NCBI GenBank assembly: GCA_046153645.1
Contig: JBJXGI010000042.1
Location: 93,097-157,096, forward strand
Direction of reading: 5' to 3'
Length of the DNA: 64,000 bases
DNA from: Elusimicrobiota bacterium
GTDB taxonomy: Bacteria > Elusimicrobiota > Elusimicrobia > F11
The first letter of the stretch is position 1, and each line of letters begins with the position of its first letter. Positions 1 to 64,000 of this stretch are shown one piece after another. A program made the position numbers and the translations under genes. The notes under the pieces are model-generated. The model did not search any database and was not told where the DNA came from. It saw only the letters and a program-made list of their open reading frames with translations.

Positions 1-23
1 GTAATAATGCAACTGCTTTAGCA

Positions 24-1736
24 GTGAAAAGCGCAGCAGCTATCGCTCAACTTCCAACTGCAACAGCACTGGCTAAAAGAGCAAAAGATTTTTTTTCTGA
101 TGCTGAAATAAATGGTGTTGAAAAAGATATCGCTGATATCTTTCAATACCACCAGCTCATTTTAGATAATCGTTCGGCTAAAGAAGCTATTCAAACGATC
201 ATCCCTGTTTGGCTAAGAGGGTCTCCTCTCAATCAATTCGATATAACTCAACTCCAAGTTTTGGCTTTAAAACTTTATGGTTATTGGCTAGGGAACAAAA
301 TTTCTATTGTTGACATTTCTTCTAGTGCCGAGGTTAAGCAATTAATTGAACAACTTCAAGAATATGAAGAAATATTCCAAGATTTACTTAAAAGAAACAC
401 TGAAACACCGAATGTGCCAAATCAAAACGAGCGTTTTTTAAACACATTTGGATCAATAATTAATATTAGACTTTTTTCAGCTAATCCACTTTTTCAAAGA
501 CTTGTTTCTTATTTAACTCACACTTCTTCCGGGAAAATTTATCCCTTAAGAAGCCCAAACATTCTTGCAAGTCGACTCCTGTCGAAACGAGAAGAGAAAA
601 AGAATGCCATTGAGGCTCCAAAAATAAAAGAGGCCTATAAATTTTTAGAAGAATTAGGCTTTCAGTCTCCAGATCAAATCTCTAACTTAGAAGAAAAATT
701 ATTAGAAGCTCTTAAAATAAAAATATCAGAATTTGATGTTGATATAAAAAATGAAGCTGACGTTAATCAACTAGCTCGAATGATTTATCTTGTATGGCTA
801 GATCAATTTATGGATTTTGCTATTCCCGAAAATACAGATCAACAAGGTGATTTTGACCCCGATGTTATTGATCAAGACCATAAATTAATCAAAAGCTGGT
901 TGGATAACTTCCAAAATAAAACAGAAATAAATATTGATACTCAAATGCAAAACCGTTTTTATGATGAATGGTTGAAAAAAGCCCCATTTTTCCTACCTTT
1001 TAACCAAAATACTCGAATTCCATCAGTCAAAGATTTACAAGAAAAACTAAGTGACAGAAAGACCCATTGGACGAAAAAATTCGACAGAGATTTGAGAGAC
1101 CATTTATATGATTCATTTTTACCTACTATCAAATCACGACGTATGGGAGATCTCACAAAAAGTCTTATTCTAGAAGAGGATAAAGAAACCGCTGTTAGTC
1201 TTACCGTCATAGAAATCACCAATACCACTAAGCTCCCGCATCTATTAAGAACCATCGAAGGGTTAATAACAGAATTATCGGCTGCGCAACTGAAAGGAAT
1301 CCATGCTGTTGTTTTTGTCAATCGCTCTCATCATTCGGATTTACCTGGTACCCTCAAGAAAATAATGGATCAGAAAAACAACTCTCATTTATGGGTCGGA
1401 ATCATGAATAAACCTTTAAATACAGACCCAGTGGAATTTATTGAACCTGTAAAACATGTTTTAGAGTCCGTTGATAAAAGTATGCTTCCGCAAATAGCAC
1501 AAGCCATCAGAAAAAAAACAATGGGTATTCGTCTCATGTTACAAACAGATCGGTGGAGTTCAACAAAATCTCTCAAATTAGATAAAAGTGGAAAAAATGT
1601 TCTGAGAATTGAGGATTTTGATGTTAAGTTTTATTTAATCAATAGTCTTTTAACGATGATGAGAGAAAAAGGAATTTCTGTTAAGAATTTAAACAATATT
1701 GTTAATTTAATTAAACAAGCATCGAAACACGCCTAA
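24..1736 (+). CDS. Hypothetical protein of 570 aa; the 5' end may lie upstream of the window.
   Basis: Long uninterrupted ORF starting at GTG at position 24. The frame is open back to window position 3, so the true start may be outside the window. No recognisable catalytic motif or signal peptide. Acidic and helix-rich. Confidence 0.5.
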   Translation: MKSAAAIAQLPTATALAKRAKDFFSDAEINGVEKDIADIFQYHQLILDNRSAKEAIQTIIPVWLRGSPLNQFDITQLQVLALKLYGYWLGNKISIVDISSSAEVKQLIEQLQEYEEIFQDLLKRNTETPNVPNQNERFLNTFGSIINIRLFSANPLFQRLVSYLTHTSSGKIYPLRSPNILASRLLSKREEKKNAIEAPKIKEAYKFLEELGFQSPDQISNLEEKLLEALKIKISEFDVDIKNEADVNQLARMIYLVWLDQFMDFAIPENTDQQGDFDPDVIDQDHKLIKSWLDNFQNKTEINIDTQMQNRFYDEWLKKAPFFLPFNQNTRIPSVKDLQEKLSDRKTHWTKKFDRDLRDHLYDSFLPTIKSRRMGDLTKSLILEEDKETAVSLTVIEITNTTKLPHLLRTIEGLITELSAAQLKGIHAVVFVNRSHHSDLPGTLKKIMDQKNNSHLWVGIMNKPLNTDPVEFIEPVKHVLESVDKSMLPQIAQAIRKKTMGIRLMLQTDRWSSTKSLKLDKSGKNVLRIEDFDVKFYLINSLLTMMREKGISVKNLNNIVNLIKQASKHA

Positions 1737-1752
1737 AAAAACCATCAATGCA

Positions 1753-3198
1753 TCAGTGAGTTTTTAGAAATTGAAAACTACGGAGTGCTTTGGTTCTGGC
1801 TTCAGCGTGATTTACCAAAGGAGCAGGATAATTTTTTCCCAAAAATATTCCGCTGTCTTTTAACAAAGTTTCAGGCGCCTCCCAGGGTTGATGTATCCAT
1901 TTATTAGGAAGTTTCGATAATTCAGGTACCCATCGACGGACATATTCTCCATTAGGGTCAAATTTTTTGCCCTGCAAAATAGGGTTAAAAATTCTGAAAT
2001 AAGGAGCGGCGTCCGCACCACAACCAGCCGTCCATTGCCATCCAAGTGAGTTGCTAGCCAAATCGGCATCCACCAAAGTATCCCAAAACCACTCCGCCCC
2101 TTTCACCCAATTAATTAAAAGATCTTTTACTAAAAAGGATGCCACAATCATTCTCACTCGGTTATGCATCCAGCCTGTGGCCCATAATTCACGAAGTCCC
2201 GCATCAACAATGGGGTAGCCCGTTTTTCCTTTCTGCCATTTTTTTAAAAAAAGAGAATTTTTCTCCCATGGAAACTTAGAAAATTTTTCTCGAAGTGGTT
2301 GTTTATCTGTATGTGGAAAGTGAAACAATAAATGATATGCAAATTCTCTCCATCCGATTTCTTTAAGGTAAACTTCAGCCCCTTTAATAGATCCACTTTT
2401 TCCTTTTTTGAAAGATACCTCTTGGACTTTTTGCCAAATTTCATATGGTGAAATTTCACCAAAATGTAAGTGAGGAGAAAGATGACTGGTTCCTAAATAA
2501 TCCGGTCTATTTCGAGAATCAGGGTATTCACTTAAAATGTCAGAAACAAATTTTTTTATATTTTTTTGAGCTCCTCTTTCACCAGGTTCCCAGTGAGATA
2601 AAAAACCTGCGTCCCATTTGACTTCAGGCAAAAGCTTCAAATGATCAATTGAATCAGATTTGGGGGTTTTATCTAAACGAGGAAATGTAAGAGGGATTTT
2701 TGTTGGTTTTCGAGGTCGAAATTGTTTTAAGCAGGTATTCCAAAAAGCAGTAAAAACCTGATATGGGTTTTTTTCTTGAGTTAAAATTTCCCACGGCTCA
2801 AATATAAGAGACCCATTAAAACTTTCCGCCTTCACACCCATTTCTTTGAGGGTTGATTTTATCTCGCTATCTCTTTTGATAAGCGCAGGCTCATAACGAC
2901 GGTTCCAGTAAACGCTTTTAGCCCCTGTTTCTTTGAGCAATTCAATAATAACTGGAAGAGCTTTTCCTTGACGAATAATAAGTTGAGATCCGTGATGAAG
3001 TAACGAGGTATGAAGTGCTGTTAACGAATGATGTAACCACCATCGACTGGCACTTCCAGGCATCCAAGGTGATTCTTCATTGGGTGACCAAATAAAAACA
3101 GGAATAATCGGCTCCCCTTGGGCTAATGCCGCAAAGAGAGCCGGATTATTTTCGAGTCTTAAATCATTTTTAAACCAAACAAGAGTTGGACAACAAAT
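1753..3198 (-). CDS. phrB: Deoxyribodipyrimidine (CPD) photolyase. The ORF-track Met at 3063 is internal; the true N-terminus extends to about 3198 with no canonical start codon.
   Basis: The FAD-binding domain carries the motifs GWMHNRVRMIVASFLVKDL and WQWTAGCGADAAPYFRIFNP. Upstream of Met3063 the same frame encodes LVWFKNDLRLENNPALFAALAQGEP, which aligns with the E. coli Phr N-terminus HLVWFRQDLRLHDNLAL. No ATG, GTG or TTG occurs between that segment and the in-frame TAG at 3210..3208. The only start-like codon is ATT at 3198..3196. Confidence 0.85.
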   Translation of the reverse strand: MCCPTLVWFKNDLRLENNPALFAALAQGEPIIPVFIWSPNEESPWMPGSASRWWLHHSLTALHTSLLHHGSQLIIRQGKALPVIIELLKETGAKSVYWNRRYEPALIKRDSEIKSTLKEMGVKAESFNGSLIFEPWEILTQEKNPYQVFTAFWNTCLKQFRPRKPTKIPLTFPRLDKTPKSDSIDHLKLLPEVKWDAGFLSHWEPGERGAQKNIKKFVSDILSEYPDSRNRPDYLGTSHLSPHLHFGEISPYEIWQKVQEVSFKKGKSGSIKGAEVYLKEIGWREFAYHLLFHFPHTDKQPLREKFSKFPWEKNSLFLKKWQKGKTGYPIVDAGLRELWATGWMHNRVRMIVASFLVKDLLINWVKGAEWFWDTLVDADLASNSLGWQWTAGCGADAAPYFRIFNPILQGKKFDPNGEYVRRWVPELSKLPNKWIHQPWEAPETLLKDSGIFLGKNYPAPLVNHAEARTKALRSFQFLKTH

Positions 3199-3199
3199 A

Positions 3200-3766
3200 C
3201 TAGAACTCTACTTTGGGAACGGCTTTGGCTTCAGGCGCAGCTTGAAAATATGTGTCTTTGGGTTTAAAACCAAAAAAACCGGCGACAACGTTTCCAGGAA
3301 ACTTTTTAACCAAAACATTAAAGTTTTGAATGGTTTCATTAAAACGCATTCGCTCAACCGCAATTCTGTTTTCAGTGCCAGCCAATTCATCTTGAAGCGC
3401 CATAAAATTGGCATTTGATTTTAATTGTGGGTAATTTTCCGCCACAACCAATAAACGTGAGAGGGCACTATCAATACCTTGATTGGCTTGAATTTTGTCA
3501 GACACAGTTCTGGCACCTGCCAATTTAGCTCTGGCTTCAGCAATTTGAGTGAAAATTTCATTTTCTTGCTTGGCATACCCTTTAACAGTGTTAACCAAAT
3601 TCGGAATTAAGTCTGACCGGCGTTGCATAACATTTTCAACTTGTGCCCAACTGGCAGTAATCGCTTCTTCTCCCGCCACCATTTGATTGCGAGGCCCAAT
3701 AATAAATGCTCCCGCCAAAACAACCAAACCAACAAGCACGCCTAAAACAACTAATACTTTCTTCAT
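3200..3766 (-). CDS. lemA: LemA family membrane protein
   Basis: N-terminal transmembrane helix followed by the conserved LemA core (SWAQVENVMQRRSDLIPNLVNTVKGYAKQE ... ENYPQLKSNANFMALQDEL). Its stop codon abuts the photolyase gene. Confidence 0.8.
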   Translation of the reverse strand: MKKVLVVLGVLVGLVVLAGAFIIGPRNQMVAGEEAITASWAQVENVMQRRSDLIPNLVNTVKGYAKQENEIFTQIAEARAKLAGARTVSDKIQANQGIDSALSRLLVVAENYPQLKSNANFMALQDELAGTENRIAVERMRFNETIQNFNVLVKKFPGNVVAGFFGFKPKDTYFQAAPEAKAVPKVEF

Positions 3767-3780
3767 TTTTTTCTCCTTCC

Positions 3781-4485
3781 TTACAACTTATCTACAGATT
3801 GAATGACAGCATCAATATTCTTGATATATCTTTCGAACAACTTTTGTGGACTTTTTAAAAGTGAATGTTTTTCTTTATTTCTATGTTGAAGTACCGCTTC
3901 TAAGGCTTCAAGGTCCAAGGAAATAATTTTATTTAATTCGTACCAGACCTCTTGTTTCTTCCAGACAATAGACAAATTTTTTAATCTTAAAACACCTCGG
4001 TAAAGTGAAGTAATAGAACTTAAAGACTGCGCCAATAAATCGAGAATCTTTTTAGAGTCCGAAAAACATTCCAAATATCTTTGGCGAAGGGTTAAGAGCT
4101 TCGCTCTCAATTCAAACTCGAGTTGATGGCGAAAATGACCAAGTTCAATGTGAACGCCAGAAAAAGGGTCGTTTCCAAAAAAAATCTGATGAGAACTTTG
4201 AATATCTAGAAATTCCAGTGGAAACACATCAAGCGAATTTTGAAACTCATGCTCACTAAAAATTGAAGGTAAAGAATATCCTTTTTTATTCCAATTTTTT
4301 AATAGAAACCCTAATTTATCAAGTGTAAAAACATCAACCCTTTTCAGCAAAACCAATAAATTAATATTGGAAAAAAACTTGGTTTCATCTTTCGAAACAG
4401 CTGATCCATAAAGCACAACGGAAGCTAAATTTTCGCCCAATTCATTTTTCAACTTTAATAAGAGAATTTCACAATCTTTTATCAT
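3781..4485 (-). CDS. Nucleotidyltransferase-fold protein (NTase domain plus C-terminal helical domain) with a probably degenerate active site.
   Basis: The hG[GS] motif is present (VVLYGSAV). The canonical [DE]h[DE]h motif is replaced by SNINLLV, so both catalytic Asp positions are Asn. Located between the TPM and LemA genes. Confidence 0.55.
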   Translation of the reverse strand: MIKDCEILLLKLKNELGENLASVVLYGSAVSKDETKFFSNINLLVLLKRVDVFTLDKLGFLLKNWNKKGYSLPSIFSEHEFQNSLDVFPLEFLDIQSSHQIFFGNDPFSGVHIELGHFRHQLEFELRAKLLTLRQRYLECFSDSKKILDLLAQSLSSITSLYRGVLRLKNLSIVWKKQEVWYELNKIISLDLEALEAVLQHRNKEKHSLLKSPQKLFERYIKNIDAVIQSVDKL

Positions 4486-4499
4486 TTATTCCTCCTGCC

Positions 4500-5231
4500 T
4501 TACCAACCTCGTGAAGACCCTCCACCGCCAGAAGACCCTCCACCAAACCCTCCAAAACCGCCGCCACCAAATCCACCATTTCCGCTGCCGCCTCCTCTTG
4601 AAATAAGAAAAAATAATAACCAAGGGTGACGAATGAAAACAATGAGAGCGATAATAAAAATAATAAAGAAAAATATTTTTTCTATGAATGTTAATGGACG
4701 AACTTTCTGAAGATCTCTCGAAGAAAGACCTTCTAATTGAACACCAGAACTTTGAGCCAACAACTGAGCAATGGTGACAGCACCTTGCACCACCCCTTCA
4801 CTTAAATTTCCCGTACGAAATTGAGGTAAAACAATTTGATCTAATATCTGCCCTGCTTTGCCATCATTGATGACCGCTTCTAGACCATACCCCACTTCAA
4901 TGCGCATTTTCCGCTCACCAGGGACAATTAAAAATAAGACTCCATTGTTTTTTCCTTTTTGACCAATCCCCCAGCGTTTAAACAACTTAACAGACTCGGT
5001 TTCAATATCACGCCCTTCAAGAGTGGGAATAGTGACCACCGCAACTTGATCTGATGTTTTTTGTTCAAGAAAAAACAATAACTTCTCTAATTTTATTTTA
5101 TGTTGAGGAGAAATAATTCGTGCCTCATCAGTAACATAAGATTCAGATTTCAACTGCTCTATTCTCGTAAGGGAAAAAAGAAAAGAAAATGGAATAAAAA
5201 AAAGAGTAAAAATAAACAGATATCGTTTCAT
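4500..5231 (-). CDS. TPM-domain (YgcG-like) protein with signal peptide, C-terminal transmembrane helix and Gly-rich tail.
   Basis: TPM-fold core (VAVVTIPTLEG ... GVLFLIVPGERKMRIEVGYGLE), a transmembrane helix near the C-terminus, and the tail GGGSGNGGFGGGGFGGFGGG. The LemA-TPM pairing is classical. Confidence 0.75.
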   Translation of the reverse strand: MKRYLFIFTLFFIPFSFLFSLTRIEQLKSESYVTDEARIISPQHKIKLEKLLFFLEQKTSDQVAVVTIPTLEGRDIETESVKLFKRWGIGQKGKNNGVLFLIVPGERKMRIEVGYGLEAVINDGKAGQILDQIVLPQFRTGNLSEGVVQGAVTIAQLLAQSSGVQLEGLSSRDLQKVRPLTFIEKIFFFIIFIIALIVFIRHPWLLFFLISRGGGSGNGGFGGGGFGGFGGGSSGGGGSSRGW

Positions 5232-5239
5232 TTTTCTTG

Positions 5240-6835
5240 TTATTCGACAGGTGCTAAACGGAGAGTAGCCAAAGCAATTTCTGCCTGAACAAAAGGATTT
5301 TCTTCAATTCCTAAGCGCGATAACACTTGAGAGTAATCATCGCTAGTTCCATAACGACTGAGATACCAATAACTCATAGCACGAGAAGGCCAGTCTGGAT
5401 CGTTAAGCCTGGCCAAAAAAGAAAGCCTTGGAGACGTTTCTCCAAATTTAGCCAAAACTTGTAACGCGTAAACCTGAACCGCTGCAGAGGCGTCGTTGCC
5501 GGCTAAATTATAAACATAAGGAATAGCCGATTTAAAACGCCCCACCTCCACTGCTTCTAAAGCGCCCATACGAACAATGGCATTTTTATCGGCCAGCGCA
5601 TCTTGAACCAAATAAATATCACTTTCATCACGGCTATACGATAATGCAATCAACGCGCTTGCTTTAACCAAGGGATTGGTTGAATTTTGAGCCAAACGTT
5701 GTAATTCTGAACGCATTAATGGGTCGGTGGTTCCTCCCAGGGCTTCAATAAGGAGATAACTCAATTCTGAGTAACGAGTCTTAAGAGCAAACCCACTCGG
5801 CGTTACCATGGAATTCAACTCTTCTAAAATAGGATCCTGTTGCTGAATAGGATCTAATGGTTCTCCCAACCGATCCCGGATTAGTTTTAGAAGACCTGAA
5901 TTGATTTGGGCTGCAATTTGAAGTGAAGCAGGAATTTTAAGACGGGGGGGTGTAATGACCAAAGGTTCTAACTCAATAGCACTGTCTCTACCAATCGTGT
6001 AAGCCACCTCTTCGTTATCTCTCCAAGCTTTTTGAGAAGGAGAATAACTGGATTTTTCCCCTTTTTTAGAAATAAGTTTAAGAGCCGCAATAGAAAGCTC
6101 CGCAATAACAAAATCATTTCGAGTTTCACGGTTTAAATAACTCACAATTTTCGGATAATCATTGGGATTACCATAATCTCCAAGGTAACGGGCCGCCATT
6201 GCGCGAACGACCCAACTGTTATGATCTAAACCCTTCCATAATGCATCAACCGCTGATTCTTGACCCAACGATAAAAGAGCTTGTGCGGCAACAATTTGCA
6301 TTAAAGGGGACCAATCTCGATCTTTAGCCAATTGAAGAAGGGAAATGGCCTCAGCTTGTCCCCACGTTTGAAGAGCCTCAACAGCGGCAAAGCGAATTCC
6401 AATTTTTCCATCCAACACCGCTTCTTTAAAATATTTTTTGTGTAGTGGGTCTCCTAAACTGGCCAAGGTAATAATGGCTTGAGCGCGAACCTTGGGATTT
6501 CGTGACCATTGCACCATTTCTATCAGGCGTTTTCTCAAATCAGGATCACGAGCAGCTTTTAACGCTTCCACCAAAGAAACCCCAAACTCTAAATACCGAA
6601 GTTTTAAACGATATCCCGCAGGAGTGGCAAAGGTAATAATTTGTGCCAGAGAAGTAGACTGATAATCTTCAGCGCTTATTTTTGTTTTATCTTGTTTTTC
6701 AAGTAGGTCAACCAATGTTTGTGTGACCCCGGTTAAATTGGGTGCCGCTTGAATGGTGTTAACGGGTGCCAACCCACCACACCCAATGGTCAGAATAAAG
6801 AGTGACAGAACAAATACCGAATTTATTTTTCTCAT
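5240..6835 (-). CDS. HEAT/PBS-lyase-repeat lipoprotein
   Basis: Lipoprotein signal (LFILTIGCGG) followed by repeated 30-aa HEAT-like units (PNVRAQAIITLASLGDP, DWSPLMQIVAAQALLSLGQ, PNDYPKIV and others). Confidence 0.6.
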   Translation of the reverse strand: MRKINSVFVLSLFILTIGCGGLAPVNTIQAAPNLTGVTQTLVDLLEKQDKTKISAEDYQSTSLAQIITFATPAGYRLKLRYLEFGVSLVEALKAARDPDLRKRLIEMVQWSRNPKVRAQAIITLASLGDPLHKKYFKEAVLDGKIGIRFAAVEALQTWGQAEAISLLQLAKDRDWSPLMQIVAAQALLSLGQESAVDALWKGLDHNSWVVRAMAARYLGDYGNPNDYPKIVSYLNRETRNDFVIAELSIAALKLISKKGEKSSYSPSQKAWRDNEEVAYTIGRDSAIELEPLVITPPRLKIPASLQIAAQINSGLLKLIRDRLGEPLDPIQQQDPILEELNSMVTPSGFALKTRYSELSYLLIEALGGTTDPLMRSELQRLAQNSTNPLVKASALIALSYSRDESDIYLVQDALADKNAIVRMGALEAVEVGRFKSAIPYVYNLAGNDASAAVQVYALQVLAKFGETSPRLSFLARLNDPDWPSRAMSYWYLSRYGTSDDYSQVLSRLGIEENPFVQAEIALATLRLAPVE

Positions 6836-6880
6836 GACAAAGAATTTATCAAATCTATTTAAGCAGAGCTTTAGAATATT

Positions 6881-7654
6881 CTAAAAAGAAAGACTGGAAG
6901 GCAGATCAGACGAAGCAAAAACTTCACCTTCAAATAACTGGTCTTTGAGGTATTGTTTCATTTGAACTGAGTTATAAGGTGTTTTTGGATCTTTTATTAA
7001 AATAAGGGCTTTGGGTTGTAATAATCCCGCCAACTCAGAAACAACCGTAGATTTAAGCTCATTAAAATCTAAAAGGTATACCTGATCCAATTCTTTTCCA
7101 TCATCTCGCAGAGAATAGGTAAATTCTCGAAAAGAGTTGGTGTTGTCAGGGATAAGGGAAATCAATATATGACGACCATGATCAAATTCAAAAAAATATC
7201 CCATTTGTTTTTCACCATGAACAGAGAGAGTCAATGCCGTTACAAATAAAAAATGGTTCTCTTTTTTAAGCATCAGGCGTGATGAAGGCTCTAATCCTTT
7301 TACTTGAGTAAACCCTTTTTCTTGAATAGATTTACTTAAAAGCGAGGGGCAAATTATTTTTATATCTTTTCTTAAAGCTTCAAAGAACCCAGAAGGAAAA
7401 GGTCCTCCGGTCAAGAAAAAATAATCAGCTACCGTCACTAATGAGGGGGGAAGAGAATTTATTACAATTTTTATTTGATCAAATTGTATTGATAAACTTT
7501 TCGAAGAGCGTATCTCAATCTGGTTAGTACTTTTCTCAAATGGCCAATTAATTATTTCAGGAACAGAGGGGCGAGATAAAATAATCTTTTTATTTTCAGC
7601 ACATCCAAAAAAGAATGAGAAAAGAAAACAGAAATAAATGTTTAGCAGTTTCAA
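6881..7654 (-). CDS. Hypothetical lipoprotein
   Basis: Signal peptide ending in FFFGCAENKK (lipobox). No known domain recognised. Confidence 0.45.
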   Translation of the reverse strand: MKLLNIYFCFLFSFFFGCAENKKIILSRPSVPEIINWPFEKSTNQIEIRSSKSLSIQFDQIKIVINSLPPSLVTVADYFFLTGGPFPSGFFEALRKDIKIICPSLLSKSIQEKGFTQVKGLEPSSRLMLKKENHFLFVTALTLSVHGEKQMGYFFEFDHGRHILISLIPDNTNSFREFTYSLRDDGKELDQVYLLDFNELKSTVVSELAGLLQPKALILIKDPKTPYNSVQMKQYLKDQLFEGEVFASSDLPSSLSF

Positions 7655-7663
7655 GGAAAAATT

Positions 7664-8050
7664 TTAATTTGATATCCTAGCAGCATCGGATGGACCACCC
7701 AAACCAGTAGGATCTGTCACTGGAGAAGTAGGTATAACAACAGCAACTTTAGATGTACCATCATCGCTTTCACCAGCAGATTTATCTTCAGGCCAAACAT
7801 AGTTAATGACATCGGATTTATCATAATAACCGACATCATTATTATTCAATTTCGCAGGCTGAACACTCATTCCTTCATCAGTGACAAAATTATCGCCATT
7901 TGGCAATATTCCAATACTAGTAGAGGGTTTTCTGGCTGGAGAATAATCAGAAGCTGCATATAAATAAACAAGGGTGACGGTTGATAATGCCACCATAAAT
8001 GAGCCAATAAAGAAATAATGCTTAATTGCACCCCGTGTATTGTTTTTCAT
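7664..8050 (-). CDS. Hypothetical membrane-anchored protein; last gene of the pilin-like operon.
   Basis: N-terminal transmembrane helix. Co-directional and tightly spaced with the pilin genes. Confidence 0.4.
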   Translation of the reverse strand: MKNNTRGAIKHYFFIGSFMVALSTVTLVYLYAASDYSPARKPSTSIGILPNGDNFVTDEGMSVQPAKLNNNDVGYYDKSDVINYVWPEDKSAGESDDGTSKVAVVIPTSPVTDPTGLGGPSDAARISN

Positions 8051-8171
8051 ACGTTAAGTTTGTCTCCTATTCCCTTAAGATTCAATAGAATTTTCGATTA
8101 AGATTTGATTAAGAAGAAATAACCTAATATTTTTATCTAAAACACATTGATTTTACAAATCATTTTTTGAG

Positions 8172-9608
8172 TCAATACATATTCCCTGTTTGACCTGTTT
8201 TCTCTATGGAATAAATTATCTCAGATGTGACAGGAATAAAAGGTGGCGGACTGGTTTTAAGCGAATTCATATAAGAATAGGTACGGGGGGGAGTTCCTCC
8301 AGTAAGATCATTATAGACATCCGGAATACTTTGAGGGGTACTTCCCAAAATCATTGAGCCAGAAAAAATTAATTTCATATTAGCCGGAGCAGTGAGATCT
8401 GCATAAATACTCGCTATGAGACGCCCGTGCGGAGCCATAACCAAAGCTTGAATGGTTTGAGTGACTGGAGCACCAGTATAGTAGGTTGAAGAAATGATGA
8501 CGTTTCCTCGAGTAATTAAAATAGCCTGATGCGCAGTTGAAGAACTGGGCAGCGGATCTCCCGGATAAGGACCGATACCCGGATTAATAGTGAGGTTACC
8601 AGTAATAAAAATATCTCTCTCAGATACGAATAACACCTGACCATTGACTTCTCCATCAATCCGCATCGAATTAGCAGAATAATAAATATGCTCTTCGTTA
8701 TCACAAGTGCGTAAACCTGGGTATTGGACTAAATATTGATCAGTGGGAGTTGAATGTGCAGCCGGAGTGCAGACACCTCCTCCCGTATCCCGGAAATATC
8801 CGGGAGGAAAAATTTTAGTTTCCGGTCCTCCTACCGCGATAGGAACATTAGAACCAAATAAATCTTTTACTGTATGCGCATTTGCCAATGTTTCATAACG
8901 ATCCAAGTCCGCTTGAAGAACTTGGGGAAAAAGCATGGGCTGGTTTAACCGAATGGGCATTTTTGCCTCAGGCCCTATGGATGGCTCTGTGATGTCTATT
9001 TGAGCTGGAATGATTGCACCACCCCACAACTTTGGAGGGGTCACCGTCTGAGTAAACTCTGCCTGTAGTACTTTGGTTACTAACGCCGAACCAGTTAAGT
9101 TAAAAATCAAATTAGGGGCATAAATTTTTCCGAGGGAAACATCTACGCCTTTTGTAATAACCAATGGATCAGCCCCTGAAATAGCCGCGAAATAATCCGC
9201 TACATTTGAAACCTTGGCATATGTATGCAAAGTTGTTGAGTAATCTTTCCCATTCCTTGTTCTCGTCGCGGAAGTGACAATGTAATAATTAGTGCCTCCA
9301 ACAAATGCTCCTGAAGTTAAATAATTGGTAAATGATTCTCCAGATTCAAACCCTGACTGGGCAACACCAGTCCATGTAAAATCATTTGGGTTATTTGCAA
9401 TTCTTCCCATGGCTTGCGATAGTCCTGTTTCAACCAAACGATAGGTTTTATTCATTTCATCCAAGTAATAAGATTGGTGAGAACTTCTTTTCAGAACTTC
9501 GGAAATCGCAATAATTCCTAAAAAAATACTAATCGCAAAAACACCAGCAAAAGCAACTGAAATACCTTTTACGTTAAAAGCCCAGTATTTTTTAGATAGT
9601 TTTTTCAT
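8172..9608 (-). CDS. Pilus-associated protein, possibly PilX- or PilY1-like, with N-terminal membrane anchor.
   Basis: A 478-aa ORF whose start is 3 nt from the end of the upstream pilin gene. N-terminal transmembrane helix and a beta-rich S/T/G-rich body. No prepilin cleavage motif. Confidence 0.45.
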   Translation of the reverse strand: MKKLSKKYWAFNVKGISVAFAGVFAISIFLGIIAISEVLKRSSHQSYYLDEMNKTYRLVETGLSQAMGRIANNPNDFTWTGVAQSGFESGESFTNYLTSGAFVGGTNYYIVTSATRTRNGKDYSTTLHTYAKVSNVADYFAAISGADPLVITKGVDVSLGKIYAPNLIFNLTGSALVTKVLQAEFTQTVTPPKLWGGAIIPAQIDITEPSIGPEAKMPIRLNQPMLFPQVLQADLDRYETLANAHTVKDLFGSNVPIAVGGPETKIFPPGYFRDTGGGVCTPAAHSTPTDQYLVQYPGLRTCDNEEHIYYSANSMRIDGEVNGQVLFVSERDIFITGNLTINPGIGPYPGDPLPSSSTAHQAILITRGNVIISSTYYTGAPVTQTIQALVMAPHGRLIASIYADLTAPANMKLIFSGSMILGSTPQSIPDVYNDLTGGTPPRTYSYMNSLKTSPPPFIPVTSEIIYSIEKTGQTGNMY

Positions 9609-9610
9609 AT

Positions 9611-10171
9611 TTATAACGTTGTCCGCTTCATTGATTCAGCCCTAAAAGTATAAGTAGTATCTTTTGTTAAGGGTATTTTTAATCGAAAAATAATTTCGGC
9701 CGATTGGCAGTAGGAAGTGCAACCACTAGGCAAACCTTTAAAAATCCCATCACTTAGTGTGGGAGGTAAAAGGAGGTTTGTTAAAAGAAACCGATCACCT
9801 CTCCCTTCACCTGGAAATTCTTCAGTTCTTTTGAGAAAAGTTTTTCCAGCTTCAGCTGTATACTGATAAGTTATTGTTCCGGTTTGAACAGGATCAAATA
9901 AACTAGGGTTCGTAAAATTATATTTTTTAAAATTAAAGGTGTTAAGGATAAGGGTCGTTGAACTGGTATGAACAATGGCACGACAATTTCGAACTTCTCT
10001 AACTACACCATATAAAACAGTTTGGATTTGTTCTTGAGCTGTAATAAGGGCGCGTTGTCTGGCAAAATCGTTAATGATACGAATACCAATTTCAGTCATG
10101 GCATAAACAATTCCTAAAACAGCAGCAACCATGGCCATTTCAGCCACTGTGAATCCTTTTTTATTTTTCAC
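9611..10171 (-). CDS. Prepilin-type (class III signal peptide) minor pilin or pseudopilin
   Basis: The N-terminus is MKNKKGFTVAEMAMVAAVLGIV. This gives G at -1, F at +1 and E at +5, followed by a hydrophobic helix. Confidence 0.8.
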   Translation of the reverse strand: MKNKKGFTVAEMAMVAAVLGIVYAMTEIGIRIINDFARQRALITAQEQIQTVLYGVVREVRNCRAIVHTSSTTLILNTFNFKKYNFTNPSLFDPVQTGTITYQYTAEAGKTFLKRTEEFPGEGRGDRFLLTNLLLPPTLSDGIFKGLPSGCTSYCQSAEIIFRLKIPLTKDTTYTFRAESMKRTTL

Positions 10172-10179
10172 TTTTATTC

Positions 10180-13122
10180 TTATAATCCCCCACCGCCGCC
10201 ACCACCTCCACCAGATCCTTTTCGGTTCATTAATACTATATCAGTTCGAGACATGGGCAGGCCACTAACTTCGTCATAATTATACCCTTCAAATTCAGGT
10301 GTGTTGACATCATGAAAATCAACATGGGCAATGTAATGTGAAAAATTCCCCCCTTGGTAAGGAAAAAATACTTCATTTGGGAACCCGTAATATCCATTTT
10401 CATCGGTTAAAGATGATGTTTGAACCCAAGATTTTTGACCTTGCGCGTCTTGAACTGTCTTTTTTAACCAAACAATCGCCCCTGCAATAGGAGGGTTGCC
10501 GCTTGTATTTTCTCTGACATATCCATCAATCAAAGTAGCCTTTGCTTCTTTTACTACTTCAATATCAGGACCTGAAAATCCATCGACACCCAAACCACCA
10601 GCATTTAGATTATAAGAATATAAAGGGCCAGACTGAGGACCAGGAAAATTGAAGAACCAATTTTCATTTACAACTGTGTCGTTTTTAACAGTTAAATAAA
10701 ACTTATCCCAAGTTTCCACTGGATTACTAGGAATGACAACAGTGTAATTATTATGGTGCGTTCGTGGTTGTAATTTTAGAGGAGTAGACCAACCAGAATA
10801 TTCATTATAAGAGCGAACATTATTTGCCCAACTATCAGGACCGTCAAATAGCCCATTTGTGACTCTCACATTCCTGGTAACAACGTCATTAAAATCAACT
10901 CGTGTATAATCAATGACAAGATCATTAATATCAACATCTGCAGAGGGTAAAACAACATGGGGGTAAGCATAAACCCCTCCACCAATATCTCTTCTGACTT
11001 TAACAATCCCTTTTACCTTTCCATAAAAATCTTTTGAAGTTGGAGTGCCATCTTTAGCCAAATACCTAAATACGGTTTTATCTTGCCCTAGATTGGGAGG
11101 TAACGGTAGACTCAAATCCCCACTAAAATTATAAGTTTGGCTCACACCGGCTGTGATAACAGTGTCGATTTGTTTCTTATATTTTAAAACCGCTTTGTCA
11201 CTATTACCTCCCGAAAATTCAACATAACCAAAGCCTCTTTCCCAAGGTTTAGCTGCATCAGGAATAAATAGGTCCCACATAGAATGGACAATATGAATAT
11301 CATAAGGGTCCAACAAAGAAGGCGTGAACGGATCGTCACCACCCACATTATTTACAATGCGGATTTCGCCACTGAGATTAGAAAGTGAATCTCGATTCAA
11401 AAAATAAATATCTTTTGTATTCCCAAGAGCGAGTCCACCTGTTTTAACTTTGAGATTAAACCCACCAACGGTTGTTTGAAGATTGGCGCTATTACGTATA
11501 GGAACAGGCAATTCATAATTATTACCATAATAACTGGCATAATCCGAAATCAATAACATTTTGGCCTCTTCGAAAGTATTGGCAAGGGAATTAAAAGTTA
11601 TTTCATTTATCGAATTTTGTAGCGCTGGTTGAACCAAAATAGGAGTTAACGGAGCTGGAACCGCATAATCGGCTTGAGTTGTGTCAAAAGAAGTTCGTAA
11701 AGCAACCTCGTTCCATTGTTGCGCGTAATCTATTCCTTTTTCAAGCATTGTGGGGGTAAAATTGTTTATCTGGAAGACTCCATTTATAGCAACCTGTTCA
11801 ATAAAATTCCCAATCCCATTCCACTGAGGAATATGGGGACAATATCCCTCAAGATAACAATACCCAAGCATACTCTGCCGCAAATAATATCTTACATTGG
11901 AACCAGTCAGAGTTTGAAAAGCATCGTAATAAATTTTGATTTTGGCGTTTGCATTAATCACTGAACCCACAACTATTTCAGCGGCGTTACCAAGAGTAAC
12001 TGAAACAGGTTTAATGAATCCTTTAATTGAGCCTTTTTTGGGAATATCATAAGTTTCAGTTATTGTCCCTTCTGGAGGTAACGTTACAGTCGGCCCCGTA
12101 TAAACGCCAAAAAAGAGAGAGTCGGTTGTATCCACTCCAGGGTATTCTGTATTACCCAAAAAAACCGGAGCATAATCGCCAGGAGGAAGAGAATCGATTG
12201 TGGCAATCCCATCGACACCGGTATTTACTTTTTTAACAAAGTGTTGGTTCGCCCAAGCATTTCCAAAAATTTCCCTTAATGGATCAGCATACGGCAAAAG
12301 GTCCATTCCTTGAGTCATGCCATTATTAACCTTTATATTACTAGGATCATCAATGTCGCGTACTTCGATTTTAAGTTTACTCAACAAATACCCTTCAATG
12401 GGAGTATCAAAAAAAGTGGTTTCAGTTTGAGCCGCATGAGTGGGACCCGTTCTCCAACTAGGACCAGAGAGAACGTATTTGTTACCTCCATAATTAAAAT
12501 AACAAACGGGAGAACCTGTCACGGTGAAGGGAATGCCCTGAATTTTATCAATAGCAACATCTTCTAAAGTTAATTCTCCATCAGAATTGGTAAAACCATA
12601 CCGAGTTAAAGATTGACCACGCATTTCAATTTTTACACCAGCAATCCCTTCTGAGGGAACATTGGCTCGAACGACTTTAAATTTAACATTAGCCCCAGGA
12701 GAATAAGCTCGAACCTGAGAGATAGAAAAATTCATTTCTTTGGTTCTTTCTTCATTATTTTCTTTCCAAAGAGCTTTTATCTTAACAGTTCTTGTGCGAT
12801 TATCAGAACGAACCGGATCTATCCAGGCAAGTACCTTTATATCTCTGTCATATATATCGGGGTCAGGATATTGTTTGCCCGCAGTGCCACTGGCAGTCAT
12901 GGTATCGAACTTATAGGACGCTTCGTATCGTATGAGCTCTGTGACACTTCTTAATTTTGCATTAACTCTTGTTCTATTATTGACGTTCACTCCTCCAATA
13001 GAAAATGAGCGTTGAACAACCATGGCCGAAGCCAACACAAAAACAAGAATACCCACTCCTACTAAAAGTTCAGCGAGCGTGACACCAGAAAATTTCTTAT
13101 TTCGTTTATTAGAGTTCAACAT
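10180..13122 (-). CDS. Giant prepilin-type protein of 980 aa with a poly-Gly C-terminus; a modular pilin or adhesin.
   Basis: The N-terminus is KKFSGVTLAELLVGVGILVF, with G at -1 and E at +5. About 930 aa of beta-rich sequence follows. The C-terminus is GSGGGGGGGGGL. It is a paralogue of the 13226..16210 gene. Confidence 0.75.
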   Translation of the reverse strand: MLNSNKRNKKFSGVTLAELLVGVGILVFVLASAMVVQRSFSIGGVNVNNRTRVNAKLRSVTELIRYEASYKFDTMTASGTAGKQYPDPDIYDRDIKVLAWIDPVRSDNRTRTVKIKALWKENNEERTKEMNFSISQVRAYSPGANVKFKVVRANVPSEGIAGVKIEMRGQSLTRYGFTNSDGELTLEDVAIDKIQGIPFTVTGSPVCYFNYGGNKYVLSGPSWRTGPTHAAQTETTFFDTPIEGYLLSKLKIEVRDIDDPSNIKVNNGMTQGMDLLPYADPLREIFGNAWANQHFVKKVNTGVDGIATIDSLPPGDYAPVFLGNTEYPGVDTTDSLFFGVYTGPTVTLPPEGTITETYDIPKKGSIKGFIKPVSVTLGNAAEIVVGSVINANAKIKIYYDAFQTLTGSNVRYYLRQSMLGYCYLEGYCPHIPQWNGIGNFIEQVAINGVFQINNFTPTMLEKGIDYAQQWNEVALRTSFDTTQADYAVPAPLTPILVQPALQNSINEITFNSLANTFEEAKMLLISDYASYYGNNYELPVPIRNSANLQTTVGGFNLKVKTGGLALGNTKDIYFLNRDSLSNLSGEIRIVNNVGGDDPFTPSLLDPYDIHIVHSMWDLFIPDAAKPWERGFGYVEFSGGNSDKAVLKYKKQIDTVITAGVSQTYNFSGDLSLPLPPNLGQDKTVFRYLAKDGTPTSKDFYGKVKGIVKVRRDIGGGVYAYPHVVLPSADVDINDLVIDYTRVDFNDVVTRNVRVTNGLFDGPDSWANNVRSYNEYSGWSTPLKLQPRTHHNNYTVVIPSNPVETWDKFYLTVKNDTVVNENWFFNFPGPQSGPLYSYNLNAGGLGVDGFSGPDIEVVKEAKATLIDGYVRENTSGNPPIAGAIVWLKKTVQDAQGQKSWVQTSSLTDENGYYGFPNEVFFPYQGGNFSHYIAHVDFHDVNTPEFEGYNYDEVSGLPMSRTDIVLMNRKGSGGGGGGGGGL

Positions 13123-13225
13123 TTGAGTTCAACCAACCAAGTTATATCTAGAAACAATATAACCCCCAAGAACTCAAAATGTCAGGGTTTTATTTATAGA
13201 AAAGAACTACGAAATATATTGATAA

Positions 13226-16210
13226 TCAAAAATTTCCACCGGGACCACCACCACCACCCCCAGCACCATTTCTAATCATCAAAACCTCAACATTTTCGGA
13301 GTAAGGATAACCACTTGATTCATCGTAATTATAACCTTCACTCCAGGGCCGAAGAACGGCCCCAAAATCAACATTAAAATAACTCATTTGAATGTTATTA
13401 CCTGGATAAGGGAAATAAGGAACATTATTAAAAGAATAATATCCGTTCACGTCAGTTGTCGTATTTAATTGTGACTCACCTTGAGTACCATCGGGATTAC
13501 GAATGGTTCTTTTTAAAAAAACAACAACACCTTGAATAGGAGGATAGGGGGTCGAAGCCAAAAGCTCTTTTGTATATCCTTCAACCAAACCTGTTTTGGC
13601 TTCTAAAACCACTTCAAGGGCGGGACCGGAAAAACCGTCAACCCCAGGACCGCCGGCATTTAAACTATATTGATACATCGGGCCGCCAAACCCAGGGAAA
13701 TTAGAAATCCAGTTTTGTGCCGGATCCGTATCTCCTGTTACACCTAGATAAAATCGATCCCATTTTAAAACAGGCGTATTAGGGACAATGACGTCTAAGT
13801 TCGTTTCCTCTCCAGGGTTTAATTTGGTCGGAGTTGACCAAGTTTCATACGTGTCATAAGAACGGACATTATTGGGCCAACTATCAGCGGGGTCAAATAA
13901 TTGATCGGTTATTAATACATTCCGAGTCGTGGTATCACCAAAATCAAGTCGGGTATAGGCTATGGTTAATTCATCAATATCTACCTGGCTGGTTGGTAAA
14001 TTAATTTGAGGATATGAAATGATACCACCTGTATTTCTTTTTACTTTCACCTTCGCATCAACCACACCAAAAAAAGATTTGGTGTGATTAGTCGCATCTT
14101 GAGCTGAATACTTGAATACTGTTTTATCTTGTCCAAGATTTGGCGGCAAGGGGAAGGGTAGGCCTCCAGGCATCGCAAAAGTATATGTTTGTTTGTTTGG
14201 AATACTCACGAGGTCAATATCCGAATCAACCCGAACCGCACTTCGAATAATCGCTTTATTTGGATCACCACCTATAAAATCTACATATCCAAAGCCTCTT
14301 TCCCATGGTTTTAAAGGATCTGGAATATTACCAGCGAAATTGGGAAACCCAGGGTCGTACCATAATATTGCAACATTGTGCGCATCTCCCGGGTCGGAAA
14401 AATTGGCTGGGGCCCAATGGTTACTTCCTCCAACACCATCTGATATGCGAATTTCGCCTGTCAAATTTGCAAGGGAATCGCGATTTAAAAAATAAATATC
14501 TTTGTTATTACCAGTCACCAATCCACCCAATTTAATTCGAACATCCCAATCAGAAACTGCAGTGGTACCACCACCAGTATCTCTTATAGGAATAGAAATT
14601 TGAAAAGGATTACCAAACCTATCGGTAATGTCTGTTAGTAATATCATTTTCAAATCATCATAGTCAGCTGGAGGAAACGCAGGGCTATTATTAGGAGTTT
14701 GATTTTTATGTTGAACTAAAATAGGGGTAACAGGTGCGGGTATAAAATAATTTGTTGCCCCGCTATCCATTGAAGGTCGAAATGACACTAAGCTCGTCTG
14801 ATTATTATTAGTAGAAAGGTTACTAGGGTTACTGGTTAAAGCGCCTGAACGAACAGCAAAATTTGGAGTAATATTATTAATTAAATAATTTCCGCCATTT
14901 AATACGATGTCAAACCAATTACCAAAAACATTCCCCAAAGACAAATGTGAGCATTGGTTGTTTCTAAAACAGTCGGCTGCGATCGTTCCAGACATCAATG
15001 TTTCAACATTTAAAGGATCAAAAACTTTATAAAAATCAAAATAAAATCTTAATTTCATAGAAGTTGCTACATTGGCGCCAACACTTACTTGTGGCACTGC
15101 GAGAAGAGCAGCAGACACACTTTTAATATTGCCTCCCATGGCTCCTTTTTTGGGAACTTGGACATTAATCACTTTGGTCTCTTCCACCCCAAGCGTATTT
15201 TGATGAGCAAAATTTGTATGAGAATCTAAAAGTTCTAATGCGGGATGTTCTGGGGACCCTAAAAAAACCGCTTCATAATCTCCCGGGGGAAGACCTGAAA
15301 CAATGGCCTCTCCATTTGTGAATGGGGCACCAGTTGTCGCATCGCTCGTATAGGGGTGATAAGGAAAAATAATTTTCAATTCATTGGAAACTGTTTTTTC
15401 CCGAATTCGAATTCTAGCACCATCTACAAGAGTATTCGTTGGGTCATCGGTAACGACAAATTTATATTTTGAAAGAAGGTATCCTTGAATCGGGGTAACG
15501 AAATGAGTGTCATCTGTTTGCCCAGGAGAAGTAGGCCCTGTTCTCCAAGAAGGACCGGTCAGAAAATACTTATTTGTTCCACCATCATTAAAATAGCAAA
15601 CCGGAATACCTGAAACAGTCATACTAGCCCCAAACACAGAATCAGCATAAACATCATCTAATGTGAGAGACCCATCTGCAGCAGTAAAACCCAAACGAAT
15701 TCCATTTTGACCATGAACTTCAATTTTTACATTTTGAATACCTTCAGCGGGATTAACGGCTCGCACCACTTTGAAACGAGCTCTCGCTGCAGGCGCAATG
15801 GCTTTAACAAGACCAATAGAAAAAACCGATGTTTTTGATTTTTCTTGATCACCCTCTTTCCACTTAGCAAGAAGTTCAACTCTTCTTGTTCTATTATTGG
15901 AATCGATGGGGCCAATCCAGGCAAAAACTTTAATATCACGATCATATATATCTGGATTTGGAAGTTGAAGGGCAGTAGGGGTGGCTGTCATAACAGCGAA
16001 ATCATAAGAAGCGCGGTACCTCAATTCTTCACTAACGCTTCTTAACTTTGAATTAACTCGGGTTCGATTATTAACACTGACCCCACCTCTAGAAAAAGAT
16101 TTCTCAACAACAAGAGCGGAAGTCAAAATAAAAAGAAGAAGAGCCACTCCCACCAAGATTTCGGGGAGAGTAATTCCGGCATTTTTCTTTAGTCTGGTAC
16201 AATTTTTCAT
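13226..16210 (-). CDS. Giant prepilin-type protein of 994 aa; tandem paralogue of the 980-aa pilin.
   Basis: The N-terminus is KKNAGITLPEILVGVALLLF, with G at -1 and E at +5. It shares blocks with the downstream gene (CYFN.GG, LSGPSWRTGPT, IYFLNRDSL.NL.GEIRI, KPWERGFGYV, LPLPPNLGQDKTVF, RNV..T, SLNAGG.GVDGFSGP). The C-terminus is GAGGGGGGPGGNF. Confidence 0.75.
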   Translation of the reverse strand: MKNCTRLKKNAGITLPEILVGVALLLFILTSALVVEKSFSRGGVSVNNRTRVNSKLRSVSEELRYRASYDFAVMTATPTALQLPNPDIYDRDIKVFAWIGPIDSNNRTRRVELLAKWKEGDQEKSKTSVFSIGLVKAIAPAARARFKVVRAVNPAEGIQNVKIEVHGQNGIRLGFTAADGSLTLDDVYADSVFGASMTVSGIPVCYFNDGGTNKYFLTGPSWRTGPTSPGQTDDTHFVTPIQGYLLSKYKFVVTDDPTNTLVDGARIRIREKTVSNELKIIFPYHPYTSDATTGAPFTNGEAIVSGLPPGDYEAVFLGSPEHPALELLDSHTNFAHQNTLGVEETKVINVQVPKKGAMGGNIKSVSAALLAVPQVSVGANVATSMKLRFYFDFYKVFDPLNVETLMSGTIAADCFRNNQCSHLSLGNVFGNWFDIVLNGGNYLINNITPNFAVRSGALTSNPSNLSTNNNQTSLVSFRPSMDSGATNYFIPAPVTPILVQHKNQTPNNSPAFPPADYDDLKMILLTDITDRFGNPFQISIPIRDTGGGTTAVSDWDVRIKLGGLVTGNNKDIYFLNRDSLANLTGEIRISDGVGGSNHWAPANFSDPGDAHNVAILWYDPGFPNFAGNIPDPLKPWERGFGYVDFIGGDPNKAIIRSAVRVDSDIDLVSIPNKQTYTFAMPGGLPFPLPPNLGQDKTVFKYSAQDATNHTKSFFGVVDAKVKVKRNTGGIISYPQINLPTSQVDIDELTIAYTRLDFGDTTTRNVLITDQLFDPADSWPNNVRSYDTYETWSTPTKLNPGEETNLDVIVPNTPVLKWDRFYLGVTGDTDPAQNWISNFPGFGGPMYQYSLNAGGPGVDGFSGPALEVVLEAKTGLVEGYTKELLASTPYPPIQGVVVFLKRTIRNPDGTQGESQLNTTTDVNGYYSFNNVPYFPYPGNNIQMSYFNVDFGAVLRPWSEGYNYDESSGYPYSENVEVLMIRNGAGGGGGGPGGNF

Positions 16211-16366
16211 AAAAACCTCGAGTCGAAACTCAATTTAATACTGTCATTTTACCTATAACTCAATAAAAAGAAACAAATTTCATCGTCGGAATAGCGATAA
16301 AAATAGCTGACTATCAACAACTATAAAAAGTTTACAAATACTTAATCGAAAATTAAGACGATTTTC

Positions 16367-17413
16367 TTGAAAATTAAACTAAGTTTAAGCTATCGCTTGC
16401 AGATCTGTGTTTCTGGGCATAGGCTGTATCTTGTGAAAATACTAATTGATTTCTCTCCAAAATCACTCATCAGTCCCCTTATTCTAATTGCCATACTCAT
16501 TATCACATCTTATTTTTTACCTTGGATGACATTTGTGACCCTCATTGTTGGAGGTGTGGCCTATTTTTCTTGGGCAAAGCGAAAAAACTTACTTTTATCC
16601 GAACTTGTAAAGGGATTAAAACAAATCTCAAATGGTCAATTAGACATCTCTATGGATATTCCCAAAGATAAAGAATTTTCTGAAGCAATGACGACATTCA
16701 ATAAAATGGTGGAAGGTCTCCAAGAACGAGATCGGATGAGACATTCCTTGGGAAGAATTATGGATCCCAAGATTGCTGAAATCCTTATAAAAGAAAATCC
16801 CAAAGTCGGCGGATTACGCCGCGAAGCTACAATTTTGTTTTGCGATATTAGAAACTATACTTCTTTATGCGAAGAAATGACCGTCGATGAATTACAACTT
16901 TTTCTTAATGACTATTGGACAGGAACAGTTGAAATCATTATGGAAGAAGAAGGAACCATTGATAAGTTTCATGGAGACGGCGTTTGCGTTGTATTTGGGG
17001 CCCCTAACCTTCATGAGGACGACCCCTTGCGTGCTGTAAAAACCGCCTGGAAACTAGTGCAAAATGTGGAAATCTTAAATATCAAAAGGGAGAGTCAGCG
17101 CAAAACACCTATTAATATTGGCGTAGGAATCCATACGGGAGAGGTCATTGCTGGACATATCGGCTCAGAACGGAGGATGGATTACACGGTTGTGGGAGAT
17201 GTCGTCAATGTAGCCGCACGAATTGAAGAACTCAACAAAAAATTTGGTACAAAAATCCTTATTAGCGACAATGTCTATGAGAAAGTAGAACCTTACGTAA
17301 AAGTAAAAACATTAACTTTAGCTCACCTAAGAGGGCACAAACGCCCCATTTTAGTTCATACCGTAAGAGAGCTTCTGCAAGATAAAGACCAACAAATAAA
17401 GAAAGCAGCTTAA
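16367..17413 (+). CDS. Membrane-anchored HAMP-domain class III adenylate/guanylate cyclase
   Basis: Two N-terminal transmembrane helices, a HAMP-like linker, and a cyclase catalytic domain (ATILFCDIRNYTSL, FHGDGVCVVFGAP, GIHTGEVIAGHIGSERRMDYTVVGDVVNVAARIEE). Confidence 0.8.
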   Translation: MKIKLSLSYRLQICVSGHRLYLVKILIDFSPKSLISPLILIAILIITSYFLPWMTFVTLIVGGVAYFSWAKRKNLLLSELVKGLKQISNGQLDISMDIPKDKEFSEAMTTFNKMVEGLQERDRMRHSLGRIMDPKIAEILIKENPKVGGLRREATILFCDIRNYTSLCEEMTVDELQLFLNDYWTGTVEIIMEEEGTIDKFHGDGVCVVFGAPNLHEDDPLRAVKTAWKLVQNVEILNIKRESQRKTPINIGVGIHTGEVIAGHIGSERRMDYTVVGDVVNVAARIEELNKKFGTKILISDNVYEKVEPYVKVKTLTLAHLRGHKRPILVHTVRELLQDKDQQIKKAA

Positions 17414-18402
17414 AGAAGAGAAGCGGTAATCTGAGCGTTGGTAGGGTACTTATTCAGTAAATCAGAAAGAGCTTGAGCCGCATCAACTTCATTCATACTG
17501 GCCAAAGCAGCACGAAGAGTTCGATTGGCTTTTAATTCTTCAGGAGAAAAAAGGAGTTCTTCTTTTCTAGTTCCAGACTCACGAACATTAATAGCTGGAA
17601 AAATTCTCCGATCTGAAACATCTCGTGATAAAACCAATTCCATGTTCCCAGTCCCTTTAAATTCTTGAAAAATAACATCGTCCATTCGGCTTCCGGTTTC
17701 AACAAGAATGGTGGCTAAAATTCCAAGGGATCCTGGACCTTCAATGTTCCTGGCTGTACCAAATATTTTTCGCGGAATTAAGAGTCCATTGGCATCAACT
17801 CCACCTGACATGGTGCGGCCCCCACCACGCATCGCACTATTATGAACTCGCGCTAAACGAGTTAAGGAATCAATAAGAATCATCACATCTTGGCCAGCAT
17901 TGGCTTGTTCTACGGCTTGTTTGATCAATTCATTGGCAACACGAATATGATTTTCATACGGTTGATCAGAAGTTGAAAAACGGACTTCGGCAGTAACGCT
18001 TCTTTTAAAATCGGTCACTTCTTCCGGGCGTTCATCAACCAGCAAACAATAAACTTTCAAATTGGGATCGGCTTTAGTAAGAGCCATACAAATGTGTTTT
18101 AGAAAAGTTGTCTTACCAGATTTTGGGGGAGAAACAATCAGACCTCTTTGACCTTTTCCGATGGGACAAATGAGATCCATAGCTCGAACCGTATGCTCAG
18201 ACAAACCTTTTTCTAAAAGAATTCTGGGTGCTGGATCAATGGAAACTTTATCGAAAAATTCTCGCTGAGCAGCACTGGGCTGCTGAAAATTTTGCTGGGG
18301 ACGTTGGCCATTATTATTAAATGGGCGTCTAAATTTATTATTGCCTTGCTGAAAAGGGCGTTCACCGAAACGTTTACGGCGCGGCTTATTATTAGAAAAC
18401 AT
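17410..18402 (-). CDS. rho: Transcription termination factor Rho, ATPase domain only. The N-terminal RNA-binding domain is replaced by a roughly 45-aa R/Q/N-rich tail.
   Basis: Walker A motif GKGQRGLIVSPPKSGKT, followed by LVDERPEEVTDF, SLTRLARVHN and MSGGVDANGL...TARN (Q- and R-loops). These align with E. coli Rho from about residue 118. No OB-fold is present. The upstream ORF is an unrelated membrane protein. Confidence 0.85.
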   Translation of the reverse strand: MFSNNKPRRKRFGERPFQQGNNKFRRPFNNNGQRPQQNFQQPSAAQREFFDKVSIDPAPRILLEKGLSEHTVRAMDLICPIGKGQRGLIVSPPKSGKTTFLKHICMALTKADPNLKVYCLLVDERPEEVTDFKRSVTAEVRFSTSDQPYENHIRVANELIKQAVEQANAGQDVMILIDSLTRLARVHNSAMRGGGRTMSGGVDANGLLIPRKIFGTARNIEGPGSLGILATILVETGSRMDDVIFQEFKGTGNMELVLSRDVSDRRIFPAINVRESGTRKEELLFSPEELKANRTLRAALASMNEVDAAQALSDLLNKYPTNAQITASLL

Positions 18403-18418
18403 TATGTATTTAAATCCT

Positions 18419-19057
18419 TTAAGGTTGGGGCGTTATTGGTTTTGGTTTTTCTAATTTAGAAGCTTTAATAAGAATAAGGATACCTAAGGTTAGAAAAAAT
18501 GCAAAAAAGAGGAAACCAACAATCAATGTCTGCTTTATATTAGCAGCTTCAGCGGAAATAAGCAAAATAGAATGTGTTTTCCCTTCCATGCCACCGGTGT
18601 AAATAGAGCTTAAATTATATACACCTGCCTCAGGAATGACGAAATTAAATAGGGGGAGCCCTTGGAAACCCAACCGATTAAAGGCTTGACCAGCCGAGTT
18701 CATAACAACAGAAACCTCTTCATAAGTATCTTTAGACATCAGTCGTACGCTCATTTTAGTTAGCTCATTGATGGGTAAAGGTTCAGATCCTTTGTGTTGA
18801 TAAACACCTGCATAGAGACCAGGTCGCTTTAAATCAAGCTCATAAAATCCAGGTAGATTTAATAATCTCATTTTGTCGCTTCCACCAAAACTTTCCCATA
18901 AACTAAATCCAAGAACAGTCAATGCGACCAAAATGCAAAAAAGACCTCCCCCAATAAAAACCCCAAGTGGGATTGAACTTCGATGAGGAGTACGAGATTT
19001 TATTTCAGTATTCATTTTTACCATTAGTTCCACCATCCATAAAAATTTCGCTGCCAA
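18419..19057 (-). CDS. Hypothetical membrane protein with two transmembrane helices
   Basis: ORF with an N-terminal and a C-terminal hydrophobic helix. No recognisable domain. Confidence 0.4.
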   Translation of the reverse strand: MAAKFLWMVELMVKMNTEIKSRTPHRSSIPLGVFIGGGLFCILVALTVLGFSLWESFGGSDKMRLLNLPGFYELDLKRPGLYAGVYQHKGSEPLPINELTKMSVRLMSKDTYEEVSVVMNSAGQAFNRLGFQGLPLFNFVIPEAGVYNLSSIYTGGMEGKTHSILLISAEAANIKQTLIVGFLFFAFFLTLGILILIKASKLEKPKPITPQP

Positions 19058-19995
19058 GCATGATTTTTTAATTGTTCTAAAGTTTTATCCAATAAAAGTT
19101 TCTGAGATGAGACCGCAACATTTTTCTCAACATGTTGAGATTTTCGCATTCCAGGGATAACCGCTGATACCGCTTTATGGGCTAAAATAAATTTAAGCGC
19201 CAAATCAGTCATCAGTGGTGTGTCGGGATTCAAAAACTCTTTCAACTTTTCAACTCGTTCTACGGTCTGTTTTAAATGATCTCCTTGGAAGTATTGCGCA
19301 CGAAAGTCCCCTTTTTCAAATTTAGTTTCAAGATTTAATGTTCCCGTAAGCCCACCTTCATCAAAAGGAACCCGAACAATAACTGCCACCTTATGTTTTT
19401 CGCATAAGGGGAAAAGGTTTTTTGTCGGAGATTGATCGAAAATGTTAAAAATAACTTGAACAGAATCTATCAGTCCTGAAGAAACCAACTGAAGCGCGGA
19501 GTCAGGATCATGATCATTAATAGAAACACCAAATGCTTTTATTTTTCCGGATTTCTTGAGCTGTTCTACCGTTGTTTTCCATTCGTCTTGATTTAACCAG
19601 GCATCAGACCACACATGCAATTGAGTTAAATCAAGATAATCGCGCTTCAATTTTTTTAGACTTCTCTCTGTGCAGGATTTTATCCAATCTGCGGGAAAAA
19701 CTTCTTTTAAAGGGGTCTTCGGATTTCCAGGCCATTCATCATTTTTCGGAGGGATTTTAGTCGCGATAATGGCAGCTTTTCCTTTCAATACTTGGCCCAT
19801 TAACTCTTCGCTATGGCCATCGCCATACACATAGGCGGTATCAAAAAAATTTATTCCTTTATCCCAAGCCAGGTTCAGAGATTTAGAGGATTCTTGATCA
19901 TCTGTTGAACCCCACCAATTTCGACCAATACCCCATCCACCGTATCCAATTTCAGAAATATTCCAATTTGTTCTTCCAAATACTCTTTTATTCAT
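19024..19995 (-). CDS. Aldo/keto reductase family oxidoreductase
   Basis: N-terminal segment with AKR motifs (IGYGGWGIG, DTAYVYGDGHSEELMGQVLKG). Length fits the AKR fold. Confidence 0.8.
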   Translation of the reverse strand: MNKRVFGRTNWNISEIGYGGWGIGRNWWGSTDDQESSKSLNLAWDKGINFFDTAYVYGDGHSEELMGQVLKGKAAIIATKIPPKNDEWPGNPKTPLKEVFPADWIKSCTERSLKKLKRDYLDLTQLHVWSDAWLNQDEWKTTVEQLKKSGKIKAFGVSINDHDPDSALQLVSSGLIDSVQVIFNIFDQSPTKNLFPLCEKHKVAVIVRVPFDEGGLTGTLNLETKFEKGDFRAQYFQGDHLKQTVERVEKLKEFLNPDTPLMTDLALKFILAHKAVSAVIPGMRKSQHVEKNVAVSSQKLLLDKTLEQLKNHAWQRNFYGWWN

Positions 19996-20004
19996 TTTAA
20001 ACCT

Positions 20005-20601
20005 CTATAAAAAAAATGGTTTTATGTGATAACAAAGAGCTAAGGTTAAAGCGCCAAAAAAGGGAATTGTAAAATTGTCATCTAATTTTATAATTCCTTT
20101 TTCCACCCAAGTAGCAATGATGGCTCCCCAAATAACTCCTGACCATCCATATTCAGGTCTTAATAAAATATATCCAATAAAAAAACAAAGCAAAAAACAG
20201 GCAGCGCTCCCAACAATCTTTTTAGGTGATCTTGGCCATGCTGGACCTTGAAGGCGCTTTCCCACAAGACTCGCAATGGCATCTCCTAAAATCAAATAAA
20301 GAAGAGCACAAACAGCTAAAGAAGGGGGAGGCAATATCACAGAAACCAATAACACGCCTAACAACATCCAAAAAACACCTGTAAAATGTTCGCGTTCATG
20401 TTCCCGAATCAAGGATCCAAAATACTTTAAAAAAAGTGTTCGAAAAAACGTGTTTTTTAACCGAAGGTATTCAATCATAATTTCTGAAAGTAAAACCAAT
20501 AAAATAATAATGATAAAGATATGCCGAGGGCAATAAACCAAACCCAATACATATATAAAGGAAGTAAAATGAAATAATTTTCTTTTAATTTCTGGCCACA
20601 T
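20005..20601 (-). CDS. Polytopic membrane protein resembling CTP-dependent polyprenol/diacylglycerol kinases (CdsA/SEC59 superfamily)
   Basis: Five or six transmembrane helices. The C-terminal segment LGDAIASLVGKRLQGP....KKIVGSAA resembles the CTP-binding loop of CdsA/dolichol-kinase proteins. Confidence 0.4.
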   Translation of the reverse strand: MWPEIKRKLFHFTSFIYVLGLVYCPRHIFIIIILLVLLSEIMIEYLRLKNTFFRTLFLKYFGSLIREHEREHFTGVFWMLLGVLLVSVILPPPSLAVCALLYLILGDAIASLVGKRLQGPAWPRSPKKIVGSAACFLLCFFIGYILLRPEYGWSGVIWGAIIATWVEKGIIKLDDNFTIPFFGALTLALCYHIKPFFL

Positions 20602-20759
20602 AATAGGAAGATTGAGTCAAATCATACCTTTAACGAGTCTAAAAATCAGCTGGTTTACGATGACCCTCAAGTTTTCCCCGTTTCTTAACCTCTCCTTAAA
20701 GCTTTCTTAAAGCCTCTGGGTTATGATGATATTGTAAAGAAACAGGGAGGAACTTAAAT

Positions 20760-20954
20760 ATGGACTCAATACAAGGCTTCAGAGAAAGATTAGCAGCGTT
20801 GGATACCATGCTCAATACAATGAAATCCTCGCATGTACGGATACAACAACTAAAAAGAAGCGTCTATGTTTTAAAATCATTACTAAGGGAAGAAAAAGGG
20901 ATTCAATCTCCCTATGGACCCGAGACTCCCATCGCTAAGTTTTCTCTACAATAA
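20760..20954 (+). CDS. Small coiled-coil protein (64 aa)
   Basis: Good Shine-Dalgarno sequence (GGGAGGA, 8 nt spacer) before the ATG. No similarity recognised. Confidence 0.35.
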   Translation: MDSIQGFRERLAALDTMLNTMKSSHVRIQQLKRSVYVLKSLLREEKGIQSPYGPETPIAKFSLQ

Positions 20955-20982
20955 TTAGTTTTAATTTACATAGAATGAGCTG

Positions 20983-22269
20983 GTGAAAAGAAAAATTCTC
21001 TTTTACCAGCTCATTTTTTTTCTATGCTCTTTTCTTAGCGCGCTTGAAACAACATCACCCTCACTTAAGGAGCCTCATTTGATTCGCATTCGAGATTTAA
21101 GCCCAAATATCATTATCGATATGCGTTATGCCTCAACAAATAACTTCACCGGCAAAGTTCTTTATGATGCCAATGAATGTTATCTATGTGAACCTGCTGC
21201 TCATCGTTTAATTCGCGTACAAAAAAAATTAGAAAAAAAAGGACTTGGTCTTAAAATTTGGGATTGTTACCGTCCTTTATCAGTCCAAAAAAAATTGTGG
21301 GACATTGTTCCAGATCCACGATATGTGGCTGATCCCAAAACAGGATCCAGACACAACCGCGGTGCTTCCATCGATTTGACATTGGTAGATAAAACAGGAA
21401 AAGAGCTTGAAATGCCAACGGCTTTTGACGAATTCTCTGAAAAAGCCCATCGCACTTATATGAATCTTCCTGTATTAGCTCTAAAAAACCGTGAGCTTCT
21501 TCAAACAGCAATGGAAGCAGAAGGTTTTACAGGATTAGTAACGGAATGGTGGCACTTTGACGACCCGCAGTGGAATCACTTTGCTTTGAGAGATGAGCCC
21601 CTCAGCGACTCCCGACTATTATCCGATCAATATACAACTCATCCTCTCAATGAAAATGTTGAACAACTGGTGGTGGTTGTCACGCCACAGGAAAGTGCCA
21701 CCCAGGGGGAATTGAGTCGTTTTGAGAAAATCGAAGGCCAATGGAAAAAGGCAGGGAAAAGTTGGAAAGTAAGTTTAGGTACCAAAGGCGCAAGCAACAA
21801 AAAAATCGAAGGGGATAAAAAAAGCCCGTTGGGCTTATTCGATATTGGAAAAGCCTATGGAAAAGCGCCCAGCGCCCCTCCTCATTCAAAATGGCCTTAT
21901 CAACCTTTAACAGAAGGATGGGTTTGTGTAGATGACCCTAGATCAACTTACTATAACCAAGTTTTTGACTCAAAAAAAATAAAGAAAAAAGACTGGGGTT
22001 CTGCAGAGAACATGATAAACCAAGGACATTTATATGAATGGGTTATTAATATTGAATACAATACGCCTAACCCCCAACCGCAAAAAGGGAGTTGTATTTT
22101 TATGCATGTCTGGAGAAAAGAAGATTCAGGTACCGAAGGCTGCACCGCTATGGAAAAAAGCCATATCGTTGAACTTCTTCAATGGCTTAAACCGAGCGCA
22201 AAACCTCAAATTCTTCAAACGACGTTAGAGTCGTATGAATTATTTAGAAACGTTTGGAACCTTCCCTAA
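20983..22269 (+). CDS. Secreted fusion protein: M15 D-Ala-D-Ala dipeptidase (VanX/DdpX-like) N-terminal domain plus L,D-transpeptidase (YkuD) C-terminal domain
   Basis: Signal peptide. The VanX-like core reads IIIDMRYAS, WDCYRP and SRHNRGASIDLTLVD. The C-terminus (CIFMHVW...GTEGCTAM) matches the L,D-transpeptidase catalytic H...GC motif. Confidence 0.65.
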   Translation: MKRKILFYQLIFFLCSFLSALETTSPSLKEPHLIRIRDLSPNIIIDMRYASTNNFTGKVLYDANECYLCEPAAHRLIRVQKKLEKKGLGLKIWDCYRPLSVQKKLWDIVPDPRYVADPKTGSRHNRGASIDLTLVDKTGKELEMPTAFDEFSEKAHRTYMNLPVLALKNRELLQTAMEAEGFTGLVTEWWHFDDPQWNHFALRDEPLSDSRLLSDQYTTHPLNENVEQLVVVVTPQESATQGELSRFEKIEGQWKKAGKSWKVSLGTKGASNKKIEGDKKSPLGLFDIGKAYGKAPSAPPHSKWPYQPLTEGWVCVDDPRSTYYNQVFDSKKIKKKDWGSAENMINQGHLYEWVINIEYNTPNPQPQKGSCIFMHVWRKEDSGTEGCTAMEKSHIVELLQWLKPSAKPQILQTTLESYELFRNVWNLP

Positions 22270-24696
22270 TTCGCCTTCAAATCCTTTAGAAATTTTCTCA
22301 ATGGCTTCTTCTGCCAAGCGCATCAGCCGCCCGTCACGATCGCCGGTGATTAATTCTTTTAATGCGGGAATACAGCGTTCATCTCCTAACTGTTGAAGAA
22401 CTCGAACGGCAGAAATTTGAACCAACAAAAAGGAATCTTGAGTCAATTCACATAAACGTTTTTGAATGCCCATTTCAGGCGTGTTGTATGAAGCCAAACA
22501 TCGAATAGCGGCCATTCTCAATTTATGAGAATGCCCCAACTTTGAATAGGCAAGAAAAGTAGGAATCCATTCTATGGATTTTGTGGCGGCCAAGCCTTCT
22601 AATGCCGCTTGACGAATAACATCGTTCCACGAATTTTTTTCAAGCGCTTCTTTTAAGTATTGCGAACTTTGCGGATGACGAAGTGCCCCCAATGTTCTCA
22701 AACCTTCAGCTTCAGCAAAGTAACTGGCTTCTTTACGATAAGCTTTCGCCACAAAATCACTCACTTCGTAGCTTTTATAGTTTTTAAGCGCCGCGTAAAT
22801 AGCACGCCTTACTTTAGGGTGATCAATCACATCCAAACTGTTCAACAAAACCTTAGAGGACCCTTGGGTTCCAAAACTACTTATAGCGCGAACAATTTCG
22901 GCTTGAACGGCCCAGAATGGTTCTTCCAACAATTGCTGTCGTAAAATTTGGAAAGCATTTTGACTTTTGATATTTCCGAGAGTTTGCGCGGCGTCAAGTC
23001 GACCCAAAATATTTTTATCACATTGAAGTTGCAGCTGCCACATCTTTTCAGATTTTGAAAAATCAACTTTTTTAAGAAATATATGATCAGGATCAAACAA
23101 GATCAACTCTGGTTCTTTTTCGCATTTAAATTTAAAAAGATGCGACTTTTTAGATATGGGCGCTTTTACTCTTTTTTCTTTTGAATTAATGAGAAACAAA
23201 AATTCAGCTGACAAATCAAATAATCCAACTTCAGCGGTTTGGGCCTGTGTTTGCGTGAGCCGAAAAACCATTTCTTTATTTCGACTGTCCCACCAAGACC
23301 GTATTTTCAACTCTGGGTGGCCAGCTCCAAAAATCCATTGATCAAAAAATTTGCGCATATTTCGACCCGTGGCTTCTTCAATGGCATTAATCAAATCAAG
23401 AGTTTCTACTGTTTTACCTGCGTTTTTTCTTACATAAAGCGCGATGGATTTCCAAAATAGGTCGTCCCCCAAAATTCCTCGCAACATATGCAAAACCAAA
23501 GACCCTTTTTCATATAAGTGACGGTCGAATAAATCAGTTGGGCGTTTAAAAACTTTGGTTGAAATGGGACGACGATAATGTTCTTTATCTTCTTGGAAAT
23601 AAGCCTCTGCGTTACCGCGGAGGTGATAATAGAATTCATCATCACCTTTATCGTATTGCTTAAACAACGGGTCAAAATAAGTCGCGAAACTCTCATTTAA
23701 CCACGCATGAGACCAATCTTTACAGGTAAGATAATCACCAAACCACTGATGCGCTAATTCATGAGCCACCAATTCATCGCTATTGTAATCAAGACTTACC
23801 CGAGCGTCTAACAACGCGCTATCGGTTTGGGTCGTAGCAGAGGTGTTTTCCATGCCTCCATAAATAAAATCAGCAGCGGCAATTTGCGCATATTTGGCAA
23901 AAGGATAAGCGGTCCCAATCTTCTTTGAGAAAAACTCCAACATTTTGGGGGTTTTCCCAAAAGCCCTTTGTGTGTCGGCTTCTCGCCCCTTTTCGCAATA
24001 ATAAGTTACAGGAATATGGCGCCATTTGTCTTTAAGTTCAGAAAATCGACCCACAGTGAGCGTCACCAAATAAGTCGCGTGTGGAATATCGTGCCGCCAA
24101 TGAAATACTTCCTTTGATTTAGATTGTGATTTTTTAATGAGTTTTCCATTAGAGACAGCTGTGAACCCATGAGGAACAGTGACAACAATTTCAGTGGTGG
24201 TCCTTTCATGAGGGGCATCATGACATGGGAACCAATAACGCGCATATTCATCTTCACCTTGAGTCCAAGCCTGCGTAGGATTTTTTGGATAGAACTTATT
24301 GGGTTTAACAAAATAAAGACCCATTTTTGGTTTGGTTACTGAATAATCAATATCAATGGTTACTATGGTTCCCGCTTTAACGGGAGTAAGCGCATTAACT
24401 GAAATTTTTCCATCTTTATAGCTATAAGTGACTTTTTTCCCATTCCAAAAAATTCTTTCAATCTCAAAATGGACCGCATCAAAAGTCATTATAGAGACCC
24501 CATCAACAATGGCTTTTAACGTTGTTGTGCAACGGCCCCATAATTTTTCTTTATTCAAATCTATCTCAATGGCCAACTTAATGTGTTCAGTATCGAAAGT
24601 TCGATCAGGAGCGTACGAAGCAGAAGACCCCTTTAAAGTAAAACGGGCATCCCAAGATCCAATTGATTTGCGACAAATATGCTGTTGTGTCATCAT
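22240..24696 (-). CDS. pepN: Aminopeptidase N (M1 family) with C-terminal HEAT-like domain. The start is probably the MMTQQ Met at 24696 rather than the ORF-track Met at 24795.
   Basis: GAMEN-like motif GGMENTS, zinc motif HELAHQWFGDYLT...WLNESFATY, and HEAT-like repeats at the C-terminus. Confidence 0.85.
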   Translation of the reverse strand: MMTQQHICRKSIGSWDARFTLKGSSASYAPDRTFDTEHIKLAIEIDLNKEKLWGRCTTTLKAIVDGVSIMTFDAVHFEIERIFWNGKKVTYSYKDGKISVNALTPVKAGTIVTIDIDYSVTKPKMGLYFVKPNKFYPKNPTQAWTQGEDEYARYWFPCHDAPHERTTTEIVVTVPHGFTAVSNGKLIKKSQSKSKEVFHWRHDIPHATYLVTLTVGRFSELKDKWRHIPVTYYCEKGREADTQRAFGKTPKMLEFFSKKIGTAYPFAKYAQIAAADFIYGGMENTSATTQTDSALLDARVSLDYNSDELVAHELAHQWFGDYLTCKDWSHAWLNESFATYFDPLFKQYDKGDDEFYYHLRGNAEAYFQEDKEHYRRPISTKVFKRPTDLFDRHLYEKGSLVLHMLRGILGDDLFWKSIALYVRKNAGKTVETLDLINAIEEATGRNMRKFFDQWIFGAGHPELKIRSWWDSRNKEMVFRLTQTQAQTAEVGLFDLSAEFLFLINSKEKRVKAPISKKSHLFKFKCEKEPELILFDPDHIFLKKVDFSKSEKMWQLQLQCDKNILGRLDAAQTLGNIKSQNAFQILRQQLLEEPFWAVQAEIVRAISSFGTQGSSKVLLNSLDVIDHPKVRRAIYAALKNYKSYEVSDFVAKAYRKEASYFAEAEGLRTLGALRHPQSSQYLKEALEKNSWNDVIRQAALEGLAATKSIEWIPTFLAYSKLGHSHKLRMAAIRCLASYNTPEMGIQKRLCELTQDSFLLVQISAVRVLQQLGDERCIPALKELITGDRDGRLMRLAEEAIEKISKGFEGELGKVPNVSK

Positions 24697-24796
24697 GTCT
24701 GTTTCATCCTCCTCACCATTTGTTCCATTGAAAGGTACAAAATATAAAATTTTACCCTTGGCAGGGAAACAAAGAAGCCCGTAAACTATAGGCACA

Positions 24797-25357
24797 ATGT
24801 CCCGAAACCTGCTGATACTATTTAGTCTCTTGTTTTTTTCTCTTCCTCCTATAACTCAAGGAGCAGAAAAGAGAACACATAAATCAATTCATATAAAAAA
24901 ACTAACACAACAAATAAATTTCTTTATAGAAAAAAAGAATTATTTAGCAGCACTGAATACCAATTCCCAGCTTCTTAAACTTGATCCAAAAAACCGTTTT
25001 GCCCTTAAGCAGTCAAAATTGTTATCCCAAATTGTTTTTGAAAAAGAACTAAAAAACGCCGCATCAAAAGAAAAAAAAGGGGATCTTGAAGGGGCTCACC
25101 TTGCTTACACAAAAGCACTTTCTATTCAAAATAATGCCACCATCAAGAAAAAGACCGATGAATTAAATAAGTTATTAAAAAGTAAAAAAGAAAAAGAATC
25201 TGAGGCTATATACCTAAAAGCATTAGAAGCCTTTCAAAAAGGCGACACGAAGAAAGCATCTGTCCTTTGCGAACAAGCACTGATTGTTAATCCTAACAAC
25301 ATCTATGCCCAAAAAATGTCAGGGAAGCTTAAATTCCGAATTAACCACTCCAAATAA
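24797..25357 (+). CDS. TPR-repeat protein with signal peptide
   Basis: Signal peptide (LLFFSLPPITQGA) followed by TPR-like helical repeats (YLAALNTNSQLLKLDPKN, GAHLAYTKALSIQNN, ASVLCEQALIVNPNN). Confidence 0.55.
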   Translation: MSRNLLILFSLLFFSLPPITQGAEKRTHKSIHIKKLTQQINFFIEKKNYLAALNTNSQLLKLDPKNRFALKQSKLLSQIVFEKELKNAASKEKKGDLEGAHLAYTKALSIQNNATIKKKTDELNKLLKSKKEKESEAIYLKALEAFQKGDTKKASVLCEQALIVNPNNIYAQKMSGKLKFRINHSK

Positions 25358-25431
25358 AATATTTTTTGAGGATGCCCATCCTTGCAGAGAAGGGAATTTG
25401 GGTTATATTTTATATTTCTCAAAACTCGCCA

Positions 25432-25460
25432 TTGACTTCTAGTAAGACATGCCTAATAAT
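25432..25460 (+). promoter_or_regulatory. Candidate sigma70-type promoter for the 25543 gene
   Basis: TTGACT at 25432-25437, a 17-nt spacer, then TAATAAT at about 25455-25460. Confidence 0.3.
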
Positions 25461-25542
25461 CATTAAGGAAATTAGATAATCGCATGGTTGGTAATTTCGT
25501 TATCTATACTTCACGATTAAAAGCTGTAAATTTCGGAGGTCA

Positions 25543-26028
25543 ATGGCAATGCAAAAACAATTATTTGGTTTTTTAAATGTCAAATTCAGGCTAAAAAGAG
25601 CGCTTGTGATATCGGCCGTTCTTTCGATTGTTTTTTTACAAACAAACTGTTATGCAGATGGTGAAATCATAACTTACCCACAAAAACTCGGAGATCCCAT
25701 CAGTGCACTTGGTGAAGGTAGTATTAGTAAGTTTGCTATTTTTGATACATGTGACGACGCTATTAAGACTGCCAAGGATTATTATTTCGGTGCGCTTACT
25801 AAAGTAGCGAGAGCTTGTCAGAACCTAGGTGGTCGAACTCAGTGGGGTCCGGAAGTGTTCAACCCGGGTCACAATACTTGTCGACAAGTAGAAGATCGAC
25901 TTGTTCATACAAGATCCATAAACGGTACATGCGCAGAAGTTCATGTGGCACCACCGCCACATGACGCGCCAATACAAGATCCGGTAAATCCAATGCCAAC
26001 ACCAACGCCAACACCAGAGATGTATTGA
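25543..26028 (+). CDS. Small secreted Cys-rich protein with a PTPTPTP tail
   Basis: Signal peptide, six Cys residues, and the C-terminal repeat NPMPTPTPTPEMY. Followed by a strong terminator. Confidence 0.5.
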   Translation: MAMQKQLFGFLNVKFRLKRALVISAVLSIVFLQTNCYADGEIITYPQKLGDPISALGEGSISKFAIFDTCDDAIKTAKDYYFGALTKVARACQNLGGRTQWGPEVFNPGHNTCRQVEDRLVHTRSINGTCAEVHVAPPPHDAPIQDPVNPMPTPTPTPEMY

Positions 26029-26055
26029 TAAATCAAGTTTTGGTCAATCTTATTA

Positions 26056-26102
26056 AAGGGGAAGAAAAACTTAAATTTTTCTTCCCCTTTCTCTTTTATT
26101 TT
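26056..26102 (+). terminator. Rho-independent terminator
   Basis: Perfect 14-bp stem AAGGGGAAGAAAAA / TTTTTCTTCCCCTT with a 6-nt loop, followed by TCTCTTTTATTTT. Confidence 0.7.
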
Positions 26103-26167
26103 AGAACACCAAAAATCATAAATCTCAAGGTTTCTATTTTCTAATTTAGTTAAACTTAAACGATCAA

Positions 26168-27547
26168 ATGAAAAATACAGAAAAAAATCACTTTTCGTTG
26201 TATTTCAATTATTTGTTTCTTATCTCATTGGTTTTACTGTTTTCATGGTGCTTTAGTTACGTTATCACTAGACTCCATATTATTCCACTAACTCTACTAT
26301 TAATTACTTTAACCTTATGGTTTATAAAACCTAAATGTGCATTTGGATCAGTCCTATTTTTTGCGCCATTGCTCCCAAACTACCTCCAGAGCCCCTTAAT
26401 AGAAGCGCATCTTTTACTTTTGTTTATCCTTTGGATATCTACAAATCAAAAAAAAATTGTCGATCATATGAGCCGTAATGCCATATTAAAATTTCTCACA
26501 CTACTAATTGGATTCCATGTATTTATTTTCATTGTTTTAAACCCTGAAACGGAAAATATTTTAATGAATTGGGTAAAAATTCCTTATTACATTTTTACAG
26601 ATGCGGGTTGGGAAAATTTAAGTTTTAGGTTAAGTTTTACTATTCTAGAAATTTACACGCTCATTCTTTTTATTCATTCCACCTTTAACAAAGATGATTT
26701 GAATTGGATTTCAAAAATTTTAATGGCTTCTTTTTTTATTGTATGTTTAGCGTCAATAAGACATAACAATATCCTCACCAATTGCACTTTTATCTCACCT
26801 CGAACCATTCGAATTAAAGCTCAGTTTACTCATCCGAATCTACTTGCTTCATATTTGATAATGGTTATTCCCTTATTTTTTAACTGGATAAATAAATTTA
26901 AATTACTCTATTTCTTATTTTTCACTCTTGGTGTTATTGCGCTTATATTCACTGGATCAATGGGTGGTGCTATTGCCTTTTTCATAGGAATTTTAATCTA
27001 TTGTTTGTCTCTTGAAAAATTAAGAAGATCCCATATTTTTAAAATTCTGGTCATTTCTCTTATTTTTATTTTACTCATGATTAGTGGCAAGATTATTCAT
27101 GAGAAGATTAAAAGTATTGGGCTTCAATCTGCTAGTCATGGCAGACTCTTTATTTGGCGAAGTGCCTTCTCGAGTATTAAAGAAAACCCCCTATTTGGAA
27201 CTGGCCTAGGAACCTCTCATCAATCTATTAAAAAATATTATTTTTATCCTGAGGGAGGAGATCATTTATACCCTCATGCTCATAACATCTACATTGATGC
27301 GCTCCTTCAAACTGGGATATTAGGTGGAATTTTGTCATTCATTCCCTTTGGATATATATTCTGGAAGAAAAAAGGATTATTAAGAGATCAGAACACCTCA
27401 ATAGAAAAAGCATTTTTTATTGGACTTATAAGCATACTCATACATAGTATTTTTGACTCAACACCCTGTTTTTTCATTATTTCATTTTTAATGGCTATAT
27501 TTTTTTCATTTTTATCCATGAATGAAAAAGTATTCCGGGAATCTTGA
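26168..27547 (+). CDS. O-antigen ligase/polymerase-like (Wzy_C family) polytopic membrane protein
   Basis: About 12 transmembrane helices. A periplasmic loop follows the helix FTGSMGGAIAFFIGILIY, as in the WaaL/O-antigen-ligase family. Confidence 0.5.
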   Translation: MKNTEKNHFSLYFNYLFLISLVLLFSWCFSYVITRLHIIPLTLLLITLTLWFIKPKCAFGSVLFFAPLLPNYLQSPLIEAHLLLLFILWISTNQKKIVDHMSRNAILKFLTLLIGFHVFIFIVLNPETENILMNWVKIPYYIFTDAGWENLSFRLSFTILEIYTLILFIHSTFNKDDLNWISKILMASFFIVCLASIRHNNILTNCTFISPRTIRIKAQFTHPNLLASYLIMVIPLFFNWINKFKLLYFLFFTLGVIALIFTGSMGGAIAFFIGILIYCLSLEKLRRSHIFKILVISLIFILLMISGKIIHEKIKSIGLQSASHGRLFIWRSAFSSIKENPLFGTGLGTSHQSIKKYYFYPEGGDHLYPHAHNIYIDALLQTGILGGILSFIPFGYIFWKKKGLLRDQNTSIEKAFFIGLISILIHSIFDSTPCFFIISFLMAIFFSFLSMNEKVFRES

Positions 27548-27596
27548 GATTCGTATTGAAAAATCAAAGCTATTCTAGTACGTTTATAGAACTTTC

Positions 27597-28787
27597 ATGT
27601 CAACTGAAATACCCCCTACAGCAGTACCAAGAAAAATGGTTCTTATTGTTGATGATGATCTCATCACCAGAGAATTATTCGCTGAATACTTAAGAGACAA
27701 CGGCTTTGGAATTGTTTTAGCAGAAAATGGCAAAACCGCCTTAAAACTCATTGATGAAAAACGCCCCGATATTATTCTTTTAGATGTCGTTTTACCTGAC
27801 ATGAGCGGTTATGACGTCATTAATGAACTAAAAACAAAACAACAAACAGCAAACATTCCTATCATCATGTGCACCGCCAACAACTCCAAACCTGAAGATA
27901 AAATTAAAGGGTTTAAATATGGAGCAGATGATTATCTGATTAAACCTTTTGAATTAGCCGAACTTCATGCTCGCATGCTGGCTGTGATGAGAAGATCACA
28001 AACAACAATCAAACCAGAAATGTTGAAAGGAATTTATGATGTACTTTCAAAAAAAAGTGAAGAGGTGCCTCTTGCTAAACCATCACCCGTCACTATTCCT
28101 GCGAATATAGCAACGCCACCAATAGAAGAAATAACACCTTTTGAAAGTACTCGATCAGAAAAGATTGACACAAAATCTCATCAGAAAAAAATTAATTTAT
28201 TTCACAGAATCTGGGAAATTCTAGTTTCCCCCAAAGAAGTTTTTAAATCTATAAATCCAGAACGAGATTTTTTAATTTCGTTACTAATTGTTTTTTTAAC
28301 ACCATTTACGGATAGTTTGGCCCAACTATTTAAAGGAGCGTCTCATTTTGATGCCTGGATTAGTTCAATTTCATTGGGATTGGTTATTAATGCCATTATG
28401 TGGATTGGAATAGGTGGAATATTAACTTTGGTTCTGCCTTTTTTTGGAAGACACTTAGAAATGAAAGAGGCACTCATCTTATCAGGAATATCATGGGTCC
28501 CAAGACTTTTAGGCGCAATTTTAACAGCCATTTATGGATCAATACAAATTGTTTCCTATATGCTAGATCGGAAAGATTTTTCTGCAGGTATTGACCTCAT
28601 TCCTTACTTGCCAAACAGTTCATGGGTTCAGTTTTTCTCTCAAGTGAGTGTTTTCGACCTCTGGTCGACTTGGCTTATTCTCTTAGGAATGTGGCATATG
28701 ATCGACGAAGATACAGCAAAATGGAATATTGGGACAATTATTATTGGGGTTATATGTTTAGCCTTTGGTACCCTAACAACCTATTAA
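27597..28787 (+). CDS. Response-regulator receiver domain fused to a Yip1-like five-helix membrane domain
   Basis: REC domain (MVLIVDDDLITRELF...IILLDVVLPDMSGYDV...KPF), a roughly 60-aa linker, then five transmembrane helices. The stop is 1 nt before the TolC-family gene. Confidence 0.7.
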   Translation: MSTEIPPTAVPRKMVLIVDDDLITRELFAEYLRDNGFGIVLAENGKTALKLIDEKRPDIILLDVVLPDMSGYDVINELKTKQQTANIPIIMCTANNSKPEDKIKGFKYGADDYLIKPFELAELHARMLAVMRRSQTTIKPEMLKGIYDVLSKKSEEVPLAKPSPVTIPANIATPPIEEITPFESTRSEKIDTKSHQKKINLFHRIWEILVSPKEVFKSINPERDFLISLLIVFLTPFTDSLAQLFKGASHFDAWISSISLGLVINAIMWIGIGGILTLVLPFFGRHLEMKEALILSGISWVPRLLGAILTAIYGSIQIVSYMLDRKDFSAGIDLIPYLPNSSWVQFFSQVSVFDLWSTWLILLGMWHMIDEDTAKWNIGTIIIGVICLAFGTLTTY

Positions 28788-28788
28788 A

Positions 28789-30273
28789 ATGATGAAAACG
28801 ATGAAACCTTACAAAAGTTTTCTGATTTATTTGAGTTATACATTATTTATTTTCTCTCAATTATTATCCGCGTCAGATTCAAAAGACGCCTCAATCCATC
28901 CCATTTCAATTGAAGAATTCACAAAAAAAGCTCTCCAAAACAGTCGTCGATTTGAATCCGCAGTTGATTCTCTAGAAAGTTCTCGTTATGGACTTCTAGA
29001 AACGACCCGAGGATTAACTTGGCCAACACTCTCAGCCTCTGCAGAAACCAATAAATCTTTCAGTGATAATGATCTGGGAAGCGAAACGACCACGAAATCA
29101 AATGAAGGCTCACTCAGCTTAACGCAGCCGGTACTGACCGGAACCCTTTTGTCTTTAAGCAGTACTTGGAGTCAGTCAGATGCTGACACAGAATATTTAA
29201 ACGACACAACCCATTCGAAAACTCGACTAAAACCAAGTTGGACAGCATCTATTAAACAACCTCTTTATATCTTTAATCGGAACAATTCACTGAGAACCAG
29301 AAAACAAGCCCTTATTCAATGGGCCTCTAACCGTTCTAACTATCAAGCTGAATCACTGGGAATTGAATTTGATGCTCGTGTTACCTACTATAATTTACTT
29401 TTATTACAGGAAAGCTCCGCCGTAGAAAAGAGAAAATTGGAATCAGCAAAACTTGTTTATAAAGTCACCAAAGCTTTGGTGAATGCTGGGAAATTAGCTG
29501 AAGTTGAATCAACCCGGGCTGACCTTCGTATGAATCGAGATTTGAGACGAATTCAGAATTCTGACTATAACTTAGAAAAAGCTTTCAATGAAGCACGCGA
29601 CTTTATTCGACTTCCCATCAACAGTAAAATTATTCTCACCTCAAAGTTAACCTATATTCCATTTACTTGGGATGAAAATGAACTCATCAAGATTGCCTTA
29701 GAAAACAATCCGCAGTTATTAAACTCCAAACGGAACCTGGAACTTTCTGAAATAAATTTGGCCCAAACAAAAGAAAGCAATAAACTAAAACTAACAGCCA
29801 GCGGCTCATATTCCAAAACTCGAAATCGCTCAGACTTAAACGCGCCCCTCGATCCCTATTCGTGGACACTGGGCTTGGGTGCTACCTGGCCCTTATTTGA
29901 TGCGACTCAGACAAAACTGAATGTTAAGCAGAGCCAACTTTCTTTAAAAAACACCCATAGAAGCTACGAAAAACAAGAAAGCCAATTAAAAATTGATATC
30001 AAAAATTCGGTCCTCGAAATTAAAAGAACAGAAACACAAATAAAAGAATTCGCCGAACAAAAAAAGAATGCGGAACAAAATGTAGAAGCCATGCGTCTTC
30101 AATACAGAAATGGACTAACACGTCTCACCGATGTCTTTGACGCAGAAAACGAAATGCGGGATTTGGATTTAGAATACCTAAATTTACTCGTTAACTATAA
30201 CCGCTCTAAGGATAATCTCAAAGTGCTTGTCGGCCTAGATTTTGAACAAGTTAATTTTGGAAATAAAAAATGA
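28789..30273 (+). CDS. TolC-family outer-membrane efflux protein
   Basis: Signal peptide and the duplicated TolC helical-repeat pattern. Overlaps the next gene by 4 nt. Confidence 0.75.
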   Translation: MMKTMKPYKSFLIYLSYTLFIFSQLLSASDSKDASIHPISIEEFTKKALQNSRRFESAVDSLESSRYGLLETTRGLTWPTLSASAETNKSFSDNDLGSETTTKSNEGSLSLTQPVLTGTLLSLSSTWSQSDADTEYLNDTTHSKTRLKPSWTASIKQPLYIFNRNNSLRTRKQALIQWASNRSNYQAESLGIEFDARVTYYNLLLLQESSAVEKRKLESAKLVYKVTKALVNAGKLAEVESTRADLRMNRDLRRIQNSDYNLEKAFNEARDFIRLPINSKIILTSKLTYIPFTWDENELIKIALENNPQLLNSKRNLELSEINLAQTKESNKLKLTASGSYSKTRNRSDLNAPLDPYSWTLGLGATWPLFDATQTKLNVKQSQLSLKNTHRSYEKQESQLKIDIKNSVLEIKRTETQIKEFAEQKKNAEQNVEAMRLQYRNGLTRLTDVFDAENEMRDLDLEYLNLLVNYNRSKDNLKVLVGLDFEQVNFGNKK

Positions 30274-31325
30274 AAGTTATTCTAAAAACATTAGGAATTT
30301 TTTTCGTATGCGGTGTATTGCTCGGACTCAATTTTTATAGAGACATAAAAAACACATCAACAAAAATGAAATGGTTTACAGTTGAACAAAAAAATCTTTA
30401 TAGAGGAGTGGCATCTCCAGGAATTATTGAGGCTTTAAATATTAGCGTTATTAAATCCCAAGTTGACGAATTTGTTCAAAAAAAATGGGTAAACGAGGGT
30501 GATCCAGTAAAAAAAGGGCAAGTACTCATGGAATTAACTCAAGATAAAATTCGTATTGATTATGATCAAAGTCAACTAAACTACAACAACACTATTAATG
30601 AATATAAAAAAGCTCTTAGAGAATTTACCATTCAAAAAAAGTTGTTTATGAGTAAAGCGGTTGCCAAAGCCCAAGTAGAAGAAGCTGAACGAAACGTAGA
30701 GAGATCAAAATCAAGCAGAGATATTTCAGCGCAACAATTTAAATTAGTTGAAGAAAAATTAAAAAGTACCACAGTCTTAAGCCCGATAGATGGGATTGTT
30801 TTAAAAGATCATACCAAGCCCGATATTCCAATTACTTCCGGGAAAGAATTATTTACAATAGGCGACGTCTCTCAATTCATTGTTCGTACAAAAATAGATG
30901 AATTAGACATGAACCAAATTAAACTGGGCTTACCAACAGCAATACAAGTAGACGCCTTCCCCGATAAAAAAATAGAAGGTGTTGTTAAATCCATCGCTAC
31001 TCAGGCAGAAAGAGAAGCTTTCGCGAAATTAGAAGTATTGATTGATATTGTTGATGATGGTGGCGTACAACTCAAACACAATCTTTCTGTAAAAACAATT
31101 ATCAGAAGTGAAGAGATTCCCAATGCTATTGGGATTCCCGTTCCTGCCATTATTAGAAAAAAAGGAAATCAAGGATGGGTTTTAGTTAAAAATACATGGA
31201 ACCTCATCCAAGAAAAAACCGTGGAATTAGGATCTCCTGCAGGAGAACTCATTGAAATTAAATCAGGACTTAAATCTGGAGATGAAGTAGGAATTCCTTC
31301 TATCGGTGAAGCGGATTTAAAATGA
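30270..31325 (+). CDS. Efflux periplasmic adaptor (HlyD/MacA membrane-fusion protein)
   Basis: N-terminal membrane anchor, a coiled-coil hairpin, and a lipoyl/beta-barrel-like C-terminus. Overlaps its neighbours by 4 nt. Confidence 0.75.
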   Translation: MKVILKTLGIFFVCGVLLGLNFYRDIKNTSTKMKWFTVEQKNLYRGVASPGIIEALNISVIKSQVDEFVQKKWVNEGDPVKKGQVLMELTQDKIRIDYDQSQLNYNNTINEYKKALREFTIQKKLFMSKAVAKAQVEEAERNVERSKSSRDISAQQFKLVEEKLKSTTVLSPIDGIVLKDHTKPDIPITSGKELFTIGDVSQFIVRTKIDELDMNQIKLGLPTAIQVDAFPDKKIEGVVKSIATQAEREAFAKLEVLIDIVDDGGVQLKHNLSVKTIIRSEEIPNAIGIPVPAIIRKKGNQGWVLVKNTWNLIQEKTVELGSPAGELIEIKSGLKSGDEVGIPSIGEADLK

Positions 31326-32020
31326 CCTCTCCTGCTCTGGTCCTCAATAACATTTACAAAAAATTTTTAGCAGGCTCTCAAGAACAAGTTATTTTAAAAG
31401 GAATAAATATCACCATTCATTTGGGAGAATATGTCGCCATTACAGGCCCCTCTGGTTCAGGAAAATCAACTCTCATGAATTTATTGGGTTGCTTAGACTT
31501 ACCTTCTTCTGGTGAACTCTCTATGATGGGTGAAAATGTGTGCAATTTAAATGATAACAACCTTTCTGAGTTGAGAGCGAAAACGCTTGGCTTCGTATTT
31601 CAACGATTTCATTTATTACCTCACTATGACGCCAGGAACAATGTTGCCCTCTCCATGGTTTATAGTGGTCGTTTAAATCGATTAGAACGCGCTGAAGAAT
31701 TATTAACACAATTGGGGCTCGGACACCGACTTTATTCAAAACCTCAAACACTCTCAGGGGGTGAGCAACAAAGAGTTGCTATAGCCCGCGCACTTTCAAA
31801 TGACCCACCCATTTTATTAGCGGACGAACCCACAGGGGCTTTAGATCAAACCAATGGGAAAGCCATACTAAAAATATTTGACGATCTTAATCGTTTAGGC
31901 AGAACCATTATTGTTGTGACTCATGACCCACATGTGGCTTCATGTGCAAAAAGAGTTATTAATATCGTCGATGGAAAAATTGAAAGAGACGTTTTAAACA
32001 AAAATCATGGAACGCTTTAA
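31322..32020 (+). CDS. ABC transporter ATP-binding protein (MacB/LolD type)
   Basis: Walker A (GPSGSGKST), ABC signature (LSGGEQQRVAIARAL) and Walker B (ILLADEPTGALD). Confidence 0.9.
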   Translation: MTSPALVLNNIYKKFLAGSQEQVILKGINITIHLGEYVAITGPSGSGKSTLMNLLGCLDLPSSGELSMMGENVCNLNDNNLSELRAKTLGFVFQRFHLLPHYDARNNVALSMVYSGRLNRLERAEELLTQLGLGHRLYSKPQTLSGGEQQRVAIARALSNDPPILLADEPTGALDQTNGKAILKIFDDLNRLGRTIIVVTHDPHVASCAKRVINIVDGKIERDVLNKNHGTL

Positions 32021-33200
32021 AGAAGCTCTTGCAACTGCGTTTTTTAATCTCATTAACAATCCCATTCGATCGTTTTTATCCGTGTTAGGCGTGGTCATAG
32101 GAATTGCAGCCGTGATATCCGTGTTAGCTGTCGGAGCTGGCGCTAGAAAAAAAATAATGGACAATATGGATAATCAAAGTGTATTAACTTTTTTCCTTTA
32201 CACCAAATATGACGAAGCAACTTCTCGAATGGGGAAAATAGAGCCAAGTGATATCGAGAAGATAAAACAAGTTCCACTGGTTATCTCGGTTCTGCCTAAC
32301 ATTAATTTATATCGAGAAATTAGAAGTAGAGAAAAATTAAACTATGTCACCATCAAAGGAATTGATGAGGAATATTTAAAATCAAAAAAATTTCAAATCC
32401 TCTATGGAAGAAATATTTCTCCTATAGAAATGGAGCATCGTTCACCTGTATGTTTGATGAGTGAAGCGGCAACTCATTTATTTTTCCCTGAAGAAAACAC
32501 TCTTTCTCAAAACATTTTTTTTAATGAAAACGCATTCCAAGTGATTGGTAGTTATAAACGAAGTGCGACAAAGAAAAGTAACTCCGAGGATCTCGAAATT
32601 TTGGTTCCTTACACTCTTCTTCTAAGAATGTCGCAAGATGTTTCTATTCAAAATCTGGAAATAACAATGAAACCAGAAGCTGGATTGGAAGCCAAGGATA
32701 GTTTATTAGACGCTATGAGCAGAGGAGAAAAAGATTTAAAAAATCTCTTTTCCATCCGCGATGAAAAAGAAATTTACGAAAGAAGTCTTTCCATTCGGAA
32801 AACCATGTCTATGGTGGGGGTTTTTGTCGCAGGCATATCTTTATTGGTTGGTGGAATTGGAATGATGAATGTTATGCTTACCTCTGTTGCAGAGCGAACC
32901 AGAGAAATTGGTTTACGAAGAGCTGTGGGTGCTCGAAAAAAAGATATTTTAATTCAATTTTTGGTGGAAAGTTGTGTTCTCAGTTCTCTTGGGGCTGGGC
33001 TTGGATTATTATTGGGATCGGCTTTAACAAAAGGATTGCCTGTCATGATAAAGTCTCTCGAATCAGCAGCGCCAAAAATTGAAGTCAGTTATTTATGGTT
33101 GGCAGGAATTTGCGGCATGATCATGGGAATTGTTTTTGGACTTTACCCAGCTATCAAGGCCTCGAAGCTGTCTCCCGCTGAAGCGCTTCGGAGTGAATAA
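32007..33200 (+). CDS. ABC transporter permease, FtsX/MacB type
   Basis: Four transmembrane helices with a large periplasmic domain between TM1 and TM2, and the FtsX C-terminal bundle. Confidence 0.8.
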   Translation: MERFKEALATAFFNLINNPIRSFLSVLGVVIGIAAVISVLAVGAGARKKIMDNMDNQSVLTFFLYTKYDEATSRMGKIEPSDIEKIKQVPLVISVLPNINLYREIRSREKLNYVTIKGIDEEYLKSKKFQILYGRNISPIEMEHRSPVCLMSEAATHLFFPEENTLSQNIFFNENAFQVIGSYKRSATKKSNSEDLEILVPYTLLLRMSQDVSIQNLEITMKPEAGLEAKDSLLDAMSRGEKDLKNLFSIRDEKEIYERSLSIRKTMSMVGVFVAGISLLVGGIGMMNVMLTSVAERTREIGLRRAVGARKKDILIQFLVESCVLSSLGAGLGLLLGSALTKGLPVMIKSLESAAPKIEVSYLWLAGICGMIMGIVFGLYPAIKASKLSPAEALRSE

Positions 33201-33561
33201 CTTCTTTTAGTGCAGAAGACAAAGCACGGTCTAATTTACACCACTCCTTAATATAAAGACCATATAACTTTTGAGACCCTTCTTGTGTTTTCCATTTAAC
33301 ATCACAAAGACAAATTGATTCATGCCCTTTATAATAAAGAATCACACTTAATATAGACCCGACAGGAACATTATAAGGAACTTTCAAACGCATTCCTTTC
33401 ATTGATACATCTAAAGCATGGCCTGCTACAACAGCTTCAAAAGGCGAAAAAACAGGATCGTCTCCAAGATTCAGTAAATCAACATTAAACTGTCCTTCAA
33501 ACCTTGGGTGTTCACGTCGATTTTTTGGATCCATTCTACTGACCTCCTGATGAACTTTCAT
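33154..33561 (-). CDS. PilZ-domain (c-di-GMP-binding) protein
   Basis: RREHPR (RxxxR) and DVSMKGMRL (DxSxxG) motifs. Its 3' end overlaps the permease gene convergently by 47 nt. Confidence 0.65.
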   Translation of the reverse strand: MKVHQEVSRMDPKNRREHPRFEGQFNVDLLNLGDDPVFSPFEAVVAGHALDVSMKGMRLKVPYNVPVGSILSVILYYKGHESICLCDVKWKTQEGSQKLYGLYIKEWCKLDRALSSALKEVIHSEALQRETASRP

Positions 33562-33697
33562 AATATCACCATAATGGAAAGCCGTGACAAAAGCGTGACA
33601 AAATTCTGAAATCTATGTGATAAAAAAAGGAGGTTTTAATGATATTTATTAATTCAATCCATCATTTGGGTATGTTTTTATCAAAGGTTCATACTCG

Positions 33698-33741
33698 CTG
33701 GAAATAAAAAACTCCTCTTCATGTTTATATGAAGAGGAGTT
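33698..33741 (-). terminator. Rho-independent terminator of gyrA (bidirectional hairpin)
   Basis: Perfect 14-bp stem AAACTCCTCTTCAT / ATGAAGAGGAGTTT with a 6-nt loop. On the minus strand it is followed by TTTTTTATTTCC. Confidence 0.7.
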
Positions 33742-33763
33742 TCTTATGAAACTTAAAAAGAAA

Positions 33764-36241
33764 CTAGGCTTCTGCTACTTCTGAAACAACACTGGCCACG
33801 GCCGCGACTTTGTCTCCCTCTTGAATTCTCACCAAACGGACGCCTTGAGTATTCCTAGAAATAACCGATAAATCCTTACATTTAAGACGGATTGTAATTC
33901 CTTTTTCGGTCATGATCATGACATCATCTTCATCAGTCACCAGACGAATTCCAACAGCAGGGCCGTTGCGGTCAGTGGCTTTAATGGTAATAACTCCCTT
34001 TCCACCTCGCGACTGATCACGATACTCTTGCAAGAAAGTTCGTTTACCAAAACCATTTTCACAAACAGTAAGTAAAGTTGTTTTCTTTTCTTGGGCAGCG
34101 TTTGTTACTTCCATACCCACAACCTGATCGTCCGCATCTAAACGGATGCCTCGAACACCACTGGCAGATCGTCCCATAGAACGAACTTCATCTTCAGGGA
34201 ATCGAATAGCCATTCCAGATCGGGTGGCAAGCACAATATCTTGTTTACCATCTGTGTATTTAGCACCGATCATGACATCGCCTTCATCAAGACCCATGGC
34301 AATAATTCCCGTCTTCCGGATACTATCGAATTCTGTAATTGGGGTTTTTTTGATTTGACCCGTTCTTGTGCACATTGTTAAAAACCCACCATCTTCATCT
34401 TTAAAAGATCGAATAGTAATACAGGCTGTTATTTTTTCATTGGCATCTACAGGAATAAAGTTAGCCAAAGCTTTTCCACGAGCAGTTCGTCCAGCATCAG
34501 GAATTTCATAAACACGAATGCCATAGACTCTCCCTCGACTGGTAAACAAGAGGAGATGGGCTAAGGTACTTGTAATGAATATATGCTCAACAAAATCTTC
34601 TTCTTTGGTGGTCATACCTGTTAACCCTTTTCCACCGCGCGCTTGTGTACGATAAGTGTCGGCAGGCAAACGTTTGACATAGCCGGTATGAGAAATAGTA
34701 ACAACCACTTCTTCATCTTGAATAAGATCTTCGACATCAAATTCTTCAAATGAAGCTTGGATATCGGTACGTCGTTTATCACCAAATTTTTCTTTAAGAA
34801 CCAATAACTCATCTTTAATAATGGCTAATATTTTTTTGTTATCAGCCAAAATTCCTTTCAGACGGGCAATGGTTTTAATGAGTTCTTTATATTCATTTTC
34901 TAGCGCGTCTCTTTCAAGACTGGTTAATTGATGCAGTCTCATATCCAAAATGGCCTGCGCTTGAATCTGAGAAAATTCAAACTTTTCGATGAGCCTTTCT
35001 CTAGCCGTAGCTGTATCTTTTGAAGAACGAATAATTTTAATAACTTCATCTAAATGATCAATGGCTTTGCGTAAACCCTCTAAAATATGAGCACGGGCCT
35101 CTGCTTTGGCCAACTCATAACGAGTTCTTCTCGTCACTACTTCTTGTCGATGGGCAAGATAATAATGGAGAACGTCTTTCACAGGTAAAACTTTTGGTTT
35201 TCCACCGGCCAGAGCCAACATAATGACGCCAAAAGAAGTTTCCAGCTGAGTCATCTTAAAGAGTTGATTTAAAACAATTTGGGCATTTCCGTCTCTTTTA
35301 ATTTCAATCACCATTCGGATCCCTTCGCGGTTGGATTCATCACGAAGATCAGAGATATCACTAATTTTCTTTTCACGAACTAAACCAGCAATATTCTCTA
35401 AGAGAACGGATTTATTCACTTGATAGGGAAGTTCATAAACAATAATCGCTTGGCGGCCACCTTTCATTTCTTCAATGTCAGTTTTAGCCCGCACACGAAT
35501 AGAACCACGACCTGTTTCAAAGTAATCTTTGATTCCTTGTTTACCCAAAATGGTTCCACCAGTGGGAAAGTCAGGTCCTTTAATAAATTTGGCTAATTCT
35601 TTGGACTCAATTTCAGGATTGTCAATAATGGCAATAGCGGCGTCACAAGTTTCAGTAATATTATGAGGAGGAATATTGGTGGCCATACCAACGGCAATAC
35701 CTGAAGATCCATTAATCAATAAATTAGGAAGTCTAGCGGGCAGAATAGTTGGTTCGTTCAAAGAGCCATCATAGTTAGGAATAAAATCAACTGTTTCTTT
35801 ATCAATGTCAGATAACATCTCGTCGGCCACACGAGCGGGACGAACTTCTGTGTATCGCATGGCAGCTGCAGAATCGCCATCAACAGATCCGAAGTTTCCT
35901 TGACCTTCTACCAAAGGGTAACGCAAAGAGAAATCTTGAACCATACGAACAAGTGCGTCATACACTGATAAATCGCCATGGGGATGATACTTACCTAAAA
36001 CATCTCCTACCACACGAGCGGATTTTTTAAAAGCTTTGTTGTAAACCAATCCCATTTCATCCATCGTGAAGAGAACTCGACGGTGAACGGGTTTTAATCC
36101 ATCTCGAACATCAGGAATGGCACGCCCAACGATAACGCTCATCGCGTAATCGATATAGGACGATTTCATTTCATCTTCAATATTTGTTGGGGTAACTCTA
36201 AATTCCGACTGCTGTGGTTTATCGTCTGAGGATTTGGCCAT
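33764..36241 (-). CDS. gyrA: DNA gyrase subunit A
   Basis: The N-terminus reads [27 protein letters not shown] and the active-site region AAMRYTE. Length 825 aa. Confidence 0.97.
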
Positions 36242-36256
36242 ATTATTTCCTTTTTA

Positions 36257-39127
<2,871 letters not shown>

Positions 39128-39131
<4 letters not shown>

Positions 39132-40297
39132 AAAACAACCTCTGTCGTCATTGGTTCAAAAGTTGAGGCATGTTCACTGTTGGTTAAACGCTTCACACCA
39201 TATTCATTAACTTGAAAAATAGAAGCAGGTCTTTTGCACCCTTCTGGCCAAGCTTCAAACCCGGTTAAAGTTACAAAGCATTGGCCTGTTTGAGACAGTT
39301 CGTATAAAAGCTGTTCGGCGCGTTCCGCATCAAATTCAGAAAGAACATCGTCCAACAAACAAATGGGTTTTTGACCACATCTCTCTTCTATAAAGGGAAT
39401 TTCAGCTAATTTAAAAGAAACGGCACACGTTCTTTTTTGTCCCTCTGAAGCGTAAAGGCGTGCAGGTCGATCATTAATTAAAAATAAAAAATCATCACGA
39501 TGCGGCCCTAACATCGTTGAACCTGTTGCTAATTCCTGAGGTCGTATTCGTTTAAACTGCTCACACCAACGCTCTAAATCGGTTTCACCCCAAGGAGCTT
39601 GAAAAGAAGGTTTATATTCCAATTTAATTTTTTCCTTACCCTTTGATAAATGCTGTTGGATAAGAGAAACACATTCTGAAAATTCATTTAAGAAATCGGA
39701 TCTTTTTTGACATAAATAAAGACCACGTTTGGCGACGATCATATCCCAGGGCTCTAAAAGAGACGAATCTAACAACCCTTCCGCGCATTGTCTTAAAGCC
39801 GCATTGCGTTCTTTAACAGCGTCAGCGTAGGCTTTTAAGTTTTCAGCATAAGAAGGGTCAACTTGAGACAAAATCATATTAACCGCGCGGCGACGTAAAT
39901 CTGGTTCACCCTTAACCAAAGATAAATCTTCAGGAACGAAACTAACCAATGGTACTTTTCCTAATAAATCTCTCAAACGAACAGCTTTTTTTTCATCCTG
40001 ACGAATGATGCGAGCTGAACCTGTCCGATATTTCATTTCAAGCGTCAATGGGTCTTGTGCTTGATCATCAGAAACAAACGTTCCCTTAACAGAAAAACCA
40101 TCTTTAGACCACATCACCATGCTTTCTGTTTCTGCTCCGCGAGGACTTATGCCAGTAGATAATATACCAATGGCTTCTAAAAGATTGGTTTTCCCAGCTC
40201 CATTTGAGCCAATAAATAAATTAACTCCGGAATCAACATCGAGCTCCAGATTTTCATGATTTCTAAATTGACGGAGAATTAATGACTGAAGAAGCAT
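39128..40297 (-). CDS. recF: DNA replication/repair protein RecF
   Basis: Walker A (GSNGAGKTNLLEAI), SMC-like signature and a C-terminal D-loop (ICLLDDVLSEFD). Confidence 0.95.
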
Positions 40298-40298
40298 C

Positions 40299-41471
40299 CT
40301 AAACTTTCATAGGCATCATCACATACCGGTAAGCTTCATCTTCGGCTGGACGAATGACACCTGGATTTAAAGGGGTTGTTAACTCAATAAGAATCTCTTG
40401 GTCTACAAGTGATTTAAGTGCGTCAATCAAATAGGCAGGATTAAAAGCCACTTCAAAATGAGACCCTTCATAATTGGTTGATATTTCTGACTCAACTTCC
40501 ACCCGTCCTTGAGCAGAGGCCTGAATTTTAATGGCTCCTTTAATCAAAGACATTTTAACAGAACCACCACGTTCTAATGTCCCCACAGCAGCACGAGTCA
40601 CCGATGAGAGTAATGATTGTCGATTCACACGAAGCTGAATTTCTTTTGTTTTTGGAATAACTTGTTCAAAATTAGGGAAATGTCCTTCGATAAGCCGTGA
40701 AAGGATAATAGTGCTTCCAGAAGAAAAACTAATTTGATTATCAGTAAATGAAATTTGAAAATTATCATTGGTTTCTTTGTTATCAGAAAACATTCTCAAT
40801 AATTCTTGAACAGCTTTTGTTGGAATAATTACTTTTGTTTTTAAATTTTGATCAGAAATAGGGCGTTGAATATAGGCCAATCTTCGACCATCTGTTGATA
40901 CCGCAGTTGCTTTTCCGGCATCAATAATAAAATGAATGCCGTTTAATACATATCTGGTTTCATCAGAAGAGGTGGCAAAAATAGTCTTTTTTATCATCTC
41001 TTGAAGAATGGCTTTAGGAAAGGGAGTTGCTTTGGTTTCATCAAATTCAGGTAACACAGGGTAATCTTCTTTTGGAAGTCCTGTAATGTTAAGTCGATCT
41101 CTTCCTGACTTAACTTCAACTTTATTATTTTCTACTACTTCAATTTTTACTTCACGGTCATCCTCTAAAGTTTTAATAAAGTCCGTTAAAATTTTTGAGG
41201 GGATCGTAATTGCGCCCTTATCAATAACATCAGCCTTAATCCAAGTTCTAATTCCTACCTCTAAATCAGTGGCCGATAAACGAAGCCCTTGTGCTGAAGC
41301 TTCAAAAAGAACATTAGCTAAAATAGGTAGTGTGCTTCGCGAAGATATTGCACTTTGAACCATTTGAAGTCCTTGTATGAGGTCTCCTTTAGTGATGTTT
41401 AGTTTTAATGATTGTCCTCTTTTAGAGTTAGAACTTTGAGTCGTAGTAGCGGTATGGGTGTTGGTAGACAT
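40299..41471 (-). CDS. dnaN: DNA polymerase III beta sliding clamp. The start is reassigned to ATG at 41471; the track's TTG at 41510 adds 13 aa.
   Basis: Three-domain beta-clamp pattern from LKLNITKGDLIQGLQMVQSAISSRSTLPIL to the C-terminus. SD AAGAGGG lies upstream of the ATG. Confidence 0.93.
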   Translation of the reverse strand: MSTNTHTATTTQSSNSKRGQSLKLNITKGDLIQGLQMVQSAISSRSTLPILANVLFEASAQGLRLSATDLEVGIRTWIKADVIDKGAITIPSKILTDFIKTLEDDREVKIEVVENNKVEVKSGRDRLNITGLPKEDYPVLPEFDETKATPFPKAILQEMIKKTIFATSSDETRYVLNGIHFIIDAGKATAVSTDGRRLAYIQRPISDQNLKTKVIIPTKAVQELLRMFSDNKETNDNFQISFTDNQISFSSGSTIILSRLIEGHFPNFEQVIPKTKEIQLRVNRQSLLSSVTRAAVGTLERGGSVKMSLIKGAIKIQASAQGRVEVESEISTNYEGSHFEVAFNPAYLIDALKSLVDQEILIELTTPLNPGVIRPAEDEAYRYVMMPMKV

Positions 41472-41646
41472 GATTTTTGGCCCTCTTGCTTTTAAAATGC
41501 TGATTATCAATTATTTTTACTTAAAACTTATTCGATACGGCTGTGGATAGTTATCCCCTTTTATCCCTGTTATCCACAGCTTTTAACATCATCCACAAAA
41601 AAACGCGCTATTTCTATGGTTTATCCACAACTTATCCCCCGCCTAT
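41472..41646. promoter_or_regulatory. oriC candidate: DnaA-box cluster plus AT-rich element in the dnaN-dnaA intergenic region
   Basis: Three boxes match TTATCCACA exactly, one reverse (TGTGGATAG, 41542-41550) and two forward (41570-41578 and 41621-41629). Degenerate boxes are TCATCCACA, TTATCCCTG, TTATCCCCT and TTATCCCCC. An AT-rich stretch at 41489-41540 flanks them. Confidence 0.75.
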
Positions 41647-43035
41647 TTAAGGGGTTACAAGTAAGCTTTCTTCTCTAATTTCTTGGGTAATTTTATTTAC
41701 CAAAGCAACAAAATAAGGGTCACCACTTAGTTTATTTTTAATTTTTGTGCATGCGTGCATAACGGTGGTGTGATCTTTACCCCCAAATCCCATTCCAATT
41801 TCAATGGTTGAAAACTCAGTGAGTGTGCGTGTTAAATACATCGCCACTTGTCTGGGGAACGCAACAGCATCCGTTCTTTTTTTGGATTTCATATCGCGCA
41901 GGTCTAAATTGAAATGACGAGCCACTACTTTTTGAATTTGATCAATCGTGATCGTAGCTGAATGTTCTGGTGAACCCAAAATATCTTTGAGAACCGAGCG
42001 TGCCGTATCAACTGTTAAAGGAACTCCTGTTAAAGTGGAACAAGCCATAATTCGAATAATAGATCCTTCTAATTCACGAATATTGGTTTTAATGTGACTG
42101 GCGACGAATAAAATAACATCATCAGGAACGCTGGTTCCAGCTTCTTCAGTTTTTTTTCTTAAGATGGCAATTCTGGTTTCTAAATCTGGGGCTTGAATGT
42201 CTGCAATAACACCCCACTCAAAGCGTGAAATGAGTCGATCGGCCACCAATGTTTCCTTGGGGGGGCGATCAGAACAAATAACAATTTGTTTTTTGGAATC
42301 ATAGAGTGAATTAAAGGTGTTAAAAAATTCTTCTTGTGAAGACTCTTTGCCCATTAAAAATTGAATATCGTCAATAAGCAAACAATCCGCGTTACGATAT
42401 TTAGTTCGAAATTCCTTCATTTTTTCATAGCGAATGGCATCAATGAATTCATTTATGAATTTTTCGCTGGCAACATAGATAATACGAGCATTGGAATTAT
42501 CTTGAGTAATTCGTTTACCAATAGAATGCATAAGATGAGTTTTTCCAAGCCCAACACCGCCATATATAAATAAAGGATTGTATACGCGGCCTGGATCCTT
42601 AGCAACGGCCTCTGCCGCCGCCTCAGCGAATCGATTGGAGGGACCAACTACAAAATTAGTAAAGTCATGGTTTGATTCAATTTTGGTGTCTTCATGAGAA
42701 TTTATTTTTATAGAAGTTGAAGGTGAAGTTGGTTTCCATTCAGAGTTTAGCTGCGAGTTTTTAATAGGAGGAAAATCTTCATTTTGAGTTTCAAAAGAAA
42801 GTGTTATGGCGGCGCTTAGTTCATTGCTAATAATTTCTTCAATACGATCTTTATAGTGAGTTTTAACCCAATCAGAGAAAAATCGATTGGGCACACGCAA
42901 AATAAATTGACTATTCTCACACCGCAATGCTTTTAGCGGTTTAAGCCATAAATCAAATGTTTCATCTTTAAGGTCAGATTTTAATAGCGATAATACAGTT
43001 GCCCAAAGTTCTTCTGTTGTTTTAGTTGTAATCAT
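41647..43035 (-). CDS. dnaA: Chromosomal replication initiator DnaA. The likely start is Met at 43035 (MITTKTTEELW...); the track start at 43113 adds 26 dubious aa.
   Basis: AAA+ motifs (GGVGLGKTHLMH, box VII), the C-terminal HTH (VAFPRQVAMYLTRTLTEFS), and the N-terminal domain I. Confidence 0.96.
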   Translation of the reverse strand: MITTKTTEELWATVLSLLKSDLKDETFDLWLKPLKALRCENSQFILRVPNRFFSDWVKTHYKDRIEEIISNELSAAITLSFETQNEDFPPIKNSQLNSEWKPTSPSTSIKINSHEDTKIESNHDFTNFVVGPSNRFAEAAAEAVAKDPGRVYNPLFIYGGVGLGKTHLMHSIGKRITQDNSNARIIYVASEKFINEFIDAIRYEKMKEFRTKYRNADCLLIDDIQFLMGKESSQEEFFNTFNSLYDSKKQIVICSDRPPKETLVADRLISRFEWGVIADIQAPDLETRIAILRKKTEEAGTSVPDDVILFVASHIKTNIRELEGSIIRIMACSTLTGVPLTVDTARSVLKDILGSPEHSATITIDQIQKVVARHFNLDLRDMKSKKRTDAVAFPRQVAMYLTRTLTEFSTIEIGMGFGGKDHTTVMHACTKIKNKLSGDPYFVALVNKITQEIREESLLVTP

Positions 43036-43154
43036 GTCCCTGCTCTGTTGGAAACCATCTATATGGCAACCATAAGTAAATTTAGAAAAAGATGGGTAAG
43101 GATAGAAAACCAAACACCGAAGGTCAAATAGATATCGCCGGGCAATTTATTTGG

Positions 43155-43183
43155 TTGCGGACACTTTTTTCAAAAGCTAAGAT
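43155..43183 (+). promoter_or_regulatory. Candidate rpmH promoter, possibly leaderless
   Basis: TTGCGG, a 17-nt spacer, then TAAGAT. The predicted transcription start lies within a few nt of the rpmH ATG, and no SD is present. Confidence 0.25.
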
Positions 43184-43192
43184 TTGCTCCTC

Positions 43193-43327
43193 ATGAAACC
43201 AAGTTATAATCCTAATAATAGACGACGAAAAAAGAAAATCGGATTCCGTGCCCGTATGAAAACAGCCGGTGGCCGAGCTGCATTAAGTCGTCGTCGCCAG
43301 AAAAAACGGAAACGACTCATTAAATAA
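43193..43327 (+). CDS. rpmH: 50S ribosomal protein L34
   Basis: The translation is [44 protein letters not shown] (44 aa). It is below the ORF-track size cutoff and divergent from dnaA. Confidence 0.92.
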
Positions 43328-43402
43328 CCCAAGCGCGCCATAACCCCACTCTCCTTATATATAGCCTCAAACAGCGGAGGAGTTTTTTTAAGCGGTTCAT
43401 TT

Positions 43403-43621
43403 ATGAAAGCAGTGTTATTTTGGAGTATTCGTTTTTATCAAATTTGTATTTCTCCCTATTTGGGAGAAAGGTGTCGTTTTGTCCCCACTTGCTCCGAATA
43501 TTCCTTAGAGGCAATTCAGAAAATGGGTGCTTTCAAAGGAATTTTTTTATCTTTTAAAAGGATTGTGCGTTGTCATCCATGGGGAAAGCATGGCTACGAC
43601 CCGGTAATATATGAAAAGTGA
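43403..43621 (+). CDS. yidD: Membrane protein insertion efficiency factor YidD
   Basis: A 72-aa protein with the conserved segment [32 protein letters not shown]...[12 protein letters not shown]. Confidence 0.85.
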
Positions 43622-45191
43622 TAACAAGAATTTTATAATAGCCATTATCCTCACCATGGGGTTTCTGCTTTTGTGGAATGTGTTTGTGGTAAATAAGTAT
43701 GCGCCATCAAAAACAATTGATGGACAGTCGGTTTCTACCCCAAACAGCCCTCCTCCTCCAGTTGTAACCCAGCTATCAAATATTGATAAACCAATTGTTA
43801 AATCAGCCACTTCTCTACAAGAAATAGCTTTAGTTGGGAAAAATGAAATGGTAACCATTTCAAATCAAGGTGGCGTTGTCACCAGTTGGATATATAAGGA
43901 GTCTAAGAATAGTATTCAATTAATCGTCCCAAAAACCACTCCGTTAGCTTTATTCCCTGAACTTTTATATGCCATTGAAAAAGTAAGTGATAGCGAAGTT
44001 ATTTTAACAGCGGTTCACCCTGGCGGTTTTAATGTTATTAAAAGATTAAAATTATCTTCTGAACCTCCTTTTCATCAATTGAGTATTTCCTTTAACAATA
44101 TTTCTGAAACTCCTGTTGTGGCTAAGGGTGATTTAACCTGGATTGGCGGAATAGATCAGCATATTGTTTCTGAGCCCTATGATGAAAAACAAGATTCCAC
44201 CACGATGATGGAAAATCGCGCCGTGGGTTTAGCAACCCAAGTGCGGAGCTGGACAATCCCTGGTTTTTTCTCTAAAAGTAGTTTTGAACAAACTTCGGCT
44301 GGACCATTTTCTTGGGTTGGCGTTGATAACTCTCCTTTTTTAGTTTCTTTTATACCAGTTGATTCAACCATCGATAACATTTTCGTTCAAGGTAAAAAAA
44401 AGACCCCAACAAATTTATCCATTCCCATCCATGCCAATTTAAACCCCAAAGAATCAAAGACAGTTCACTTTCAACTTTATGTTGGGCCGAAGAGTTTTGA
44501 AGAGTTAAAAAAATTGCCATACCATTTGGATAAGTCTATTGATTTTGGTTTTTTTGGTCTTATTGCTAAATTATTATTAGGAACTCTACACTTCTTTTAT
44601 AAATGGACAGGTAACTTTGGATGGGCGATTATTATTGTTACTCTTCTTATTCAATTTTTGATGATTCCATTAACCAAGAAAAATTTTCACCACGCAGCAC
44701 GAATGAAAGAACTACAACCCCAGTTGAAAAAATTACAAGATCAGTTTAAAGGTGATCCGAAGCGAATGCAAATTGAAACCATGAATTTATATCGTAAACA
44801 GGGAATGAAATTTATGGGGATGGAAGGATGTTTGCCAATTATTTTGCAGATTCCTGTATTTTTTGCTTTTTACTCTGCTCTTCGAGTCGCTTATGAGCTT
44901 CGAGGAGCGCCTTGGATGCTTTGGATTCAAGATTTATCAAAAGCCGATCCTTATTATGTGCTTCCTATATTAATGGGAATCGGTATGTTTTTTCAACAAA
45001 AAATGTCTAATGCCACTATCGATCCAGCTCAAGCCAAAGTCATGATGTTTATGCCGATTATTTTTACCTTTATGTTTTTCGCGATGCCCTCAGGATTATG
45101 TTTATATTGGGTGGTCAATAGTTTAGTCACTATTGTTATTCAGCAATTTTTTAAATGGCGCCAAAGTCAAATTTCCGCTCAACCCGCTTAA
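43611..45191 (+). CDS. yidC: Membrane protein insertase YidC
   Basis: N-terminal transmembrane helix, a large periplasmic domain, and a C-terminal five-helix core (PLTKKNF...[35 protein letters not shown]). Confidence 0.93.
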
Positions 45192-45208
45192 CAACACATG
45201 GAGTTTCT

Positions 45209-46591
45209 TTGAACTCCCATACATATAATTCTACCGATACAATTACAGCCATTACAACGCCCATGGGTGAAGGTGGTCTTGGGGTTATTCGAGTTTCAGG
45301 ATCTCAAGCGATAACCCTTTCCTCTCAAGTTTTTAAAAAATCAGGCCATTCTTTATTAACTGTTCCTTCTCATACCCTTCATCATGGATGGATTCATAAC
45401 AATGGAAAAATGATAGATGAAGTGATAGCGGCTGTTTTCCATGCACCACATTCCTATACAGGTGAACATATTATTGAGTTTTCATGTCATGGAAGCCCTG
45501 TTATCTTAAAAGAAATTCTTTTGCTCTTAATTGAAAGAGGTGCTCGCCAAGCATTACCAGGCGAATTCACTCAAAGAGCCTATTTGAATGGGAAAATGGA
45601 TCTAATGCAAGCTGAATCAGTCGCGGAACTAATTCATGCTAAATCTTTTGAATCGGCCCAAGTGGCATTTGAGCATCTAAGAGGAAATTTAAGTTCGCGC
45701 TTAAAAAAAATTCAAACTTCACTGATTGATTTGTTAGCTCATGTGGAAGCAAATTTAGATTTTGTTGAGGAAGATATTCCACCTCTACAAAAACAAGAAA
45801 TGATTGAAAAAATCAGTCAAATTAAAAAAGAGATAGAGACTATTTTAGCCACCAGTGTTCGTGGCAAGGTGCTCTTAGATGGGGTGAAGGTTGTTTTGGC
45901 CGGCGAACCAAATGTTGGGAAATCTTCTTTGTTTAATGCGTTATTATCTCGAGATCGAGCGATTGTCACTCATATTCCCGGAACAACTCGCGATGTTTTA
46001 GAAGATTCAGTTGTTTGGGAAGGATGGCCAATTCTTTTGCAAGATACCGCTGGCCTAAGAAATTCTATAGATCAAGTTGAACAAGAAGGGCAGCGCCGGG
46101 CGAAAGAGGCTCATAATCAAGCAGATATAATTCTATATGTTATTGACGGGTCAATTAACGTTCTTAATATTGATTTGGTTTTAAAAGAATTTGATTCTAA
46201 AAAAACCATTATTGTTATTAATAAGTCTGATACTTTTTCTAATAAAAAAACTTTTAATATTCCTTCTTCATATCAACAAATTCAAACTTCAGCTAAATCA
46301 GGAGAGGGAATTAATGATTTGATGAAAGCGTGTTTAAATCTTTTGACAAAGAAGATTGGCGTGCCTGCTGCAGAGGGAATTGTTCTCACTCAAGTAAGGC
46401 ATATTCATCATATGGAAAAGATAAATGAACATTTAGGAAGGTCAGTCATCAATGCTGGAAAAAATCAAACAGAAGAAGCCTTAAGCTTGGATTTAAGATC
46501 TGCTCTTGAAGAACTTAGCCAAATGACAGGAGAGTCTATTAATGAGCAGGTGCTTGATTCTATCTTTCGTCAGTTTTGTATAGGAAAGTGA
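45209..46591 (+). CDS. mnmE: tRNA modification GTPase MnmE. TTG start at 45209 with SD GGAG 5 nt upstream; the ORF-track Met at 45155 is inside yidC.
   Basis: N-terminal DTITAITTPMGEGGLGVIRVSG, G-domain GEPNVGKSSLFNALL ... DTAGLR ... NKSD, and the C-terminal CIGK tetrapeptide. Confidence 0.93.
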   Translation: MNSHTYNSTDTITAITTPMGEGGLGVIRVSGSQAITLSSQVFKKSGHSLLTVPSHTLHHGWIHNNGKMIDEVIAAVFHAPHSYTGEHIIEFSCHGSPVILKEILLLLIERGARQALPGEFTQRAYLNGKMDLMQAESVAELIHAKSFESAQVAFEHLRGNLSSRLKKIQTSLIDLLAHVEANLDFVEEDIPPLQKQEMIEKISQIKKEIETILATSVRGKVLLDGVKVVLAGEPNVGKSSLFNALLSRDRAIVTHIPGTTRDVLEDSVVWEGWPILLQDTAGLRNSIDQVEQEGQRRAKEAHNQADIILYVIDGSINVLNIDLVLKEFDSKKTIIVINKSDTFSNKKTFNIPSSYQQIQTSAKSGEGINDLMKACLNLLTKKIGVPAAEGIVLTQVRHIHHMEKINEHLGRSVINAGKNQTEEALSLDLRSALEELSQMTGESINEQVLDSIFRQFCIGK

Positions 46592-46608
46592 TAAACTTTT
46601 TAATTGAG

Positions 46609-47325
46609 ATGAAACAAACAATTCTTTTTCTTTTCGATTTAGATGGAACCCTGGTCACAACGGGTGGCGCAGGGCTTCGTGCTTTAGGGAAAGTTTTTCA
46701 AGAGCTTTATAATATTCAAGATGTTTGGAGTTCCATTAATCCCAGTGGAAAAACCGATCACGCTATATTTAGAGAAATCATTCATAAATTTTTGGATCGT
46801 CCCATGTCAGACAATGAAATTAAGCCCATCGCCGAAAAGTACATAAGTTATTTGGATCACGAAATTAATAGTACTCCCCATCATGTAAAACCGTTGAAGG
46901 GAGTCATTGAGTTTTTAGATGAATGTAAAAAGAAAACACATATTTTTTCTGCCTTAGGGACCGGGAACCTCGAACAAGGGGCTCGAATTAAACTAAAACC
47001 AACAGGGCTTAATGATTATTTTGAATTGGGAGGATTTGGTTCTGATGCTGAGGCTCGATACGAAGTGTTAAAAGCAGGCCATGCAAAAGTTGAGGAGAAA
47101 TTAGGAGCCACCATTCATCCTGATTATGTGTTTGTTTTGGGCGATACAATATTGGATGTATCAGCAGCAAGGAAAGCTCAATTTAAAGCCGTCGCTATTG
47201 CCAGTGGTGGAAGTTCATATGCCGAACTCGAAAGATCCAAACCAGATTTTCTATTTCAAGATATGAATGACGCATTAAAACTTTTGGATGCTATCGATAA
47301 TTTAGATACTCTTACTCCTGCATGA
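46609..47325 (+). CDS. HAD-superfamily hydrolase. Likely start MKQTILF at 46609.
   Basis: Motif I FDLDGTLV and the C-terminal DT..D motif (LGDTILDVSAARKA). Confidence 0.7.
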   Translation: MKQTILFLFDLDGTLVTTGGAGLRALGKVFQELYNIQDVWSSINPSGKTDHAIFREIIHKFLDRPMSDNEIKPIAEKYISYLDHEINSTPHHVKPLKGVIEFLDECKKKTHIFSALGTGNLEQGARIKLKPTGLNDYFELGGFGSDAEARYEVLKAGHAKVEEKLGATIHPDYVFVLGDTILDVSAARKAQFKAVAIASGGSSYAELERSKPDFLFQDMNDALKLLDAIDNLDTLTPA

Positions 47326-49598
47326 AAGATTTAAGTGCCTTTCTCATTACAACCGGTCGTACCTTAGCACAGATGGCACTCTACGCTCCTGATCATCCGG
47401 CTGTCAAAAACATGGTTGATGAATCCCATCAGGCGCTAACAAAGATTTTGACACAAGAATCTGAGTTGATCCTTTCTTCGATTGAAGGAAAAATTCTTGT
47501 TAATGGTCAACCCGCAGAAGAAGTTCCAGAAGCAGCACTCCGGCCTTTTTTGGTTATTATTAATACCTATGGTTTACATAGCATGGGTTTTCTAAAAGGC
47601 ATTACTCGTGATGAAATGGTGGCTTTTTTTCGCCTTTCTTCAAATCAAGAACTAAAAAAAGGGGCGATTGACTTATCAGGATATCTTGAGACCAACAGCA
47701 TAAAATCCATTCAGCTTAACCAAGCTCGTTACGCCAAAATTAAAGAAGGGGAACAAGTTGGTCATAATAATTCTCTTTCTTCTCCCTCAATTTCCGATCA
47801 AAAAGTAACTGTTGAACAATTTGAACATTTACCTTTAAATGATGTGATTTCAAAACTCATTCAACAAGCGATTCCCGATCCTGCTATTCAGGCGCTTCTT
47901 ATTGCTAAAGTTCTCGATTTAGTTAAAAAAGAAATTGATAGCGCTATTGAAAAAGTTGTCAAAGAATTTAACAAAGAAAAACTACGAATTACCAACGAGA
48001 GAGAAAGAACAGAAGGTGTTTTAACCAACATGGCCGATGGTGTGGTGGTTGTTGACGAAGCGGGTCGCGTTCTTATGATGAATCCGGTCGCTGAACAAAT
48101 TTATGGCGTTAAGTTGGGTGATAGTCTTGGTAAGCCGCTGTGGGAAGGGGTCCGGGGCGAACAAATGGTGGCCTTGGCCAAAGATTTAACTCTTCCCACT
48201 GAACAACCCATAACCAAAGAAGTAAGCATCCTTGGTGATGAAGATGTCAAAAAAACATTAAGAGCCAGTCAGGCCACCGTGCAAGATGTCAATGGTCGTG
48301 TGGTCGGTATGGTTTCTGTGGTATCAGATGTCACAAAACAAAAAGAACTTAATCGTCTTCAAACGGAATTTATGGCCAATGTCACTCATGATTTACGTTC
48401 CCCTATTCATGCTATTAAACTTTCCGTGGCTGCTATTTTAGAAGGAGCCGCTGGGCCCACAACACCTGAGGCCAATAAAATGTTAACGGTGGCCAACAAA
48501 AATATAGAACGGCTTTCTCGCCTTATTAATGACCTTCTTGATTTTTCAAAAATTGAATCTGGCCGCATGGAGATTAATCAACAAGAGGTAGAAATTGAAC
48601 CGCTTTTACAAGAAGCAGCCAGTAGCATGGAATCTTGGTCCAAAAGCCGTGGAGTATTTATTTCAGTTGAGAAATCAGGAACCGCGCTTCCTACTTTTTC
48701 TGATAGTGATCGAATTCTGCAAGTTGTGAATAATCTTATCTCAAATGCCATTAAATTTACTCCCGCTGGAGGAAACATTAAATTAAGAGCTATAAACACC
48801 CAGGAAAATGGAAAGAATTTTGTTATGGTTCAGGTAGAAGATTCTGGAAAAGGAATTTCAGAAGAAGATCAAAAAAGAATTTTTGAACGTTTTGTTCAAT
48901 TAAAACAAAATGAAAAACACGATATTAGAGGAACGGGGTTGGGTTTAAGTATTTGTCGAGCTTATATTGATTTGCACGGAGGAAAATTGTCCGTTCAGAG
49001 TCCCGTTCCAGGTGGGTCTTGTGGAACCGTTTTTTCTTTTACGCTTCCAGCTATGGAAAGAAGCGCTTCTGTTCAATCTCCACTGCCACCTTTTTTTGAG
49101 CCTTATCAACAAAAATCAAACAAAAAAGGATTTTGGAAGAATTTTTTTAGATTGGGTATTTGGCTTTTTATTGGTTTTATGTTTTCTTCTCAAGTGTGGG
49201 CACGCCCTTATTCAGGCTGGGTACGACGTGTATTATCGCCCAATCTCATTCAACTTCGAGATGGAACCACGGTTCGATATCTTGGTATTCAAACACCTGA
49301 ACAAAATAGTCCTCTCTATGCGGAAGCTGTAGCAGCCAATCGATCTTGGATTGAAAACAAAGAAATACAAATTCGCTATGGTTCACAAGAACGCGATACC
49401 ACCGGTGCTTGGTTGGGATATGTTTTTGTGGAAGGAATCTTGGTTAATGAGGAATTGGTTAAAAGTGGAATGGCCACTGTTTCTCGATTACCAAATGAAA
49501 AAGGATATTTACCTCAATTGTTATCAGCAGAACGATACGCTCGGCGTAAGAAAAAAGGTTTTTGGAGTGACGCTGCCATTCCCGCACTCAATCCATGA
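47322..49598 (+). CDS. PAS sensor histidine kinase fused through a signal-peptide-like transmembrane helix to a C-terminal degenerate SNase (thermonuclease-like) domain
   Basis: PAS domain (MADGVVVVDEAGRVLMMNPVAEQIYG), HisKA (FMANVTHDLRSPIHAI) and HATPase_c (DSGKGISEEDQKRIFERF..GTGLGLSI). A hydrophobic segment FFRLGIWLFIGFMFSSQVWA-RP follows. The SNase-like domain reads LRDGTTVRYLGIQTPE ... GFWS, so IDGDT is replaced by RDGTT and GIDTPE by GIQTPE. Confidence 0.75.
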   Translation: MKDLSAFLITTGRTLAQMALYAPDHPAVKNMVDESHQALTKILTQESELILSSIEGKILVNGQPAEEVPEAALRPFLVIINTYGLHSMGFLKGITRDEMVAFFRLSSNQELKKGAIDLSGYLETNSIKSIQLNQARYAKIKEGEQVGHNNSLSSPSISDQKVTVEQFEHLPLNDVISKLIQQAIPDPAIQALLIAKVLDLVKKEIDSAIEKVVKEFNKEKLRITNERERTEGVLTNMADGVVVVDEAGRVLMMNPVAEQIYGVKLGDSLGKPLWEGVRGEQMVALAKDLTLPTEQPITKEVSILGDEDVKKTLRASQATVQDVNGRVVGMVSVVSDVTKQKELNRLQTEFMANVTHDLRSPIHAIKLSVAAILEGAAGPTTPEANKMLTVANKNIERLSRLINDLLDFSKIESGRMEINQQEVEIEPLLQEAASSMESWSKSRGVFISVEKSGTALPTFSDSDRILQVVNNLISNAIKFTPAGGNIKLRAINTQENGKNFVMVQVEDSGKGISEEDQKRIFERFVQLKQNEKHDIRGTGLGLSICRAYIDLHGGKLSVQSPVPGGSCGTVFSFTLPAMERSASVQSPLPPFFEPYQQKSNKKGFWKNFFRLGIWLFIGFMFSSQVWARPYSGWVRRVLSPNLIQLRDGTTVRYLGIQTPEQNSPLYAEAVAANRSWIENKEIQIRYGSQERDTTGAWLGYVFVEGILVNEELVKSGMATVSRLPNEKGYLPQLLSAERYARRKKKGFWSDAAIPALNP

Positions 49599-50476
49599 CA
49601 GTTCTTTCAGCAGACCAACCTGTTTGGTCTAAATCTCGTGTTTCCACGTTTAAAGAATGCCAGCGAAAGTTTCTCTTTTCTGGGCCAACCATCAACAGCT
49701 TTAAGATAAGTGAAGAAACAAAAACCGAAGTTCTTCGGCTCAAAAAAATAAAAAACCGTTTTCTTTGGACCGGTTCATTTATTCATGAGGCTATTGGTCA
49801 TCTTCTCAAACAAGTTCGTCAGGGAGAGAAAGTTTTTGATATCGAGGAAATCTTAAGTAAGTTCAAAATTTCCATGCGAGAACAATTTGTGAATTCAAAG
49901 TCACAGACGCTTTCCGCCAGTCGTCTTTTTGAACATGAATTTCAAATACAGATCGCTCAGGAAGAATGGAAAAGGCAGTGGGACAATGTAGAAAAAACAA
50001 TTCGGTGGTTTTTTCAATCCAGTTGGTTTTTGAAACTTAAAGATTTAGGGCCTGAGAGTTGGAAGGTTATTGATGAGGTGGTCCGTTTTGAATTAAACGG
50101 AACACAGGCTTACGCCAAAATTGATTGTGCCGTTGAGGTGAAAGGAAATTTTTTCCTTATTGATTGGAAAACCAGCTCATCAATGGAGAGTTCCGCTTTA
50201 AAAGTTGCCGCACTTTATTCTTTTGAGCAATGGGGTGCCGATCCTTCCAATGTGCAGGCTCACGCGGTTAATTTATTTACAGGCAAATCTGAACGGATTG
50301 ATATTGATGAAGACGCACTTATGGAAACTCAAATGAAAATTGAAGAGGAAGCCGCTCAATTATTTGAAGCCCAAACTCAATTGGGCGATGATCCGTTAAA
50401 ATTGCCTATGGCCTCTTCACAAGCTTGTTTACAATGTTCCTATCAAAAAATATGTCATCCCAACGGAATTCTTTAG
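49595..50476 (+). CDS. PD-(D/E)XK nuclease with a Cas4-like four-Cys cluster
   Basis: Core IDCAVEVKGNFFLIDWKT (D..EVK). Cys residues are the N-terminal ECQRK plus the C-terminal CLQCSYQKIC (C-x2-C-x5-C). ATGA start/stop overlap with the kinase gene. Confidence 0.6.
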   Translation: MTVLSADQPVWSKSRVSTFKECQRKFLFSGPTINSFKISEETKTEVLRLKKIKNRFLWTGSFIHEAIGHLLKQVRQGEKVFDIEEILSKFKISMREQFVNSKSQTLSASRLFEHEFQIQIAQEEWKRQWDNVEKTIRWFFQSSWFLKLKDLGPESWKVIDEVVRFELNGTQAYAKIDCAVEVKGNFFLIDWKTSSSMESSALKVAALYSFEQWGADPSNVQAHAVNLFTGKSERIDIDEDALMETQMKIEEEAAQLFEAQTQLGDDPLKLPMASSQACLQCSYQKICHPNGIL

Positions 50477-50491
50477 AACTTTCACTCTCCC

Positions 50492-51076
50492 ATGGACGCT
50501 TATTTCCAATTCAAAAAAAATCTCATTGAATCCCATTGTTCTAAATGTACTGATTTATGTTCTGGTCGAACGAACATCGTTGTTGATCGAGGCAATCCGG
50601 CTGCCAAAATAATGATTATTGGAGAGGCTCCTGGGGCCAATGAAGATTTAACGGGACAGGCATTTGTGGGTCGCGGAGGAAAATTATTAGATGCTCTTCT
50701 CTCCTCAGTTGGAATTCAAACGAATACCGATACTATTATCGCCAACGTTGTTAAGTGTCGTCCTCCCAACAATCGGCCACCCACGCAAGCAGAAGCCGAC
50801 CATTGTTTACCTTATTTGAAAGAACAAATTAATTTAGTTAAGCCGAAAGTAATTTTGCTTTTAGGCGCTACAGCCGCCAAACATTTAATCCCCGAACATA
50901 AAGATAAAAGTATGAAAGAACGAGTGGGAAAATTTTTTGATTTACCTGAATACCCACAAATTAAATTTCAAATTTTATTTCATCCCGCCTATATATTGCG
51001 TGATCCTAGAAAAAAGAAAGACATGTTGGAGCATTTAGGGTTTCTAAAGGAAATGCTAGAAAAAAGTAACGGTTAA
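50492..51076 (+). CDS. Family-4 uracil-DNA glycosylase (Fe-S type)
   Basis: N-terminal Cys cluster CSKCTDLCSGRTNIVV and motif A IMIIGEAPGANEDLTGQAFVGRGGKLLD. C-terminal HPAYILR. Confidence 0.85.
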   Translation: MDAYFQFKKNLIESHCSKCTDLCSGRTNIVVDRGNPAAKIMIIGEAPGANEDLTGQAFVGRGGKLLDALLSSVGIQTNTDTIIANVVKCRPPNNRPPTQAEADHCLPYLKEQINLVKPKVILLLGATAAKHLIPEHKDKSMKERVGKFFDLPEYPQIKFQILFHPAYILRDPRKKKDMLEHLGFLKEMLEKSNG

Positions 51077-51210
51077 AATTGTTGATAATCAATCATTTAA
51101 TCCCATTTCCCCGTTAATTTACAAAAATATTATTTAGATAAAAAAAATGGTGCTTTTTTAAAAAATCGGAGTAGAATAATCCACATGCCTCACTAAGGAG
51201 GACACCCCCC

Positions 51211-51729
51211 ATGATTATTTTGACTTTAGATTTTGATCCCATTATTCAGTCTATGAGAGATATTTCTCGTGAACGAAATGAATATTATCTCCATTTAAAA
51301 TCCGGTCAAGTGATGGCGATATCACGCGAGCTCATGTGTTCATTAGGACGAAGTCGCGAAGATCAATTGGAAATTCTTCCAAGTTGGGATTCCGTTATGA
51401 TCCCCATTGCCCGAGAAATTGTTATTAAAGGCTCCAATGATTATGTACGAATTCCAGAAGCTTTTGGTCAGTGTGAACATCGTTGGATGACAGAATTTGC
51501 ATTCAATACTTTTTTCCCCAAATTAAGAGAGAAATTAACCTTGGCGCTTCGGGGACGCGGATCTTGTTCTCGCTTTAGAGAACTCTTAAAACAAGATCGT
51601 CAGGAACTTCAGCGTTGGAATAAATTTTGTGAAAATAAGTGGGAAGAAAAAATAAAAATCTGGCTTGAAAGCCATGCCATTTTAGCGGTTCCAGCACCTG
51701 TTTCTAAATCAAAAACAAAAGCAGCTTAA
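51211..51729 (+). CDS. Hypothetical protein
   Basis: A 172-aa ORF with SD TAAGGAGGA. No recognised domain. Confidence 0.45.
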   Translation: MIILTLDFDPIIQSMRDISRERNEYYLHLKSGQVMAISRELMCSLGRSREDQLEILPSWDSVMIPIAREIVIKGSNDYVRIPEAFGQCEHRWMTEFAFNTFFPKLREKLTLALRGRGSCSRFRELLKQDRQELQRWNKFCENKWEEKIKIWLESHAILAVPAPVSKSKTKAA

Positions 51730-51768
51730 ATAAAATTTGTAAAAATCAGTTACCTATTATTTCTTTTC

Positions 51769-52893
51769 ATGAAGCTAAACCCACGTACTGTTCTGCTTTC
51801 TCCCACTGCTTTTAAAGGAACCTTGTCGCCTTTAGAAGTCACTTCTCTTATGAAGGTGGCCATTAAGAAAAAATGGCGTGAGGCAAAAATAATTGAGGCG
51901 CCTTTAGCCGATGGGGGCGATGGGACATTGGAGGTTCTCCAAGATTTTTTTAAAGGAAAAATTTGTAAGAAAAAAGTTCATGGGCCGCTTGGAAAACCTG
52001 TTTTGGCACCATGGATTTTTATTAAAACCAATCCACATGTAAAGGTTAAAACTGCGCTCATAGAAATGGCCAAAGCATCGGGGCTCGCATTGGTTAAAGG
52101 GCAAAATAAAATTTTAGAAGCCACCACTTTTGGAACAGGCGAACTTATTTTAGAGGCGATCAAAAAAGGATGTAAACACATTATTATAGGTGTGGGGGGA
52201 ACAGCAACTGCCGATGGTGGGGCGGGTGCGCTTCAGGCGCTTGGTTATCAATATTTTAATTCAAAAAAAAAAGAATTAGAGGCTTCACCAGAAGAAATGA
52301 TTCACTTTTCTTATTATGATCAAAAGCATGTTTATCCGCAGCTTAAAAATGTTCAATTCACTATTATTAGTGATGTCACCAACCCCTTATTGGGTCCTCA
52401 GGGATCTGCCAAAACATTTGGACCTCAAAAAGGAGCCACTCCTTCTCAAGTGAAGTTTTTGGAACGAGTTATGCAAGTCTGGGCCAAACAAGCTCCCAGA
52501 AATGTGGCTCGTTATCCGGGTGTTGGAGCGGCGGGAGGTCTTTCTTTTGGACTTAAATCTTTTCTCAACGCCAAAATTGTTCAGGGAACTCCCTATGTGA
52601 TGGAACTGTTCCAATGGAAAGAAAAAGCCAAAAATGCCGATATTATTCTAACGGGCGAAGGTCAGTTGGATAAAACCAGTTTTTCAGGAAAAGTGATTGG
52701 AGCCATTTGTGAGAATACGCCTAAGAAAATTTTAGTCGTCTGTGGAAAAAATAGGTTATCCAAGGCAGAATATAGAAATAAAGGAATTTTTCATGTCATC
52801 GAAATGGGGCCGCAAGGGCTAAAAAATCCAAAAGAAAGTTTAATAAAAGAAATGAAAAGATATTTTAGTAATGACGTGAGGGAATTTTTTTAA
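51769..52893 (+). CDS. Glycerate kinase (GlxK/GarK family)
   Basis: N-terminal PTAFKGTLSPLEV, ADGGDGTLE and GVGGTATADGGAGALQALG motifs. Confidence 0.8.
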   Translation: MKLNPRTVLLSPTAFKGTLSPLEVTSLMKVAIKKKWREAKIIEAPLADGGDGTLEVLQDFFKGKICKKKVHGPLGKPVLAPWIFIKTNPHVKVKTALIEMAKASGLALVKGQNKILEATTFGTGELILEAIKKGCKHIIIGVGGTATADGGAGALQALGYQYFNSKKKELEASPEEMIHFSYYDQKHVYPQLKNVQFTIISDVTNPLLGPQGSAKTFGPQKGATPSQVKFLERVMQVWAKQAPRNVARYPGVGAAGGLSFGLKSFLNAKIVQGTPYVMELFQWKEKAKNADIILTGEGQLDKTSFSGKVIGAICENTPKKILVVCGKNRLSKAEYRNKGIFHVIEMGPQGLKNPKESLIKEMKRYFSNDVREFF

Positions 52894-52914
52894 CAAAGGA
52901 CGTTTATCATTTAT

Positions 52915-55086
52915 ATGGAAATAAAAACCAAAACAAAAATTTCAGCAACTCAAGATTTATCGCGCGTTTTATCTCCGAAGTCTGTGGCCATTATTGGCGC
53001 TTCTCGCAAAGAGGGATCGGTTGGTGAAGCGATTTTTAAAAATTTGCTCCGAGCTGATTTTAAAGGGAGTTTATATCCCGTTAACCCCAAAGCCGATTCC
53101 ATCGGAGGAGTTAAATGTTACGCAAGTATTTCAAAAATTCCTGATCCGATTGATTTGGCCATTTTGATTGTTCCCAATGTTGTTGTTCCTAATGTACTCA
53201 GAGAATGTGCGGCAGCTCATATTCCAGGAGCCATTGTTGTGAGCGCAGGTTTTAAAGAAATTGGTGGTGAAGGAATTAAATTAGAAGAAGAGGTAAAACA
53301 TTTAGCCGAAGAATATGGAATCGCACTTATTGGCCCAAACTGTCTCGGTTTTATTAACACTGATTCCCGCGTTCAACTGAACGCTTCTTTCGCTCAAACT
53401 ATGCCGAAAGCAGGCAACATTGCTTTTATCTCTCAAAGTGGGGCGCTTTGTACCGCTGTTTTAGATTACGCCAAAGGAAAAGGTATTGGTTTTTCTAAAT
53501 TTATCAGCATGGGAAATAAAGCAGTGACCAACGAAACAGATTTTTTACGCACTCTTCGTGATGATCCTTTGACGGATGTCATTTTGATGTATGTTGAAGA
53601 TATTGCCAACGGAACAGAATTTATTCAAACAGCTCGACACATTACCGGCGAGATTGCTAAGCCAAAACCCATTATTGCCATTAAATCCGGACGCACAACA
53701 GAAGGAGCGAAAGCCGCTTCGTCTCATACAGGTTCATTAGCTGGGTCAGATGATGTTTATGACGCCGTTTTTTTACAATCTGGAATTTTACGAGTTGAAA
53801 CCGTTGAAGAACTATTTGATTACGCGGTGGCCTTTTCACAACAACCTTTACCAAAAGGAGACCGTGTGGCTATTGTAACCAATGCCGGTGGTCCTGGCAT
53901 TATGGCCACCGATGCCGCCGTACGACACGGTTTAACATTGGCTCCATTAACAGATGAAACGAAAAAAATTCTTCGTGATGAACTTCCTGAAACAGCCAAT
54001 ATTAATAATCCCGTTGATGTCATTGGAGATGCCCGCCACGATAGATACGAATCTGCTCTTAAGGCCGTTGTTAAAGACCCAAATGTAGATGGTGTCATTG
54101 TGATTCTCACCCCGCAAGCGATGACCAACAGTCGAGAAATTGGCGAAGTTGTTGTTAATGTAGCAGAAACGCTGAAAGCCTCTCCTTGGCATCAAAAACC
54201 AATATTGACCAGTTTCATGGGAATTGGTGACGTGTCAGAAGGCGTTAAAAAATTAGAAAAAGCCGGAATTCCTCATTACATTTTTCCGGAAGCAGCGGCA
54301 CGCGCTTTGGCCCAAATGAACAAGTATCAAAAAGATTGGCTATCACGCCCTCGAACAGAAGTGAAAAGTTATCCCGTTCAACGCGAAGTCGTTGAGAAAA
54401 TATTTAAAGCGGTTCGTGCCGATAACAGAACTTATTTACCGGAATATGAAACATTACAAGTGCTGGCCGCTTATGGGCTGCCTGTGCTCAATACGCGACT
54501 TGCTCGTAGTGAAGAACAAGCCATTCAATTTTCTAAAGAGATTGGATTTCCTGTGGTTTTAAAAATTGCCTCTCCTGCCATTGTGCATAAATTGGATGCG
54601 GGAGGCGTTGTGATTAACTTAAATTCTGTTGAAGCAGTATCACAAGCTTATCGAAAAATGATCGCCACAGCTGAAGCGTTGGTGGGTAAAGAAAAGATTT
54701 GGGGCGTTGAAATTCAACAAATGGCTGGTAAAGGTGTTGAAGTTTTTTTAGGTTCCAAACGAGATGCCAAATTTGGCCCCATTATTTTGTTCGGGCTGGG
54801 CGGAACATTTGTTGAAGTGTTTAAAGATATTTCGTTTAGAGTGGCACCGCTTCGTGAATGGTCCACCAGAGCCATCATTGAAAAAAGTCGCGCTTATAGG
54901 ATTCTCAAAGGTTACCGTGGACAACCCACAGATATTGATAAAGTTGCCGAATGTTTAGGGAGACTTTCTCAATTGGCAATTGATTTTCCTGAAATTGAAG
55001 AACTCGATATTAATCCGCTGGTGGTTTATCCGCTTGGAAATGGCGCGCGCGTGTTGGACGGGAGAATTGTGCTTAGCTCTTTATAA
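52915..55086 (+). CDS. ADP-forming acetyl-CoA synthetase (acetate--CoA ligase) family protein with fused alpha and beta domains
   Basis: CoA-binding N-terminus (SVAIIGASRKEGSVG), a succinyl-CoA-synthetase-like flavodoxin domain, and a C-terminal ATP-grasp (VVLKIASPAIVHKLDAGGV). Length 723 aa. Confidence 0.8.
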   Translation: MEIKTKTKISATQDLSRVLSPKSVAIIGASRKEGSVGEAIFKNLLRADFKGSLYPVNPKADSIGGVKCYASISKIPDPIDLAILIVPNVVVPNVLRECAAAHIPGAIVVSAGFKEIGGEGIKLEEEVKHLAEEYGIALIGPNCLGFINTDSRVQLNASFAQTMPKAGNIAFISQSGALCTAVLDYAKGKGIGFSKFISMGNKAVTNETDFLRTLRDDPLTDVILMYVEDIANGTEFIQTARHITGEIAKPKPIIAIKSGRTTEGAKAASSHTGSLAGSDDVYDAVFLQSGILRVETVEELFDYAVAFSQQPLPKGDRVAIVTNAGGPGIMATDAAVRHGLTLAPLTDETKKILRDELPETANINNPVDVIGDARHDRYESALKAVVKDPNVDGVIVILTPQAMTNSREIGEVVVNVAETLKASPWHQKPILTSFMGIGDVSEGVKKLEKAGIPHYIFPEAAARALAQMNKYQKDWLSRPRTEVKSYPVQREVVEKIFKAVRADNRTYLPEYETLQVLAAYGLPVLNTRLARSEEQAIQFSKEIGFPVVLKIASPAIVHKLDAGGVVINLNSVEAVSQAYRKMIATAEALVGKEKIWGVEIQQMAGKGVEVFLGSKRDAKFGPIILFGLGGTFVEVFKDISFRVAPLREWSTRAIIEKSRAYRILKGYRGQPTDIDKVAECLGRLSQLAIDFPEIEELDINPLVVYPLGNGARVLDGRIVLSSL

Positions 55087-55153
55087 TTCTTTATGTTGAC
55101 ATGCGGTCATTTTACGCGGTATTTTGACCGTGATCGTCACTGATTCCGTGGTG

Positions 55154-56512
55154 CTATCCTGACAACATTCCCCAAATTTGGAGTAGATCTGAATCTTTGG
55201 ACCAGCGGTTTCCAATGTCTGTGCGGTAAAACATGTTGGGCAAAATGATATTTTTAATTCTTCCGTACACTTCTTTTTGGGCATCCGCCATCGTTGGGCC
55301 TGAACCAGTTACAACCATGACATAACCACTCGATCCGGCAATTCGCCAGTCGCCATCCACCAATCGAACGTCGCAGTGATGAATGCCTTGAGTGTTCGGT
55401 TTTTTGAAAATAATAGTCGCATCTTCAGAAAATTTTTCAAATACATCGGGGTCGTCATATGGATACGGTGGGACCGCAATAACAACGCCTATTTGATAAC
55501 CACGATTGGTTTTGAGATTAAATGGTTGTTTGCTGCCCAAAGCATAAAGCAAGTCGCCCCAGCGACTGGCAATGCCCTCAATTTGAATATTAATGGTCGG
55601 GTATCCAAAACGTGGTGTCATTTCTAAGGGATAAATTCCTCGAGAGTTAACGATGCAATTAATATCGAAATATCCCACGTAGCCCAATTCGCTTAAGCGT
55701 TTTTCATATTTTTTTAGAGTTTCGTTATAGAGGTGATTGGGTCCTGCCCAGAACATGGAGGTTCCCATTTCACCCGTGGTGGGTCCAATTTCTTCATTAA
55801 ACATGCGTTTATGCTCAAAGTTGATGCAGGCTGGCAACAGAAATTCATGCCCGTTGAAGAACGCGCCGATCGCAACCTCAACGCCTGCAACAAATTTTTG
55901 AATTTGAAAACTGCGTATTTTTGTGCCCCAACCGGTTCGATATCGTTCCAGCATGTTCACCACATCAAGGCCGTCTTCTTCTTGACCTACAAATGAAAGA
56001 ACTTTTTCATCTTGAGCTTTTCCATTGGGTTTAACCACATAACGGCCCGGGTTGGCTTTAACAAATTTGATGGCTTCATCAAAGGAAGAGAAATCCCAAC
56101 ACGGAAGAGTGTTCACTCCCACATTCCGCAATTCTTCTTGCGCCCAGTCTCGATCGAGTTCGAGTTTGTCGCTTAAAGGGGTTCCTCCAACAACTTTTTT
56201 TCCTTCTTTTCTTAATTTTTCAGCTATCGCTCCAAAACCAATGTCATCAAAAACAATCACATCCGCCCAATCAACGGCTTTTTCCCACTCGTCGATTTTC
56301 TCAACAAAACCATCTGAAACATTTTTTTCTGTTTTGTCCGCGATGAAATATTTAACGTGGTTTCCTTCGGTTTTTACTTGGGTTGCTAGATCACCAATAC
56401 ATCCGATATCGGAGATAAATAAAAATTTTCTCTGTGGAAATTCCGAAAGATTACTCTTCGAATTACCGGTTGATTTTTCGCCATTCATGACTTCAGTTTG
56501 TTCAGAATTCAT
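55154..56512 (-). CDS. Divergent phosphoribosylamine--glycine ligase (PurD)-like ATP-grasp protein
   Basis: Blocks align with E. coli PurD: IQKFVAGVEVAIGAFFNG with IEEFLDGEEASF, HKRMFNEEIGPTTGEMG with HKRVGDKDTGPNTGGMG, EMTPRFGYP with EFNCRFGDP, and SGYVMVVTGSGPTMADAQKEVY with GGRVLCVTALGHTVAEAQKRAY. No other pur genes are nearby. Confidence 0.55.
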   Translation of the reverse strand: MNSEQTEVMNGEKSTGNSKSNLSEFPQRKFLFISDIGCIGDLATQVKTEGNHVKYFIADKTEKNVSDGFVEKIDEWEKAVDWADVIVFDDIGFGAIAEKLRKEGKKVVGGTPLSDKLELDRDWAQEELRNVGVNTLPCWDFSSFDEAIKFVKANPGRYVVKPNGKAQDEKVLSFVGQEEDGLDVVNMLERYRTGWGTKIRSFQIQKFVAGVEVAIGAFFNGHEFLLPACINFEHKRMFNEEIGPTTGEMGTSMFWAGPNHLYNETLKKYEKRLSELGYVGYFDINCIVNSRGIYPLEMTPRFGYPTINIQIEGIASRWGDLLYALGSKQPFNLKTNRGYQIGVVIAVPPYPYDDPDVFEKFSEDATIIFKKPNTQGIHHCDVRLVDGDWRIAGSSGYVMVVTGSGPTMADAQKEVYGRIKNIILPNMFYRTDIGNRWSKDSDLLQIWGMLSG

Positions 56513-56589
56513 TGAAAAATCAACACAAAAATCTTTTTTGAAGAGGAAGTGCGCAGAAAGGCAAAGATTGCCCTAGAAAAAGTTTTATA

Positions 56590-57717
56590 ATGACACCTAT
56601 GTCCGTCGAACAACTTGCCCTTATCTTTCTTTTTTCTTTAGGCATTATTACAGTGGCCTTTTTAGTTTGGTTTATTAAACAAGGTCGTGATGAGTCGCGT
56701 CATCAAGTAGAAGATATTACCCGCCAAATTCTAGACGCGCAAAAAAATAATCAATCTATGGAAATTTTGCAACGAGAAATGATTGGTCTTCGTGATCAAC
56801 TGGCTAAAAGTGTTCAAGAATCGGCCGCGCTCATGGTCAATTCGCAAAAGTCAGTGGGAGAAAGGCTTGACCGGGCAGCTGAAGTGGTAGGAAAAGTTCA
56901 AAAATCATTGGGCGCGTTAGACCAGGCCACGCAACAAGTATTTATGGTGGGTAAAGATATTGCGCAGTTACAAGAAATTTTGCGAGCACCCAAAGTACGA
57001 GGAACTCTCGGTGAACTTTTTTTATCTGATTTATTGGGGCAGATTTTGCCCGCAACTAATTTTACGCTTCAACACACCTTTAAAACGGGGGAAACAGTTG
57101 ATGCGATTGTCAGACTTGGAAGCCAATTTGTTCCCGTGGACTCTAAGTTTCCTTTGGAAAACTTTAAACGCCTTCTTCAATCACAAGACCCGCAAGAAAA
57201 AACCATGGCGCGCAAAAAATTTATTTCAGATGTTAAAAAGCATATTGATTCGATTGCTTCCAAGTATATTCTTCCTGATGAGGGGACTTTTGATTTCGCG
57301 CTCATGTATATTCCCGCCGAAAACGTTTACTATGAAACCATTATTAAAGATGATGCCACCGGTGACGATTCTTCTCTCATGACTTATGCGTTTTCAAAAC
57401 GAGTCATGCCAGTTTCTCCCAATTCTTTTTATGCCTATCTTCATACCATTAGCTTGGGACTTAGAGGAATGAAAATAGAAGAAAATGCCCGTCACGTGAT
57501 GGACCATTTAGACCGCTTGCGTGGTGATTTTGGTCGCTTCAAAGAAGATTTTTCTTTGATTGGAAAACATTTGAGTAACTCGCGCTCCAAGTATGAAGAC
57601 GCTGAAAAAAGATTATATAGATTAGAAGATAAACTTTCTTTGCCTGGAAGTTCACCTGTTGAGCCTGTACTCAGCAGCGCGCAAGATACCATTGATCAAT
57701 TAAAGTTGGGGTCATAA
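56590..57717 (+). CDS. rmuC: DNA recombination protein RmuC
   Basis: N-terminal transmembrane helix, a coiled coil, and the RmuC core (FVPVDSKFPLENF, ALMYIPAENVYYE, VSPNSFYAYLHTI). Confidence 0.75.
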   Translation: MTPMSVEQLALIFLFSLGIITVAFLVWFIKQGRDESRHQVEDITRQILDAQKNNQSMEILQREMIGLRDQLAKSVQESAALMVNSQKSVGERLDRAAEVVGKVQKSLGALDQATQQVFMVGKDIAQLQEILRAPKVRGTLGELFLSDLLGQILPATNFTLQHTFKTGETVDAIVRLGSQFVPVDSKFPLENFKRLLQSQDPQEKTMARKKFISDVKKHIDSIASKYILPDEGTFDFALMYIPAENVYYETIIKDDATGDDSSLMTYAFSKRVMPVSPNSFYAYLHTISLGLRGMKIEENARHVMDHLDRLRGDFGRFKEDFSLIGKHLSNSRSKYEDAEKRLYRLEDKLSLPGSSPVEPVLSSAQDTIDQLKLGS

Positions 57718-58073
57718 TGAATTGGTTTATGTGGGGATGTTTTCAGCTGGCGCTTGCAGTTATATTGGGCGCTTTTGGAGCTCACGGCCTTAAAAATAAA
57801 GTAACTCCTGAATTATTGGTGATATTTGAAACAGGAAACCGGTATCATTTTTACCATGGTTTTGCTTTATTAGTGACAGGGATTTTAAGTTTTATTAAAA
57901 ATGGAACGCAAATCAACACAGCTGGAATTTTGTTTACGATTGGAATACTCATTTTTAGCGGCTCTCTTTATTTATTAACACTCACCGGCGTTCGTTGGTT
58001 GGGAGCCATTACTCCGATAGGGGGGTTGTCTTTTATTGTTGGCTGGATTTTTCTCGCAATAGCGGCTCGTTAA
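57717..58073 (+). CDS. DUF423 family small membrane protein
   Basis: Four transmembrane helices. The N-terminus reads LAVILGAFGAHGLK. Confidence 0.6.
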   Translation: MNWFMWGCFQLALAVILGAFGAHGLKNKVTPELLVIFETGNRYHFYHGFALLVTGILSFIKNGTQINTAGILFTIGILIFSGSLYLLTLTGVRWLGAITPIGGLSFIVGWIFLAIAAR

Positions 58074-58653
58074 CTAATTTCACTTCCATTGTTTTATCTT
58101 TCCAAAGTCCCCGTTTCTCTTTCCTGGCTTCTTGCTCTAATTTTCTAAAGGGCTCTAAATATTTGTAAGGGTATCGACTAAACGCTCTCGCGTAACCTGC
58201 CTCGATAATAAGTGCATTTAAAAACCCTTTTTCATAAGAGTCGCGTTCACAAACTTCTTCGGCTAATTCAAAGTCTAAATTCCCACAGTCTTTTGGTTCA
58301 AAATAAACATAAGCCAGGATTCGACCATGACGATCTTTATGACCGGTGACTTTATTGGCCACTTCATATTCGAGTCGTATACTTTTACCTTGGACCAATT
58401 TTTTAACAAATTCAGAAGATTTTCTTCCTAAAGATTGAATTACTTGAACGTCCCGACGTGTGCGCGCGGCATCTTGATTTAATTTCTCAGAAGGGTGAAC
58501 TTCAGGAGTATCGATTCCAATCAGTCGAACACGTGTGTTGTTGGTTAAAAGAAGAGTGTCACCATCGATGACGCGTTTAACACGGACGGTTGTTTCACCG
58601 TAAGCGATATATGAAAAAAATAAACAACCAATGAGAACGAGGGGTTTTCTCAT
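58033..58653 (-). CDS. Secreted thermonuclease (staphylococcal nuclease homologue)
   Basis: Signal peptide followed by canonical VIDGDTLLL...VRLIGIDTPE...RDVQ...DRHGRILAYV..GLW. Confidence 0.85.
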   Translation of the reverse strand: MRKPLVLIGCLFFSYIAYGETTVRVKRVIDGDTLLLTNNTRVRLIGIDTPEVHPSEKLNQDAARTRRDVQVIQSLGRKSSEFVKKLVQGKSIRLEYEVANKVTGHKDRHGRILAYVYFEPKDCGNLDFELAEEVCERDSYEKGFLNALIIEAGYARAFSRYPYKYLEPFRKLEQEARKEKRGLWKDKTMEVKLVNEPLLREKSSQQ

Positions 58654-58716
58654 GGAGAGAGTTTATATTTTATCTACTTGTATTTTTCTGAAAATTAACT
58701 GATGATTAATATCAAT

Positions 58717-58798
58717 CGTCATCCCCGAAATTTTCTATCGGGGATCTAGATTCCCGATAACAACATTCGGGAATGACGACTGTCGGGAGGAGTTTAAT
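58717..58798 (+). promoter_or_regulatory. Structured 5' leader of the second lemA: two adjacent 8-bp hairpins with alternative long-range and SD-sequestering pairings
   Basis: Hairpin 1 is ATCCCCGA/TCGGGGAT (58721-58745). Hairpin 2 is ATTCCCGA/TCGGGAAT (58750-58774). An outer pairing CGTCATCCCCGA/TCGGGAATGACG is possible. A third TCGGGAGGAG overlaps the SD at 58783-58792. Confidence 0.4.
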
Positions 58799-59362
58799 AT
58801 GATCCCAGTTTTAATTTTAGGCTTTATCGTCGTAGGTGTTGTTCTTTATTTAACAACCATTTATAACAGTTTGGTTGCGGTTAAAAATGATGTTCAAAAA
58901 GCGTGGGCGAACATTGATGTGTTGCTTAAACAACGCCATGACGAGTTACCCAAACTCATTAAAACGTGCGAAACCTATATGCAATATGAACAAGATACAC
59001 TGAAGAAAGTCATTGAACTTCGTTCAAAAGCGATGGGTGCTGGGTCTGTGGGTCAAAAAGCTTTAATAGAAGGGGAACTCACTCAAACACTCGGAAAAAT
59101 ATTCGCCTTGGCAGAAAATTACCCCAATTTAAAGGCCGAAGGAACATTCCAAAATCTCCAAACCAGAATTTCAGGATTGGAAAATCAAATTGCCGATCGG
59201 AGAGAATTTTATAACGAAAGTGTTAACAACTATAACATTCGAATCCAGTCAATTCCTGATATGTTTGTGGCCGGTTTCATGCAATTAAAGGCGATGGAAA
59301 TTTTTAAAGTTTCTGAGTCAGACCGGGAAGACGTATCGGTTGATATGAAACTACCCTCTTAA
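58799..59362 (+). CDS. lemA: LemA family membrane protein (second copy)
   Basis: Transmembrane helix plus the LemA core (VKNDVQKAWANIDVLLKQRHDELPKL ... ENYPNLKAEGTFQNLQTRI). Confidence 0.8.
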   Translation: MIPVLILGFIVVGVVLYLTTIYNSLVAVKNDVQKAWANIDVLLKQRHDELPKLIKTCETYMQYEQDTLKKVIELRSKAMGAGSVGQKALIEGELTQTLGKIFALAENYPNLKAEGTFQNLQTRISGLENQIADRREFYNESVNNYNIRIQSIPDMFVAGFMQLKAMEIFKVSESDREDVSVDMKLPS

Positions 59363-59377
59363 AAATTAATTCTTTCC

Positions 59378-60271
59378 ATGCAAAATTTTATTTTTGGCAG
59401 TATTTTTTGCATAGTGGGTTTGGGTCTTTTTTTCTTCGGATTCAAACGATTGGCCTTGGTTCGCCGAATTCAAACAATGGCGACTTCAAAAAATAGATCT
59501 GTTGCTATGGGTTTTGTGGAAGTTTTTGGCTTAGCTAAATCACAATATAAACTTCTTGATCCTATTTATAATAATCCCTGTGTTTATTATTCAGTTAAAG
59601 TAGAAGAGAGACGTTCCAGCGGAAAAAACAGTCATTGGGTCACTATTTATCAAGACAATTCAGCAGGGTTTTCGTTTGCAGTTGAAGATGCCTCCGGACT
59701 TGTTGAAGTTTTTCCTAAAGATGCTGAGTTACAACTCTCCTCAAAAATTACTTGTACATCTTCTTTTGGGTTCGGCAGTTCTCCCGAAGATTTATTCTTA
59801 AAAAAATGGAAGGGATTAAACACAGTACAGTTAACCGCTTACATAATTCGACTGGGAGATCCTGTTTTTATTATCGGCCATGTGGGATTAAATAATAAAC
59901 AAATGGTTTATCCCATTACCATTGCCGATGCTGCGCGTGATTTAAAGAGTGATGCCCAAGCCATGAAGAAAGCAGATGGAAATCAAGACGGAACAATTGA
60001 TTCAAGCGAATGGGATCATGCTATTCAGGAAAAGAAAAAAGAAATGGAATTTAATCAGAATAAAAAAAACATTTCTGATCCTCAAATTCCTGCTATTCGA
60101 AAAGAAAAATCAGAACCTTTTATTATTGGAAACAATCAGGAAGATGTGGTTAAAAAATTATATTGGTCCGCCATTATCATGATGATTGTCGGACCTATTT
60201 TTTTTATTTCAGGATTTATGGTGCTTGTAGTAAAAACAGGAAAAGTGGCAACTCAAATATATTTTGGCTAG
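59378..60271 (+). CDS. Two-helix membrane protein resembling GIDE/MUL1-type domain proteins, with a canonical EF-hand loop
   Basis: N- and C-terminal transmembrane helices flank a beta-rich domain. The segment DGNQDGTIDSSE matches the EF-hand 12-residue loop. Positioned immediately after lemA. Confidence 0.45.
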   Translation: MQNFIFGSIFCIVGLGLFFFGFKRLALVRRIQTMATSKNRSVAMGFVEVFGLAKSQYKLLDPIYNNPCVYYSVKVEERRSSGKNSHWVTIYQDNSAGFSFAVEDASGLVEVFPKDAELQLSSKITCTSSFGFGSSPEDLFLKKWKGLNTVQLTAYIIRLGDPVFIIGHVGLNNKQMVYPITIADAARDLKSDAQAMKKADGNQDGTIDSSEWDHAIQEKKKEMEFNQNKKNISDPQIPAIRKEKSEPFIIGNNQEDVVKKLYWSAIIMMIVGPIFFISGFMVLVVKTGKVATQIYFG

Positions 60272-60273
60272 CT

Positions 60274-61746
60274 CTATCTTCTTCTAGCGCCCCCACCAAA
60301 AATAGATCCCAATACACCTCTAATAATTTGACGCCCCACTTGACTGGCAGCCGCCCTGGCTGCGCTTTTGGCCATGGCTTCTAAAATGGAATCACTCGAT
60401 CGGCCACCACCAAAAGATCTCTGCGCAGGGGCTGATGGAACTGCCACTTGAGCTTGAGCGGTTGTTTCTTCAACTTTCTTTTTTAGAACTTCAAATGCAG
60501 ATTCTCTGTCCACTTGTTTTTCATAGTGGCCATAAATAATCGAACTTTGAATGATTTTAATTCGTTGATCCGAGGTAATAGCACCAATTTGGCTTTGTGG
60601 AGGAAAAATCCACGCTCTTTCAACAGGAGTCGGGGCTCCTTTTTCATCTAAGAAAGAAACGAGTGCTTCTCCTGTGGCGAGTTCCGTAATGGCTTTTTCG
60701 ACGTCAAGACCAGGGCTGGCTCTAAAAGTTTGAGCAGCTGTTTTTACAGCCTTTTGATCAAGTGGGGTAAAAGCGCGGAGTGCGTGTTGAACGCGGTTTC
60801 CCAATTGGCCCAAAATTGTCTCAGGAACATCGAGAGGGTTTTGAGTAATAAAATAAATGCCCACGCCTTTGGATCTCACCAATCGAACCACTTGTTCAAT
60901 TTTTTCTAAAAGTGCTTTGGGTGCATCAGAAAAAAGGAGATGTGCCTCATCAAAGAAAAAAACTAATTTTGGTTTTTCTAAATCGCCCGCTTCAGGAAGT
61001 TGTTCAAAAAGCTCAGATAAAAGCCACAAGAGTAAAGTTGAATACACTCTTGGAGAAAGCAGCAATTTGTCTGAAGCTAAGATATTAACAATTCCTTTTC
61101 CGTCGGAAGAAGTTTGAATAAAATCATCTAATGAAAGGGCGGGCTCCCCAAAAAATTTATTTCCACCTTGTTCGTCAAGTGTAAGAAGACCTCTTTGAAT
61201 GGCCCCAATACTGGCGGTAGAAACATTTCCATAGGTCGTGGTTAAAGTGGAGGAGTTATCTCCAACATATTTCACCAAGGCTTGCAAATCTTTAAGATCG
61301 AGTAATAACAACCCTTGGTCATCAGCAACTTTAAAAATAATATTTAATACACCTGATTGAACGTCGTTTAAATTTAAAAGCCGACTGAAAAGTACAGGGC
61401 CCATTTCAGAAACGGTTGTTCGTACGGGATGTCCTTGTTCACCAAACACATCCCAAAACATAACAGGGAATGGTCTGAAATGAGGTTCTGGGAGCTGATA
61501 TTTCAAAATCCTTTCCTCTAATTTAGGAGTTTTTACGCCAGTTTGAGATAAACCCGATAAATCCCCTTTCACGTCGGCCATAAAAACAGGAATACCCATT
61601 TGGCTGAATTGTTCAGCCAAAACTTGAAGTGTAACTGTTTTACCAGTACCAGTGGCACCGGTAATAAGTCCATGGCGGTTAGCCATGTTAGGCAAAAGAC
61701 CTAAAACATTTTTACTTTTAGCGACGGAAAGGAAATTTAAGGGCAT
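60274..61746 (-). CDS. DUF853 (YjgR/HerA-like) P-loop ATPase
   Basis: Walker A ([18 protein letters not shown]), Walker B (LVFFFDEAH) and a C-terminal R/G-rich tail. Confidence 0.7.
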
Positions 61747-61758
61747 AATAAACTTTAA

Positions 61759-62100
61759 TTAACTTTTGAATTGGCTAATAATTTTAGGGAGAAGAGTAAC
61801 TAATTTTCCAGTAACGTCTTCAGAAGAAAGACCTAGTTTTCCAATGGCACTTTGGAGAAGGGGATGTTGAATGAGTTTCCCAATTTGGTCAGGGCTAAAA
61901 GATATCTGTCCTGCTTGATTTTGAAGTGAGTTGGCAATATTTCCCAAACCTTGTTCTTGAAACATTTTAATAAGACCACTCAATCCACCTTGTTGTTGAA
62001 TAAAACCTTTGATTAAAGTTTCAATTCCTGCATCTGATCCGCCAATGGCTGAACCCAATTTTGACATTGCCGCATCTTTTAATGAATCCATAAGTCCCAT
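61759..62100 (-). CDS. YidB-like (DUF937) small protein
   Basis: A 113-aa G/Q-rich helical protein typical of the DUF937 family. Confidence 0.4.
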   Translation of the reverse strand: MGLMDSLKDAAMSKLGSAIGGSDAGIETLIKGFIQQQGGLSGLIKMFQEQGLGNIANSLQNQAGQISFSPDQIGKLIQHPLLQSAIGKLGLSSEDVTGKLVTLLPKIISQFKS

Positions 62101-62223
62101 AAGTCACCTCTCGTGATTAATTTTACTGACGGTATTTTACTTTAAAAGGTCAGATTGAAAAGGGGGTATTTTTTGTGGATTTTTAAAGTAAAAAAGGTAC
62201 AATTCCGTCGCGGTTTTCCTTTT

Positions 62224-62299
62224 GCCCCCATCGTCTAGTGGCCTAGGACATCAGATTCTCAATCTGGTAACCGGGGTTCGATTCCCCGTGGGGGCGCCA
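62224..62299 (+). tRNA. tRNA-Glu (anticodon CUC)
   Basis: Cloverleaf: acceptor GCCCCCA/TGGGGGC, D-arm GTCT..AGGAC, anticodon stem TCAGA/TCTGG with loop TTCTCAA (U33, anticodon CTC, A37), T-arm CGGGG-TTCGATT-CCCCG, discriminator G, encoded CCA. Confidence 0.9.
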
Positions 62300-62314
62300 A
62301 ATAATATTGTCAGA

Positions 62315-62971
62315 TTAAGAACCCCGATTTTTTATATCAGGCACTTCCCAAACTCGAATCCCATTCGGAGGATTTTGGATCGAAAAAACAATATTTTGAA
62401 CTATTTCTTTTAAGCTCACAAATTCAAATCTTCCTATTCGTTTTTTCAGTGGCGGAAAAATTTTCACTAATTGATAGAAAGGAATAAGAACTGAAGGCCA
62501 ATAATGTTCCGGGCCTAAAACATACCAGGGTCTCAAAATGGTGGCGTTGATGCCAGACAATTGGATTTCTTGTTCAACACGCGAACGAACTCGAATATAA
62601 TCTTTCATTATGGGCGCTGGCTGAGCTACACTTAAATAAATGAAATGACTTGTCTTTTTTTGAGTGGCGGCTTTAACTGATTCGAGTCCAGATACAAGGT
62701 CTATTGATTCAAATAAATCTTTTTTATGAGGGCCAGGGTGTGGTGTTCCAATGAGTTGAATAAAAACGCTATTTTCAGGAATCAGATGTTGAAAAGTTTC
62801 TGCTTTAAGCGCATCGCCAAAAACAATATTTGTCTTTTTTTGGATTTTATTTTCCGAACCTTTCCTGCAGAGAACTGTAATTGAATAATTTGATTTTGAC
62901 AATTCTTCAATAAGGGCTTTTCCAATGTAGCCGCTTCCACCAGTAATAAAGATACTTTTTATTTCATTCAT
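62315..62971 (-). CDS. NAD(P)-binding SDR/epimerase-family protein
   Basis: Rossmann motif ITGGSGYIGKAL at the N-terminus. Length 218 aa. Confidence 0.7.
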   Translation of the reverse strand: MNEIKSIFITGGSGYIGKALIEELSKSNYSITVLCRKGSENKIQKKTNIVFGDALKAETFQHLIPENSVFIQLIGTPHPGPHKKDLFESIDLVSGLESVKAATQKKTSHFIYLSVAQPAPIMKDYIRVRSRVEQEIQLSGINATILRPWYVLGPEHYWPSVLIPFYQLVKIFPPLKKRIGRFEFVSLKEIVQNIVFSIQNPPNGIRVWEVPDIKNRGS

Positions 62972-63023
62972 TTCAAAATAAATAATAGCGTTTAATTATG
63001 AAGATGTGCTAGAAAGAGTTTCC

Positions 63024-64000
63024 ATGTTATTTCATTCTTTTACTTATTTTATTTTTTTACCATTTGTTGTTATCACCTATCATCTCCTCCCAGCTCGTTT
63101 CCGTTGGATTTTATTATTGGCAGCCAGCTATTACTTTTACATGTGTTGGAAGCCTATTTATGCGACGCTCATTTTATTTTCAACCTCAATAGATTTTTTT
63201 ACTGGTTTAAAAATGGACGCGTGTGAAAAAAAATCCGACAAAAAACCCTGGTTGATGTTAAGTCTCATTTCAAATTTATTGCTGTTGTTTGTTTATAAAT
63301 ACACTGATTTCTTTTCCACCTCGTTTAATCAGCTATTTCAAGTTGTTCATTTACCCTTCCAATTTCCAGTTCCTCATTGGTTATTGCCGGTGGGAATTTC
63401 TTTTTACACTTTTCAATCTTTAAGTTACACCATTGATGTTTATAGAGGGAATCAAAAAGCTGAGCCTCATTTTGGAAAATTTGCACTCTTTGTTTCTTTT
63501 TTCCCTCAATTGGTGGCGGGTCCCATTGAAAGATCAACTGATTTAATGCCTCAAATTCATGGAGATCGAAATACGAATCCAGAACGGATTGCCAGAGGAG
63601 TAAGATTAATTTTGTGGGGATTTTTTAAAAAACTGGTTGTGGCTGATCGGTTGTCTCCTTTTGTTGATAGTGTTTATAACAATATGGGTGCGCATAGTGG
63701 ATTAACCATCTTGATGGCCACTTACGCTTTCGCTTTCCAAATTTATGGAGATTTTTCTGGTTATTCTGATATAGCCAAAGGTTCTGCCCAACTTCTCGGG
63801 ATTGATCTGATGGAGAACTTTAAGACACCTTATTTTTCAACTTCTATTGTCGATTACTGGAGAAGATGGCATGTTTCACTTTCAACATGGTTTCGAGACT
63901 ATGTTTATTATCCTTTGGGTGGAAATAAACAAGGGCCTAAAATATGGGCACGTAATATTCTTATTGTTTTTATCATCAGTGGTTTATGGCATGGAGCCGC
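63024..64000 (+). CDS. MBOAT-family membrane-bound O-acyltransferase (AlgI/DltB-like), 3'-truncated by the window end
   Basis: ATG at 63024. The frame stays open to the window end, which is why it is absent from the ORF track. Multiple transmembrane helices and the segment YWRRWHVSLSTWFRDYVYYPLGGNKQG...SGLWHGA, containing the conserved MBOAT His. Confidence 0.8.
   Translation, partial: MLFHSFTYFIFLPFVVITYHLLPARFRWILLLAASYYFYMCWKPIYATLILFSTSIDFFTGLKMDACEKKSDKKPWLMLSLISNLLLLFVYKYTDFFSTSFNQLFQVVHLPFQFPVPHWLLPVGISFYTFQSLSYTIDVYRGNQKAEPHFGKFALFVSFFPQLVAGPIERSTDLMPQIHGDRNTNPERIARGVRLILWGFFKKLVVADRLSPFVDSVYNNMGAHSGLTILMATYAFAFQIYGDFSGYSDIAKGSAQLLGIDLMENFKTPYFSTSIVDYWRRWHVSLSTWFRDYVYYPLGGNKQGPKIWARNILIVFIISGLWHGA

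Follow-up and report, generated by a model that had tools for sequence, protein, structure and literature searches.

A conserved gene cassette encoding giant pilin-headed proteins in Elusimicrobiota, a candidate minor-pilin tip complex

The locus described here lies in a 64-kb window (the whole stretch of DNA that was analyzed, part of a 181-kb MAG contig from an uncultured Elusimicrobiota bacterium). With moderate confidence, it is best read as a minor-pilin cassette serving a type IV filament, which is most likely a type IVa-like pilus and has its assembly machinery and major pilin encoded at other sites. The core of the cassette would comprise three parts. The first is a modular pilin of ~900-1000 aa with a minimal GspI-like head, two beta-sandwich stalk domains, a variable beta-rich body of ~550 aa, and a C-terminal beta-sandwich followed by a Gly tail. 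The second is a conventional pilin of ~190 aa, and the third is a protein of ~460 aa with a prepilin-like N-terminus lacking Glu5. The first-pass annotation had taken the giants for minor-pilin-adhesin fusions, perhaps alternative tip adhesins, and the pilin head, the stalk-like beta-sandwiches, and the tandem paralogy leave this as the best reading.

Gene layout and prepilin-like N-termini

ORF calling identified five minus-strand genes running from 16210 to 7664, all of them present where the first-pass annotation had placed them. In transcription order they encode proteins of 994, 980, 186, 478, and 128 aa, separated by intergenic gaps of 103, 8, 2, and 121 bp (Table 1). The co-directional minus-strand run extends beyond these five genes, down to 3200. 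A promoter and terminator scan of the locus returned background levels only.

Table 1. Features of the locus, with positions counted in the window; a slash marks the end of a leader.
Feature	Position	Strand	Remarks
Giant modular pilin A, 994 aa	13226..16210	-	ORF; NCBI ACKVQC_04010 'hypothetical protein'; family of 33 representatives
Class III leader of giant A, residues 1-12 (MKNCTRLKKNAG)	16175..16210	-	predicted cleavage after Gly12; mature start ITLPE
Pilin module of giant A, residues 13-135	15806..16174	-	alpha1 helix 15-70; antiparallel strands 94-103, 108-119, 122-133
Two tandem transthyretin/CarboxypepD_reg/CnaB-like beta-sandwiches of giant A, residues 142-223 and 241-318	15257..15787	-	
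Central body of giant A, residues ~319-871	13598..15256	-	beta-rich; no Pfam or PDB match
C-terminal CarboxypepD_reg-like beta-sandwich of giant A, residues 872-945	13376..13597	-	PF13620 E = 1.5e-4; internal HMM cross-matches
Poly-Gly C-terminal tail of giant A (GAGGGGGGPGGNF)	13229..13267	-	sequence
Giant modular pilin B, 980 aa	10180..13122	-	ACKVQC_04005; tandem paralogue of A; PF13620 E = 1.2e-5
Type IV pilin-like protein, 186 aa	9611..10171	-	GTG start; MKNKKG/FTVAE; second cassette member
Prepilin-like protein without Glu5, 478 aa	8172..9608	-	NVKG/ISVAF; third cassette member; candidate K-type cap subunit
128-aa protein, one N-terminal hydrophobic segment	7664..8050	-	inconsistent cassette accessory
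Putative lipoprotein, 257 aa	6881..7654	-	neighbour, not core part
HEAT-repeat protein, 531 aa	5240..6835	-	neighbour, not core part

Three of the five proteins begin with a short basic leader, a Gly at position -1, and a hydrophobic stretch of about 20 residues, giving the class III sites KKNAG/ITLPE in giant A, KKFSG/VTLAE in giant B (leader MLNSNKRNKKFSG, mature start VTLAE), and KKG/FTVAE in the 186-aa pilin. When every ORF in the window was scanned with a regular expression, the class III motif was confined to these three genes. The three class III signal peptides that had been reported are all real, but the prepilin-like N-terminus of the 478-aa protein, which lacks Glu5, had been overlooked, and the pilin-like proteins in the operon are four, not three. 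Among relatives of the giants (P0001-P0033), all 30 members with a complete N-terminus carry an acidic residue at +5, which is Glu except for Asp in P0011; one of them, P0023 (GFSMVE), was missed by the regular expression, and its N-terminus was read by eye. These 30 homologues all keep the short basic leader and Gly at -1 as well as the acidic +5 residue. In the three cassette proteins, prepilin peptidase would be expected to cut the leader after Gly-1.

Architecture and paralogy of the giant proteins

An AF2 model of residues 1-340 of giant A, built on a 33-sequence alignment (pLDDT 81), placed the N-terminal helix on a three-stranded antiparallel sheet and followed it with two beta-sandwiches. 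The predicted head therefore has the long alpha1 and the antiparallel beta-sheet of a pilin fold, in a minimal form that is superposable on GspI. By structure and profile comparison, the two stalk domains resemble CnaB/transthyretin-like adhesin stalks. A full-length AF2 model of the 994-aa protein, for which the alignment held the two paralogues only, reached a pLDDT of 25 and was unusable. The conserved motif in the homologues and the model of residues 1-340 indicate that the giants are genuine pilin-headed proteins with adhesin-stalk-like beta-sandwiches in the body. No ligand-binding domain was identified in the giants, so that the word adhesin is used for them by analogy.

The composition of the giants is G 9.4%, N 7.7%, T 7.6%, and S 6.7%. 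Both end in the poly-Gly tails that had been noted at the outset (that of giant B reads GSGGGGGGGGGL), and about half of the family members that are full-length have a Gly-rich tail similar to that of giant A. Since no transmembrane segment follows the tail, no known C-terminal sorting signal fits it. The poly-Gly codons are mixed, and a slippage-prone repeat was rejected on that ground.

The description of the two giants as tandem paralogues was borne out: their full-length identity is 46% (BLASTP, E = 0), and the conserved blocks quoted for both are all present. In a sliding-window comparison, identity was 50-72% in the head and 20-38% over residues 250-550. That the copies are most diverged in the central body suggests, at the level of sequence, two alternative or complementary tip specificities. 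The giant gene alone is duplicated in this genome; in L001 and L005, two of the related loci described below, the whole cassette is duplicated.

In an exhaustive HMMER search of a database that reduces 15 billion proteins, by clustering at 50% identity, to 1.84 billion cluster representatives, the giant family had 33 representatives, mostly of 880-1200 aa. CarboxypepD_reg (PF13620) was matched by 21 of 23 family members, with a best E of 3.5e-15, and one relative of 942 aa (P0005) had already been named 'prepilin-type N-terminal cleavage/methylation domain-containing protein' by JGI. With a single giant as query, a word-indexed homologue search returned only the protein itself and its paralogue, and a PDB sequence search gave no match. 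With the family profile, the word-indexed search was flooded by unrelated CarboxypepD_reg-repeat proteins, and the PDB search found transthyretin-like domains and marginal pilin N-termini only.

A three-gene cassette and its possible function

When the locus was compared across relatives, a fixed order of giant, pilin of ~160-226 aa, and Glu5-less protein of ~440-506 aa was found in eight loci, namely the window, L001 (two cassettes), L002, L003, L004, L005 (two cassettes), L006, and L007. Nine cassettes are complete, and in one more the giant is cut by a contig end. A scan of GTDB genomes found a single Elusimicrobiota MAG. JAYTIE01 and GCA_964405835.1 are other MAGs with the cassette. Orthologues of the 186-aa pilin come after the giant in all eight loci and in every complete cassette (alignment A7); N_methyl was matched by six of eight of these small pilins (best E = 9.3e-7), and their family profile matches pilin N-termini in the PDB (E = 3e-5). 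Of the eight orthologues of the 478-aa protein (alignment A6), seven are complete at the N-terminus, and each of these shows a basic leader, a Gly, a hydrophobic stretch, and F, L, S, or Y at +5; the eighth, from the first cassette of L005, begins inside the hydrophobic stretch. The first-pass annotation had called the 186-aa pilin ordinary and had ignored the 478-aa protein, and here it has to be revised: the conserved unit is the giant together with both of these proteins.

A search of 5.8 billion clusters at 90% identity gave the 478-aa family 21 members, all annotated as hypothetical, and two metagenome scans with this family found nothing. The family had no Pfam match, with neither T2SSK (PF03934) nor PilX_N (PF14341) detected in any of the 8 aligned members, and its profile had no match in the PDB; a K-like role is therefore proposed from the missing Glu5 and the gene order. 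The giants and their Glu5-less partner are two protein families without annotation.

Other neighbors follow the cassette less regularly. Small proteins weakly similar to the 128-aa protein trail it in L001 (twice) and L004, and are absent after it in L002, L003, L005, L006, and L007. The HEAT-repeat protein and the lipoprotein were rejected as core parts, because the pair is absent from five of the eight loci (L001, L002, L003, L006, and L007) and, where it does lie beside another cassette, is on the same strand in L004 and on the opposite strand in L005.

Loss of Glu5 is the hallmark of the capping K subunit, and such complexes present modular pilins at filament tips (PMC9934059, PMC8179133). 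For the minor-pilin cassette proposed here, we infer that the three mature alpha1 helices may form a staggered priming complex in the inner membrane, comparable with GspI-J-K, PilV-W-X, and PilA-B-C, and that the Glu5-less subunit may cap it. Major pilins would then polymerize below the complex, which would thereby reach the filament tip. From there the ~100-kDa body of the giant would project and could serve as an adhesin, a role held by the non-pilin PilY1 in well-studied diderms, and the duplicated giant would supply the alternative or complementary tips. The canonical HIJK complex has four subunits; three are conserved in this cassette.

The closest structural matches of the predicted head are the T2SS pseudopilins GspK, XcpV/GspI, EpsI, and GspI, and the order of an I-like protein, a pilin, and a Glu5-less protein parallels gspI-gspJ-gspK. 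Both observations would also suit minor pseudopilins of a T2SS-like endopilus rather than a surface pilus. An I-J-K-like trio would in that case prime a short periplasmic pseudopilus, and the body of the giant would act at or inside the secretin, perhaps by plugging it, by adapting substrates, or as an exoprotein tethered to the surface. We regard this as unlikely.

In the 64-kb window, tblastn with E. coli GspD/E/F/L/M/O and Pfam scans (48 of the 54 listed ORFs of at least 120 aa, the six omitted all overlapping a longer ORF) turned up neither a secretin nor an ATPase, a platform protein, or a prepilin peptidase, and no major pilin was seen there either; this counts against the minor-pilin cassette reading.

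The cassette adjoins assembly genes in none of the eight loci. Because a T4aP gene set is usually split among several sites in the genome (Denise et al. 2019, PMC6668835), the absence of machinery nearby is normal, and the earlier remark that none lies near the operon holds for the window but loses its air of oddness. The lack of both machinery and major pilin in the window, together with the very large bodies, would nonetheless also be expected if the class III signal had no use beyond export and inner-membrane anchoring, or prepilin-peptidase-dependent release, of envelope or surface proteins that form no filament. Such proteins would be comparable to those of the archaeal 'bindosome', in which sugar-binding proteins carry class III signals. 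This reading also draws on termite-associated Endomicrobium genomes, in which pilD and pilin genes persist although the T4P system is incomplete (PMC8809381). However, the head retains a complete pilin fold and the Glu5 needed for filament subunit contacts, and in eight loci the giant is strictly linked to a conventional pilin and to a partner without Glu5, as is characteristic of a priming/tip complex and not of surface proteins that act independently; proteins that do not polymerize are accordingly an improbable explanation.

The N_methyl (PF07963) scores of the three window proteins were 15.1, 14.6, and 16.7 bits against a gathering threshold of 21.2 (for giant A, E = 0.017), and TIGR02532 scored 14.7 on window proteins against a cutoff of 16.3, so that the prepilin call comes from the motif, the family conservation, and the predicted fold and not from Pfam. 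In the giant family, N_methyl was matched by 18 of 23 members, with a best E of 2.7e-7. These subthreshold scores, and the generic CarboxypepD_reg-like domains that make up most of the proteins and swamp homology searches, would be in keeping with an ordinary uncleaved signal anchor on generic membrane-anchored beta-sandwich surface proteins, its prepilin likeness being coincidental, but in the modeled N-terminal part of giant A the helix belongs to a pilin head and is no bare anchor, and this very improbable explanation is already largely refuted.

A bolder form of the minor-pilin cassette reading may be put forward tentatively, although we consider it doubtful. The cassette would then be a self-contained, PilY1-independent tip/priming complex of a diderm T4P, in which a ~100-kDa adhesin doubles as the I-type nucleator and the K-type cap comes from a structurally new family of ~460 aa. 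The duplications would provide interchangeable tips with different binding specificities, and a specific function would fall to the conserved poly-Gly C-terminus, which could be a flexible tether or mark the protein for processing.

Comparison with known filament systems

More than 1,200 modular pilins with 264 architectures have been catalogued, including a protein of 860 residues (Raynaud et al. 2021, PMC8179133), and the first-pass statement that known modular pilins are under 600 aa was wrong. With a pilin head followed by CarboxypepD_reg/transthyretin/CnaB-like domains, the giants are modular pilins in the sense of that study, in which N_methyl (IPR012902) combined with PF13620 is the third most common class, with 66 proteins (PMC8179133). 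The closest modular pilins are PilB (vWA) and PilC (lectin) of Streptococcus sanguinis, in the PilA-B-C tip complex (PMC8179133; Shahin et al. 2023, PMC9934059). At 980-994 aa, the giants are about twice as long as these proteins (< 500 aa), and they have a multi-domain beta-sandwich stalk and a ~550-aa body where PilB and PilC have a single vWA or lectin domain. Their host belongs to a diderm phylum, unlike S. sanguinis; they have no detectable sequence homology to PilB/PilC; and the Glu5-less subunit is a protein of ~460 aa here, whereas in S. sanguinis it is a small PilA-like pilin.

The GspI-GspJ-GspK (T2SS) and PilV-PilW-PilX (T4aP) priming/tip complexes (Korotkov and Hol 2008, PDB 3CI0) are also close, although the cassette conserves no H-type fourth subunit and its I-like subunit carries an extension of ~850 aa. 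When the three families were aligned with E. coli GspI, GspJ, and GspK by hhalign, the probabilities were 27%, 28%, and 1.8%, and nothing was found past the N-terminal motif (for GspI, the alignment was limited to the N-terminal 25 residues). This comparison does not place the giant head in the GspI/PilV sequence family, and the I, J, and K labels are therefore used as analogies of structure or position that imply no homology.

The PilY1/PilC tip adhesins of diderm T4aP share with the giants a size of ~100 kDa, a presumed tip position, and a presumed role as effector on a minor-pilin complex. PilY1, however, is a non-pilin with a C-terminal beta-propeller (IPR008707), whereas the effector of the giants is covalently fused to a pilin head; in Pfam scans, neither the window proteins nor any of 23 family members had a PilY1/PilC beta-propeller. 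CofB/TcpB (T4bP) and Thermus ComZ, which initiate assembly at the tip (summarized in PMC8179133), likewise combine a pilin head with grafted beta-repeat, beta-sandwich, or beta-solenoid domains; the giants resemble CofB/TcpB in neither sequence nor fold. The CnaB/transthyretin-like fold of the two post-head domains and the C-terminal domain is shared with Gram-positive sortase pilins and MSCRAMMs (SdrD B, BcpA, TIE, EbpB), in which the stalk domains are rigid spacers that project the adhesive region. Those proteins are attached by sortase and LPXTG instead of a class III signal.

If the minor-pilin cassette reading is right, the giants would rank with the largest pilin-headed proteins yet examined, and a diderm lineage, not just monoderms, would fuse its tip effector to a minor pilin instead of recruiting a separate PilY1. 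The cassette would then offer a compact three-gene system for studying priming and secretin passage of very bulky cargo, and a way to approach how members of the Elusimicrobiota, a poorly known phylum, attach to surfaces. Set beside these systems, the locus is an unusually large, uncharacterized case of the known modular-pilin strategy and not a new kind of system; it leaves the current picture of type IV filaments unchanged and extends the range of catalogued modular pilins.

The five genes and their surroundings

The five ORFs reported in the first-pass annotation were recovered at the positions given there, all on the minus strand (see table). Three of them, the tandem giants A and B and the 186-aa pilin, share an N-terminal class III motif (short basic leader, Gly, [I/V/F]T[L/V]xE, then a hydrophobic stretch) that a regular-expression search of every window ORF found in these proteins only. 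The giants are indeed paralogous (46% identical end to end), and all of the conserved blocks quoted for them, as well as the poly-Gly tails of both copies, were confirmed. The N_methyl scores of the three proteins (14.6-16.7 bits) fell below the Pfam threshold of 21.2, and the CarboxypepD_reg matches were likewise sub-threshold; domain calls therefore required independent support. In NCBI, the giants (ACKVQC_04010 and ACKVQC_04005) are both annotated "hypothetical protein", on a 180,946-bp contig of a metagenome-assembled genome labelled "Elusimicrobiota bacterium".

Pfam scans covered 48 of the 54 listed window ORFs of at least 120 aa (the six omitted all overlap a longer ORF). Housekeeping genes were identified, including the replication-origin cluster dnaA-dnaN-recF-gyrB-gyrA and yidC-mnmE, and no type IV pilus or type II secretion machinery was found among these ORFs; tblastn with E. 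coli GspD/E/F/L/M/O against the window also gave no match. The absence of machinery noted earlier thus stands for the window, but it is not odd, being ordinary for T4aP (PMC6668835).

Window GC is ~38%. The replication-origin region of the chromosome spans 33764-46591, with the minus-strand genes dnaA (41647-43113), dnaN, recF, gyrB and gyrA divergent from the plus-strand genes yidC (43611-45191) and mnmE. Cumulative GC skew is minimal at ~42 kb, and the 497 bp between dnaA and yidC (43114-43610) probably form oriC. A Rho-like protein (17410-18402, minus) has only 330 aa, a low-complexity R/Q/N/F-rich N-terminus with no recognisable Rho RNA-binding domain, and ATP-synt_ab as its sole Pfam match; a 316-aa relative in L005 (18918-19868) is similar in appearance. 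Other genes encode a 758-aa PAS-HisKA-HATPase_c sensor histidine kinase with an unusual C-terminal staphylococcal-nuclease (SNase) fusion (47322-49598, plus), a separate SNase protein (58033-58653), a 428-aa fusion of a VanX-type D-Ala-D-Ala dipeptidase (Peptidase_M15) with a YkuD L,D-transpeptidase domain (20983-22269, plus) and, at the window edge, a 570-aa protein without a Pfam match (24-1736, plus). Two clusters contain LemA (3200-5231, minus; 58799-60271, plus), the first together with a 234-aa protein of no known identity and a TPM-domain protein.

Features of the cassette, of the giant A model and of related loci (L001-L007)
Feature	Position, extent or gene lengths (aa)	Strand	Basis or source	Score
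Giant A, 994 aa	13226-16210	minus	ORF	
Giant B, 980 aa	10180-13122	minus	ORF	
186-aa pilin	9611-10171	minus	ORF	
478-aa protein	8172-9608	minus	ORF	
128-aa protein	7664-8050	minus	ORF	
Giant A continuous helix	residues 15-70		predicted model	
Giant A three long antiparallel strands	residues 94-103, 108-119, 122-133		predicted model	
Giant A two beta-sandwich domains	residues 142-223, 241-318		predicted model	
Head match GspK	84 residues, 2.3 A		3ci0_K	8.2
Head match XcpV/GspI	83/89		5bw0_B	8.1
Head match EpsI	79/84		2ret_A	7.6
Head match GspI	76/83		3ci0_I	7.5
Head match TTHA1222 competence pilin	69/86		5g2f_A	6.6
Head match N. meningitidis PilV	74/98		5v23_A	6.6
L001	(968-207-488-94) (942-196-469-190)		JGI contig	
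L002	886/894-184-450		Elusimicrobiota MAG GFS_2647	
L003	925-160-461		GCA_964405835.1	
L004	952-213-461-111-239-HEAT-HEAT		Logan SRR24524903	
L005	(976-217-471) (951-219-506)		Logan SRR14117728	
L006	919-226-450		ENA ERZ26692727	
L007	(partial giant)-188-440		JGI contig	

The giant pilin family

When a giant was used in a word-indexed search of 5.8 billion clusters, only the two paralogues were returned. An exhaustive HMMER search of 1.84 billion representatives with a two-sequence profile recovered 33 relatives, most of 880-1200 aa, that align over their full length at ~20% identity; judged from these databases, the family is rare. One relative already carries the JGI name prepilin-type N-terminal cleavage/methylation domain-containing protein. 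When 23 members were scanned individually, 18 matched N_methyl (best E = 2.7e-7) and 21 matched CarboxypepD_reg (best E = 3.5e-15). Moreover, all members whose N-terminus is complete carry Gly-1 and Glu+5 (Asp in one) with a leader of 7-25 residues, so that the motif on which the proposed pilin-headed nature of the giants depended is conserved among homologues.

A full-length giant model built on two sequences was unusable (pLDDT 25); residues 1-340 of giant A, modelled with the 33-sequence alignment, reached a mean of 81. The latter model predicts a pilin head, arguing against a signal anchor that lacks one, and the head matched T2SS pseudopilins best, followed by a competence pilin and PilV (see table). 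The beta-sandwiches resemble CnaB2, the carboxypeptidase D transthyretin-like domain and the SusC N-terminal extension, and also match stalk domains of Gram-positive pilins and MSCRAMMs. HMMs from the family's own domains showed that sandwich 1, sandwich 2 and a C-terminal domain (872-945) are mutually related; the ~550 residues between sandwich 2 and the C-terminal domain had no assignable fold.

Between giants A and B, identity is 50-72% in the head and 45-64% in the C-terminal half, and is lowest (20-38%) in residues 250-550, which would fit a ligand-facing region that diverged after duplication. The Gly tails are encoded by mixed codons, so they are maintained at the protein level rather than being slippage repeats. 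About half of the full-length family members have a Gly-rich tail ending in L, F, N or G. The TPM protein of the first LemA cluster also has a long Gly-rich C-terminal tail (...GGGSGNGGFGGGGFGGFGGGSSGGGGSSRGW); such C-termini are thus not confined to giant pilins in this genome.

The three-gene cassette

The conserved unit of the locus is a cassette of a giant, a ~190-aa pilin and a ~460-aa protein. Duplication recurs: only the giant is duplicated in the window, and in L001 and L005 the cassette is duplicated as a whole. The ~190-aa proteins share homology with the window 186-aa pilin; six of eight matched N_methyl, and their profile matched pilin N-termini in the PDB (E = 3e-5). The ~460-aa proteins share 33-40% identity and many invariant blocks with the window 478-aa protein, their homologue. 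In all seven with a complete N-terminus, Gly lies between a basic leader and a hydrophobic segment, and position +5 is F, L, S or Y rather than Glu; the eighth (L005, first cassette) begins inside the hydrophobic stretch. Only 21 members of this family were found in the 5.8-billion-cluster database; all are "hypothetical", and no Pfam or PDB relative was found.

Weak counterparts of the 128-aa protein occur at only two other loci, and a lipoprotein/HEAT-repeat pair neighbours the cassette in only two others, once on the opposite strand; none of these three proteins looks core. The pair (a 257-aa putative lipoprotein and a ~530-aa HEAT-repeat protein) is syntenic with the cassette in the window (5240-7654, minus), L004 (9607-13637) and L005 (2117-4452). 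In L005 it is also accompanied by LemA/TPM, and both there and in the window by an adenylate cyclase and Rho. Because its orientation differs in L005, this synteny may stem from common ancestry and not from function. Pfam lists and tblastn revealed no assembly machinery within 10 kb of the cassette at any locus. In L007, a co-directional 1,944-aa protein without a Pfam match (3361-9195) lies directly downstream of the cassette, followed by a TonB-dependent receptor and a BNR-repeat protein; in L004, adjacent co-directional unannotated proteins of 631 and 645 aa without Pfam matches (350-4182) lie directly upstream.

Comparison with known pilins and tip complexes

Modular pilins are established and widespread, with >1,200 proteins in 264 architectures, among which N_methyl plus PF13620 ranks third (66 proteins); the most extreme multi-domain example cited has 860 residues (PMC8179133), and the earlier size limit of 600 aa for known modular pilins was therefore wrong. 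The novelty is narrower. It comprises a family of pilins of ~900-1200 aa from a diderm phylum, rare and unannotated, its fixed partnership with the unannotated Glu5-less ~460-aa family, the recurrent duplication of giant or cassette, a conserved Gly tail and, by analogy, an apparently I-like head carried by the effector itself.

In type IV filaments, the minor-pilin complex (H-I-J-K) primes assembly and ends at the tip; I nucleates it, and K, which lacks Glu5, caps it. S. sanguinis has a simpler PilA-B-C complex displaying two modular pilins as adhesins, and the effector in studied diderms is PilY1, a non-pilin (PMC9934059, PMC8179133). Comparisons of E. coli GspI, GspJ and GspK sequence profiles with the cassette families gave nothing beyond the N-terminal motif, so the I and K labels are analogies of fold, missing Glu5 and gene order. 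We assume that a prepilin peptidase and an assembly machine are present in this organism; related Endomicrobia keep pilin genes as well as pilD (PMC8809381), and the phylum is reported to include Tad systems (PMC6668835). We infer leader cleavage, complex formation, tip location and adhesion, with the beta-sandwich spacers projecting the variable body of the giant. The cassette subunits follow the order of gspI-J-K: the giant, whose minimal head is GspI-like, then a conventional pilin, then a large subunit lacking Glu5. Given this shared logic, we read the cassette as a tip and priming complex with its effector fused to a pilin head.

Follow-up and report, generated by a model that had tools for sequence, protein, structure and literature searches.

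An uncultivated bacterium of the Elusimicrobiota encodes, at positions 47322..49598 (plus strand) of the window, i.e., the whole 64,000-nucleotide stretch of DNA analysed here, a protein of 758 aa in which an orphan sensor histidine kinase is continued by a signal-like segment and a domain with the staphylococcal nuclease (SNase) fold. This is a real, conserved gene whose product is a single polypeptide, and the fusion is an evolutionary novelty that a single clade of Elusimicrobiota has conserved. In the reading that we favour, with a probability of roughly 0.6, the ancestral membrane tail of the kinase was turned into a signal sequence, which would now export a non-catalytic SNase module. 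From the N-terminus onwards the protein comprises an uncharacterised domain, PAS, HisKA and HATPase_c domains, a disordered linker, the signal-peptide-like segment and the SNase fold. Histidine kinases, SNase folds and signal peptides are all of known kinds, their arrangement being what is unusual for a histidine kinase; literature searches did not find this kinase/signal-segment/SNase order described.

The fused gene and its surroundings

The open reading frame is unbroken and its product matches exactly a protein of an Elusimicrobiota MAG deposited at NCBI. The same architecture, with the same in-frame fusion, is present in 33 further orthologue clusters at 50-60% identity, drawn from independent NCBI, JGI, ENA and Logan assemblies (n = 34 with the window protein included). 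The preliminary description had let the kinase continue in frame into the later domains, possibly through a gene fusion, and a single gene is borne out by a junction that lies in frame in the 34 clusters. It had also considered that orthologues might consist of two separate genes, which is the case at one locus alone (L087, a JGI contig), the fusion being intact in 34 of 35 loci. Even in L087 the kinase and SNase parts, although called separately, remain in one frame; at the junction, TAG codons stand in two places, where the FW motif would have its W and where position -2 would be Q, and the h-region is degraded. Given the shared frame, the two TAG substitutions and the degraded h-region, the junction of L087 looks broken by secondary decay. 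The separate calls in L087 are what could be invoked for a sequencing or assembly error, or a missed stop, having joined a kinase gene to that of a secreted SNase, but such an artefact is improbable in the extreme: the same junction, with conserved motif, h-region and ARP, recurs in 34 independent clusters from four data sources, the L087 pattern is that of decay with both parts in frame, and no conserved internal Met or SD was found. Other kinase fusions were sought among the best 150 of 29,340 SNase-profile matches.

Upstream of the fused gene lies a gene for a HAD-family hydrolase (46576..47325, plus strand), whose stop codon overlaps the kinase start (ATGA). Downstream, the start of a PD-(D/E)XK (Cas4/AddB-like) nuclease gene (49595..50476, plus strand; Pfam PDDEXK_1, E 3e-10) overlaps the kinase stop, also as ATGA, and is followed by a conserved neighbour, the gene of a family-4 uracil-DNA glycosylase (50492..51076, plus strand; Pfam UDG, E 8e-35; NCBIfam UDG_fam4, 180 bits against a cutoff of 125). 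The conserved synteny is HAD-HK-(PDDEXK)-UDG. Among the contigs compared, the HAD-HK pair is kept in L001, L002 and L087, and the PD-(D/E)XK gene is present in L001 and missing from L002. In L001 and L002 the neighbourhood is of a housekeeping type, near yidC/mnmE/dnaA, and here too a response regulator next to the kinase is absent. No REC domain is encoded within about 19 kb of the kinase, the only REC open reading frame of the window being that of a REC-Yip1 protein (27597..28787); the kinase is regarded as an orphan for lack of such a nearby domain, a status compatible with its membership of the HisKA kinases. The PADLOC defence models gave only weak, generic matches (HATPase, E 3.6e-7; SNc+LTD, E 2.8e-5), and the Cas4-like match of the neighbouring gene is a generic PD-(D/E)XK match. 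The window also holds genes for a TolC-like OEP and an O-antigen ligase, the envelope thus looking diderm.

The kinase and its C-terminal tail

The first 135 residues (47322..47726, plus strand) form an alpha/beta domain modelled by AF2 with a pLDDT of 84-90 and carrying the motif GRTLxQMxLYxxxHPxV. It has no Pfam match and no sequence relative in the PDB (best E 0.95), is common to the fused proteins and their unfused homologues, and is likely a cytoplasmic input or regulatory domain. The PAS domain (residues 228-341; 48003..48344, plus strand; Pfam PAS/PAS_4/PAS_9) has a mean pairwise identity of 0.71 among orthologues. The HisKA/DHp domain follows (residues 347-414; 48360..48563, plus strand; Pfam HisKA, E 6e-17), with the phospho-acceptor H356 in the H-box NVTHDLRSP, T355 and H356 being invariant in 34 sequences. 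In the HATPase_c (CA) domain (residues 461-577; 48702..49052, plus strand; Pfam E 1.5e-28) the N, G1, F and G2 boxes are intact; N471, N475, D507, G509, G511, F521, F524, G537, T538, G539 and G541 are invariant in the same 34 sequences, and Foldseek matched the domain to HK853 with a TMt of 0.73.

The Pfam matches confirm the PAS-HisKA-HATPase core that had been proposed for this protein. Its supposed lack of an N-terminal transmembrane (TM) segment also holds, since no hydrophobic segment was found before residue 600 (19-residue Kyte-Doolittle windows reach at most 1.41, the threshold being 1.6). The protein does not have the canonical TM1-periplasmic domain-TM2-HAMP-DHp layout, its membrane segment coming after the CA domain and a disordered linker. 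The best NCBIfam matches of the kinase core are PnpS, WalK and PhoR, with scores that fall below the equivalog cutoffs (256 versus 400, 248 versus 725 and 208 versus 334, respectively).

A major clue to the origin of the fusion came from about 80 unfused homologues in Elusimicrobia, which end in a conserved tail, PWWKKLLGLK-COOH. They belong to a widespread family of TM-less kinases, normally terminated by a floppy, Pro/Ala-rich linker and this tail. The pattern W-W-K-[KR]-L-[LF] occupies the extreme C-terminus of 80 of 83 unfused homologues, usually 3 residues from the end, and F-W-[KSR]-[RK]-[LI]-F occurs in each of the 34 fused proteins, at a distance of 18-22 residues upstream of the AxA site, with a linker of about equal length in the two groups. 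The corresponding motif of the window protein, KSNKKGFWKNFFR (residues 598-610; 49113..49151, plus strand), basic and amphipathic, is the n-region of the signal-like segment and is homologous to the tail. Since the motif is common to the unfused tails and the fused n-regions, the fusion seems to have converted a peripheral tail into a signal/anchor; the fused layout apparently exists because the old membrane-binding tail of the kinase joined the gene of a secreted nuclease. The early proposal of an in-frame gene fusion is therefore supported, with the junction placed at the ancestral amphipathic tail. The direction of the change, from unfused to fused, is suggested by the distribution of the two forms and not by a rooted tree.

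The tail may itself be a membrane-targeting helix of the MinD/FtsA type. The membrane-targeting sequence (MTS) of E. coli MinD is KGFLKRLFGG (PMC5471200), and its succession of two hydrophobic, two basic and two hydrophobic residues (FLKRLF) is matched by both PWWKKLLGLK and GFWKKLF. As in the unfused homologues, the MTS of MinD and FtsA stands at the C-terminus after a flexible linker, whereas the motif of the window protein is internal and serves as n-region; the host proteins are not implied to be homologous. PWWKKLLGLK has a modest computed hydrophobic moment of 0.24, where MinD reaches 0.45, the tested motifs spanning 0.24-0.76.

The signal-like segment and the degenerate nuclease fold

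The linker that leaves the CA domain (residues 579-597; 49056..49112, plus strand) is disordered and variable, with an AF2 pLDDT below 50 at 581-605, and, among orthologues, a mean identity of 0.22 and a length of 23-31 aa. It leads into the signal-like segment at residues 601-629, KKGFWKNFFRLGIWLFIGFMFSSQVWA followed by RP, in which positions -3 and -1 are occupied by V and A. The h- and c-regions, LGIWLFIGFMFSSQVWA (residues 611-627; 49152..49202, plus strand), end at an AxA-type site, VWA/RP, and a rule-based test returned an n-region charge of +5, the h-region LGIWLFIGFMFSS and the site V-W-A before R. In the orthologues, the net charge of the n-region ranges from +2 to +7 and the uncharged span, interrupted by Pro/Gly breakers, measures 14-20 aa; position -1 is A in 33 of 34, and position -3 is A, V or S in 25 of 34 and L or Y in the other 9. 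The hydrophobicity of the segment is close to that of the signal peptide of the window's secreted SNase and unlike that of a true TM helix such as YidC TM1, and in alignments the segment takes the place of the signal peptide that free-standing thermonucleases carry. The described likeness to a secretory signal with an AXA-type site is thus upheld by the n-, h- and c-region pattern and the nearly constant A at -1. AF2 models a helix at 605-625. Some features are atypical. The segment begins at residue 598 of 758 instead of the N-terminal location of Sec signal peptides. L or Y at -3 is poor for signal peptidase I. In E. coli, positive charge right after a signal segment disfavours Sec export; the present segment is followed by a net charge of +1 to +4, owing to R at +1 and RR at +8/+9, and the secreted SNase likewise carries VRVKRV after its signal peptide.

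The C-terminal domain (residues 628-750; 49203..49571, plus strand), predicted to be exported, has the staphylococcal-nuclease fold that had been attributed to it, as indicated by Pfam (SNase, E 6e-15; match at 650-750 with 56 bits, the cutoff being 21), by a PDB profile search (E 3.5e-20) and by an AF2 model with a pLDDT of 89, matched by Foldseek to S. aureus nuclease with a TMt of 0.83 and an rmsd of 2.4 A. The preliminary description had taken RDGTT as the counterpart of IDGDT, which was a register error: IDGDT falls on LSPNL (638-642) both when the domain is aligned by HMM to S. aureus nuclease and when BLASTP aligns it without gaps to the separate SNase of the window, RDGTT being the beta-hairpin turn. 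The replacement of GIDTPE by GIQTPE was correctly identified (D40 of SNase is Q), and the notion of a degenerate SNase with altered Ca2+ ligands survives the new register. In SNase, Ca2+ is bound by D21 and D40, together with the backbone of T41, and R35, E43 and R87 are catalytic. In the window protein D21, D40 and R87 correspond to N641, Q657 and A696, and R35 and E43 are kept as R652 and E660, so that two of the five core catalytic residues are retained. Of the 34 proteins of the clade, 10 retain D21, 10 retain D40, 7 retain E43, 1 retains R87 and 33 retain R35. With at most three of the five core residues in 33 of the 34 orthologues and many different replacements at the catalytic positions, catalytic constraint appears relaxed. 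The scaffold positions P42, G86, Y91, G107 and A109 are invariant, W697 is a family-specific invariant, the length is constant (123 aa) and the mean identity (0.59) compares with 0.61 for the CA domain; judged from the alignment, the scaffold is under purifying selection, the Ca2+ and catalytic residues having been lost.

The residues with which SNase binds pdTp (K84, Y85, R87, Y113 and Y115) are all gone from the window protein, and the exported module has a mean net charge of about +1 (range -7 to +10). The suggestion that the domain senses nucleic acids or nucleotides thus found no direct support. An SNase gene outside the fusion (58033..58653, minus strand) served as comparison. It encodes a separate thermonuclease with the IDGDT, GIDTPE and HGR motifs intact (Pfam E 7e-19), in agreement with its earlier designation as a bona fide secreted SNase, and its identity to the module of the kinase is only 24%.

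Proposed model and comparison with known systems

In the proposed model, the ancestral kinase would have been a peripheral membrane protein held by its amphipathic tail, which in the fused clade would have been joined in frame to the gene of a secreted thermonuclease. The tail would thereby supply the positive n-region of a Sec-type signal, next to a short h-region and the conserved AxA/RP site. The kinase is expected to stay cytoplasmic while the hydrophobic segment inserts N-in/C-out, the SNase fold being exported to the periplasm, where it may act as a non-catalytic binding module (pseudo-nuclease) and not as an enzyme. Signalling by helix piston or rotation is unlikely because nothing but a disordered, variable linker, attached after the CA domain, joins the module to the kinase; tethering, clustering or release by signal peptidase is more likely than classical transmembrane signalling. 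The module could remain as a signal-anchor that fixes, localises or clusters the kinase through a periplasmic ligand, as in PknB-PASTA, or signal peptidase I could cut at A627/R628, leaving the kinase tail-anchored and the pseudo-nuclease soluble in the periplasm. These two outcomes are about equally likely.

Cleavage might also be the whole story, signal peptidase I always cutting at A627/R628 to leave two independent halves, with the fusion providing for co-expression or co-delivery. We consider such a pure polyprotein possible but doubtful. It agrees with the nearly invariant A at -1, the small residue at -3 in most orthologues, the short h-region with its Pro/Gly breakers and a hydrophobicity that equals that of cleavable signal peptides but would not suffice for a stable TM helix. 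However, the fusion is of long standing, persisting in orthologues with as little as 50% identity, and 34 of 35 loci have not gone back to two genes; -3 is L or Y in nine proteins and +1 is R, and AF2 models a continuous helix of 21-23 residues spanning the motif and the h-region. A classical extracytoplasmic sensor, in which the SNase-like domain binds DNA, RNA or nucleotides and switches the kinase allosterically across the membrane, seems unlikely. The domain is of exported type and conserved, the 5'-phosphate-binding R35 is almost always kept, a secreted nuclease and DNA-repair genes (PD-(D/E)XK, UDG) are nearby, and the kinase core is closest to PhoR/PnpS/WalK-type kinases. Yet the nucleotide-binding residues are lost, the module is not consistently basic, the disordered, non-conserved linker offers neither HAMP nor a continuous helix into the DHp, the gene neighbourhood is housekeeping, and the kinase falls short of the PhoR and PnpS cutoffs. 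That the C-terminal domain is an active, membrane-bound nuclease degrading nucleic acids at the cell surface, with the kinase as anchor or regulator, is very improbable. The protein P0003 has all five core residues (D21, R35, D40, E43 and R87), so some lineages may have kept activity, and the window protein retains R35 and E43, but its D21N, D40Q and R87A replacements and the erosion of the core in 33 of 34 orthologues argue against it. Within the favoured model of an exported pseudo-nuclease, the narrower idea that the module is a ligand receptor, with DNA or oligonucleotides outside the cell or a different anionic polymer as examples of what it might bind, acting with inverted topology through ligand-driven clustering or tethering and not through helix mechanics, is put forward as a long shot.

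If the pseudo-nuclease were indeed a receptor, the protein would represent a previously undescribed two-component input architecture, kinase first and sensor last, that arose when a MinD-like amphipathic tail became a transmembrane signal-anchor. Should the domain stay attached, this would be a histidine kinase with PknB/ToxR topology, its extracytoplasmic module lying C-terminal to the catalytic domain, which would extend the accepted range of input designs in two-component systems and place a bacterial pseudo-nuclease among the pseudo-enzymes that bind ligands. Whatever its function, the recurrence of the PWWKKLLGLK tail of about 80 relatives as an internal signal n-region is an unusually clear evolutionary trace, and the locus illustrates a route from peripheral to integral or exported membrane protein by a single fusion step. 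It also draws attention to many related kinases of Elusimicrobia, a large family in which a MinD-like tail probably mediates membrane binding.

Among known systems, PhoR/WalK/PnpS and HK853 share the PAS-DHp-CA core with all catalytic boxes. In contrast to PhoR/WalK/PnpS, the window protein has no N-terminal TM helices, periplasmic loop, HAMP or adjacent response regulator, has a novel N-terminal domain and carries its membrane/extracytoplasmic part on the C-terminal side of the CA domain. S. aureus nuclease and the other secreted thermonucleases of PF00565 have the same OB-fold with three helices, preceded at the matching position by a signal peptide, but in the window protein this "signal peptide" is internal, some 600 residues from the N-terminus, and the domain lacks D21, D40, R87, K84, Y85, Y113 and Y115 and has W697. 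In eukaryotic Tudor-SN (SND1), SN-like domains devoid of catalytic residues serve as binding modules. The use of a catalytically dead SNase fold for binding is what we propose for the window protein, although Tudor-SN is cytoplasmic or nuclear and built of tandem repeats, with the fold as the only apparent link, be it by ligand or by ancestry. PknB-PASTA Ser/Thr kinases, ToxR/CadC and RseA-type anti-sigma factors combine a cytoplasmic catalytic or effector domain, one membrane segment and an extracytoplasmic binding domain. The same N-in/C-out order makes regulation by localisation or ligand-induced clustering plausible here, but in those proteins, none of which is a histidine kinase, the TM helices are robust, whereas the segment of the window protein is of signal-peptide grade and may be cleaved.

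Domain layout and integrity of the gene

The kinase is encoded by an uninterrupted 758-aa ORF at 47322..49598 (+), in which Pfam recognises a PAS domain (residues 228-341), HisKA (residues 347-414, E 6e-17), HATPase_c (residues 461-577, E 1.5e-28) and the SNase domain PF00565 (residues 650-750, 56 bits against a gathering score of 21, E 6e-15). The kinase part is intact. A full-length fold search returned mostly kinase cores, and the core itself is that of a generic HisKA/PAS kinase, its nearest NCBIfam models being PnpS, WalK and PhoR; all the cutoffs were missed and, with scores under these curated values, a PhoR, WalK or PnpS identity was rejected. The N-terminal domain (residues 1-135, 47322..47726) adopts an alpha/beta fold in the AF2 model (pLDDT 84-90) and has neither a Pfam match nor a PDB sequence relative. 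This domain, marked by the motif GRTLxQMxLYxxxHPxV, recurs at the start of P0038-P0120, which belong to a large Elusimicrobia kinase family, and is probably an uncharacterised cytoplasmic input domain. The absence of an N-terminal membrane segment from the kinase, noticed in the preliminary description, was borne out by a Kyte-Doolittle maximum of 1.41 (19-residue windows) before residue 600, and the signal-like segment KKGFWKNFFRLGIWLFIGFMFSSQVWA, which immediately precedes RP, was equally confirmed, with A627 at -1 and V625 at -3.

An identical protein is present in NCBI from an Elusimicrobiota MAG, and the search for the same architecture in related genomes recovered it complete, PF00565 included, in 33 further clusters (90%-identity clustering) drawn from NCBI, JGI, ENA and Logan assemblies, with 50-60% identity, 99% query coverage and lengths of 745-795 aa. 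The kinase-SNase junction is in frame in every aligned orthologue. Because architecture, in-frame junction and gene order are shared by independent assemblies, a sequencing or assembly artefact is excluded, and the same orthologue conservation rules out two separate genes. The claim of a single in-frame fusion gene thus holds for the aligned orthologue clusters, but not for L087, a 4.6-kb JGI contig with the same HAD-HK synteny, where the kinase (P0037) and the SNase part are two called genes. When the L087 DNA was read base by base, both parts were found to share one frame, separated by two TAG codons (L087 3690..3770) that replace the W (TGG) of the FW motif and the Q (CAG) at -2 of the AxA site. 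The h-region is degraded to NKVLTMLLSDEMD, a P->L change also occurs at the junction, and all the junction changes fit G->A or C->T transitions, while the downstream SNase-like ORF (150 aa) is intact. This looks like secondary decay or pseudogenisation of the junction, or damage to the contig or its reads, and not like an ancestral two-gene state. An internal start for a separate secreted protein was also rejected, as neither a conserved Met nor an SD-like sequence precedes the segment in the window or in the fused-type loci L001 and L002; this is a weak test, as the genome makes little use of SD sequences.

When 1.84 billion cluster representatives were searched exhaustively with a profile of the module, 29,340 SNase matches came up; among the best 150 of them, the kinase-linked family was represented only by P0025 and the fragments P0123, P0124, P0129, P0199 and P0266, P0123 alone containing kinase sequence, and the remainder were thermonucleases of the usual secreted or multi-domain kinds, whose catalytic motifs are intact. 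The C-terminal module, used as a single query sequence, retrieved only P0121, a contig-edge fragment, and apart from one close locus a metagenome scan yielded nucleases of the ordinary type. A motif scan of genome contigs matched generic kinase motifs and returned unrelated kinases. Another layout running from a cytoplasmic domain through a membrane segment to exported SNase was seen in P0128, an unrelated 849-aa protein that came from the search of representatives: a Swt1-like HEPN domain at its N-terminus is followed by an internal hydrophobic segment at about residues 193-216, and the protein also has three SNase domains as well as a lamin-tail domain.

The C-terminal SNase-like domain

The SNase fold of the C-terminal module is secure. 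Structure prediction on the C-terminal part only gave an AF2 model with a pLDDT of 89.3, for which the closest PDB structures are variants of S. aureus nuclease (TM-score 0.83, rmsd 2.4 A, E 5e-11), and a sequence profile reached S. aureus nuclease structures in the PDB with E 3.5e-20. The fold is conserved and catalytically degenerate. The earlier conclusion of a degenerate active site stands, with D40 replaced by Q657, but the supposed substitution of RDGTT for IDGDT was an error of register: both profile alignment to S. aureus nuclease and ungapped BLASTP to the window's own SNase pair IDGDT with LSPNL (residues 638-642), RDGTT forming the next hairpin turn. With the register corrected (S. 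aureus numbering), the window protein has N641 for D21, R652 for R35, Q657 for D40, T658 for T41, E660 for E43 and A696 for R87, and the pdTp-contacting residues K84, Y85, Y113 and Y115 are all replaced.

Catalytic positions are relaxed across the whole fused clade: D21 and D40 are each D in 10/34 sequences, E43 is E in 7/34 and R87 is R in a single one of the 34, with at least nine different replacements. R35 is retained in 33/34, and the scaffold positions P42, G86, Y91, G107 and A109 are invariant. The combination of relaxed catalytic positions and an invariant scaffold argues that the domain is best described as a pseudo-nuclease. Among the fused orthologues, P0003 alone, from a Logan assembly, has the full set of five core residues (D21, R35, D40, E43, R87), and nuclease activity might persist in its exported domain. 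Mean pairwise identity over the 34 fused sequences is 0.55 for the N-terminal domain, 0.71 for PAS, 0.77 for DHp, 0.61 for CA, 0.22 for the linker (residues 579-604, 23-31 aa in length), 0.31 for the hydrophobic segment and 0.59 for the SNase-like domain; this last value, together with a constant length of 123 aa, shows purifying selection comparable to that on the kinase. Most orthologues (C-termini of P0020-P0034 in A1, the alignment of fused sequences, past residue 758 of the window protein) run 15-45 residues beyond the SNase fold into a conserved tail, PYPVRxQKKxGFPWASxEEIKRGIKK, which is missing from the window protein, P0002 and P0003.

The separate bona fide SNase noted earlier does exist at 58033..58653 on the minus strand, with a signal peptide and intact IDGDT, GIDTPE and HGR motifs. 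Its identity to the kinase module is only 24%, and a recent duplication of this gene was rejected as the module's source.

The hydrophobic segment and the origin of the fusion

Across the 34 fused sequences the signal-like segment is conserved and in frame. It comprises a basic n-region (net charge +2 to +7) and an uncharged span of 14-20 residues (median 15), frequently with Pro or Gly breakers, up to a conserved Ala; position -1 is A in 33/34 and -3 is A, V or S in 25/34, with "A-R-P" nearly invariant. By a crude, position-independent Hessa-scale sum, the segments of the fused kinases fall between +1 and +7 kcal/mol, with a median of +4.2; the secreted SNase in the window has a signal peptide that comes out at +3.3, and YidC TM1 is at -2.6. 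Judged by its sequence, the segment is of signal-peptide grade in hydrophobicity, and it could serve as a signal-anchor, though a marginal one, or as an internal signal peptide that is cleaved; in the AF2 model residues 605-625 form one continuous helix. Tat export was rejected, a twin arginine (FWRRLF) being present only in a few orthologues and KK, KN or SR in most.

The provenance of the n-region can be traced in the unfused homologues P0038-P0120, which are 35-47% identical, about 600-690 aa long, and extend from the N-terminal domain through PAS to the kinase core without the SNase domain. Nearly all terminate in PWWKKLLGLK-COOH after a variable Pro/Ala-rich linker, with variants such as SWWQRLFGS, PWYKRLFGG and GFFSRLFGRAK, and W-W-K-[KR]-L-[LF] occurs within the last 20 residues of 80 of the 83, usually three residues from the end. 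In the fused proteins F-W-[KSR]-[RK]-[LI]-F is found without exception (34/34), 18-22 residues N-terminal of the AxA alanine and at a distance from CA equivalent to that of the unfused tail. Since a like motif stands at an equivalent position in both groups, the signal-like n-region appears to be the former C-terminal tail of the kinase. This tail resembles the membrane-targeting sequence of E. coli MinD, KGFLKRLFGG (PMC5471200), in both pattern (hydrophobic-hydrophobic-basic-basic-hydrophobic-hydrophobic-Gly) and position. We infer that the unfused kinases attach peripherally to the membrane, and that the fused clade arose when the kinase tail was joined to the hydrophobic core found in the signal peptide of a secreted thermonuclease; the latter is supported by the way the segment lines up in position with signal peptides that occur on free-standing nucleases. 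As an observation in its own right, about 80 Elusimicrobia kinases devoid of a TM segment share the conserved PWWKKLLGLK-COOH tail.

That the unfused homologues might be orthologues in synteny, with the SNase encoded by its own gene downstream, was considered and rejected. P0043, P0046 and P0052 (the unfused set including loci L004, L085 and L086) lie in another conserved context, directly downstream of a UDP-sugar (UDP-glucose/ManNAc) dehydrogenase gene and followed by an oppositely oriented, ComF-like phosphoribosyltransferase gene, with no SNase nearby, and constitute a separate orthologous group.

Genomic neighbourhood and proposed mode of action

Two long contigs share the gene order yidC, mnmE, (x), HAD hydrolase, kinase, (PD-(D/E)XK nuclease), family-4 UDG, UPF0158, glycerate kinase, and in L002 the cluster adjoins dnaA/dnaN. 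In the window the kinase ORF has ATGA overlaps at both ends, with the HAD stop and with the start of the PD-(D/E)XK gene (49595..50476, +), which is thereby translationally coupled to it and encodes a Cas4/AddB-like nuclease with a C-terminal Cys cluster; this gene is present in L001 and not in L002. The family-4 UDG (50492..51076, +) and UPF0158 genes lie 3' of it. An anti-phage defence system was rejected, given the lack of a PADLOC system match and the housekeeping synteny near dnaA, yidC and mnmE. No response regulator adjoins the kinase, and the sole REC ORF of the 64-kb window, 19 kb away, encodes a REC-Yip1 protein. This is itself an unusual fusion (27597..28787, +; REC 15-126, Yip1 membrane domain 206-390), flanked by an O-antigen-ligase-like gene (26168..27547) and TolC-like OEP/HlyD genes (28789..31325).

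Architecture and evolutionary trace are clean and unusual, the clade is uncultivated, and what follows on function is a proposal. Within an incomplete coverage of the literature, where absence of evidence is all that can be claimed, no publication was found on a kinase-SNase fusion, on a histidine kinase with a MinD-like tail or with these motif strings. The segment would insert N-in/C-out, because the kinase depends on ATP in the cytoplasm and positive charge is higher on the n-region side, and the SNase-like domain would then sit in the periplasm of a diderm envelope, suggested by the TolC-like and O-antigen-ligase genes of the window. The linker is predicted to be disordered (AF2 pLDDT <50 over residues 581-605) and is variable. 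With the module hanging off the CA end by this floppy linker, and no helix leading to DHp, classical piston or rotation signalling is unlikely.

Nucleic-acid sensing by the exported domain is possible. The conserved R35 and the nuclease and DNA-repair genes neighbouring the kinase are in its favour; against it stand the loss of the nucleotide-binding residues and the net charge of the module, which ranges from -7 to +10 and is not consistently basic. Two other mechanisms seem the most likely, at about equal odds. Signal-peptidase cleavage would generate a tail-anchored kinase and a soluble periplasmic pseudo-nuclease. Alternatively, the segment would act as a permanent tether, the periplasmic domain serving to localise or cluster the kinase, as in PknB-PASTA.
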